The notes below the pieces were generated by a model. That model did no database searches. It was given only the letters and a program-made list of their open reading frames with translations, and had not been told where the DNA came from. From the IMG/VR virus record IMGVR_UViG_3300031965_000077, positions 1-40,563 of that record: a stretch of 40,563 nt of DNA; one strand, written 5' to 3'. This DNA comes from a virus (taxonomy: Duplodnaviria > Caudoviricetes). The position numbers were made by a program, and so were the translations under genes. Of this stretch, positions 1 to 40,563 are shown piece after piece; positions within the stretch are counted from its first letter, which is position 1; each line of letters starts with the position of its first letter.

Positions 1-254
1 AACCCCCCACCCCACGTTTTGTCAAAGAACATAATATCCCCGTCCTTAGGGTACTTTGTGAGACTGTTTGGTGTCTTAAACCACTCAAGTTCAGAGGCGT
101 TGTGGTAGAGATCACGGGCATGGCCCCAAATATGAGAAAGCCCCAAGTCCTTGATGTAAACCATGACAAGCCCAACACACTCGCCCTTATTAACGTCAGT
201 ATTACCTACGTTTCTAACCCCTGTGTATTTTTTGATAAATTCTTGTAAGGTCAT
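1..254 (-). CDS. Partial variant copy of CHAP endolysin N-terminus (runs off window)
   Basis: ATG at 254; MTLQEFIKKY...ECVGLV...IWGHARDLYHN, allelic to 39546..40385. Confidence 0.8.
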   Translation of the reverse strand, partial: MTLQEFIKKYTGVRNVGNTDVNKGECVGLVMVYIKDLGLSHIWGHARDLYHNASELEWFKTPNSLTKYPKDGDIMFFDKTWGGG

Positions 255-432
255 ATCTACCTACCTTGATACTTACCCTTCGGTTTGTCTCCGATGCCCC
301 CTATCGCTTGGTGATTTGTTCTACTAAAGTAAAATCCAATAACCAAGAAGAATGCGTTTCGAAGCTCCTGATTCTCAATCCCCGCAACTCCGCTGTATAT
401 TACAGCAAAAGTAATACCCAAAGCAATACTAG
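1..432. repeat. Left copy of terminal overlap (matches 40132..40563)
   Basis: Ungapped manual alignment at offset 40131: about 21 substitutions in 1..305, then 306..432 identical (127 bp). Confidence 0.95.
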
Positions 433-544
433 CCTGGGTAAATTCCCAAATTATATTGACTTTCCTTTGCCCAGCGACAACCAAATCCTCCTGGTGGGTG
501 GTCTTTGGAGCTAGGGGCAACTGTGTGTCGCTCACCTGCTCCAT
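257..544 (-). CDS. Holin-like membrane protein
   Basis: 95 aa, two hydrophobic segments, basic C-terminus, directly upstream of endolysin. Confidence 0.65.
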   Translation of the reverse strand: MEQVSDTQLPLAPKTTHQEDLVVAGQRKVNIIWEFTQASIALGITFAVIYSGVAGIENQELRNAFFLVIGFYFSRTNHQAIGGIGDKPKGKYQGR

Positions 545-889
545 TTAGGCCCCCATCTTAAATAGGGTGAGAGCTATGGCGACGAGGCCGCCTGTAACCG
601 ATGTAATGAGTATCCAAAACGCTCTCTTGTATGAGTCAAACTCATCCTTTGACACAACCCTATTGGAGAGTTCGTCGGCTAGGTTCCTGCTGTCGGCGTC
701 AAGTCTTTTGGTAAATTCGGTAAACTCTGCTCTTGTTATAAAGCTATCCGCTAAGGTTTTGAAAGCCACCTTTAGGTCGTCCATGCCCTTTTTCAAGTAC
801 TCTATGTTCGTCTCTATCTTGGCTACGCTTATATTGAGCCTTGAGAGGTCGGAGGTTGGTATCTCTTCTTGTTCTGCTTTGTTTTTCAT
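545..889 (-). CDS. Coiled-coil protein with C-terminal TM helix (lysis-module accessory)
   Basis: Heptad-like N-terminus then FWILITSVTGGLVAIALTLF; position in lysis block. Confidence 0.55.
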   Translation of the reverse strand: MKNKAEQEEIPTSDLSRLNISVAKIETNIEYLKKGMDDLKVAFKTLADSFITRAEFTEFTKRLDADSRNLADELSNRVVSKDEFDSYKRAFWILITSVTGGLVAIALTLFKMGA

Positions 890-897
890 GTTTCCTT

Positions 898-1827
898 TTA
901 GGCCAGGTTATCCGATCTACTCAGCTCAGACCAGTTTCCCGCAGTTCTTCGTATGAGTACTATGGTGTCTGCCGTGTGTGTGAGGGAAAAGTCTGACCCA
1001 GATAAGTTAAGGTTTCCCGTTCCATCTTTCACAACTACTGTACGGGCAGCGCTTTCTGCCTGTAGTACTAAAAGGTCCCCTACATCTCCCCCGTTTATTG
1101 TGGCTAGGTCATCACTAGCCGCGTCAGATTCGGTGTCGATAGCGTGATATTTTCCAGTTACAGTTATAACCCCGGCGGATATGGTGAGCTCACTTGGCGC
1201 TCCGAAAGCCCCCGCGGCGGCGGGTATACCAGCTATTTCTGTGTCAACATACTGCTTGATTGACTGTTGGGTTGCAACCTTTGTATTAGAATTAGAAGAC
1301 ATATTGTCTTCGTCCAATACCTCGAAGCCATCAACTAAATCCCCGTCAGCGTTCCACTTCGCCGTGTAATTCTCAGTTCCTGCGGTTCCTGTAACAAGTT
1401 TAGTATCTGATCCCGTTTTTAAGGCGGAAGCTATCTCTGTGATTGCGTCTATAAAGTCCGCGGACACAGGGGCTATTAAATTACCGCCAGAGTCAAATAG
1501 GGTGTCTAGTAAGTCGTCGTAAGCCTTGGCAGTCCACACAAACTCAACGACTGAGCCTACGGAGTGGTCTTGGTCTGTCGATCCCCCAACGGCCCTTGTG
1601 AGTCCTGTTAGTGTGCTTCCTGAGGTTCCTGTGAATATGACATACTCCCTCACAGAGGCCGACTTCTCCTCCCCGCTGGTGTCAATACGGTTAATAACCA
1701 CAATTCCAGCTTTATTCTGGATATTTGTGGTGTTGTTAAGTGTCATGGACGAAGTGTCGCCCTGATCCAACTGCGCATTTAACGTCTTTTGTAGTACCTC
1801 TACTGAGGGTGGATAGAATATAGTCAT
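898..1827 (-). CDS. Virion structural protein, tail fibre/spike-like
   Basis: 309 aa, T/S/G/D-rich beta character; TLTGLTRAVGGSTDQDH motif typical of phage tail proteins; end of tail module. Confidence 0.6.
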   Translation of the reverse strand: MTIFYPPSVEVLQKTLNAQLDQGDTSSMTLNNTTNIQNKAGIVVINRIDTSGEEKSASVREYVIFTGTSGSTLTGLTRAVGGSTDQDHSVGSVVEFVWTAKAYDDLLDTLFDSGGNLIAPVSADFIDAITEIASALKTGSDTKLVTGTAGTENYTAKWNADGDLVDGFEVLDEDNMSSNSNTKVATQQSIKQYVDTEIAGIPAAAGAFGAPSELTISAGVITVTGKYHAIDTESDAASDDLATINGGDVGDLLVLQAESAARTVVVKDGTGNLNLSGSDFSLTHTADTIVLIRRTAGNWSELSRSDNLA

Positions 1828-1907
1828 TTAATCATTCCCATTGTATGCCTCTCAAAAGAGGTTTTCTTGGTCTTTTTGCTAACCTTGTACTTTTTCGACT
1901 TCTTCAT
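1824..1907 (-). CDS. 27-aa Lys-rich peptide (not in ORF track)
   Basis: MKKSKKYKVSKKTKKTSFERHTMGMIK; ATG 6 nt below a -10 box; ATGA overlap with next gene. Confidence 0.6.
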   Translation of the reverse strand: MKKSKKYKVSKKTKKTSFERHTMGMIK

Positions 1908-1943
1908 AGTAAAATCCTATCTTTGGTACTTGTAGGTTTGCAA
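1908..1943 (-). promoter_or_regulatory. TTGCAAACC-class promoter, leaderless
   Basis: TTGCAA-N18-TAGGAT-N6-ATG. Confidence 0.7.
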
Positions 1944-1944
1944 C

Positions 1945-2133
1945 CTAGTAAGCCCTTTTCTTCTTTCCATTTCCCTTAGTCTTGACAGTTCCCTGAATGT
2001 AGGAATTAGGGGCTTTGGTTACATCTCTTGATGTTCCACCAGCGCCTCTACCCGCACCCTGACCTCCATCTGCGTTAAGGTTTTGGAATTTGTCGGATCT
2101 TATACTTATCTTGTCTATGTTTTTACTTGCCAT
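1945..2133 (-). CDS. Small basic Gly/Lys-rich protein
   Basis: 62 aa ORF filling the gap after the ejection gene, G-rich RBS-like upstream. Confidence 0.6.
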   Translation of the reverse strand: MASKNIDKISIRSDKFQNLNADGGQGAGRGAGGTSRDVTKAPNSYIQGTVKTKGNGKKKRAY

Positions 2134-2145
2134 TCTTACACCCCC

Positions 2146-5100
2146 TTATAAGTTGAATTTAACTTGGTACTTAGGTTGTTCTACCTTCGGTGTTGATACT
2201 CTAAGGCTTGGTACTTGGGGAGCCTGTGGTATCTGATACCCCTCACTTAGCTTAATTCTAGGAATAGACGGGGATTTAGTAGAAAACTTTAACGGAACAA
2301 ACTTAATCTTTTTCAGCTTCGCCCCACTTCCCCTACCTGTCATTTTGACCTTAGGCGCCCCTTCCTTACCAAACTCGGTGTTCTTAAGTGTCTTTCCTTC
2401 TTCTTTTGAGATAAACCCTTCGTCTACGAGATCATCAATAACTCCGGGGGCAAGAACCACCTTCCCAGCGACCTCCTTTCTCATACTTACAAGGGTTTCA
2501 AAGAGTTCCTCTCTATCCTGGATACCTGATATTTGTTCTCTAACAGCGATAGATTTGATTCGGTTGGTTTCGGAAGCTAGGTCGAAGTACTCAACATCTT
2601 CGTAGCTTAATCCTACAGATTCTATAGCTTGTTGCTTTTCTTCTGGCGAGAGGTTCAGTTCGTCATCGGTCAGTATGTCTCTAGCGGTTTTGTATGCTTT
2701 GGTCTCCCACTTTGCCCCCGCTACCGCCCCCTCTGGTCTCTCTCCTAGTTTGTCTAGGTCAAAAGCATAATATACGGCGGAGCTTTCCATCGTGGGGTCG
2801 GAGGGGAGGTTACCGGACTTGGATAACATATACGGTTGGGAGTTTTCGATCTTGCTCACAACACTCTCTACCTGTTCTCTTGAAAAGTAGGTAATTCCGC
2901 TTTCCTTTTCAAACTGCTCCATAGCCTCTTTGACATCCCCTTTACTCATCTCCCCCGATTCCAATTTGGGTCTTAGGGAAGCCTCGAAGGCTGTTTTTAA
3001 TGCGTGGTCTTCCGGGGACAGATACCCTAAGTTCTTTTCGTTATTCTGGCCTCCCGCCCACAAAGGCATCCTGTGGTCCAGCTCGGTTGGAGAATCACCA
3101 TCGTTGGCGAGACCCAACTCTCTCTCAACCACCACCGCGTCTCCCCTTATTTTCCTAACAGGCTGCCCTGTTGCGACTGCGGAAAAAGTATCTACCGGCT
3201 GGGTAAGCCCTGCTTGGATGTAGAGTTTTAACTTGCTTCCAGCGTCTTTGGGAGCATCCGGGGACTGCTCATACCTACTAATTGCTGATACGGACTGAAT
3301 CTCCCCCAGACCCCTGTAAATGGCTAACTGCTTCTTAGTAAGGGATTTAACAGCCTTATCGGGGTCCCCTATCCTAGTGGTTTCAACAAACTTAGCTTTA
3401 ACGGCCTGGCGGACATCTTTTGATAGATTGGACAACGCTCGTTCCTTTTCAGAGTCGGTCATCGTCTGGTAGTCACTAGAGGACATAAGCTGGTTAAAGT
3501 GTTTCTGGGTATTTGCCCCAATAGCCCCCTCTAACAAATCCTGCTGCTCTTGGGTTATATTCACCTTACCCGTTGCGGGGAATGTCTCTTTTTTAGATAT
3601 AGACGGAGGGGTTACGCCATAACCTTCGTCTTGAAGCCTCCTTAGTTCCTGATTCAAGGGAGTTGCGGTTACAGCCTCTGTACTCCTGAAAGGATCGTAA
3701 AATCCCGAAAAGCCTTGTTGGTTAGGAATGGGGCGTCCAAACATATCCCTCCTTGGGTAGAGTGTCTGCCTTGCTCCAGGAATGTCCGCTTTGATTGCCT
3801 GAAAGCCGCCCTGTATCTCACGGGACTGTGAGTCGGTAGCTGTAGCAAACTTTCCAACTATGTTGGGTATTATCGAACCTGCTGTCTGTTCAACAAACCT
3901 CTCCCCAAATTTCTGAGGGTCATTTATTGCGCCCAACGCCCCCGAAACCCCCTGTAAGAAGGACTGCTCAGTAACGGACTTCCCTAACATCATAACTCCC
4001 CGGAAGAACGCTGTGTCCAAATCTTCCCCGTCGTCTTTTCTGGCCCTCTTTATCTCTCCCCCCATTGCCATCATTGTTAAGGCGGGTTGGATGTAATTTA
4101 GCGACCTCCAACTACCCCCCATATAAACGGAGAACGGCTGTTTTCCTTCCACTTCCCACAGTTTTCGTTCGTTCTGGTCTTTTGGATATTCGAGAGTCAT
4201 TAACCCCTTATCATATAGGGCAGCTCCTAGAGACATAAGACCAAAAGTTCCGAGAATCGGCCTTGCTAGTTGTTGTGAAAAGGCGCGCTGATCGAATGTT
4301 CCCGACTTGACACCATCAATAATCCTTTTAATTGGTTTTAAATACCCGAAGGGAGAGAAGTCTACAACCTTTTCCGCTATGGACGACGGGACTCCCCTGA
4401 AGGGCGCGATAAACTCCATAAATCCTCTAACAATTGGGTTGCTTGAGTTCGCAAGTCTACCTCCTAGCTCCCCCAGAGCTGTATTGTCCTGAAAAACTAC
4501 CCACCTGGCCTCGGCGTTAGCTAACTCTAATGCCTTTGAGGGGGGTGCTGACTCAAACGCCCGTCTGAATGCTAAGGCATCTGCCCCTTTTAGCCCCTGG
4601 TTTATCGCCTCGACCTTAGCCTGTTGCGCTAGGGAGTTTCTAAAAGCAGCGTAGTAGAATGGTTGATCTTGTGCCCCCATGAGCCTAAAAACACCGTCCA
4701 CATAGCCCTCGGCGGCCTTTCCTAGTCTACTCTCACCAAAGTACACTTTCTTAACGTCAAACTTACTTAGCGGGTCGCGCCTTGGGTCAAATCCTGTCTT
4801 AAAATACTCTACGCCCTTAGTTCCCCCCTCCTTCATTCCCTGCAAAATTCCCCTAGGTGTTATGGCTACGCTTCTTTTTCCTGTAAAAATAGAGGTAAAG
4901 GAGTCTATGACCGTTGCTATAGCGTTCGTAGTTTGCGCCGCCACCCCCATACCCGTGTTCCCCACGAGGTTCCCTGCGGTTGTTGTTGGGGATGTCAAAA
5001 GACCTGCCTTCCAAACAGATATCGCTTGGTCCAACCCCGACTGAGGGGCGTATCTTGCGATCAACTCTGACATATTGTGTACCCCCATTTGATACTCAAC

Positions 5101-6417
5101 GGAATCTGTGGGGAGTTTCTTTATAGAGTTGGACATTTCAAGTAGTTGTTCCGCGACCTCGTCTGGAAGGTTGTTATTGGTGATCTTTCGGGCGTAGTTC
5201 ATCACGCCGTCAGGAGAGAATTTGTTAAACATCGCTACGGCCTGTATACCCTGTCCCGCGTCGGTTAGTTTTCTGGCGTAGGAGTCGTATAGCTCACTTG
5301 CTATATCAAATTCCCCCTTCAGGTCGTGGAATTTAATAAGTTCGTTTGCTAGGGCTGTGTTTTCAGCGGATACGGGGCCGTCCATAACTGCGCGTCTCGC
5401 GTCGTTCGGCGCATACTGAATTGTCTCCTGTGCTTTTTCTAGTACGAACTTATTGGTCTTTGGCTCGTAGGTAGAGCTGATAGTGCCTTTTAGCTGGTCA
5501 GAAACCTCGGCCTTCTTAATGGTTTCCCCGTAGCCCCTTGGTAACTCATCCCCCACGCCTTTAGTAGCTTGATTCCAGATGTCGGTTAGTTGTTTCTTAT
5601 TTATATCGGGGAAGTTCTTTGTTTGGGACTTTACAAAATCCTTCGCACTCTTATACTTACGGGCTTCTTGTGCTAGGGGTTCTAGGTCTTTGGGGGTGTT
5701 CATATTCTTTTTTATATTCTTTGCTGGAAATTTCCCAATATCTCTTACGTCCCCGTCCGCACCCGCCGCGATATTGAAGGACTGCCTTTCCCCAAAGTCT
5801 TTTAATAAAGCACTTTCCTCTGGGGAGAGACTCTCCCCGGCCAGAAACCTCTGCTGTAGTTCGAGAGCCTTGCCTGTGTCTGGGTCTCCCAATATAAGCG
5901 CCTTGGCGGTATTGCCTACAAACTCCACCACGCCTCTAGCAAGTTTGTTAGCGTTGGGATTTCTCAGGGACAGCGGGTTGTTGTCGCTGGGATCAAGACC
6001 TATGTTTATCGGGGCTTCCTGCAAAACCCGCAACCTTGGTATTCCCGCCACAGCCTGATGAAGAAAAGGGACCGCCTCTGCCTGTCCGGCGCTGGAGAAA
6101 TCCTCACTCCGCACTAACGTATCTAGATTACTCATTTCCTCGGTAAACCGCTGTCTTGCTCGTTGAGTATCCCTGTTAGCCTGTTCCGAAACGCCTGTGG
6201 TTGAGGTTCCTTTCTGATTTGTGGTTAGTGTGATTGGTCTATTGAGAGTTTGTTGTATCCGGGGGTTTGATTTAACGACGGTCTGCGCAACCCTCTGGGT
6301 AACGGGGGTTATTTTGTCAGTTTGCTGACGAACATTAGAAACTCCTCTTTGTGAGGCTTTGTTAGCCATACCCCGTAGCTTTTCAAGAATAGACTTTAGT
6401 AAATCGTCTTTGTCCAT
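2146..6417 (-). CDS. Large internal virion / DNA-ejection (polyvalent-type) protein with embedded HNH-like motif
   Basis: 1423 aa, mainly helical, follows tail genes as in podoviruses; ELDHRMPLWAGG..NL..L...H..KT near C-terminus. Confidence 0.7.
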   Translation of the reverse strand: MDKDDLLKSILEKLRGMANKASQRGVSNVRQQTDKITPVTQRVAQTVVKSNPRIQQTLNRPITLTTNQKGTSTTGVSEQANRDTQRARQRFTEEMSNLDTLVRSEDFSSAGQAEAVPFLHQAVAGIPRLRVLQEAPINIGLDPSDNNPLSLRNPNANKLARGVVEFVGNTAKALILGDPDTGKALELQQRFLAGESLSPEESALLKDFGERQSFNIAAGADGDVRDIGKFPAKNIKKNMNTPKDLEPLAQEARKYKSAKDFVKSQTKNFPDINKKQLTDIWNQATKGVGDELPRGYGETIKKAEVSDQLKGTISSTYEPKTNKFVLEKAQETIQYAPNDARRAVMDGPVSAENTALANELIKFHDLKGEFDIASELYDSYARKLTDAGQGIQAVAMFNKFSPDGVMNYARKITNNNLPDEVAEQLLEMSNSIKKLPTDSVEYQMGVHNMSELIARYAPQSGLDQAISVWKAGLLTSPTTTAGNLVGNTGMGVAAQTTNAIATVIDSFTSIFTGKRSVAITPRGILQGMKEGGTKGVEYFKTGFDPRRDPLSKFDVKKVYFGESRLGKAAEGYVDGVFRLMGAQDQPFYYAAFRNSLAQQAKVEAINQGLKGADALAFRRAFESAPPSKALELANAEARWVVFQDNTALGELGGRLANSSNPIVRGFMEFIAPFRGVPSSIAEKVVDFSPFGYLKPIKRIIDGVKSGTFDQRAFSQQLARPILGTFGLMSLGAALYDKGLMTLEYPKDQNERKLWEVEGKQPFSVYMGGSWRSLNYIQPALTMMAMGGEIKRARKDDGEDLDTAFFRGVMMLGKSVTEQSFLQGVSGALGAINDPQKFGERFVEQTAGSIIPNIVGKFATATDSQSREIQGGFQAIKADIPGARQTLYPRRDMFGRPIPNQQGFSGFYDPFRSTEAVTATPLNQELRRLQDEGYGVTPPSISKKETFPATGKVNITQEQQDLLEGAIGANTQKHFNQLMSSSDYQTMTDSEKERALSNLSKDVRQAVKAKFVETTRIGDPDKAVKSLTKKQLAIYRGLGEIQSVSAISRYEQSPDAPKDAGSKLKLYIQAGLTQPVDTFSAVATGQPVRKIRGDAVVVERELGLANDGDSPTELDHRMPLWAGGQNNEKNLGYLSPEDHALKTAFEASLRPKLESGEMSKGDVKEAMEQFEKESGITYFSREQVESVVSKIENSQPYMLSKSGNLPSDPTMESSAVYYAFDLDKLGERPEGAVAGAKWETKAYKTARDILTDDELNLSPEEKQQAIESVGLSYEDVEYFDLASETNRIKSIAVREQISGIQDREELFETLVSMRKEVAGKVVLAPGVIDDLVDEGFISKEEGKTLKNTEFGKEGAPKVKMTGRGSGAKLKKIKFVPLKFSTKSPSIPRIKLSEGYQIPQAPQVPSLRVSTPKVEQPKYQVKFNL

Positions 6418-6453
6418 AGAGTAATACTATTTATAAGGCTAAGGGGTTTGCAA
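6418..6453 (-). promoter_or_regulatory. TTGCAAACC-class promoter, leaderless
   Basis: TTGCAA-N18-TAGTAT-N6-ATG. Confidence 0.75.
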
Positions 6454-6454
6454 T

Positions 6455-7624
6455 TTATGCGAACAGGTCTTCGCGTCTCTGAGGTGCGGCGATTCCTAGT
6501 AAGTCTTCGTCTCTGATTCTACCCGTTAGTGCTGGGTTACTTACAGGCTGTGTTCCGCCCATAGCTAATGCTGTTTGCGGGTTTCTGTTTGCACTTGCGT
6601 TAAACTCGCTTCCCGCCTGTTCTGCTCCTGACATTGACTGTGTATTGGACTGTGTCCATGCCTGAATCTCTTGGTCTGCTCGGTTTTTCATGGTATTTAC
6701 GCTATTTGTAGCCTCTGCCATAGCAAGGTCGATTTGAAACGCTTGGTTTCTAAGATCTTGTAAAGCCTGAAGGCGCATATTAGCCTTAGCAGACTCATTC
6801 TCTGCCTTCATTCGTGTAATTTCTAGTAATTTATCCTGAAATGACCTTCTTGCTTCGCTTAAAGCACGGGTCTTTTGAGCCTCGATATTCTGTACGGCTG
6901 TGGTGTAGCGTTCATTAACGGTTTGTCTTGCCTGACCTACCTGTTGCATTAGGTTTTCAAAATTTTGCTGTATTTGCTGTTGATTTCTTTGCATCTCTCT
7001 ACCTGCGAGGGCTGAGTATGCTTCCCCGGCGCTCGAAGCGCCGCCGAATCTTTGCTGACCGCCCATAGATAGCTCGTTAAATAATCTAACAGCGGCAGTT
7101 AAAGCGTCTTCTTTTCTCTGTCCGCCCTGTTCTTCCTGTGTTCCTAATTCCCTTTGTGAAATATCCCTCTCACCACTTAGGGTATTAACGCTCTCCCCAT
7201 AAACGGAGCCTATGTCCGACTCTATACCGGGTTGACGTGCCTTAACCTTCTTTTCTGCTTCGCCTAGGAATTTATTTGTGGGGTTGAAGATATCGTTTAT
7301 TTGTTGCTGTAGGAGTTGTTGCTGCCTTTGTGCTTCTTCTCTTGCTTTTCTTGCAGACTCTCCATCGGGGGATTTCTCGCCACCACCGGAGGAGTCACCA
7401 GAAGATCCGCCGGAGGAACTCGGCGAGAATGGCTGACCATAATCCGCGTAATATGTTAAATCGGGCCCCACTTTAACTGTTCCAGCAGCCCCACCAGAAA
7501 CCGACGGGTCGTTGGTACGTTGCCTGTACGCCATGTCCTGGAGGTTTATCTGGCTCGTGTAATCTTGGAATGTCTGGTCTCCAGGTTGTGCGGGACCTAT
7601 GAAGTTTGCAGGTAATACGGCCAT
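6455..7624 (-). CDS. Gln/Ala-rich coiled-coil internal virion (ejection) protein
   Basis: 389 aa, long Q/A/E/R helices, between tail nozzle and large ejection gene. Confidence 0.6.
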   Translation of the reverse strand: MAVLPANFIGPAQPGDQTFQDYTSQINLQDMAYRQRTNDPSVSGGAAGTVKVGPDLTYYADYGQPFSPSSSGGSSGDSSGGGEKSPDGESARKAREEAQRQQQLLQQQINDIFNPTNKFLGEAEKKVKARQPGIESDIGSVYGESVNTLSGERDISQRELGTQEEQGGQRKEDALTAAVRLFNELSMGGQQRFGGASSAGEAYSALAGREMQRNQQQIQQNFENLMQQVGQARQTVNERYTTAVQNIEAQKTRALSEARRSFQDKLLEITRMKAENESAKANMRLQALQDLRNQAFQIDLAMAEATNSVNTMKNRADQEIQAWTQSNTQSMSGAEQAGSEFNASANRNPQTALAMGGTQPVSNPALTGRIRDEDLLGIAAPQRREDLFA

Positions 7625-7661
7625 ATCGTTATAATAACCGGTTAGCGGTACAGGTTTGCAA
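7625..7661 (-). promoter_or_regulatory. TTGCAAACC-class promoter, leaderless
   Basis: TTGCAA-N19-TATTAT-N6-ATG. Confidence 0.7.
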
Positions 7662-7663
7662 CC

Positions 7664-9607
7664 CTATACCCTCTGGCTTGAACTAAGTGATCCGCTTCCC
7701 ATTTTGGCTGCCTTTAATTTAATTTCCAAAAGCTCAAAGTTTGAGTTAGCGCTGTTGGCCGTAACCTCAACCTGAACCAGACGAGCCTGTTTGAATAACG
7801 GTCCCCATCTTGTTAATTCATCTGATAGAACCGCAACGCTCGTACTGTTAGATGTTCCAAACTTAGCTGTCCCGAATTTATCAGCACCAAAACCTGAGAA
7901 TCCAGCAGTAGCCGAACCTGTTATGGTAAAGGTTTTAGCAACTGATGACGACCCATCTCTGTCTTCAATTATCAAATTAACCGTGGTAGTTCCCTTAATC
8001 CCTCTAAATAAAACGTAGAAGAACTGAATTATATTAAGCACAGTCCAATCCCCAAAGGGTGTCTTTTTAGTCCTTAGAGTTTTATTAGTCGTAGTACCAT
8101 CATCAGAGTCGGTAGCGGTGTCAAACCTGTACACCTGATTTGAGGCGTTCGCTCCAAGAACCCACCTCTCCGTTCCTGTACCGTCAACGTATTTGGTCAT
8201 ATGGGATACCCCGTAAGGGAATTTCCAAGGCCCAAGCCACGCGCCCCTTTCTCTGTCGTACACCACCATCTCCTTTTTCTGCGGAAAGGACAAGATATAC
8301 TTCTTATCAACATATATGGCACACGCCCCCGTGTAGTCTGTGTCATTCAGGTCATCGAGGTAGGGTCTGATCTTAGCGGAAATCTCGTTTGTTCTAATAA
8401 TGTTAAGAAAGTTTGGCTCATACCCGGTGACGTATAGCCCGTCTCTCCCGAAGTAAAAGGTGTCGTTTTCTACGGTTGCTATGGTTTTTTGTGAGGAACA
8501 CCCCACCGCAGTTGAGATAGGCTGATACTGTGGGTCTAGCACCGCAAAGTTCCCTATAGTTACAAGCTGTGTTTCTACTAAATAAGAGCTTCTGTCCTTG
8601 TAAACCACGATTCTATCGGCGATTGGCTGTACCTCAACCCCTGTAATGTTATCTCCTGAGTCGGGATCGATGTAAATGTACCCACCACCATCAAGCCATG
8701 AGAATTTGGTGTGGTTTGGGTATCTTCCGGAAACCATAAGTTTATTGGGGTCGTCTTCTGGGACTACTAATAATCTATCTTTGTATTTTTTGATGAACTT
8801 TGACTTAACTCCCCCCGTAGTGTTGGTCAGAGGGGCCAGTATCGTAACTGACGCGGCATCTCCGCTGTCCACGTAGCTTGTGTTGTCAGGGCCAACAGAG
8901 GCTAAAAATGTCTCATCTCCCTGTCTTCCACGATAGATTTCATACCCTGAGAGGGTGGCGTGTGAGGGGCCTGTCCAAAACAGGTGGTATTGTGAGAGGG
9001 CGAGGTTACTTGGGACATTTTGTAACACGTAGCTCCCCGAAGGAGTGGTCTGGCCGCCGTTGGCCCCTACGGCCACGACCTGATACGAGAGGTTGTTGGG
9101 GCCGCTTACCCCGGAGAAGTTAGTAACCGAAAGCCCCGTTGGTGCGCCTATCTGTGAAAATACCGTCAGGTTACCTCCGGCGTATGAAGTAAATTCCTTA
9201 TCCTCGGATACTATGTAGGTTTCTCCCCCTAATTGCTCCGTTCTAATCTGTGACCCCGATGGCCACGACTGCCCTGTGATTACAGTAGACCCCGTTCCGT
9301 CCTGTTTTACTAAATACCCTTCGTCTGATAGGGCTAGAAGCTCGTTTGTTTCGCCATCGTTTGATTTATATGTACCAAATCCTCTAATGGATCCTGTGGC
9401 ATTTGCGGTGAAGTAGGTGACAGTCCCATACCTTCCCGTAGGAACACCCTTACCAACAAGCATTATGTTATCCGCAACGGAAAGCTCCTCGTTATCAAGC
9501 TCCGTTTCTCTTAAGAGTAAATTCAGCCCTTTTCTAAAGGACTTCCACTCCTCCTCTACGGGCTTTGCGGGTCGATATTTAACTGGGCCGCCGCCAAAAT
9601 CTGGCAC
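7664..9607 (-). CDS. Tail nozzle / head-stabilisation protein (P22 gp10 / tubular B-like)
   Basis: 647 aa beta-rich, propeller-like segments, Fn3-like insert (YEIYRG..YVDSG), synteny after adaptor. Confidence 0.7.
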   Translation of the reverse strand: MPDFGGGPVKYRPAKPVEEEWKSFRKGLNLLLRETELDNEELSVADNIMLVGKGVPTGRYGTVTYFTANATGSIRGFGTYKSNDGETNELLALSDEGYLVKQDGTGSTVITGQSWPSGSQIRTEQLGGETYIVSEDKEFTSYAGGNLTVFSQIGAPTGLSVTNFSGVSGPNNLSYQVVAVGANGGQTTPSGSYVLQNVPSNLALSQYHLFWTGPSHATLSGYEIYRGRQGDETFLASVGPDNTSYVDSGDAASVTILAPLTNTTGGVKSKFIKKYKDRLLVVPEDDPNKLMVSGRYPNHTKFSWLDGGGYIYIDPDSGDNITGVEVQPIADRIVVYKDRSSYLVETQLVTIGNFAVLDPQYQPISTAVGCSSQKTIATVENDTFYFGRDGLYVTGYEPNFLNIIRTNEISAKIRPYLDDLNDTDYTGACAIYVDKKYILSFPQKKEMVVYDRERGAWLGPWKFPYGVSHMTKYVDGTGTERWVLGANASNQVYRFDTATDSDDGTTTNKTLRTKKTPFGDWTVLNIIQFFYVLFRGIKGTTTVNLIIEDRDGSSSVAKTFTITGSATAGFSGFGADKFGTAKFGTSNSTSVAVLSDELTRWGPLFKQARLVQVEVTANSANSNFELLEIKLKAAKMGSGSLSSSQRV

Positions 9608-10251
9608 TATGCCTCCCTAGATAGTGGGTTTTGGAAGGTTGTTTTGGTTTTTCTTGCTCCTGATGTAGTCCCCTTCATCTCCCTGCCTAGCATATTAGCG
9701 AGTTGCCTGTCGGCCATCTGTTGTGCTACTTGGAACCTGTCGTCTGATCGAGAGTATAAAACATACGCCTCGGCTTTTCGGGCAACGACTTGAGGGTCTG
9801 ATAGTTCGCACTTATCTGCAAGGGTTAGAAGCCCCGACGGGTATCGCTGATAAATAAATGATAGCTGATCCGTTGGTTCTATCTGATTGAATATAAGGTT
9901 GTACCCTTCTGAGGGGTTTCCTAGAACATAGCAGTATCTCTCTCCGCTGGATCTTTCGTACTTTTGCTCTACCTCGACAAGCTCCCATTCTTCCCAACCA
10001 CCACTTAGGTAGAGTCTTGGGTTTTCCATAGCCTCTCTGAAATTGTCAGGCAAGGGAATGGTTGCAAGAGTTGTCGAGGTTGTCAAAAACTCTCTCTTAA
10101 ACTCCGACAACTGACCTGTTGCAGCCGCGTCTAAAACGGCTTGGTTTGCGTAGTTTGCCCGTGTTGTAAGCTCTGTTCCCGAAGGGGAAGCCGCTTCAAG
10201 GTCCAGGACGGCGTTAATATCTATAAGTATTTCGGATAGAGTGCGGCTCAT
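9607..10251 (-). CDS. Head-tail adaptor (tubular A-like)
   Basis: TLSEIL..I, N.A, LPDNF motifs and size; ATG at 10251 fits the promoter spacing. Confidence 0.65.
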   Translation of the reverse strand: MSRTLSEILIDINAVLDLEAASPSGTELTTRANYANQAVLDAAATGQLSEFKREFLTTSTTLATIPLPDNFREAMENPRLYLSGGWEEWELVEVEQKYERSSGERYCYVLGNPSEGYNLIFNQIEPTDQLSFIYQRYPSGLLTLADKCELSDPQVVARKAEAYVLYSRSDDRFQVAQQMADRQLANMLGREMKGTTSGARKTKTTFQNPLSREA

Positions 10252-10287
10252 ACCCAAATTATTAGATTAGAGGGTAGGGGTTTGCAA
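10252..10287 (-). promoter_or_regulatory. TTGCAAACC-class promoter, leaderless
   Basis: TTGCAA-N18-AATAAT-N6-ATG. Confidence 0.65.
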
Positions 10288-10935
10288 CAACGCCCACTTG
10301 GGGGAGAGGTGCTCTGTCTCCATGTGTGACGCAAGTGTTGGTATCGGAGAGTACAACTTCCTTCGCCCTGTTATATCAACCCACATAGAGTGGTCCGCCC
10401 ACCCGTGCTTTCTCATAGTATCCGCTTCTTTAACAAGTTCCCCGTACCCGCCGCCGAATGTTAAGGTTGTGGAGATTACGCTCTGCCAATGATGCCCTGC
10501 TGACAAAATGACCTCTCTTGGGTATTCGTGGGTCTTTTCATCGTAGTATCTAGGATGATCATATGGGGTTAAGAATGGGAGTTCCTGCACCGCCTTCTCT
10601 AGTATCTTCCCGCTTCCGGGTAAAAAGAAGTAGTCGTCCTCTATGAACATATAGCACTTCCCGCGCTCTAGTGCTAATTCTATCTGCCTGTGGAAAGAAC
10701 CTACATTACCTTCCGCGAAGTAAGCGTAGTGGGACTCCTCAGTTTCCTCATCCTTGAATATCTCCCGAAGTTCGGGGGTGGGTTTGTCTAAAAGACACAC
10801 CAAATCGTACTTAACGCCCTTAAAGGCCTCTTTGAATGAGCCGAAACACGCCCTAACAAGGTCTATCTTATCCCCTTCGATAGGCCTATTTTTGTTTGGG
10901 TTTCCTGTGCTACACGCGCGGTAGACTATAAACAT
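10267..10935 (-). CDS. GT-A fold glycosyltransferase
   Basis: YMFIEDDYFF (DxD-type) motif, C-terminal SPIPTLASH, cluster context. Confidence 0.7.
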   Translation of the reverse strand: MFIVYRACSTGNPNKNRPIEGDKIDLVRACFGSFKEAFKGVKYDLVCLLDKPTPELREIFKDEETEESHYAYFAEGNVGSFHRQIELALERGKCYMFIEDDYFFLPGSGKILEKAVQELPFLTPYDHPRYYDEKTHEYPREVILSAGHHWQSVISTTLTFGGGYGELVKEADTMRKHGWADHSMWVDITGRRKLYSPIPTLASHMETEHLSPKWALLQTPTL

Positions 10936-11699
10936 CTTTTTATACCATCTTCCAGAGAGGTCTTGATTAAGTGCGGACTTCTTTTGGGGACAAACGCTAA
11001 GGTTTCCCCCCCTCTCTCCGGAGCCTCCACAACCTCCGAATCCGAGCCTATTAGATTTATGATAAGCTGAGAAACCGAAACCAGATCCTGGGAGAGCTCA
11101 CTTGCTATATCAAGGGCCTTGTGTTCGCCCTCAACCATTTCCCCCATAAGCTCCACCAACCTATAGATGCAATCGTCTATATGGACAAAGTTCATCACCT
11201 TGTTTCTCCCCCCATACACCACGATGTCCTCGCCGCCCTTGGCCTTATGTATCGCCGTCTCTATAAACCTGTTGGGATGATTTCCCTCTCCGTAGATGTT
11301 GGAAAGCCTCGCTGATATAGCCCCAATTCCTAAAAACCTTGAAAATGCCGATAGAAACATCTCCCCACTAGCCTTACTTGCTCCGTAGGGATTGGTTAAG
11401 GAATAAACCTCCCTACTTGACGTATAGATTATATTCCTAGTATCCGTTTCGGCCATCCAATTGAGAACCTCCACCATAACCTGGACATTCTCCAGGGCCA
11501 GATCCGGCCTTGCTGTGGATTCGTAGGCGTTGGCGTTGGCGGCTAGATGGTAAACCATGTCAACTCCCTCATCGGGTAGGCTGTCCCCCCTGTCAAAACC
11601 AAATAGTTGGAAATCCTTGTGTAGTGCTTTCCACAGGTATTTTCCTATGAAACCCTTGTGTCCCGTAATCAAAATCTTTGGGTTGTCAGTTATCACCAT
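10926..11699 (-). CDS. NAD-dependent sugar epimerase/dehydratase (extended SDR)
   Basis: ILITGHKGFIG, HLAA, YGASK, RLSNIYG, NFVHIDD. Confidence 0.92.
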   Translation of the reverse strand: MVITDNPKILITGHKGFIGKYLWKALHKDFQLFGFDRGDSLPDEGVDMVYHLAANANAYESTARPDLALENVQVMVEVLNWMAETDTRNIIYTSSREVYSLTNPYGASKASGEMFLSAFSRFLGIGAISARLSNIYGEGNHPNRFIETAIHKAKGGEDIVVYGGRNKVMNFVHIDDCIYRLVELMGEMVEGEHKALDIASELSQDLVSVSQLIINLIGSDSEVVEAPERGGETLAFVPKRSPHLIKTSLEDGIKRCL

Positions 11700-12465
11700 C
11701 GGGCAGAACGCTCCTTCCGACGTAACCTAGAACCTTTTGCGCCTTCTTAACAGAGTATAGCGGCTCTGTGGGACTCTCTAAATCACAAGGAATATCGGGG
11801 TACTTCTCTTTCGCGAACGCTATGGTGTTGGGACAAAATTTATTAGTAGTTGGGTCGCCGATGTTGAATATATCCGAGGGGCCGTCGTACTCCATCAGCC
11901 GCCCCATAAATTCTTTTAGGTTATCCCTTGATACATGGGCGAACAGGTGTCCTTCAAACACTCCTAAACCCTGATCCAAGAGTCCGGGAGCTTCGAGCCT
12001 GAATATAAGTGCCTGTATATCCTCTTGCTCTAAAAGCCACTCCTCACAGGCAAGTTTCGTTTGTCCGTAATGATGTAGAGTTTCGGGAGGCGCTGTGTTT
12101 TCTTCCGTAATAGGAAGCCTTACAACGCGAGCGCCTTCGGGTCTGGACACTCCGTAGACTGCGCCTGAGGATGGGAATAGGATCTTTTTAACCCCGGCTT
12201 TTCTCATACACTCAACCACTTGCTTTGTACCCTCGAAATTCAAGTGCCAGTAGTCCTCCTTTGTCACTCCTTCCATAAACGGATGGGCGTAGGCCGCTAA
12301 ATGAATGACAACATCCTTACCTCTCATGTTGCCAACAAGTCTTTCGGTATCGAAAATATCAAGCCCCTCTTTTATATCATATGGGGTACACTCAAACGAG
12401 TCCCACATTAGACTCCCAACTTCTCCTAGGCTCCCTGTAACGAGCGCTGTATAAGTTTTCTCCAT
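11686..12465 (-). CDS. NAD-dependent sugar epimerase/dehydratase (extended SDR)
   Basis: LVTGSLGEVG, VIHLAA, SSGAVYG, YGQTK. Confidence 0.9.
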   Translation of the reverse strand: MEKTYTALVTGSLGEVGSLMWDSFECTPYDIKEGLDIFDTERLVGNMRGKDVVIHLAAYAHPFMEGVTKEDYWHLNFEGTKQVVECMRKAGVKKILFPSSGAVYGVSRPEGARVVRLPITEENTAPPETLHHYGQTKLACEEWLLEQEDIQALIFRLEAPGLLDQGLGVFEGHLFAHVSRDNLKEFMGRLMEYDGPSDIFNIGDPTTNKFCPNTIAFAKEKYPDIPCDLESPTEPLYSVKKAQKVLGYVGRSVLPDGDN

Positions 12466-13301
12466 CTTTCCCTTTGCCTTTCATATAAATCAAAATACTC
12501 TCCCTCGTTGTAGTTTTCATTCATTTCAAGCCCCTTAGCCTCTTTCTGTAGGTTTGTAAACACATTCGAAGCTCTTTCGTGCAGAACTTTAGCATACCCT
12601 GACACAACCGCCCACCCCTTGTCATCTAGTATCTTCTTTGATTCAATCCCAAGCCAAATATCACCGAATCTATCTAATCCTACTCTATGCCCCATGGGCG
12701 CAAAATACATATAAGGTAACATCTCTCGCCTAAAGGCGATGTTCATCCCACACATCGGGTACATAACACCTTTAGGTATAACACCCTTGTAAGCCTCTGT
12801 GGGTCGATTTCCGAGGACTAGCTGTGTGGGAGCGTCCCAATCCCTAACTCCATCCCAAACCCCATGAGAGAGCATTACAGGGGCTTCCGAGCGTATATTA
12901 TAAGGGAAGCCCCTCATGTACTCTGTATAGGTACTCATCCAGCTTATAGGAACTTTCATATTAAGTGCGTCTATGTGGTCTTGTATGGGGTCTCCAACGG
13001 GCTTTGTGTCATCGTCTAGGGTTATTATGTATTCAACCCGAGGGCGGTGTTTGGCAATGAAAGCGAATCCTAAGTTCCTCACAACATCTGACTTGTTATA
13101 AATAAGGTCTGCGTGGTCGCGCAGAAGCTCCTCGGCAGTACAAGACGATTCGATGTCCCCCCCATCCTCCACCAGCATCGGCTCCTCACCATCGTGAACG
13201 GTTACCAAACGAACATTGTGTTTATCAAAGAGGGGTTGCCACGCTTCCAGGAACTCTTTGTAGCTTTCCTCCCTGACTGTGGGAACAACGACGCAGATCA
13301 T
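12426..13301 (-). CDS. Reversibly glycosylated polypeptide / UDP-arabinopyranose mutase homologue (GT75)
   Basis: ITLDDD, RGFPY..R, SHGVW....DWDAPTQL, IPKG.MYPMCGMNIAF.RE, RFGDIWLG, H.RASNVFTNLQKE match plant RGP motifs in order. Confidence 0.88.
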   Translation of the reverse strand: MICVVVPTVREESYKEFLEAWQPLFDKHNVRLVTVHDGEEPMLVEDGGDIESSCTAEELLRDHADLIYNKSDVVRNLGFAFIAKHRPRVEYIITLDDDTKPVGDPIQDHIDALNMKVPISWMSTYTEYMRGFPYNIRSEAPVMLSHGVWDGVRDWDAPTQLVLGNRPTEAYKGVIPKGVMYPMCGMNIAFRREMLPYMYFAPMGHRVGLDRFGDIWLGIESKKILDDKGWAVVSGYAKVLHERASNVFTNLQKEAKGLEMNENYNEGEYFDLYERQRERWRKLIQRSLQGA

Positions 13302-14038
13302 ACTTGGTATGTTATGAAAAATGAGATACTTCCGTCTTCGTTGGACATTATGTCTATTTTACCACTAGGGAACAACTTTTTCACCTCATCCTCGTTGTAG
13401 GTTCTGATATGCTCTTTATACTCGTCTGGAAAGTCCTCGTTTACCTCGTCACTATCTTGCCATTTAGGTAAGTTGATAAACACCCAACCCCCGTCTTTCA
13501 CCGCTAGATTAACCGAGTCTCTCAAAATATAGGGGTCGAATACGTGTTCTAATACGTCAAATAGTATCGCCCCGTCAAACCTTTTTGGATACTTAACCCC
13601 TACCTTTGTTCCTTCTAACACCTCATAGGAAGCCATCGTTCCTGTAGCCATCCTTTTTGCCATACTTATCGTAAATGGGTCAAGGTCGATTCCTAGCACT
13701 TGTATACCCCTAAGTGCTAAGTGTCTACCAACCCACCCACTAAAGCAACCTACGTCAACCATTCTTCTTATGGGCTTGTCTTTTAGTTCTTCGAGTAGTT
13801 TCTGAAAAATAACTCTATTCTGCGCGTCTGGTGGGTCAACAAACCCTGAATTTTCCCTACCGTTGTTTTGAAAATCGGATATGGTATCAAGCCTTGTTTC
13901 GATACTCTTGAAAAGATCCGATGATAGGACCGCACCTCTAAATTTAACCGGGGAAGATTTACAAATCATATAGGAGTTTAGGATCTCGCCGTTATTGAAG
14001 CAGTATTTAGCTAGTTTTAGTACGTCATCGCCGGTCAC
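13298..14038 (-). CDS. Class I SAM-dependent methyltransferase
   Basis: VDVGCFSG, VLGIDLD, FDVLEHVFDP, GGWVFINLP, EHIR. Confidence 0.9.
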   Translation of the reverse strand: MTGDDVLKLAKYCFNNGEILNSYMICKSSPVKFRGAVLSSDLFKSIETRLDTISDFQNNGRENSGFVDPPDAQNRVIFQKLLEELKDKPIRRMVDVGCFSGWVGRHLALRGIQVLGIDLDPFTISMAKRMATGTMASYEVLEGTKVGVKYPKRFDGAILFDVLEHVFDPYILRDSVNLAVKDGGWVFINLPKWQDSDEVNEDFPDEYKEHIRTYNEDEVKKLFPSGKIDIMSNEDGSISFFITYQV

Positions 14039-14823
14039 GGTATTATTTCGAACTCTCTAAACGGGTGGTCCGCCATCTCCGGGATTATCCGTTTGCGTTT
14101 TAAGTCTGTCCAGTTCTGACCCGCGGGGGAATACGCTGGAAGTGAGGGCTTCCATTTAAGAAAAATGTCCTCGTACCAATCTTCAACAACGTCGCCGCTG
14201 TGTCCCCAGAACTTTACCTTCTTTTCGACTATCTTTGAGGGATACGCATACCCGTAATGGTGGTATTTAACTGGTAACTGTAACACCTGCACGTCTGTTC
14301 TATCAAACTGCGGGTGTCTAATCCACCTATGGGTAAGGGCTGGAGTGACCTTATAGACGTAGTTTACGGGTCCCTGACTACTGTGACTCCAGTAAAGGGA
14401 ACGGTAGTAGTGCACTATTCCAACCCCATACACCAATGGTGGGTCGCGAGAAAGAGAGTTCTCTTTAACCTCCCTAACAAGTTTTTCAATCTCCTTCTTT
14501 TCCCACACCTCATCACTATCAACCAACATTGCATAGTCGACTAACCCGCGGCACTTATCTAAAATGAAGTTTCTCTGTTCGGTGTCGCTATCCCACTCGC
14601 CCTCGAACAAGGTGATCTTGCTCTCTGGGTCGTTTTCTTTAATAAACCTCATAATGACCTCCTTAGTGTTGTCTATAGGGCTAAACCTCCTACCCTCGTG
14701 GTTTTTCCAAGACTTTTTACCCAAAGCAATCAAAATATAATCCACATGGTCGTAGATGGAACGTAGGGAGTATTCTATAAAGTCAGCCCCATAAAAGATT
14801 GTGTAATTAGCGGATATTTTCAT
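14035..14823 (-). CDS. GT2-like glycosyltransferase
   Basis: SLRSIY..VD, QRN, LVDSDEVW, HHYGY. Confidence 0.85.
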   Translation of the reverse strand: MKISANYTIFYGADFIEYSLRSIYDHVDYILIALGKKSWKNHEGRRFSPIDNTKEVIMRFIKENDPESKITLFEGEWDSDTEQRNFILDKCRGLVDYAMLVDSDEVWEKKEIEKLVREVKENSLSRDPPLVYGVGIVHYYRSLYWSHSSQGPVNYVYKVTPALTHRWIRHPQFDRTDVQVLQLPVKYHHYGYAYPSKIVEKKVKFWGHSGDVVEDWYEDIFLKWKPSLPAYSPAGQNWTDLKRKRIIPEMADHPFREFEIIP

Positions 14824-15472
14824 GTATTCCTATCCCCTGATGTTTTTTGGGGGTGGTGTGGAATAGAAACTCCTTATCCCCATCGGATTTAATCTCGTTC
14901 CAAAATTCAACAGCTCCCGTGGGTTCTTTTTCCCTTTGAACATCGTGGAACATACAAATCCTGGCGAATTTACCAACATTCTCATAATCCTTTTTAACAC
15001 TTTCGTAATGGTGATCTGCGTCTATAAAGCATAGATCAAACTCCCTCTCCCTAATATCATCCGAAGTCCCCCTTATAAAATCTAGTTCTACAACGCTATT
15101 AACGAGCCTAAGAAGCCCCGGATCAAAATCTCTGTCTAAGTCAACCGCCAAAGCACTCTCAAGACCAAACCTTGCAAGGTATAGACAGATAAACGCCGTG
15201 CTGGAACCATACCAAGTGCCAATCTCCACATAAGACTTTATATTCCTATTAGATAGATAAACCAACGCCCCCGCTAACTGTTGGGGGGTTTGTAACATTC
15301 CAAGGTCAGGAGTCTTATAGGGGTCGTTCTCCTCACCGTAGGTTTTAATATCAGGCGTATCATATAGTCCCCATTCCCGTATCAAATCTGACACGAAATC
15401 CTCGTCGGACAGCGCGTCCAATGTTAGCGCCCTCATTCTCTCAGCTACGCCCCTTGCGGTTAAAATGGTCAT
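14807..15472 (-). CDS. Class I SAM-dependent methyltransferase (Methyltransf_24-like, sugar O-methyltransferase type)
   Basis: YVEIGTWYGSS, FDLCFIDADHHYESVKKD, MFHD. Confidence 0.9.
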   Translation of the reverse strand: MTILTARGVAERMRALTLDALSDEDFVSDLIREWGLYDTPDIKTYGEENDPYKTPDLGMLQTPQQLAGALVYLSNRNIKSYVEIGTWYGSSTAFICLYLARFGLESALAVDLDRDFDPGLLRLVNSVVELDFIRGTSDDIREREFDLCFIDADHHYESVKKDYENVGKFARICMFHDVQREKEPTGAVEFWNEIKSDGDKEFLFHTTPKKHQGIGIHENIR

Positions 15473-16134
15473 TTATGCCTTTCAAAAATTGCTTTGTCGG
15501 GCCAATTCTCCCACATCTCTGCTATTTTATTATTAGTAGTCTCCCACGCCCTCTCAGTCTGACTTGTTAGGTGCTGTGCCATACAGGGTTCGCTCATAAC
15601 GCACCGCATTCCGTTCTCTTTAATCCCCCAGCAACACTCCACATCGTCTAAATTAACAGGGATTTGATAGTCATTTATTGGTTTGTAGTATTTGGTCTTA
15701 AACCCCATCAAGTATCCAACAAAATAGTCACAATCCCCACCATCGACAGGTTCAAAGGGAAAGGATAGATCCCATGGCTTTCTAACAACGCACCCACGGG
15801 GACCTGATATGCCTATTGTGGGGTCTTCCAGCTTCTCAAGGATTGGTTTGTACCATTCGTGGGACACCATAGTATCATTATCAAGCCAGAAGCATATCTC
15901 AGTATCAACGAGTTCCATCTGCTCGTTTCTAGTGGCCGGACAGCCGACGTTCTCCTCTTTTCTAATCAAAGTGGTGCCTGGAAAGATCTCCTTAACAAGC
16001 TCTGATATAGGCTCAGTTGACCCGTTGTCTGTGAATATCAGCTTAAATGGAATATCCGTGTACTTCTTAAGCCTCTCAAGAAACTTTTTAGTCATGTCGT
16101 ATTTGTTATAAGCCAAACTTACTATTGTTATCAT
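15469..16134 (-). CDS. GT2 family glycosyltransferase
   Basis: TDNGS, ENVG...RN, WLDNDT; start at MITIVS gives an ATGA overlap with upstream gene. Confidence 0.88.
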   Translation of the reverse strand: MITIVSLAYNKYDMTKKFLERLKKYTDIPFKLIFTDNGSTEPISELVKEIFPGTTLIRKEENVGCPATRNEQMELVDTEICFWLDNDTMVSHEWYKPILEKLEDPTIGISGPRGCVVRKPWDLSFPFEPVDGGDCDYFVGYLMGFKTKYYKPINDYQIPVNLDDVECCWGIKENGMRCVMSEPCMAQHLTSQTERAWETTNNKIAEMWENWPDKAIFERHK

Positions 16135-16532
16135 AATATAGCCGTTAAAACTCCCGCATGGGTAATCCTCGTTCTTATTTTTTTCCTTCTTCCAATCTCC
16201 CAAGCAACTACTCGGTGAGTTCCGTCGAGTAACTTAAGTTTCCCAACTTTACCGCCTCTATTTGTTCTGGTGGTGAGAACAACAAGTCCCTGAGCGACAG
16301 GCAACCACTCAGATACGAAGTTGTTTATATATCTTTCCTCATACCCTTTATCTTCTAGGTCTGCAATCTCTTTTGCGGTGAGACTCCCGTGACCGGGGAA
16401 GTTGCTGACGTTTTTTATGTCCACCAACCTCGCTAGAGGTTTGATTGAAAACTCCCAATGAACACCCCGGCTTAATTCTACTGGTCTGGGGTGGGGAAAT
16501 ATCCACCCGTTTATTTTCTCTGTAGTTATCAT
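16131..16532 (-). CDS. ParB/Sulfiredoxin-like domain protein
   Basis: LKLLDGTHRVVA (DGxHR) motif. Confidence 0.6.
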   Translation of the reverse strand: MITTEKINGWIFPHPRPVELSRGVHWEFSIKPLARLVDIKNVSNFPGHGSLTAKEIADLEDKGYEERYINNFVSEWLPVAQGLVVLTTRTNRGGKVGKLKLLDGTHRVVAWEIGRRKKIRTRITHAGVLTAIL

Positions 16533-17893
16533 TTGTCTAGTTTCTCCTCTCGTATAGCAGGGTACCCACCAACCTCAAACTTCTCCCACCCCTCTGTATT
16601 AAGGGGAAGCCCGTGGTGTCCTATATCTATACAGGTTGCGATGTTGGTATCGTCTATTATTACCTTATAATCCAACTCTAATGCTCGTTGGGAAAATTCG
16701 GAATTATCGAATCCCATTCCGTCATCGAAAAACTCATACCAACCATTCATTCTTTCAACAATACTCCTAGGAATCCCCGCGTAGTTCATTTCAAAGTCAT
16801 AAGGGTTATCCGTCTCTCGTATTCCTTCAAACTTAACCCTGACATTTCTCCAGGAGAACTTCCCCACCACATCCAGGGAGCCGTCCCACCAATCCTCTTT
16901 ATTCTTCTTATTAGGCTCTTTAGGGAAGAAGTACTGATCCACGGGTGCTAGGAGTGCGTTTGGACGGTGTCTGTAAAGGTCTACAAGGCTCTCTACTCCA
17001 TTTTCGGGTATTAGTATGAAGTCTTGTAGGTAAACAAGTAACTCCCCTTTAGCCGCCTTCCAGCCTATGTTATTAGCTCTAACAAGCCCGTGTTTTCTCT
17101 TATAAGTTCCTAAAGCCTTATCTCCCCGAATGTATTTTATGTTCAAACCATAGGCTTCGGCATATTTCTTGGCTATTTCGGATCTATCTTCCTTATAGTC
17201 GTCAACTATGACCCATTCAAAGTTGTCATAAGTCTGTTGAGAGAGGTTTCGCGCCATTATGGCCCACCAGCCCTCCCTCATCGTGACCGTAACGACTGAA
17301 ACAAGAGGGGTACTAATAGGATCTTCGATGGTCTTAACCCACTCTTTAGCCATCCTGTCCCATGTGAATTTCTTTGCAAACTTCTTAGCCTTTTTACTTT
17401 CCTCCTCCCACCTATCCTTATCCCCCATGAGACTTAGTAGTTCTTCTAAATACGTATCTTGTACTGTAATATCTTTTATATCCCCGTCTATCTTAATCCC
17501 GCTCCCTACGGTTTCTTTAAGGGCGAAGTCGTTCATGGTAACGGGAACTAGTCCATCCTTTTGGGCGTCTAGGGCCGTGATACAGTTAATCTCCGGGAAC
17601 CATGTAGGATACGCCCATATACCGCACTTCTCTCTGACCGCTTTTAATTCTTCCTTCCCGACCCTGCCGTAGTGGAAGATGTTTTCCTGACCCATCATCT
17701 GTTGAACCGACTTCTTCCATTGCACTCTCTCAGGATTAGTGCTATTTACCCTGTCAAACAAATCCCAACCGTAACATATATGCAGTTGGGCGTTAGGGTA
17801 CTTTTCTAAGATATCGGGCCACATGAATAGTAATGCGTCTAGGTTTCTGTCGTAGCTCGACCCCCAGAATAAGTTAAGTCGTTTGTTAATCAT
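16529..17893 (-). CDS. GT4 C-terminal half fused to a GT2 domain
   Basis: SSYDRNL, YPTWFPEINCITALDAQ..G (GT-B donor domain); then VSVVT, EWVIVDD, YLQDFI. Confidence 0.88.
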   Translation of the reverse strand: MINKRLNLFWGSSYDRNLDALLFMWPDILEKYPNAQLHICYGWDLFDRVNSTNPERVQWKKSVQQMMGQENIFHYGRVGKEELKAVREKCGIWAYPTWFPEINCITALDAQKDGLVPVTMNDFALKETVGSGIKIDGDIKDITVQDTYLEELLSLMGDKDRWEEESKKAKKFAKKFTWDRMAKEWVKTIEDPISTPLVSVVTVTMREGWWAIMARNLSQQTYDNFEWVIVDDYKEDRSEIAKKYAEAYGLNIKYIRGDKALGTYKRKHGLVRANNIGWKAAKGELLVYLQDFILIPENGVESLVDLYRHRPNALLAPVDQYFFPKEPNKKNKEDWWDGSLDVVGKFSWRNVRVKFEGIRETDNPYDFEMNYAGIPRSIVERMNGWYEFFDDGMGFDNSEFSQRALELDYKVIIDDTNIATCIDIGHHGLPLNTEGWEKFEVGGYPAIREEKLDK

Positions 17894-18044
17894 ATTTCTT
17901 TAATGGGTTCCCCCTTAACCAATACACCATACCAAAGTCTTTTCTTCGCCTGTTGTACATAACAGAACATGGGTGAGAACAGAACTTCTGTTCCTTACGA
18001 CCCTTCTTAAACTTCTTTTCACATTCCTTACACTTAGATTCCAT
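17886..18044 (-). CDS. 52-aa zinc-finger mini-protein (not in ORF track)
   Basis: MESKCKECEKKF...QKFCSHPC...; overlaps both flanking GT genes. Confidence 0.6.
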   Translation of the reverse strand: MESKCKECEKKFKKGRKEQKFCSHPCSVMYNRRRKDFGMVYWLRGNPLKKYD

Positions 18045-19812
18045 TTGATATAACCTTCTTTTTAGAACTTGGTACGTTAGGGGCGTATTCCGAGTGGAAC
18101 TTGCTCTTAACCATCAGCTTATCAATAGAATCAATCTGTGGTAAATGAGAGTTTTCCCCGAAGACGTCGTGTAAATCTACTAAGAACCTTTTGGCACTAA
18201 TCCTTCCCGCTAGGTTTGATCTTCTCCATTGAATGAATGTACTAAATTTGTCTCTCACGTTAAATGTATAGAATGGTTTGTATAAAACGCCGTTGACCTC
18301 TATTTCCTTTTCGGGATCTCCGTATACGGTAACTTTATACCCTAGCTTGGTCCACTCCTCGGCCAGACGTATAACAGCCGTTTCTGACCCTCCTATACCC
18401 TTCTTTAGAGAGTCCCCGTCCCATTTCTCAAAGTGATTACCCCCAAAGTTAGCGTAGTAACAAATCTCCTTTTCTCCCCAAAGCTTGGGTTTTGAGTACC
18501 TTACTAGATACTTAGCCGCAAAGGGGAGGTTCTTGATGGCCGGGGGAAGTGACCCCAAGAGTCTTGGGACTAGGTTCTCCTGCTGTATCTCCACCAAATA
18601 TCGCATGAGTTTGTGGGCGTGTTCGGCGGCTACGTCAAGGTCAGTCTGCCTGGCTACCTGCTCCAGGATCTCCCTATTCTCTTTGGTGGGGAGGTACTCG
18701 TATAACACCTTAATGGCTTGGTACGCCCGTCTTATATCTCTTTTAGCAAAATAGTAATAATTAAAAGATAGTTCAGCGAGTAAGGTTTTCATCTCAAGAA
18801 TATTAGACATTGAGGATGTCCCCTCGCTAAAATCCAGCCTACGCCCAACATCCATCCAATGCCTCATCTCTCTGTATTGTCCTAAGTTAAAGCAAATTCT
18901 TGATAGGTGAAAGTATAAAAGTGGTGAATAGGGGTACTCTTGGATGGCTTTTAACAGAAACTCCTTAGCCTTCTCGTTCTCCCCTAAAAGCCCTAAACAT
19001 TTACTCATAAGGGAACACGCCACCGCCCTCTCCTCATCCCACCCACTTTTGGATAGATACTCCTCGCCCATCTCAACACACCTCTGTAGTATTTCGGGAT
19101 CCTTATCCTCAGCGTAAATTTTCATAAGATAAAGTATAGTCCTAGGATCGGCTTCTCCCTGTTTTCTCTCGTCCTCCAGCTCCAATTCCAGTAACTCCCT
19201 GTTCCTTAACATCCTTTTGTCCATGTCCTCTGGGGACATATCCCTATCCGCCCCCAAGTGTAGCCATGCGATAGGTTCTTTCTCCGAATACTTAACCCCT
19301 GCGTAAGAGTAGGTATCGGGGTCGGTAGGAACGGGAGTCTCATGGATTCTTTTCTTCCAAACGGTAGCTCCGGGGCGAATAAGTCTCTCCCTGTTCTGCA
19401 CCATCTCCTCCCGAACGAAAGTGTTGATAGAAGGCTCCCCGTTAAACTCCGCACCATAGATATAGGTGAAGAACATACAGTCCAACCCTCTTTTCTTAGC
19501 AATTCCCGCGTAGTTTCTTAAGAGTTCGGGACTCATTATTACATCGTCCGAGTCCATCCATAATATATAGTCGTATCCTTTGGGTACTTGGGAAAAGTTG
19601 AAGTTTCTTTGTTCTGCAAAGTTCTTATTCCAATCTAGGTGTGATAGCTGTATTTTATCATGCCCAGAAGCCCAAATTTCGGTCTCTGTTGAGCTTTTGC
19701 CGTTAGTTGTGATAAACACCCCATCTACGTGCTCGTAAACGCTTAAAACGGCGTTTGTGAGCGACTCTAACTCCTCGTCACCTTTGGTTATTAGACAAAG
19801 CGCGAGTCTCAT
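18034..19812 (-). CDS. GT2 + TPR + GT4 N-terminal half; protein glycosyltransferase-like
   Basis: NFAEQRN, WMDSDD, RERL, IHE; TPR-like helices; GIGGSETAVI.LA...VTVY, DLHD, KSKFH, ISNGI. Confidence 0.88.
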   Translation of the reverse strand: MRLALCLITKGDEELESLTNAVLSVYEHVDGVFITTNGKSSTETEIWASGHDKIQLSHLDWNKNFAEQRNFNFSQVPKGYDYILWMDSDDVIMSPELLRNYAGIAKKRGLDCMFFTYIYGAEFNGEPSINTFVREEMVQNRERLIRPGATVWKKRIHETPVPTDPDTYSYAGVKYSEKEPIAWLHLGADRDMSPEDMDKRMLRNRELLELELEDERKQGEADPRTILYLMKIYAEDKDPEILQRCVEMGEEYLSKSGWDEERAVACSLMSKCLGLLGENEKAKEFLLKAIQEYPYSPLLYFHLSRICFNLGQYREMRHWMDVGRRLDFSEGTSSMSNILEMKTLLAELSFNYYYFAKRDIRRAYQAIKVLYEYLPTKENREILEQVARQTDLDVAAEHAHKLMRYLVEIQQENLVPRLLGSLPPAIKNLPFAAKYLVRYSKPKLWGEKEICYYANFGGNHFEKWDGDSLKKGIGGSETAVIRLAEEWTKLGYKVTVYGDPEKEIEVNGVLYKPFYTFNVRDKFSTFIQWRRSNLAGRISAKRFLVDLHDVFGENSHLPQIDSIDKLMVKSKFHSEYAPNVPSSKKKVISNGI

Positions 19813-20255
19813 AGTTGATTGGCCATTCTAAAAATTGGGTATCTTTTAACAAGCTTCATCCATTCTTCCCTGTTACTTCCCTTAAATTCGGGGAGGAGCT
19901 TTTTCATTAAATCGTAGATAAATGGTGGGACTGATGCTAAAGATCTTCCTGTTTGCTTGTGTACTTGTTCTCTAGCGGACATCTCCTCTTTTTTGTACTC
20001 CGCCCTCATAGCGAACCACTCTTTGGACTCTTTGGGGTACAGATCCTGCCATAGGGAAATGATAATGTTCATCACCTTCTCTCCCGATTGGGAGAAGGGG
20101 TCTTTTGGGGAGCCGAGTCTTTCGTAGGCATCCATCAGCATTTTTGTACTAGATACTGCGACGCCGGGGATAACCTCGTAGTCTTCGCCGTCCATCTTGA
20201 CCACTTTCGTTCCTCTGCTTACTGGTTTGCTAAGTGGGTTTAGTAGGTCGGCCAT
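19809..20255 (-). CDS. Hypothetical protein, first gene of glycosylation operon
   Basis: 148 aa ORF with own promoter and ATGA overlap to the GT2-TPR gene. Confidence 0.7.
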   Translation of the reverse strand: MADLLNPLSKPVSRGTKVVKMDGEDYEVIPGVAVSSTKMLMDAYERLGSPKDPFSQSGEKVMNIIISLWQDLYPKESKEWFAMRAEYKKEEMSAREQVHKQTGRSLASVPPFIYDLMKKLLPEFKGSNREEWMKLVKRYPIFRMANQL

Positions 20256-20292
20256 CGGGGGGATTCTAGCACATCAGAGAGGGGACTGACAA
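20256..20292 (-). promoter_or_regulatory. Promoter of glycosylation operon, leaderless
   Basis: TTGTCA-N18-TAGAAT (extended TGn)-N7-ATG. Confidence 0.65.
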
Positions 20293-20296
20293 GTAA

Positions 20297-20325
20297 CGCA
20301 AAACCCCTCCGTAGAGGGGTCTGCG
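20297..20325 (-). terminator. Hairpin terminator after major capsid gene
   Basis: CGCAGACCCCTC-TACG-GAGGGGTTTTGCG with cUNCGg tetraloop. Confidence 0.75.
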
Positions 20326-20347
20326 AAAGTTTCTAGCTAGTTAAACT

Positions 20348-21295
20348 TTAGAGTCCAGCGTTGTAACCAGTCCTCTTTACACTTGCTTTCTCGTTATAAG
20401 AAATAAGAGTAAATTCTGTGATGTACACACCGTTTTCTCGGTCACCGTCTTTAGCACGGTCTTCCCAGTGAGGTTCACCAGAGTTGATCAAGAACGAGTG
20501 CTCAAACATGTCTTCACGAACACCAAGAACTGTTAGAGTTCCTGCTGCGCTGTTCACATCTTTGTGTGCGAGGATCTTGACTGTTTGTCCAACCTCAGAG
20601 TCGTATACACGAATCTCTTGGGTTAGTCTTTTGTCAGAAGCCTCTACGTTCCTTGTCAAGTTGGTCCCGAATGTGGCAACACGTCGCTTAATCACGACGG
20701 GAGCTGCCAGAACATCCATTACGTAGGAAGATCCTACTGCGTCCCAAGAGTCCTGAACGATGTCGTTTAGCTCGGTTTCTGTAAACGATTGTCCTGAACT
20801 TCTTGCTGTGACGTTAGTGGAGATAGCGCCGTCAATACCGGCCAACTCACGTGCTGTGTCTGTTGCACCAACAGCGATTGAGCCGTTGACAGTTGCGTAT
20901 TCCATGGAGGCTTTAAGCCTTCTTAGCGCCCTCTCTTTTTCCACACCCATTGCATCTTCGCCTGTAACATTTGCGATAGAAGCACGAGTTCGTGAAAGTC
21001 TGATAGGCTCATCCAAGATGACTGTTCTGTTGCTCGAACGAGTTTCTACTTGCAAGTCTGGGTAGCTGGTTGCAGCACCTTCGATCTCGCCGTCAATAGA
21101 AGTTGGTCGCTCCTCATGGTATAGGTTCCACTCATGTAACGTGTTCATAGCCGGTCCTGCAACGCCTAGGTTGGAGATGAAGTAAACATCTTCGTTAGGG
21201 GAAATGTCCTTGATAATGTCAAGAACCGACTCCCTTAACTCTCCGCCGGGGGTTGTTCCGCCTTGAGCTTGATATGTGTCTTTTCCGAATGTCAT
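20348..21295 (-). CDS. Major capsid protein (DUF5309/SU10-like)
   Basis: RESVLD.I..ISP....F, HEW, EGA, N.T.I, VYDSEVG.V, LAK-like RAKDGD..NG..ITEFTL; AAAGGA RBS before ATG 21295. Confidence 0.88.
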   Translation of the reverse strand: MTFGKDTYQAQGGTTPGGELRESVLDIIKDISPNEDVYFISNLGVAGPAMNTLHEWNLYHEERPTSIDGEIEGAATSYPDLQVETRSSNRTVILDEPIRLSRTRASIANVTGEDAMGVEKERALRRLKASMEYATVNGSIAVGATDTARELAGIDGAISTNVTARSSGQSFTETELNDIVQDSWDAVGSSYVMDVLAAPVVIKRRVATFGTNLTRNVEASDKRLTQEIRVYDSEVGQTVKILAHKDVNSAAGTLTVLGVREDMFEHSFLINSGEPHWEDRAKDGDRENGVYITEFTLISYNEKASVKRTGYNAGL

Positions 21296-21303
21296 ATTAG
21301 TAT

Positions 21304-21425
21304 CCTTTCTATACTTTGAACTTAATACTTCAAGCAATAGGTTTAGGGAAGTGCTCGGTTTATCGTGGGAGCATCACACGACTATGCTTGTAAGTATTAA
21401 AGTGGATATAGTAAGGGGTTTGCAA
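21304..21425 (-). promoter_or_regulatory. Capsid 5' leader: long inverted repeat overlapping a TTGCAAACC promoter and the RBS
   Basis: TTGCAA(21420-25)-N18-TTTAAT; arms 21382-21416 and 21304-21340 are complementary. Confidence 0.65.
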
Positions 21426-21473
21426 CTAGAGTATTTAGGTCTATTTAGGTCTGAAAAGGGCTATTTGGGGCTA

Positions 21474-22337
21474 TTACTGACCTCTGCGTCGTAATAGTTC
21501 TGCTAAAGCACCTTTTTTACCAGCCTGTACCTTAGCTTTGAGTGCTTCTTCTTCTTCGTTCTCGTAGTATCCTACGGCTGACGAAGATCTAGGTCTTGTG
21601 GCGTTAATTTGTGCCTTTGCGTTGTCTTTTTCTTCTTTTTGTGCTTTTTCTTCTTTAGTCACTTGTTGTTCCTTGTAAAATACATCGTAACCCTTCTCGG
21701 CAGCAGATAGCGGATCTTGTTTCCCCTCCATCATCTGACCAATTAGTTCGTTTCTGACAAATTCCCAGTATCTAGAGTCGAAACTCTCGCTTTCAGGGTC
21801 TAGCTGTGGGTACTTCTCGTGTACTGTCTGCATTGTAGCAGATTTCTGTTGTTCTTGTTGGGCTACTTCAACCCTTCGTGCGTGTTCAAGAGCCTTTTCG
21901 GCAGCCTGTTTAGAGTTTTTCGCGCTTGTATCAAGGTCCCTCAGGGTGTTTAGGAGTTTATTTCCATCCACAAACCCTTGGTCGTCAACCATCGACCTAA
22001 ATACCTGGTCAATATCCCCCTGTTGTAGGGTCTGGAACTGCTCCGCTTGTGGAGCTTGTTGTACCGGAGCTTCGTATTTTTCTTCGGGGGTAAGGGAACT
22101 TAGTACATCCTTGTACTTCTTGTTCTCGTCCTTAAGACCGTCTATGTATTTTTTAGTTCTTTCGGGGTTCTTGGAGTTTTCAAGGGCGTCCTCCTCGGTA
22201 GGTGTCGCATCTGGTTCTAGAACCTCCTCTGCGCCCTCTACATTGTCCTCTACGGGCGTTTCTACTACTTCTGGGGCTTCAACTACTTCTGGGGTTTCTA
22301 CTGTATCTTCGGGCATTTCGTCCTTTATACCATACAA
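21474..22337 (-). CDS. Capsid scaffolding protein
   Basis: Acidic E/P-rich N-terminus, coiled coil, KYPQLDP, basic C-terminus, just upstream of capsid gene. Confidence 0.8.
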   Translation of the reverse strand: MYGIKDEMPEDTVETPEVVEAPEVVETPVEDNVEGAEEVLEPDATPTEEDALENSKNPERTKKYIDGLKDENKKYKDVLSSLTPEEKYEAPVQQAPQAEQFQTLQQGDIDQVFRSMVDDQGFVDGNKLLNTLRDLDTSAKNSKQAAEKALEHARRVEVAQQEQQKSATMQTVHEKYPQLDPESESFDSRYWEFVRNELIGQMMEGKQDPLSAAEKGYDVFYKEQQVTKEEKAQKEEKDNAKAQINATRPRSSSAVGYYENEEEEALKAKVQAGKKGALAELLRRRGQ

Positions 22338-22532
22338 TTATTTACTAAGCAATCTGTATAACTCGTCAAGTCTTGGTCCTGACCACGCAGCGCCACACGG
22401 GCATCTTAAGATGCCGCTCTCAAACTTAACATTCTCATGCTTACATCTTTTAAGATTAACCTCAACGGTTTCGCTTCTGGCCTCGTACTTCTCAATGTCC
22501 TCACTTAGATTTAGTGGTTTTAGTGTCGTCAT
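22338..22532 (-). CDS. Small Zn-ribbon protein
   Basis: CKH...CPCG motif, 64 aa. Confidence 0.6.
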   Translation of the reverse strand: MTTLKPLNLSEDIEKYEARSETVEVNLKRCKHENVKFESGILRCPCGAAWSGPRLDELYRLLSK

Positions 22533-22830
22533 TAGTTCCTAGACTATAATCCATTTTAGGATCTGAGATTTGTTTGGATAGGTTCTGTGCGAGTTTGCCG
22601 GAATTACTTAGGGTGTTAAATATCTCTCTAAAGGCGTCGGCCTTGCCGTACTGCTCTGTGTATTGTTTATGAAATTCCTCCGGGGACTTGGATACCGACG
22701 GGTCCGGCCATTTGTTCTGGAACGCCTCCTCCAACAGGGGCTTGAGATACTCCTGGCAGTCCTTCGACTCCCATAGCCTGTGGAGTCCCTCCCATTTGGC
22801 CATTTGTGTTTTGAGTAGGTCCTTGGACAT
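22501..22830 (-). CDS. Hypothetical head-module protein, overlaps portal 3' end
   Basis: 109 aa helical ORF between portal and scaffold. Confidence 0.6.
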   Translation of the reverse strand: MSKDLLKTQMAKWEGLHRLWESKDCQEYLKPLLEEAFQNKWPDPSVSKSPEEFHKQYTEQYGKADAFREIFNTLSNSGKLAQNLSKQISDPKMDYSLGTNDDTKTTKSK

Positions 22831-24688
22831 CTATTTTACTAAAAAATCTTTCCGAGTCGGTTAATCCCAATCCTTCGAGGGTGGACCTTAGCAACTCTTT
22901 AACATTGGGCCTGTACCCATCCTGTTGGAGCAATTGTAGCACAACGGGGTTAGATGTAAATAGTGCAATCGCCTGTTGTCTTGCCTGGGCTAGTTCCTCA
23001 CCAGCACCCATACTCATAGACTTAACATCTGGTACATAGTCATAGGTTCCCTCTAAGTCCTTCGGAACTATCGACACTTCTGCTGAATCGTCTGTGTCGT
23101 TAATCCTCATCTTAGTTTTAGCGTTTATCTTTGTAGGATCTTTCTCGTTTGGATTATCAAACACAGGGAATTTAGGCATGGAAGCTGTTTCGTGTAATAC
23201 TTCGATCTCCGAGTCGGTCATGTCAGGAGACTGCTGGATGATATCCCCAATCATCTGCATTGCCGCAGGATCAATCTCCGTGCCATCAAGCCCTGCCCGT
23301 TTGAAGTAGTTGTACTGTTCTTGTCCTATTATTCTTATGATGTGCTCTTGTTTATCGGGATCGGAGAATAGGAACTGTTGGTTATTTGATAACCACATCA
23401 TCATAATATCTTTTATAAACTCGGCTAAGTCGTTCTGATTCTTCTGATCTCTGTTATTCTGCTGTCTTGTAGTAGCTCGAATCTCTGTTGCGGTCTTGTC
23501 ATCGTCTGCGAATGGTCCAAAGTTTGAAATACCTTGAGACATATCCCCCATAGCAACGTTGAAAGCCGCTTTAAGCGCTTGATAGGTGGTTTGGAAGAAC
23601 GCTAATGTATTCCCGCCTGAACTCATCTCCTCTATAGCGTCTTGTCTGTCAACTATCCATTGAGCGCCCGGACCATATTGAATAGTCTCAACCCTTGTTG
23701 CGTTCTCTATAATCTTAAGCGGCGGTCGGATCTTTAGGATGACCTCGTCCATGTAGGCACATACGGTAGCTTGGATAGCTTTCCACAAAGGTAGTACAGG
23801 CTCGGCTTCGCTCTCCCCCAACGGGTCGTCCTGTAACGGGTAGTATCTTAACTGAGCAATAGGGATTCTGCCGTGATCGTAGGGGTTTTTAATATCTCTT
23901 AGTATAATATCGTAATCGGGAGCGAATGTTACCCACCTATCGGTTCTAAACTCTGTAGCGATCTTAACTACAGGAAACGCCATATCCTCCCCTGTACGGT
24001 CTTCTAACCCTCTTAATTGCTTAACCCGCGCTATATACTCAGTATTTCTTGTGGTGGATCTCTTTTGCCCCAATTTCTCGGAAAGTTTGGTCTTTAGTTT
24101 AGAAAGGTTCTTATAAATAGGCTTCCCACTAGCGTCAAGCTGATTCTCTAAATCCTCGACCTTAGCCCACTCTCTTAACTGAAACCACTTAGCATCCCTT
24201 ATATGATTGGCTGTGGGGTCAATACCACAATCCCTTATGTCCAGGGGGTACATCTCGTTACCCTCAAAGACTAGCTCCCCGTCGTTGTCCTTTTCTACTC
24301 TCCACATTACATAGGCGAATTTAGACTGATAGAGCCTTGCGTCCATGTCTGAGATGGACATTTTGGTCTGCATTGAGCCTCCATCATTGGCAGACTCCCA
24401 TTGAAAGTCGAGTAAAGCGTTGTTGATTTGAGCGCCGATAGTGTCAGCGCCCTCTCTTGGCACAAGCCTCCCTCTGAGTTTTGAATTGATTAACCGCCCG
24501 TTTTTTTCAATTAGTGAGGTTCTAAGCACCGGGTCAACTATTCTTGTGGTGTAGGGCCAATCGTTGGGTAACTTCCCATAGTAGGCATCGGTGATGTCGT
24601 TCCACCCACCCTTACGGTTAAGACGCTTCTCCATGTCCTGCGTCCACATCTCGTAATGTTGTGATATTTCTTTTAGGATCTCCGCCAT
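22667..24688 (-). CDS. Portal protein (P22/SU10-like)
   Basis: 673 aa after TerL; NPY.HGRIP, PLGESE, KTATEI motifs; Q/G/P-rich tail. Confidence 0.88.
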   Translation of the reverse strand: MAEILKEISQHYEMWTQDMEKRLNRKGGWNDITDAYYGKLPNDWPYTTRIVDPVLRTSLIEKNGRLINSKLRGRLVPREGADTIGAQINNALLDFQWESANDGGSMQTKMSISDMDARLYQSKFAYVMWRVEKDNDGELVFEGNEMYPLDIRDCGIDPTANHIRDAKWFQLREWAKVEDLENQLDASGKPIYKNLSKLKTKLSEKLGQKRSTTRNTEYIARVKQLRGLEDRTGEDMAFPVVKIATEFRTDRWVTFAPDYDIILRDIKNPYDHGRIPIAQLRYYPLQDDPLGESEAEPVLPLWKAIQATVCAYMDEVILKIRPPLKIIENATRVETIQYGPGAQWIVDRQDAIEEMSSGGNTLAFFQTTYQALKAAFNVAMGDMSQGISNFGPFADDDKTATEIRATTRQQNNRDQKNQNDLAEFIKDIMMMWLSNNQQFLFSDPDKQEHIIRIIGQEQYNYFKRAGLDGTEIDPAAMQMIGDIIQQSPDMTDSEIEVLHETASMPKFPVFDNPNEKDPTKINAKTKMRINDTDDSAEVSIVPKDLEGTYDYVPDVKSMSMGAGEELAQARQQAIALFTSNPVVLQLLQQDGYRPNVKELLRSTLEGLGLTDSERFFSKIDVQGPTQNTNGQMGGTPQAMGVEGLPGVSQAPVGGGVPEQMAGPVGIQVPGGIS

Positions 24689-24726
24689 GACTTATATTCT
24701 ACTAGGTAACGATAGTAGGTTTGCAA
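24689..24726 (-). promoter_or_regulatory. TTGCAAACC-class promoter, leaderless
   Basis: TTGCAA-N19-TAGAAT-N7-ATG. Confidence 0.7.
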
Positions 24727-25003
24727 ACTCTCCTACGCTAACCCTCACAACTTTAACCACGTCTGAAAAAACTGTGTACCCCTCCTCTACCGCCCTGTGC
24801 TTACAGTCAGAGCAAACTCTTACAAACTCGCGCCTAATATCCTCGTCTAAGGGAAGCATATATGCCGGGGATTCCCTGCTTTGCCTCTCTTTACAAGACT
24901 GGCAGTACCATATATCCAAGTCCTCAATCACCATTCCTCTCCTCCCACCGCCGTACTTATCCCAACCATACATTTTCTTGGTTTCCTTCACTCTAGGCTC
25001 CAT
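24692..25003 (-). CDS. Zinc-finger protein
   Basis: CQSC...CSDC; probable start MEPRVKE. Confidence 0.6.
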   Translation of the reverse strand: MEPRVKETKKMYGWDKYGGGRRGMVIEDLDIWYCQSCKERQSRESPAYMLPLDEDIRREFVRVCSDCKHRAVEEGYTVFSDVVKVVRVSVGEFANLLSLPSRI

Positions 25004-26322
25004 TTCTTTATCTCTTGTTTGTTCCTCTCGGCGATCATGGTAGCTGATTGTTTGTCTACGGGTATAAAGGATACCGCCCAATATCTTAGTGCTGCCATAA
25101 GGTCGTAATGTCCCCCTGTGGGGTCGTCGGACTCGTCAAGAACGGAGATTATATTATCCGAGCCTTTAATGATCTCTCTCCACTTAAGGTTTTCTATCTG
25201 TTTTATGAATGGCTGGTTCTCTGGCGTGTCGAATACGAATAATCTAGGCGCGTTCTCTATCTCCCTACCATCGGGGAGTTTGATTGTATGGCCTTCTGCG
25301 GGTTTTAGTAACTCATTTACCTTCTCTACCCCATACTCCACCCAACCTTTACTATTCTGTCCCATTTCCTTAACAGCCGGTTGGATCGATAGTCCATACT
25401 TGTTAAATTCGAGAAACCATTGCGCTCCTGAAGGGTCGCCCCACCTTGGAACTACACCGTCATTGAAATCCTGTGCTAGTACGACCTTGGCGTGTTCCTC
25501 TATATGTCTCCCACTATCCATGTAACAAGTAGTGAGAAAGTGTACCCTGTCCCTATTTGTTGCAAACTTAGGCGAAGCCGTGAAGTGAGTTGCGCCGTAA
25601 TCAAAACCCCTGGATTTCTGCCACTCAGAAGGAACTTCGAAGGGTTTTATTACATGAACCTGTCTATCCCATGGTTTGAATACCGATCCTGTGAACTTTC
25701 TAAAGTCAGCCATATACTCCTGATAGAAAGCGTCTTCGGTTAGTTCTTTTTTAGCTTGATCTATCTCCGTTTTAGGTATGAATGGGTTATCGTATGATGA
25801 GAATCGCCACGATTTATACTCCCCGTCTTCTTGTCCTAGTTGATATAGTTCATGGAAGTGATTAAACCCCTTAGGCGTTGAAATAAAGATAGCCGGGGCT
25901 GCGTAGTCTGTTAGTGTTGGTCGTAATACCTCTTGCCACAACCAATTCCAATTACGAATCGAGGCTATCTCATCCACTACCAATCCCCTTAGTTTGATCC
26001 CTCGCAGGGCGTCTGGGTTCTCAGAGCCTTTAAGTTCGATTATCGAGCCGTTTTTTAATGTAATGGAGAGTTCTACTTCGTTCTTCTTAGTAACCCACCC
26101 TCTTGGTATCTCCTTATTTAGCTCCCTCCAGTGTATCATCTTACTAGCTTTGTATGTAGGGGAGACTATCCAATATAATCCATTCTCCTCGACCGCCCAC
26201 TTCAAAATCAAGAGCCTACTCAAAACAGATTTCCCACTACGGCGCCCTGCGCATATAACCCTAAACCTATGTGGGTCGTTAGCAACCTCCATTTGCCACG
26301 GGTTAAGTTTAACAGTGGCCAT
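24988..26322 (-). CDS. terL: Terminase large subunit
   Basis: Walker A AGRRSGKS, LRG...VVDE, ISTPKG.NHF, nuclease GFDYG, D.M.ALRY; start MATVKL with GGAG RBS. Confidence 0.95.
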   Translation of the reverse strand: MATVKLNPWQMEVANDPHRFRVICAGRRSGKSVLSRLLILKWAVEENGLYWIVSPTYKASKMIHWRELNKEIPRGWVTKKNEVELSITLKNGSIIELKGSENPDALRGIKLRGLVVDEIASIRNWNWLWQEVLRPTLTDYAAPAIFISTPKGFNHFHELYQLGQEDGEYKSWRFSSYDNPFIPKTEIDQAKKELTEDAFYQEYMADFRKFTGSVFKPWDRQVHVIKPFEVPSEWQKSRGFDYGATHFTASPKFATNRDRVHFLTTCYMDSGRHIEEHAKVVLAQDFNDGVVPRWGDPSGAQWFLEFNKYGLSIQPAVKEMGQNSKGWVEYGVEKVNELLKPAEGHTIKLPDGREIENAPRLFVFDTPENQPFIKQIENLKWREIIKGSDNIISVLDESDDPTGGHYDLMAALRYWAVSFIPVDKQSATMIAERNKQEIKKWSLE

Positions 26323-26980
26323 AATGCTCCATCCTGCGGCACTCTTTGCATAGAGTCCTGCCATTATCCACATCCACAGCGAGTTCGGGAAACTCCGAGA
26401 ATTGCTTAATGTGATGCACTACCAAGCCCTCTCTATACCCACATGATACACACGCGTTGTTGTCCCTGTCTAGGACTTTCTTGCGCCACTCCCGATAGTC
26501 GGAACTTTTCCTTTTCTTCCATAATGTGTCGTGAATAAATGGGCGCATTTCTTCTATATAAACCTCCGGCGATACCCCGCGTCTTTCAGCCTGAACACCT
26601 ACCCCTCGGCAGTAGTAGGAACAGTACCTTCTCCCTGCGCGACTCTTGGGCACAAGAGACTTCCTGCCGCAAACCGAACACTTTATCTCCACACGGGACT
26701 TGCTCTTTTCTACACGGCATTCCTTGCTACAAAAGAACTCCCCCGTCAAATTCCTATCGACACACGACTTTTGCTTGGTTACTGGCCTACCACACCAGGC
26801 ACAGTGCGTATCCTCACTCTTATAGGCACGGACACAGGGGTAGGAACAAAACTTTGTTTCCTCCCACTGTGCCTGTGATAGCTTGGGGTTACGAACTACC
26901 TCATTACCACAGTTACGACAAGAAATGTGAGTGTCTTGTGCTACCTCAAGCTGAGTTTGGTGTAGTTTTACTTTTGCCAT
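26309..26980 (-). CDS. HNH homing endonuclease with three CxxC..FCSxxC zinc fingers
   Basis: YREWRKKVLDRD...C..C....VHHIK.......DVDNGRTLCKEC; probable start MAKVKL. Confidence 0.88.
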   Translation of the reverse strand: MAKVKLHQTQLEVAQDTHISCRNCGNEVVRNPKLSQAQWEETKFCSYPCVRAYKSEDTHCAWCGRPVTKQKSCVDRNLTGEFFCSKECRVEKSKSRVEIKCSVCGRKSLVPKSRAGRRYCSYYCRGVGVQAERRGVSPEVYIEEMRPFIHDTLWKKRKSSDYREWRKKVLDRDNNACVSCGYREGLVVHHIKQFSEFPELAVDVDNGRTLCKECRRMEHYGHC

Positions 26981-27185
26981 CCTCGAATACCTTTCCTCCC
27001 ATCGGATAATGCTCCTCACAAAAGAACTCCATCTTGCACTCAAGGTAAGTTTCCCCTGTGTTTGTGTTCATTACATCGTCCCCATGAAAACAGTGTGCAA
27101 CGACACGGCCCGACGATCCACCACATACTTTGCATGGCTCAATGGGACTACCGAAATTGCTTCCTGCATAACTGATTGGTGCCAT
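26946..27185 (-). CDS. Small Cys/His protein
   Basis: CKVC...FFCEEH, 79 aa, abuts TerS. Confidence 0.5.
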   Translation of the reverse strand: MAPISYAGSNFGSPIEPCKVCGGSSGRVVAHCFHGDDVMNTNTGETYLECKMEFFCEEHYPMGGKVFEDGKSKTTPNSA

Positions 27186-27587
27186 CTACTCATTCCCCCC
27201 ACTCACAAATTCAACACTCATCTCTCCACCTGCTATATTAACCTGCGTGTTTGGCTGGTTCTTCCCCACCCCAACCCTATCAAGTATCTCTTTAGCGGCC
27301 TCCATCTTGTTTCCCCGTTCTTCTAGTGCTTCTACGAACACTTCTGCCGCCCTATCGCTTCCCATTCGTAAGGTCTTGAGTGCTCGTTCGGGTATTTCGT
27401 CCATGTATTTATGCAGCCCGTACTTATTCATCCTAAGCCAAAGTGCTTGAGGCGATATATTTAATGCTTGTGCCGCGCCTTTCCTAGTCGTGTGCGTTAA
27501 AAGCGAGGTTAATGTCTCTTTTCCATCGGCGTCTAAAGATAAACCTTCATCAAGCACTTCCTCTGGTTGAGTGCTAGACTTGGGCAT
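27186..27587 (-). CDS. terS: Terminase small subunit (putative)
   Basis: HTH AAQALNISPQAL, AAKEILDRVG, TQVNI tail; upstream of TerL. Confidence 0.7.
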   Translation of the reverse strand: MPKSSTQPEEVLDEGLSLDADGKETLTSLLTHTTRKGAAQALNISPQALWLRMNKYGLHKYMDEIPERALKTLRMGSDRAAEVFVEALEERGNKMEAAKEILDRVGVGKNQPNTQVNIAGGEMSVEFVSGGNE

Positions 27588-27771
27588 TGGCTATTATCCC
27601 TTTAACTATATAAATCTGATCGTAGGTTCCGTCCTGGTTGTCCTCTTGCTCGATCTTTGTAACATCCCCCTGCACCACTAGAGTAACCTCATCGCCGAGG
27701 TTTAGTTCATTGGGTATTGTTATTTTAGAAGTGGAAATCTTAACAAGATGCTCATTGACTCTCTTGGGCAT
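27574..27771 (-). CDS. Hypothetical OB-fold-like small protein
   Basis: 65 aa; preceded by TTGCAC-N17-TATAAG-N6-ATG (27772..27806). Confidence 0.6.
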   Translation of the reverse strand: MPKRVNEHLVKISTSKITIPNELNLGDEVTLVVQGDVTKIEQEDNQDGTYDQIYIVKGIIANAQV

Positions 27772-27910
27772 GAGTAACTTATATCATCTCCTAAGACATT
27801 GTGCAATAACAGGCGCTCTGCATTGTCTAATGGGGTCCGGCCTAGAGGCTATCAAGTACCCCAGGATCGAAACTTCAGCAACTAACATTAGGAATAATAT
27901 CTTGATTACG

Positions 27911-28369
27911 TTAATTACCCCCTCTCAAGAGAAAAAAACCTGCTACCACCATAAGCCCCACCAGAATAAGCAAAGTTATACACCCAGCTATGAAGTCTTT
28001 TCGGCGTTCTTGTATTCGGCGGTCTACAGACTCTCTGTCAACTCCCCACCTTCTTCTTTCCGCTTCCAACCTCTCGGCAAATTCCTCGTCTCCGTCGTGG
28101 TTTGCAGCAGCCAGAACGGCTTTACCGTAGTCGCTAAGCTCTTCCTTCGGTTTTATACTATCTCTCTTATTCCTCTCAACAAGCCATTCCGAGTCTATCT
28201 GCCATTGGGGTTTTATACTATCTATTTTCTCCGCTATTGTGGGTACGCCCTTATACTCCAAAGTAGTTTCCCCAAAATCAACACCTTCCTTAAACCCCGC
28301 TTTCTCTAGCGCACGCTTCAGCTTCTTTAACGACGCCCATTTGTTTACAAGCCAAATCTTCTCAGTCAT
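27911..28369 (-). CDS. Hypothetical protein with C-terminal TM helix
   Basis: 152 aa; internal DSIKP duplication; hydrophobic C-terminus. Confidence 0.55.
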   Translation of the reverse strand: MTEKIWLVNKWASLKKLKRALEKAGFKEGVDFGETTLEYKGVPTIAEKIDSIKPQWQIDSEWLVERNKRDSIKPKEELSDYGKAVLAAANHDGDEEFAERLEAERRRWGVDRESVDRRIQERRKDFIAGCITLLILVGLMVVAGFFLLRGGN

Positions 28370-28587
28370 GTTTGTTTTCCTTCAGATAGGCTTTTTAGAT
28401 ATTCCTGTGTGGCTTGTCCCCCGTCCATATACTTATACCCCAGACTGTTCTCGGAAAAGTATATCTGTGCCTCATTTGACCATTTGTAACCCAACCCACT
28501 CATAAACCGACTTATATCGCTTGTCGTATGACCAGAAGGTACTGCGTTCATTTGTTCTTTGCTATTCAGGTATATCTTTTCAGTCAT
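28366..28587 (-). CDS. Hypothetical protein
   Basis: 73 aa, ATGA-coupled; shares MTEKI start with neighbour. Confidence 0.55.
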   Translation of the reverse strand: MTEKIYLNSKEQMNAVPSGHTTSDISRFMSGLGYKWSNEAQIYFSENSLGYKYMDGGQATQEYLKSLSEGKQT

Positions 28588-28644
28588 GTTAGTCTTTTAA
28601 TAATTTCCATATCCTAACCCTCCATAACGGGCTAGGGATAGAAA

Positions 28645-29046
28645 CTACTCGTTTACTCTTCCAGCTTCTAAGATTGGTAATCCCGCCTCTGTTGGCAAGT
28701 ATATTACTGTTTTGTCATTTAGATTGGTCTGCTGTCTAACCCACAAATATCTAATATACTGCTCGGTTAGAGTTCCCCCCTCAATCTTTATAGCTTCTGC
28801 CGCACCTTTTGCCCTCTCAACTTCAGATTGTGCATTTAGCTTCTCGGATTCAAGGTTGGCTTGTGCCTCCTCTATCTGGATTTGTCTGTTCCATGTAGCC
28901 TCAGCCAATTCAGCCCTACCCCTCATTTCTCGACTCCAGACACTGTATTGCGGCATTACCCACATAAGGAGTGCTACAAAAGCCACTACCAAGGCTGCTA
29001 TTAAAACCCAACCAAACCCATTTAAGTTACCGTATTCATCATTCAT
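28645..29046 (-). CDS. Membrane-anchored coiled-coil protein (Band7/SPFH C-terminal-like)
   Basis: TM, P.Y.VW....GRAELA, AEVERAKG.AEA, YLPTEAGLPILEA-type tail. Confidence 0.7.
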   Translation of the reverse strand: MNDEYGNLNGFGWVLIAALVVAFVALLMWVMPQYSVWSREMRGRAELAEATWNRQIQIEEAQANLESEKLNAQSEVERAKGAAEAIKIEGGTLTEQYIRYLWVRQQTNLNDKTVIYLPTEAGLPILEAGRVNE

Positions 29047-29132
29047 TTATAACACCCCCTTTTATTCTTTTAATTAGTTTCATGTTCTTTTTTCAGCCCC
29101 GTAAACATAATAAGTGTTTTCATATTCTTCTT

Positions 29133-29296
29133 GGAGGCTCTAGTGGGCTAGGGATTGAACCTAGCACGCCTTGGGGACGGTTACTCGAGTTTACCCCATA
29201 CCATTTGCAGTTTGTCGGCTCTAACCCGACACCAAGCTCCTTACTTTCTCCCGCTTGGCACTTGCGTCTGTACTTCCGCCACCACTAAAGCACTCC
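29133..29296 (-). ncRNA. tRNA-like RNA with ~98-nt multi-hairpin insert replacing anticodon/variable arms
   Basis: Acceptor TTAGTGG/CCACTAG, Leu-type TGGCGGAA..AGACGC D arm, T arm GCTAGG-TTCAATC-CCTAGC. Confidence 0.65.
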
Positions 29297-29456
29297 CAAG
29301 AGAGTTGTTGAGTGGTTTGAGGCGACCCAACAACCCTCGTAGCAATACTCTAGTCCTCAACCTTTTTCTCTTTGAGGCTTTTTAGGTAGGTTTCCACTAA
29401 TCGTAACTCAATAAGTATCTCAACCCCATTCTCCATTTCCCGTTGGTTAAACCAAG

Positions 29457-29669
29457 TCAAAAACCCGCCCTATCCTTTAAGTGCCTTTTATAGCCATCAA
29501 CAAATTCAATAACAGCTTCCCGTTCTCGTTGGTGGAGTAGGTTTTCTACATATTTCCATAAATCATCTATTGCCAAAGTTATTTCATTGTCGTGCTTGTA
29601 GGATAACTCTAGTGCCTTTTCTTCAAACCTTTTCCTTATTTCTTCTATTTCCTGTTTGTCTTGTTTCAT
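29457..29669 (-). CDS. Hypothetical small helical protein
   Basis: Start MKQDKQ, ATGA-coupled; REREAVIEF motif. Confidence 0.55.
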   Translation of the reverse strand: MKQDKQEIEEIRKRFEEKALELSYKHDNEITLAIDDLWKYVENLLHQREREAVIEFVDGYKRHLKDRAGF

Positions 29670-29860
29670 TGTTTTTTCCTTTTTCTCCATACCTCTCTGT
29701 AGACCTTCCAATCAAACTTTTTACACCTCACACCCCCACAGTAATAGCAAGACTCTTCCAACCTTTTCACGCCCTCAGCGCCAATAAATAAGAACGGAAA
29801 GTGGGGATCCACGAATATACCATCCGCAGATATTTCGCCCACGGTGATGTGGTCAGCCAT
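29666..29860 (-). CDS. Hypothetical protein
   Basis: Start MADHIT; CYYC..C. Confidence 0.5.
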   Translation of the reverse strand: MADHITVGEISADGIFVDPHFPFLFIGAEGVKRLEESCYYCGGVRCKKFDWKVYREVWRKRKKQ

Positions 29861-29862
29861 AC

Positions 29863-30081
29863 TCACCCCTTTTTCCTTTCCTGTAGGTAGGTTTCCAACA
29901 TTTCCCTCACGGTTTTTGCTACTACCCATTGGTTATCGTAAAAGTCCGCAAACCCCCGAAAAGCCCCCTCCACCACCCTGTCCTCACGGGATTGGAGTTC
30001 TTGTATTAAGTCCTCGCTGTCATGGTAGAGTTTATATGCGTGAACATGTTTACTAACGATTTCCTCTATAGACTTACTCAT
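29863..30081 (-). CDS. Hypothetical small helical protein
   Basis: Start MSKSIEE with AAGGAA RBS. Confidence 0.55.
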   Translation of the reverse strand: MSKSIEEIVSKHVHAYKLYHDSEDLIQELQSREDRVVEGAFRGFADFYDNQWVVAKTVREMLETYLQERKKG

Positions 30082-30337
30082 CGTTTCCTTCCGATAGTTT
30101 AATGGCTTCTTCCAACCTACCCTTAGTTGTCTTGTATGCCAAAAGCAACCCCTCCGCCTGTTTTCTCTTCCCGTTGCCAAAGAAGGAAGTTTTAAGGTTC
30201 TCGTTGGATAAGAGCTGTCTTTCCCAACTATCTATCATGTGGTTCAAGAACGAAAGCATCTGTTTCTCCACAGGCTCTTCCCAACTCATTTTAGGCATTA
30301 CATATGCAATTTTCCCCATATCCTTAGACTTACTCAT
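30074..30337 (-). CDS. Hypothetical protein
   Basis: 87 aa, start MSKSKD with identical RBS block. Confidence 0.55.
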   Translation of the reverse strand: MSKSKDMGKIAYVMPKMSWEEPVEKQMLSFLNHMIDSWERQLLSNENLKTSFFGNGKRKQAEGLLLAYKTTKGRLEEAIKLSEGNDE

Positions 30338-30506
30338 CGTTTCCTTTCATCAACGAACTTCTAATCTTCTTGCACCCGAAACACACCTGAGTGAGGGCGT
30401 CGTGAAAGGTCGAGTAAATTGCCTGTTGTGTATGCCTACCCTCACACTTCTGGATATGTTTTCTTACACCTTCTTGTGTCTCAATAAACTCGTAGGTAAA
30501 TGTCAT
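30330..30506 (-). CDS. 58-aa hypothetical protein (not in ORF track)
   Basis: MTFTYEFIETQEG...CFGCKK...GNDE; coupled at both ends. Confidence 0.55.
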   Translation of the reverse strand: MTFTYEFIETQEGVRKHIQKCEGRHTQQAIYSTFHDALTQVCFGCKKIRSSLMKGNDE

Positions 30507-31222
30507 CTTTTACTCTCTTTCAATACTTTTAGGTTCTTCAAATGCCCCAAACACCACTTGTCTAGTTTTTTATAGGTAGCAGCCCAAGCAGCCCAAGCAG
30601 CCCAAGCAGCAGCCTCAGCAGCCTCAGCAGCAGCCTCAGCAGCCCTAGCAGCAGCCCTAGCAGCAGCCTCAGCAGCAGCCTCAGCAGCCCTAGCAGCAGC
30701 CCTAGCAGCAGCCCTAGCAGCAGCCCTAGCAGCCCAAGCAGCAGCCTCAGCAGCCCAAGCAGCCTCAGCAGCCCTAGCAGCCCAAGCAGCAGCCTCAGCA
30801 GCAGCCTCTTGATTTTTCTTTGTTGGGTTTTTAGCGTATCTTTCGGCTGCTTCTATCGCCTCTCTTGGCCTTTTATCATTTGGGTATTCTTTTTCAAATT
30901 CTTTTAACACAAGACTTGCGGCGTAAATGGCAAATAACACACTGTCTGTTTTAGTCCAAGCGTAGGTTTTAACCACTCGCATTTCTTCCCAGACCTCTTT
31001 ATCTTCTTCTGATAAATGTTTTCCTTTAACCTCGACTTCGGCTAATATCTCACCTTGAACATAGGAAAACGCCTGATAAATACCCTTTGAGCAGTGAAAA
31101 CCCGCACTACAGAGTTCTAAATCTCCGTCAAATGTGCACCACTTGCCTAACCTCCATTTGTGGTTTCCGTTTTCTGACCTATTTCCTTCTCGTATGAACT
31201 TGTATCTTCTTTGTATGTTCAT
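30503..31222 (-). CDS. Phage protein with LC..GFH domain, Imm5-like helix pair and Ala-rich AAW/AAE/AAR repeats
   Basis: ELCSAGFHCS, YPNDKRPREAIEAA, repeat tract. Confidence 0.75.
   Translation of the reverse strand: MNIQRRYKFIREGNRSENGNHKWRLGKWCTFDGDLELCSAGFHCSKGIYQAFSYVQGEILAEVEVKGKHLSEEDKEVWEEMRVVKTYAWTKTDSVLFAIYAASLVLKEFEKEYPNDKRPREAIEAAERYAKNPTKKNQEAAAEAAAWAARAAEAAWAAEAAAWAARAAARAAARAAARAAEAAAEAAARAAARAAEAAAEAAEAAAWAAWAAWAATYKKLDKWCLGHLKNLKVLKESKR
30578..30808. repeat. Coding 9/12-bp tandem repeats (GCT)2-3-NNG
   Basis: gcagcccaa / gcagcctca / gcagcccta units. Confidence 0.95.
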
Positions 31223-31350
31223 TTTCTCCTCCACCATAAATAAGTAAGACCGCTAGGCTCCACGATTTCCCCACAAGTACTGCAATAAACCACTGTTCCG
31301 TAGTCCCTAGTCCTTATATCGTGTCCTAAAATCTTGCAGATAAGTTTCAC
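31219..31350 (-). CDS. 43-aa Zn-binding prophage-type protein (DUF1660-like; not in ORF track)
   Basis: GTG start, KLICKILGH...YCSTCGE. Confidence 0.55.
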   Translation of the reverse strand: MKLICKILGHDIRTRDYGTVVYCSTCGEIVEPSGLTYLWWRRK

Positions 31351-31364
31351 ATTTTTATATTACC

Positions 31365-31688
31365 TCATTTGTCAAGCTTGTCAAGGGCTAATTTTCTCTC
31401 CCTAGCCCTCATAAAATTATCTAAATCATCAGCCCCCCGTACGTCTAGCATACATTCCCCGCAGAGTTTATATCTCTCTCCCCCGTGCCTTAGTAAGTGA
31501 ACTTTTCTATGCATATGCTCAAACTGCTTCCACCGGCCTTCCAGAAACATCATCGACTTGCCTATACCAATGCCGCAGAAGTCGCAGGTGTTGGGCATTA
31601 TCCTTTTTAGAAGGTAGCTTCTGTGCTTTCTGCTATCCTTAGGCAGATTAGAAAATCTTTTACCTTTTGTGTTTATCTCCATTGTCAT
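31365..31688 (-). CDS. Zinc-finger protein
   Basis: CDFC...CGEC. Confidence 0.6.
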   Translation of the reverse strand: MTMEINTKGKRFSNLPKDSRKHRSYLLKRIMPNTCDFCGIGIGKSMMFLEGRWKQFEHMHRKVHLLRHGGERYKLCGECMLDVRGADDLDNFMRARERKLALDKLDK

Positions 31689-32101
31689 TCGGTCTTTGCT
31701 GTCAATGATGTAACTAAATCCCTATACTTATCCCTTATGCCTATAAGCTCCTCCGTCTGCCACTTGTGGGTTTGCTTCTTTCTGATCCACATTTCCTCGA
31801 CCTTTTTAAGCCCGTACTTCTTAATCATCCGGGGGGTGTACTCGTCCTTATTCCCGGACTTCATAACATTACATCCGTAACAAGCCGCGTGAACCGCCTC
31901 CTCGTCAAAGAGAATAGTTGCTCCCCTACCATCAACAAAATGAGAGGCTTGTAGCTTCCCAAACGGGTAAACCCTATCACAAGTGAAACATTTGCCTCTC
32001 TCTGCGGTTCCGGTAGTCGCTAGACAATCCCTCAATCTTATGTATTTACTAAACTCTGTCCAGGCGGCCTTTTTAAGCTGTGGTATAGTTCTTTTCCTCA
32101 T
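31685..32101 (-). CDS. ninG: NinG/Rap-like recombination endonuclease
   Basis: FSKYIRLRD, CFTC, QASHF, FDE....AC..CN...SGN...Y. Confidence 0.88.
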   Translation of the reverse strand: MRKRTIPQLKKAAWTEFSKYIRLRDCLATTGTAERGKCFTCDRVYPFGKLQASHFVDGRGATILFDEEAVHAACYGCNVMKSGNKDEYTPRMIKKYGLKKVEEMWIRKKQTHKWQTEELIGIRDKYRDLVTSLTAKTE

Positions 32102-32240
32102 AAGTAACCCCCTGGGCAGTCGTTTTGGTCAGAACCCCCGAAAACGGAGGAATTATCCAACCATACGTCCTGCCCTTGTGGGCTTTTGTCGAAGGCAGTC
32201 TGTTTAGTCTCTACCGCCAGGCAGATGGCCTTCCTAAAAC

Positions 32241-32367
32241 TCACAAATCTACAGTTCCGTTCTCTTTACACTTCCAGCATCTCCCTTTCTTATTAGTCGT
32301 ACTCTTTCCCAGTACCCTTACATTTAGGGCATACTGTCCTAAACCGAGTATTCTTTTCGAGCAACAT
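32241..32367 (-). pseudogene. Frameshifted DnaJ-type zinc-finger mini-gene
   Basis: CPKCKGTGK in one frame, CWKCKENG in the +1 frame; span 127 nt. Confidence 0.4.
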
Positions 32368-32596
32368 TATCATCTCCTATAACCCACTTAAAGGGCTTCT
32401 CGGACTGTGGCACATCCGTTAATTCCCAATCAACCGACCTATCTTTTTGGGGTATTGAAACTATCTGATAGCCCAATTCGCGCAATTCGCGCAGTCGGGT
32501 TGGAGCTTGTTTGATTCTCATCTCGTAAGTAGCCTCGTAGGAGTTCAACTTACCAACCTTTAACCTTTCGAGGATTCGCTGTTGTTGTGTTTTCAT
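32339..32596 (-). CDS. Winged-helix DNA-binding protein
   Basis: TQQQRILERLK....S.EA......A.TRLRELRELGYQI. Confidence 0.75.
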   Translation of the reverse strand: MKTQQQRILERLKVGKLNSYEATYEMRIKQAPTRLRELRELGYQIVSIPQKDRSVDWELTDVPQSEKPFKWVIGDDNVARKEYSV

Positions 32597-32910
32597 CAGT
32601 CCTTGCCCTCGTTTCTTTCGTCAGCTTCTTCTTTGGCGTCCATTACAAGCTCCATGTCGTGTTCATTATTGTACCCATCAAACGAGTTCAACATTGCGTC
32701 CATCTTGTCCCTGAACCCTTGAAAAATCTCTGCTAAATCTTCCTTGTACATCAATCCTTGATTCTTCCACTCTTTTAACCCGTCAAACCCAATCCCTACA
32801 ATCCTAAAGCAGTCAGCAAATCCCACAGTCCCGTCTTCCGCACCGTTCCTGTATATCTTGATGTCTTCGTCCTCGTAGATTAGATTTCCTTCCTTTGCTT
32901 TCCAGCTCAT
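32596..32910 (-). CDS. Hypothetical acidic protein
   Basis: Start MSWKAKE, ATGA-coupled. Confidence 0.55.
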   Translation of the reverse strand: MSWKAKEGNLIYEDEDIKIYRNGAEDGTVGFADCFRIVGIGFDGLKEWKNQGLMYKEDLAEIFQGFRDKMDAMLNSFDGYNNEHDMELVMDAKEEADERNEGKD

Positions 32911-33449
32911 TTGTATAAATTCTCCTCGTAACAAGGTGTCCCGTGAGCAAACCACGCGTTCCAAGTCTTTCCGGAAGCTTCAAACATTTGGTGAGCAACA
33001 TCCGTGTTCTTGTACGGATCAAGCATTGCAGTCAGCCCCCCTACTTCTGGCCAATGTTGAGAATTTATCTGGAATAGCCCGGCGTCTGCTCTCGCGCTCC
33101 AACCAACGGAGGGGTCATTTACGCCAAGTGCGTCTTCTTTCCAACCGCTCTCACATTGAACAATAGCTAGAGCCTCTTTACAGCGTTCTTCGAATTTCTT
33201 ACAAACATACTCTTTAATCGGCGTATCTACTGTAACGGGGTATTCTAGTGTTACTTGAACAATCGGTGTTAAAAGAGGTCTTTTCTCAACCCTAAACCAG
33301 CCGCTTTCTACATTTACTTGTAGATACGGAGGAATTATTTTGTTAGAATCGTACCAAGAGCTTACTGCCAAAAAAGCACCAAAGAGAGCACCACCTACTA
33401 TTAGAAACATGGCTCCTATTAAGACTTTTCGGCGGGGGCTCTTATTCAT
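32907..33449 (-). CDS. Membrane-anchored lytic transglycosylase (SLT/lysozyme-like)
   Basis: N-terminal TM; AIVQCESG, DAGLFQIN, DPYKN...A, W.AW. Confidence 0.85.
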   Translation of the reverse strand: MNKSPRRKVLIGAMFLIVGGALFGAFLAVSSWYDSNKIIPPYLQVNVESGWFRVEKRPLLTPIVQVTLEYPVTVDTPIKEYVCKKFEERCKEALAIVQCESGWKEDALGVNDPSVGWSARADAGLFQINSQHWPEVGGLTAMLDPYKNTDVAHQMFEASGKTWNAWFAHGTPCYEENLYK

Positions 33450-34492
33450 GCTTCCACCGTCAAAAGTTTATACTCGGATAATTCCATTGAGTGTTTCCAA
33501 GCAACAGCCCTATCTGCCAAATCCGTCATGCCAACCTCAAAGATAGTTGGGTCAACCCCCGAAACATAAACCCTTCCTGTACTCGGACAGATGTACCTAG
33601 AAAAATAGGCTTTAGGGTTTGACTCAAAGAGATTTTCTATTGAGTAGAGTTCGTTTCCTCTCTCGGATTTATCAATAAGTTTAGCGTCTAATTCTTCTAA
33701 AAGATTCTCCGCACCTCTTATTTTGAGAGCGACCATTCTTTGTTCCATATTCTCGATCTTTAGTATCTCTTTAGCCGTGATTGTTTTTGAGACTATTCTT
33801 TCCCAGAGGGCTTTCTTAAAATTAACCCCAAACAGATAATAAAATTCCTTGCCACCTTTCCACCTAATTGCGGGTGATTTTTCCGAGTGGTATCTATTTT
33901 CCACGTCAAGTAGGACTAGGGGTGTAGGGACAATATAGAGCGTGTCCTCCCATTCAACCCTGTACCCAGCACCAGCTTCTTTGCCTTGCATTAAAAGCTC
34001 ACAATATTCAAGATACTTCAAGTCGTTCTCGTTTGGTTTTATCCCACCATTTTTGTCGGGTTGCTCACAGTATTCAAATTCAAATACATACCAGTCAAAG
34101 TCGTAATCGATTGCACTCCCTGCACTCCCTGCACTCCTTGCACTCCCTGCACTCCCTGCACTCCTTGCACTCTCTGCACTCCATGCACTCCCTGCACTCC
34201 CTGCACTCCATGCACTCTCTGCACTCCCTGCACTCCATGCACTCTCTGCACTCCTTGCACTCCCTGCACTCCATGCACTCTCTGCACTCCATGCACTCTC
34301 CGCTACCTCGTCCCACTTCTTATCGAATATATCCTTGAACCATATAACTTTTTTGGGTCTTAGAAGCCCGAACAGGTCGTAGGTTTTCATAAGGCATTCC
34401 GTGGCAGTCTTTTTATCTAGCACAAAGCCAAGGCGTTCAATGTTCATGCACTGTCTGTCTATTAGCCTTTGGGTCGCAAGGGAGTAGTCCAT
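33446..34492 (-). CDS. DUF6745-like protein with internal SA[W/E/G/R] repeats
   Basis: [43 protein letters not shown]. Confidence 0.75.
34112..34300. repeat. 21 x 9-bp coding tandem repeat
   Basis: tgcactc+cc/ct/tc/ca units. Confidence 0.97.
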
Positions 34493-34830
34493 TAGTCGAC
34501 GACCTTTCTAATTTCAGCACCAAAATAGTCAAACTCTCTTTCGGTAATAACTTTATAAACTCCGGGTTCGAGGGTTATTGTTTTGTGTTCCTCGTGGCTA
34601 ACTGTGCTGTCTTTGAGGACATTAAGATACCTAAAACCCTCAAACTCGGCAACGGCTACATTGCCGACCAGCTTATGGCTATGCCCTGTAACCTCACCTA
34701 AAGCGAGGGCGAAACTTGTTACTTTTTTACCTTTGACGGGCATTTTATCAACCCTACGGAAGGATAAATCACCATGCCTTGCTAGATTGTTTGTTTTTAG
34801 CATTTTCCCTTTCAATAACTTATTAATCAC
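34492..34830 (-). CDS. Conserved His-rich phage protein, usual partner of DUF6745-like genes
   Basis: RHGDL, LALGEVTGHSH, HEEH..I.L.PG.Y, RE.D. Confidence 0.75.
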   Translation of the reverse strand: MINKLLKGKMLKTNNLARHGDLSFRRVDKMPVKGKKVTSFALALGEVTGHSHKLVGNVAVAEFEGFRYLNVLKDSTVSHEEHKTITLEPGVYKVITEREFDYFGAEIRKVVD

Positions 34831-35081
34831 TTTTCCCTCACAATCGGCGAAACAAGCCCCTCATAATTAGCACTAAGACTCGCTCCTAGTGTCGCCATGA
34901 ACAGGAGAAACATAATGCTCCAGAAGATTCTCGCCCCTAGAGTCCATCTATAAGCCTCCTTAACCGGAGCAGGTCTTCCAGCCATTTCTTTTAAGTGCGC
35001 CTCTCTTCCTACCTTGTACCTTAGGTCGTACCCCCCGTCCTTTTTTATTCTATATACCTGATCCCCTGATTGAACAATCAT
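34827..35081 (-). CDS. Small membrane protein
   Basis: KKDG..DLRYK motif plus one TM helix. Confidence 0.55.
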   Translation of the reverse strand: MIVQSGDQVYRIKKDGGYDLRYKVGREAHLKEMAGRPAPVKEAYRWTLGARIFWSIMFLLFMATLGASLSANYEGLVSPIVREK

Positions 35082-35662
35082 TTTTCAACCTTTCCGTCAA
35101 AATTAGGTACTTCGCTTGGATCGACAATCTCCTCGCCAGGATCATAACCCTCAAAAGGGTCTTCCCCCCCAAAAAGAGCTTCCAGGTTAATCTTCTCTAT
35201 GTCTCCCACGTTCTCTTTGAACGCCTTGTGTGGGGAGGGGATAGTGCTGTACTCCGTGTCCAAACCCTCGCCAGTTCTTTTAACGGTAATATCAAACCCT
35301 TTTGGGTCGCCCCAAGCATCATCGCTAACGATGGCGTTTATAGGATTCATTATAGTAGCTTGTGTGAGTTCTAGTATCTGCACTCTTTTAGCCTTGTAGT
35401 TCCATACTGGAAAAGCCCAGAAATGCTTTGCTTCCCTTTTGGCCTCGTTTGAAAGAGCCATGAGGTCTCTGTTTCTGACTGGTTTGCCTCCTTCCCCGGC
35501 TCTGTCGCTTCTACCTACGACATCACCATTCTTATCAACCCAGTACTCCCAGCCGGTTATTGCTGAACCTAGTACTCTAAACTTATTATCCCCTTCCTCA
35601 AATCGCATATAATTGTTCTGCGTTGCCGGGGGTGTGTACCCTGTTGGCAAAAAGTTACTCAT
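35078..35662 (-). CDS. Putative single-stranded DNA-binding protein
   Basis: Y..F.EGDNK.RVL, W..PVWNY, ILE.TQ.TI, GDP..FDI.V.RTGEG.DTEY, acidic tail. Confidence 0.65.
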   Translation of the reverse strand: MSNFLPTGYTPPATQNNYMRFEEGDNKFRVLGSAITGWEYWVDKNGDVVGRSDRAGEGGKPVRNRDLMALSNEAKREAKHFWAFPVWNYKAKRVQILELTQATIMNPINAIVSDDAWGDPKGFDITVKRTGEGLDTEYSTIPSPHKAFKENVGDIEKINLEALFGGEDPFEGYDPGEEIVDPSEVPNFDGKVEK

Positions 35663-35889
35663 TATCTTATCCTCCTTGCAAAATTTTTACTCATTAAGTC
35701 TTTGGTTACGTCTTTGTCCCGGCGCTGCATACTAGCAACTCTCCCTGTGACCTCTCCGAGCACCTCTGCCCTTTTTCGTGCGTGTTCTTTATCGGACAAC
35801 CACCCAAGGTCGTGGTAGACACCAAGTGCCGCAAGTCCGTTGGGGTCTGTACCCCTAAGTCTTTTTTGTGCTAACTGGAAAAGTGTCAT
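35662..35889 (-). CDS. Hypothetical protein
   Basis: 75 aa, coupled to neighbours. Confidence 0.5.
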   Translation of the reverse strand: MTLFQLAQKRLRGTDPNGLAALGVYHDLGWLSDKEHARKRAEVLGEVTGRVASMQRRDKDVTKDLMSKNFARRIR

Positions 35890-36017
35890 CTTAGGCTTTC
35901 TGGAATGTCAAACCTTCTAAGAGCGTTTATGTATTCCACATCTAAATTAAGTGCGGTAAGTTGCATCTCCTGCAAGGAGATTACGTAATTTATTATGACT
36001 TGTGCTTTTGTAATCAT
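35886..36017 (-). CDS. 43-aa leaderless first gene of early operon (not in ORF track)
   Basis: MITKAQVIINY...PESLR; ATGA overlap downstream. Confidence 0.6.
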   Translation of the reverse strand: MITKAQVIINYVISLQEMQLTALNLDVEYINALRRFDIPESLR

Positions 36018-36052
36018 GTAGAAATACTAGCCTGTGTTGCCCGAATTGTCAA
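36018..36052 (-). promoter_or_regulatory. Sigma70-type promoter, leaderless
   Basis: TTGACA-N17-TAGTAT-N6-ATG. Confidence 0.8.
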
Positions 36053-36239
36053 GCACCTGTTCTTGTTGATCTACCGCCGTTTTTATCTTCAGGTAGGTAT
36101 CTTCCGGGACGATTCTGAGGTTATTTTTGATTCTTGAAAGATAGGAGACTGAGTACCCTAACACTTCTGAAAGCCGGGTTAGGTTCACGCCTTCAAGGAG
36201 GTCTGCGTCTTCGATGATTTTATTGGTTCTATACTTCAT
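36027..36239 (-). CDS. XRE/Cro-type HTH regulator
   Basis: NLTRLSEVLGYSVSYLSRIKN; start MKYRT lies 6 nt below TATAAG of a TTGACT-N16 promoter. Confidence 0.8.
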   Translation of the reverse strand: MKYRTNKIIEDADLLEGVNLTRLSEVLGYSVSYLSRIKNNLRIVPEDTYLKIKTAVDQQEQVLDNSGNTG

Positions 36240-36283
36240 GGGACACTTATACCACAATTACCAATATAGTCAAGATACTAAGA

Positions 36284-36361
36284 TGCCGACGGAAGCAAGG
36301 AACAAGTTCCAAGCAACCATCGGCAAGAACAAAGTATACGATACTGACTATACCTTGTCAA
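36284..36361 (-). promoter_or_regulatory. Sigma70 promoter followed directly by a 42-nt hairpin
   Basis: TTGACA-N17-TATACT; then GCCGATGG/CCGTCGGC stem, symmetric TTGCTT loops, GGAAC/GTTCC. Confidence 0.7.
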
Positions 36362-36374
36362 GCAATCTCTATTG

Positions 36375-36446
36375 TTATAAACCAAGTCTAGTCAAAATGT
36401 AGATAACACCTGCAATAATACCTGCAAATAATTCTATAAATTTCAT
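36375..36446 (-). pseudogene. Remnant of C5-cytosine DNA methyltransferase N-terminus
   Basis: MKFIELFAGI (motif I, FxGxG start) then unrelated sequence and stop after 23 aa. Confidence 0.5.
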
Positions 36447-36455
36447 ACATTGTTC

Positions 36456-36512
36456 TGATGGAGATGGCAGAATAAACTCCGCGTCCGGCATAGCCGTCAA
36501 ACTAACATCCCT
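36456..36512 (-). ncRNA. Miniature tmRNA-like RNA (tRNA-like domain only)
   Basis: AGGGATG..TTTGAC-GGC TAT GCC-GGAC-GCGGA GTTTAT TCTGC-CATCTCC-ATCA; G3:U70 pair; own promoter. Confidence 0.65.
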
Positions 36513-36547
36513 AACTTATTATAACAACTTACCGCTAAAGATTTCAA
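36513..36547 (-). promoter_or_regulatory. Promoter of mini-tmRNA-like RNA
   Basis: TTGAAA-N18-TATAAT with extended TGn; predicted +1 at 5' end of acceptor stem. Confidence 0.7.
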
Positions 36548-36692
36548 CAGGACTTTGTGTATATGGTTTTTGTGCCGGAACTTCGGGGGGAAACTTCTTA
36601 AAATACCTATCTAAAGCTACGGTTAATTCGCCCGACTTTGCTAGGCGTTGGTAATTTGATTTAATCCACTTTAGCGCTGTCTGCTGATCCAT
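36519..36692 (-). CDS. 57-aa hypothetical protein (not in ORF track)
   Basis: MDQQTALKWIKSNY...IFSGKLL, overlapping upstream gene end. Confidence 0.5.
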   Translation of the reverse strand: MDQQTALKWIKSNYQRLAKSGELTVALDRYFKKFPPEVPAQKPYTQSPVEIFSGKLL

Positions 36693-37029
36693 TTAGTTTC
36701 CAATTCAAATAAACAATAGCGTTAAGATTAAAAAGGACCCCTGCAAAATGATCCTCGTCATCCTCACCAGAGAGTGCCTGTACCATATGTCTAAAAGCCG
36801 AGGATTTGAATCTTTCCAGCTCTTCCTCAGAGTTAGCTAGTGTCCAGTTATCCCGACCATACTTTTCAGCACCGCGTGTCATAAGTTCAGCCCAACGAGT
36901 CAAAAGTTGTTCTTCATAGGGCATGGGAGCAAGACATAGATAAAAGTCGGGCTTACCGTCTTGTAAATCCCTTCTCATACCACTTGCATAGTCTATTCTT
37001 TTACCCGAATCTTTAGTCTTGTATTTCAT
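36661..37029 (-). CDS. dATP/dGTP diphosphohydrolase-domain protein (DUF5664-like)
   Basis: G..RD..DGKP, GAEKYG.DNW, SAFRH, EDH.A...FN. Confidence 0.82.
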   Translation of the reverse strand: MKYKTKDSGKRIDYASGMRRDLQDGKPDFYLCLAPMPYEEQLLTRWAELMTRGAEKYGRDNWTLANSEEELERFKSSAFRHMVQALSGEDDEDHFAGVLFNLNAIVYLNWKLNGSADSAKVD

Positions 37030-37032
37030 AAG

Positions 37033-37120
37033 TTATACACACAAGTTATCCACAATTCCAAACGGCACATTTAACCGTCAAATCAACACATCTAATAAAG
37101 TTATCCACAACCTGTCCACA
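37033..37120. promoter_or_regulatory. Cluster of four co-oriented DnaA boxes; candidate replication origin
   Basis: TTATACACA 37033, TTATCCACA 37046 and 37101, CTGTCCACA 37112; AT-rich tract at ~37150-37200. Confidence 0.7.
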
Positions 37121-37476
37121 ATGCTTTAAGACACACCTAGGGATTGCTACTAGCTTTATTATTTAATCAATTGCTTCAAACAATAATGCTAAGAAACATT
37201 AAAGCCCTTTGGCTTACATCCACCGAGGTTCTAAACTTCGGCGACTCGGACACTGTCTGGTACTTACTTATTGCAAGAGCTTCCATCTTTACCCAAGACG
37301 CTGGCTCGTTTAAGAGTACTCCCGATTCCCACTTGTTAGCAGGTGTAACAAAATGTTGAGACACTTCGTTATATCTACTTACAAATTAGCACTCCCTACT
37401 TTGGAGCGCCTTTTATTAACATCGAATCCACACCAAATTCAATCATAAATCAGATTAGCAAGGGCGCTCGTCTAAG

Positions 37477-37938
37477 TCAATACTTTCCTAGTAAATGTTG
37501 TTTTTTGTGGCAGACAGCACAGAGCCAGATCACGCTTAGCGGTTTTGTATAATCGTTGTGGTGGGCCTGAATAAATCTAGGCGACCCGCAGGACGAGCAA
37601 ACACTAGGTCTTTCCAGCACTCCTCCGTCAATAGCGGACCGAACCTTCCTGTGCGCCCTCCTTTTATCGGGGTTTTCCAAACGCCACTTTCTAGAGTAAA
37701 GTACACAGGATTTCTTATACAGCAGGTTGTCTTTTCTCCACGCCTTGTAATACGCTTTTCTTTTACTCTTATTCTTCAAATAATAGGATTTGACGTAACC
37801 CTTAAATTTAGCCTTGTTCTCTGGTTTCTCTAGCCACTTTCTGTTCCGTTCAGCCAAACAGACCTTGCAGGAGGAGCGATTGGAAACATAGAAATCTTCC
37901 GAAGTTAGATCGTCTCTGAGACAGACCTTACAAATCAT
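37477..37938 (-). CDS. HNH endonuclease with N-terminal zinc finger
   Basis: CKVC..CKVC; RAH..V..AI..G.L.RP..CSSC...AHHNDY.KPL.V.WLC..CH...H. Confidence 0.88.
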   Translation of the reverse strand: MICKVCLRDDLTSEDFYVSNRSSCKVCLAERNRKWLEKPENKAKFKGYVKSYYLKNKSKRKAYYKAWRKDNLLYKKSCVLYSRKWRLENPDKRRAHRKVRSAIDGGVLERPSVCSSCGSPRFIQAHHNDYTKPLSVIWLCAVCHKKQHLLGKY

Positions 37939-37973
37939 GAGGGTATTTTAGAACAGAAAACTATGTTTGTCAA
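37939..37973 (-). promoter_or_regulatory. Sigma70 promoter, leaderless
   Basis: TTGACA-N17-TAAAAT-N6-ATG. Confidence 0.8.
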
Positions 37974-37989
37974 CATTAGTTTGGGACTA

Positions 37990-38018
37990 TTGACATGCTA
38001 TGGGGATTTTGATAGAAT
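37990..38018 (+). promoter_or_regulatory. Divergent plus-strand sigma70 promoter
   Basis: TTGACA-N17-TAGAAT with extended TGn. Confidence 0.75.
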
Positions 38019-38024
38019 TGGCAA

Positions 38025-38124
38025 GTTACTATCCCGCTTAGAGTCACACCAACCCTAAGCACCAAGAGGACACGTAATTTTAAGAGATGGGCCTGGAGAT
38101 TGATTCCCCAGGCTCATTTCGTTT
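38025..38124 (+). ncRNA. Candidate ~100-nt small RNA
   Basis: Bounded by consensus promoter and terminator; internal GCTTAG/CTAAGC hairpin; no ORF inside. Confidence 0.5.
38084..38124. terminator. Probable bidirectional terminator hairpin
   Basis: GAGATGGGCCTGG...CCAGGCTCATTTC directly after the phosphoesterase stop. Confidence 0.7.
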
Positions 38125-38902
38125 ACATAACCTTTCCCTCATAAACCACCGCCCCGTCAACAATAGGATAGACCGTTGGGTAGGATTTTTTGCCAACAAA
38201 CTCAATCGTTGTAAATCCTTGCGCCCAGTCAGGGTTTGAGACATACCGGGGATTGGGTGGGATGTTACACAAACACCCATTCTCAATCCACCATCTCGTT
38301 ATACCTAACTGTGTTCGGAAAATCAAGGCTAACTTGTGAGAGTGTCCTTGAATCCCAGACATACCAGTTCTATCTATCATCGCATGAGCTGCGTAACCCG
38401 CTTTAATTCGAGCGAGTGTTCCGTGGTTGAACACCACATCCTTATGGTGTACGAACCTGTCGTAGGGGATAAAATCTATCCCGAAGTCCTTTAGCTGAAA
38501 GAGGTGCGGAATTGACACCACCTTCTCACCTAAAATTTCAAGATTCGCAAGTTCCGAGGCGATTCTACCAAGGTACTTTATAAGACGCTGTTCGTGGTTG
38601 CCTTCATACCAGCTAATCTTGACCTTGGGGTTGGCTTTATGGGCGATGTCGGTTATTTGTTTCAACACTTTTCGCCCTACCAATATTTCGTTTTCTAGCG
38701 TCCCATCGTCATAGGGGTCTTTGTCGTATCTACTCACGGGAGTGAAGTTGACAAAATCACCCAACAGATGGATTACATCGGGCTTATACTCTTTTATGAA
38801 TTTAAGCACGACTTCCAGACACCTCAAGCTGTGGTCTGGAACTTGAAAGTCAGACAACACTAGGTGTTTCTCCATTCCAGACCTCCGTTTTGGTTTAGTC
38901 AT
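38123..38902 (-). CDS. Calcineurin-like metallophosphoesterase
   Basis: LSDFQVP, LGDFVN, EGNHE, NHG, GHSH. Confidence 0.9.
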   Translation of the reverse strand: MTKPKRRSGMEKHLVLSDFQVPDHSLRCLEVVLKFIKEYKPDVIHLLGDFVNFTPVSRYDKDPYDDGTLENEILVGRKVLKQITDIAHKANPKVKISWYEGNHEQRLIKYLGRIASELANLEILGEKVVSIPHLFQLKDFGIDFIPYDRFVHHKDVVFNHGTLARIKAGYAAHAMIDRTGMSGIQGHSHKLALIFRTQLGITRWWIENGCLCNIPPNPRYVSNPDWAQGFTTIEFVGKKSYPTVYPIVDGAVVYEGKVM

Positions 38903-38976
38903 AGTTTTGTGTACAAATTAAATGTACATACCGGCGTACTACCGGTAGGCAGGTCTCTCTCCTTTAGAAAGACCTG

Positions 38977-39171
38977 TCAGTTGTGGAAGTAGAAGCCTGA
39001 ATAGGAAAGCGTCAAGATAGCGTTTCCTTTTTCACGAATCGAGTCCAAAAACTCGTTCATAAACTCCATAGCTTCCCACTCATCTCTTGCGTAAAGCTCC
39101 GCTTCTCCGCTTGTGCGTTGCCCTCCGCTAACTGGATGGTACGAATATGTAACAACCAGTTTGTACTTCAT
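38977..39171 (-). CDS. Hypothetical protein
   Basis: 64 aa, strong GGAGG RBS. Confidence 0.65.
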   Translation of the reverse strand: MKYKLVVTYSYHPVSGGQRTSGEAELYARDEWEAMEFMNEFLDSIREKGNAILTLSYSGFYFHN

Positions 39172-39182
39172 GTTGGCCTCCC

Positions 39183-39254
39183 TTAGTAGTCTAGCCAGTC
39201 AAAGAGAAGCATCCCGCAAAACACCCCAAAGATGAAGATTAGGATTTTTCTCAC
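39183..39254 (-). CDS. 23-aa hydrophobic peptide (not in ORF track)
   Basis: AAAGGAGG-N5-GTG; RKILIFIFGVFCGMLLFDWLDY. Confidence 0.55.
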   Translation of the reverse strand: MRKILIFIFGVFCGMLLFDWLDY

Positions 39255-39321
39255 AACAGCCTCCTTTGTTAGAGTGCCAAATCCTACCCACGATGAGACG
39301 CCGTAGGCAGGGTTCAATACT

Positions 39322-39540
39322 CTAAAAACGTGTCAAACCGCGTGTAAGAGACTCATTTTCCGTTTCTTTCCCAAGCAAGTGTAGGTATTTGTCAACAAAT
39401 CTTAGAAGTGCAATTAACCCGGAAATGCCGACAAGCCTCCAGTCCACCGCTCCCGCGCTTAGCCCATCTATAACAACGGGAATCGCTGCAAGTAGCGAGA
39501 CTCTTAATCCTTCTATTAGTGCTTCTTGTAAAATGCCCAT
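39322..39540 (-). CDS. Holin-like membrane protein
   Basis: Two hydrophobic segments, VDWR, LRFVDKYLH...GLTRF; just downstream of endolysin. Confidence 0.65.
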   Translation of the reverse strand: MGILQEALIEGLRVSLLAAIPVVIDGLSAGAVDWRLVGISGLIALLRFVDKYLHLLGKETENESLTRGLTRF

Positions 39541-39545
39541 ATTTT

Positions 39546-40385
39546 TCACCGCCCTATCAGAAAGTAAATAAATGCTCTCCATCTGCTGTATGTCTGAAGA
39601 TTACCATCCGCTTGTTTTCTTAATTTCTCGTTCTCCGCTTCTTGTGAGCGTTTTTCCTTAGAAAGACGTTCTGTAGCAGTCCCCAGAGCTTCATTTTTGC
39701 CCCTAATTTCAATTATATCCCCTTTTAGGGTATCTGCCTCTACTTTTAACTCGGCGCCCGTTATACGCTCGTTTTTTAACTCTAAAGCATAAGAGGCGTT
39801 TTGTTCGTTTGCCAAAGAGAGGTTTTTGGTAAGTTGTTCAACCTGGGTATCTTTTGCTTCCATATCAGTAGCGTACTTGTCCTTCATTTCTTCGTACTTG
39901 TCGTCTTTATCCTGTCTCTCCTGTAGGGCTTTGTTTCTCTCGTCTATTGCAACAGCAAGTTTCTTCTCGCAATCATCATCGGTTTCGATTTTAGGTGTAA
40001 TCCAACCAATAACTCCGTTCCAGTTGGTTCTTGTTGCGGTCTTTGGGGCTGAACCTAGAGGAAGATTTTGCTCAAATATTGTGTAGGAATCCTTCACAGG
40101 GTCAGACTTAACTATAATTCCTGTGTGTCCAAATCCACCACCCCATGTTTTATCAAAGAACATAATATCCCCGGCCTTAGGGTACTTTGTGAGACTGTTT
40201 GGTGTCTTAAACCACTCAAGTTCAGAGGCGTTGTAATAGATATCACGGGCATTTCCCCAAATATGAGAAAGCCCCAAGTCCTTGATGTAAACCATGACAA
40301 GCCCAACACACTCGCCCTTATTAACGTCAGTATTACCTACGTTTCTAACCCCTGTGTATTTTTTGATAAATTCTTGTAAAGTCAT
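39546..40385 (-). CDS. Endolysin: CHAP domain plus long coiled coil
   Basis: GECVGLV..Y, GNA, P.AGDI, GHTGI, FEQN, GWI.P; heptad C-terminal half. Confidence 0.88.
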   Translation of the reverse strand: MTLQEFIKKYTGVRNVGNTDVNKGECVGLVMVYIKDLGLSHIWGNARDIYYNASELEWFKTPNSLTKYPKAGDIMFFDKTWGGGFGHTGIIVKSDPVKDSYTIFEQNLPLGSAPKTATRTNWNGVIGWITPKIETDDDCEKKLAVAIDERNKALQERQDKDDKYEEMKDKYATDMEAKDTQVEQLTKNLSLANEQNASYALELKNERITGAELKVEADTLKGDIIEIRGKNEALGTATERLSKEKRSQEAENEKLRKQADGNLQTYSRWRAFIYFLIGR

Positions 40386-40563
40386 ATCTACCTGCCTTTA
40401 TACTTACCCATCGTTTTTTCCCCAATACCACCTATTGCTTGGTGATTTGTTCTACTAAAGTAAAATCCAATAACCAAGAAGAATGCGTTTCGAAGCTCCT
40501 GATTCTCAATCCCCGCAACTCCGCTGTATATTACAGCAAAAGTAATACCCAAAGCAATACTAG
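40132..40563. repeat. Right copy of terminal overlap (contains holin 3' end and endolysin 5' end)
   Basis: Aligns to 1..432. Confidence 0.95.

Follow-up and report, generated by a model that had tools for sequence, protein, structure and literature searches.

Phage-encoded tmRNAs that consist of the tRNA-like domain only (TLD-only tmRNAs) could either rescue ribosomes or block their rescue, and a small locus in the virus record IMGVR_UViG_3300031965_000077 (Caudoviricetes) bears on that question. The record, whose full 40,563 nucleotides (nt) constitute the window referred to below, is 40.5 kb long and 95% complete and encodes a terminase, a portal, a PF17236 capsid protein, and a glycosyltransferase cluster. 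On its minus strand, at 36512-36456, lies a 57-nt, phage-encoded, intergenic element that we identify as a tmRNA derivative comprising the tRNA-like domain only. An initial annotation of positions 36456-36547 had proposed just such a derivative with its own promoter, which our analysis supports, and its sequence, coordinates, and parts were as described. The element is a real feature of this genome; what it might do for the phage is the question addressed here.

The 57-nt RNA forms the three helices of the tmRNA tRNA-like domain, with G3·U70 and A73 present, and 15 of its 16 stem pairs are intact. The 5' strand of the acceptor stem (36506-36512, minus strand, as are all parts of the RNA) carries the G3 of the G3·U70 alanine determinant and begins with A1, which cannot pair with C72. 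It is followed by a 10-nt D-loop (36496-36505) that has AG where GG is usual and ends in the conserved UUGAC, and by a connector hairpin, GGC-UAU-GCC, with a 3-nt loop and 3 bp (4 bp with a closing C-G pair), after which comes the conserved GGAC (36483-36495). The T-arm of 16 nt (36467-36482) has 5 bp, a closing A53:U61 pair in which both bases differ from the usual G-C, and a noncanonical 6-nt loop with G54 and U56. The final segment (36456-36466) comprises the acceptor 3' strand with U70 (36466-36460), the discriminator A73, and then UCA, so the last four bases are AUCA and CCA is not encoded. Only 9 nt separate the D-loop from GGAC, and the mRNA-like domain with its tag frame and pseudoknots is absent. 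The initial annotation had held that a 3-bp hairpin replaces this whole domain and that G3:U70 and the discriminator A are kept; the former was borne out, with the C-G pair added to the connector, and both determinants were found. By fold, covariance model, and descriptor, the whole RNA (36456-36512) has no anticodon arm, no tag frame, and no pseudoknots. A cloverleaf with a D-stem and an anticodon arm, as in tRNA-Ala, was absent; ARAGORN reported 0 genes, and the fold also disagrees with it. Both the minimum free energy structure and the centroid are the three-helix fold described, at -15.4 kcal/mol. This is not unusually stable (z, -0.77; equal folding in 45 of 200 shuffles), and fold stability is thus no evidence for the element.

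Standard tools overlook such genes. ARAGORN and Rfam, run on the window and on a 221-nt region, reported nothing at the element, which did not reach the RF00023 gathering cutoff and gave no match at E values up to 10 (36380-36600), nor did RF02544 match there. The Infernal search with tmRNA models that the initial annotation had suggested therefore came back negative for both Rfam families. We also built a covariance model, R1, from 38 other sequences with the element left out. Its top match in the window was exactly 36456-36512, with 23.4 bits and a rough E value of 0.003; the runner-up scored 12 bits. Intact members of the class score 65 to 75 bits under R1, and the element's 23 bits fall inside the range of tRNA cross-matches (20 to 37 bits), although the element has no anticodon arm. 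Patterns describing the element matched none of 100 window shuffles. A structure descriptor requiring the acceptor, G3·U70, the D-loop end, the connector, and the T-stem had a single match in the window, and resampled sequence gave none, whether from 50 versions of the window or from 2.1 Mb of relatives. As the descriptor was composed with the element in view, the R1 result is the more independent of the two. A contig assembled from DNA runs (X1) was identical base for base, but it is probably from the same sample and may be the source of the record; the element was not independently covered by contigs from three DNA sequencing runs, and among the sequencing runs searched no RNA run was listed with the phage sequence.

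TLD-only tmRNAs of phages proved to be common in viromes, while in print there is essentially one example, from Mycobacterium phage DS6A. A generic pattern scan of IMG/VR, which used tmRNA end motifs and a gap of up to 33 nt, gave at least 120 loci (about 250 estimated). Among the matches listed there were at least 87 distinct sequences of 61 to 81 nt to A73, with ARAGORN overlapping 2 of the 87; the RF00023 cutoff was passed by all 20 of these mini-tmRNAs ("minis") tested. Across 38 aligned minis, pairing holds in 98.5% of cells and two-sided change is seen at 10 of 18 pairs; the pattern itself partly fixed the conserved columns. When the scan was repeated with no constraint on position 1 or the T-arm, at least 120 loci yielded 90 distinct sequences, 72 of which passed a stem filter. 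Chance matches make up most of the 18 rows that failed; six seem to be genuine minis parsed wrongly, and each of these has G1. Among the matches listed, the 72 structured minis had G1 in every case, D-loop GG in 67, a canonical T-loop in 64, and an encoded CCA in 35, so that a missing CCA is normal for the class and A1 is not. C56 was present in 155 of 155 phage minis, a count partly fixed by the search patterns, and is U in the element. At 57 nt, the element is also the shortest of the phage minis compared, the next being 62 to 64 nt among the matches listed.

Several other observations concern this class. In eight minis (L472, L407, L427, L423, L417, L499, L511, and L408), a D-loop AG is accompanied by a T-loop of GGC or UGC in place of the GG-UUC combination, which, as judged from the sequences, looks like tertiary covariation of the elbow. 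Unannotated, full-length matches of about 80 nt occur in the cultured Streptomyces phages pSt2308 (PV588686.1:33356-33435) and Shaeky (MT701595.1:42932-43011), which offer tractable systems for the class. Our literature search, which covered mainly papers available without subscription, returned no account of such a variant or of a broader family of phage mini-tmRNAs. The available part of a report on the 2025 tmRNA database gives 9 sequences as "standard, no CDS," including plastid genes of about 65 bp (PMC11915505).

The element itself is a singleton. In IMG/VR, a pattern for its 16-nt T-arm found 0 copies, a pattern for its 4-nt D prefix found 7 loci, all canonical minis, and a loose short-D-loop pattern found 27 matches, all 27 with stems missing. 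The sole match in JGI metagenomes was the phage's own sequence (L255); these searches of the two collections may pass over records nearly identical to the window. Conservation in relatives, which had been suggested as a check, was thus empty in both collections. Relatives of the neighboring PF18909 gene numbered 18 loci, none syntenic, with R1 matches in 3 of 17 records, two of them ordinary minis of about 80 nt; the one terminase relative was a fragment with no R1 match. Capsid relatives in IMG/VR numbered 33 at 58 to 83% identity, mostly fragments, and a CDS-less tmRNA-like gene was found in 1 of the 33, of which only 2 were at least 90% complete, with the early module barely in common. That relative, G021 (capsid identity, 73%), has a different aberrant CDS-less tmRNA-like gene of 105 nt with a 10-nt D-loop (L190:1456-1560). 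The gene lacks GGAC, and its connector stem is long (z, -4.1); a partial tandem duplicate directly precedes it, and a hydrophobic open reading frame (ORF) of 28 codons begins at its CCA end.

The capsid also points to a host. Capsid relatives in GTDB comprised 5 loci in 4 metagenome-assembled genomes (MAGs), with 4 of the 5 loci (3 of 4 genomes) in Patescibacteria bins and the fourth genome an archaeal bin. Two of the bacterial MAGs are titled Saccharibacteria or Patescibacteria, and the third, G052, is titled Gammaproteobacteria and shares its class with genomes of the Patescibacteria phylum. All three encode SmpB and a full tmRNA, and none of the five MAG loci has a mini-tmRNA. Patescibacteria are therefore the likely host group, which we can only infer, since MAG bins may contain co-binned phage contigs.

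Because the loops of the element depart from those of most phage minis, it is also important to set them beside the cellular tmRNAs of Patescibacteria. By the Rfam consensus, other bacteria keep a canonical D/T elbow. In 99 Patescibacteria tmRNAs, D-loop GG was present in 75 and a canonical T-loop in 72. In the class of G052 (L375-L402 and L263), the canonical elbow is largely lost, D-loop GG and a canonical T-loop each being found in 6 of 29 tmRNAs and CCA in 9 of 29. Positions 2-7 and 66-72 of the element's acceptor have the commonest form in this class (24 of 29), and its loop features have precedents there (A53:U61 in 2, G54 in 6, and T-arms of 15 to 16 nt in 3 of 28 tmRNAs, one misregistered row having been left out). 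By its loops the element is nearest to this class, at 7 edits from the closest tmRNA against a leave-one-out maximum of 6 within the class. The loops and the missing CCA thus need not reflect decay, though they fall just outside the class range. C56, U in the element, is kept in 26 of 28; the D-loops are 11 to 14 nt long compared with 10 nt in the element; and G1 is present in 127 of 128 Patescibacteria tmRNAs (the remaining row is incomplete). Two draws of 401 Patescibacteria genomes were searched for a cellular tmRNA with the exact T-arm of the element, and none was found. Most of the element's oddity is accordingly typical of the lineage, with A1, U56, and the 10-nt D-loop private to it. 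The caveats of the initial annotation shift in weight as a result: UCA in place of CCA is milder, with 35 of 72 minis encoding CCA and DS6A doing without, as is the 6-nt T-loop, given the 16-nt T-arms in Patescibacteria, and A1:C72 stands. The literature search, with the same coverage, found nothing on the tmRNA loops of Patescibacteria.

Shortened tmRNA-like genes are also seen in the genomes of Patescibacteria. In five MAGs of the class of G054 (L326:464-600 in G160, L327 in G119, L328 in G129, L330 in G138, and L332 in G150), the only RF00023 match at an E value of 1e-20 or better is a conserved tmRNA-like gene of 133 to 137 nt, which leaves no room for the usual mRNA domain. An SmpB match was found in 0 of these 5, compared with 5 of 5 genomes with a full tmRNA. 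These MAGs may represent a lineage that lacks SmpB and the tag and has kept a short alanine-type RNA, the rival explanation being MAG incompleteness. Second tmRNA-like genes of 82 to 159 nt stand beside a full tmRNA in four other Patescibacteria MAGs (L329 in G148, L331 in G163, L333 in G069, and L334 in G093).

The element is preceded by a sigma-70-type promoter (36518-36547, minus strand) with a -35 box TTGAAA (36547-36542), an 18-nt spacer containing TG (36526-36525), and a -10 box TATAAT (36523-36518). It matches the sigma-70 consensus at 11 of 12 positions and has the TG extension as well. There are four 11/12 sites in 28000-40563, and one of them adjoins the 5' end of the RNA. A36512 is the sixth base after the -10 box and G36511 the seventh. 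At two other strong promoters of the phage (37973-37938 and 36052-36017, minus strand), the ATG of an ORF sits at the seventh base, which suggests leaderless mRNAs in this phage. By this spacing, transcription of the element may begin at G36511, position 2. The promoter proposed by the initial annotation is thus confirmed as a sequence, while its placement of +1 at the first stem base may be off by one; C72 is unpaired with either start.

In minus-strand order, the gene on the 5' side encodes a PF18909 dATP/dGTP diphosphohydrolase-like protein (37029-36661), and the gene beyond the element on the other side is a helix-turn-helix (HTH) gene (36239-36027). Between the RNA and the HTH gene lies a hydrophobic micro-ORF of 23 codons (36375-36446, minus strand) that starts 9 nt after the RNA; cotranscription is possible, and its membership in the same unit is uncertain. 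It has no Pfam match, including none to a methyltransferase. At the DNA level, its first ~34 nt have weak similarity to the 5' ends of phage C5-methyltransferase genes (88% over 34 nt; best E value, 0.004). When 36400-36600 was searched by blastn against GenBank phages, the best 20 of 56 rows were all on the micro-ORF and none on the RNA. The micro-ORF could encode a small membrane peptide, or it could be what is left of a truncated gene. No terminator-like site was found after the RNA.

Elsewhere in the window, a second strong promoter (36361-36333, minus strand; 11/12) heads the region 36361-36284, and directly after it comes an interrupted hairpin of very high stability (36325-36284; -25.5 kcal/mol; z, -8.1) with no Rfam match, possibly another small RNA or an attenuator. 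A glycosyltransferase/epimerase-like gene cluster lies within the virion module (10926-19812) and is partly kept in relatives, and two early proteins (30503-31237 and 33446-34492, minus strand) have low-complexity Ala-rich or Ser/Ala-rich repeats.

The reading that we favor, and to which we give about an even chance, is that the element acts as an uncharged RNA that competes for host SmpB and so dampens trans-translation during infection. What is seen is the three-helix fold, motifs of tmRNA type, a promoter sequence, an unpaired 1:72 end, and homology to the DS6A-type class. An open 1:72 end reduces EF-Tu binding. The RNA would be transcribed from the adjacent promoter with a start at position 1 or 2, which would make an RNase P cut unnecessary, in a Patescibacterium with a comparably loose elbow in its own tmRNA. 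SmpB would contact the intact 3' half of the D-loop, the connector helix, and GGAC. The open end would bar both AlaRS and EF-Tu, and the RNA would thus act by titration and not by entering ribosomes. For the phage, the benefit could be less tagging and degradation of its products or an altered ribosome rescue in the host. The initial annotation had offered either a decoy that titrates SmpB or untagged rescue, and the first of these gains from the precedent of DS6A: as cited from Mao 2009 in the portion of PMC4131195 available to us, the DS6A-type RNA inhibits tmRNA whether it is chargeable or not.

A bolder version of this reading, which we advance tentatively, is that tmRNA has been stripped, in a phage of Patescibacteria, to an SmpB trap of 56 to 57 nt built for that purpose: leaderless and hence independent of RNase P, open at 1:72 and so closed to charging and delivery, and matched in its loose elbow to the host lineage. 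If true, this would be the minimal natural anti-trans-translation RNA. With the presumed SmpB face kept and 1:72 lost, it would be a natural version that separates the rescue and blocking functions, and it would provide a minimal RNA that inhibits trans-translation, which is an antibacterial target. That value is limited, because the variant is a singleton and may be decaying.

Decay is the alternative that survives best, and we consider it possible if somewhat unlikely. The element would then be the pseudogene of an ordinary DS6A-type mini, with G1A, the shortened D-loop, and the T-loop changes as damage and with the promoter surviving for the sake of the micro-ORF. Its singleton status in IMG/VR and JGI metagenomes fits this, as do A1, set against the G1 of every structured mini and nearly every Patescibacteria tmRNA, U56, loops just beyond the natural range, and a low R1 score and absent Rfam match where all the minis tested pass RF00023; the C5-methyltransferase-like start of the next ORF could also mark a decayed locus. 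Yet a decaying gene would not be expected to keep 15 of 16 pairs, including a double change in the T-stem, nor to have a promoter placed at the end of the RNA, and most of the loop changes have precedents in cellular tmRNAs of Patescibacteria. The micro-ORF, for its part, encodes what looks like an intact hydrophobic peptide that Pfam does not link to methyltransferases, and the layout recurs in G021.

It is improbable, in our estimate, that the element is instead a chargeable mini-tmRNA which, after CCA addition, enters stalled ribosomes with SmpB, takes over the chain, and lets it go without a tag, a route that has been proposed for mitochondrial tmRNAs lacking a CDS. An unencoded CCA is common in the class and would be no obstacle; EF-Tu binding would be weakened by the open 1:72 end. 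All of the bacterial alanine determinants as given in the accessible part of PMC9976931 (A73, G2-C71, G3·U70, and G4-C69) are present in the element as G2:C71, G3·U70, G4:C69, and A73. The same source describes G1-C72 as conserved in all prokaryotic tRNA-Ala and G1·U72 as blocking E. coli AlaRS, and the broken 1:72 pair, together with G1 in all 72 structured minis, argues against alanine charging and hence against the untagged rescue proposed by the initial annotation, which needs it. In the part of PMC3488237 at hand, moreover, an unpaired 1:72 is linked to the resistance of initiator tRNA to peptidyl-tRNA hydrolase, so a chain transferred to such an RNA might not be released.

We think it quite doubtful that the tRNA-like fold serves as a cis-acting 5' leader, stabilizing the transcript of the 23-residue membrane peptide or steering its processing. 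The lack of a terminator-like site after the RNA would suit a leader, and a hydrophobic micro-ORF starts within 10 nt of the RNA both here and in G021, compared with 1 of 129 other minis and 19 of 2,000 random positions. This RNA-plus-hydrophobic-peptide layout in two phages is only a hint; most of the random positions lie in structural genes, and this region may simply be rich in small hydrophobic ORFs. By eye, the peptides are not evidently similar, and a leader would have no need of tmRNA-specific motifs. Finally, a leftover att site or a chance resemblance is highly unlikely: tmRNA genes are frequent integration sites (according to the part of PMC11915505 available) and the R1 score is modest, but the 5' and 3' halves are both present, in register, and paired, which with the absence of an integrase largely refutes a plain remnant of the host ssrA 3' end as raised in the initial annotation (no tyrosine integrase by PF00589 and none among 55 proteins by PHROGs in a 95% complete record), a host-like match to the 3' half is absent from 401 genomes of the best-matching class, and the chance controls gave no matches.

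One of the closest known systems is the mini of phage DS6A (JN698994.1, 28478-28560), which scores 65.2 bits under R1. Like it, the element is phage encoded and intergenic, has the acceptor, D-loop, connector, and T-arm with G3·U70 and A73, and lacks both a tag frame and an encoded CCA. The stemless D-loop ending in YGAC, the connector helix, GGAC, the T-arm, and the absence of an anticodon arm, which mark the DS6A type, are all found in the element. The two differ in length and score (57 nt and 23 bits versus 83 nt and 65 bits) and in the connector, a 4-bp hairpin in the element and a longer stem with an inner hairpin in DS6A. In the element, furthermore, the A1:C72 end is open, and the D-loop GG and canonical T-loop are absent. 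The elbow of the class is GG with UUC, or AG with GGC/UGC, with C56, whereas that of the element is AG with a GUU loop and U56. Lacking G1:C72 and this elbow, the element is a DS6A-type variant and not a plain member, and by its sequence it would likely work as a DS6A-type member does.

Cellular tmRNA (RF00023) shares with the element the acceptor with G3·U70 and A73, and in the class of G052 an unencoded CCA and loose D- and T-loops are typical as well. The element differs in having no mRNA-like domain, tag, or pseudoknots, no RF00023 match, another base in place of G1, and U56. Also comparable are the CDS-less organellar tmRNAs of jakobid and other mitochondria (RF02544) and of Mallomonadaceae plastids, whose genes of about 65 bp (per the portion of PMC11915505 available) are near the element in size; all have a tag-less tRNA-like domain. 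These are the organelles' own genes and are thought to help in rescue, whereas the element belongs to a virus, would compete with the host's complete tmRNA, and is unpaired at 1:72.
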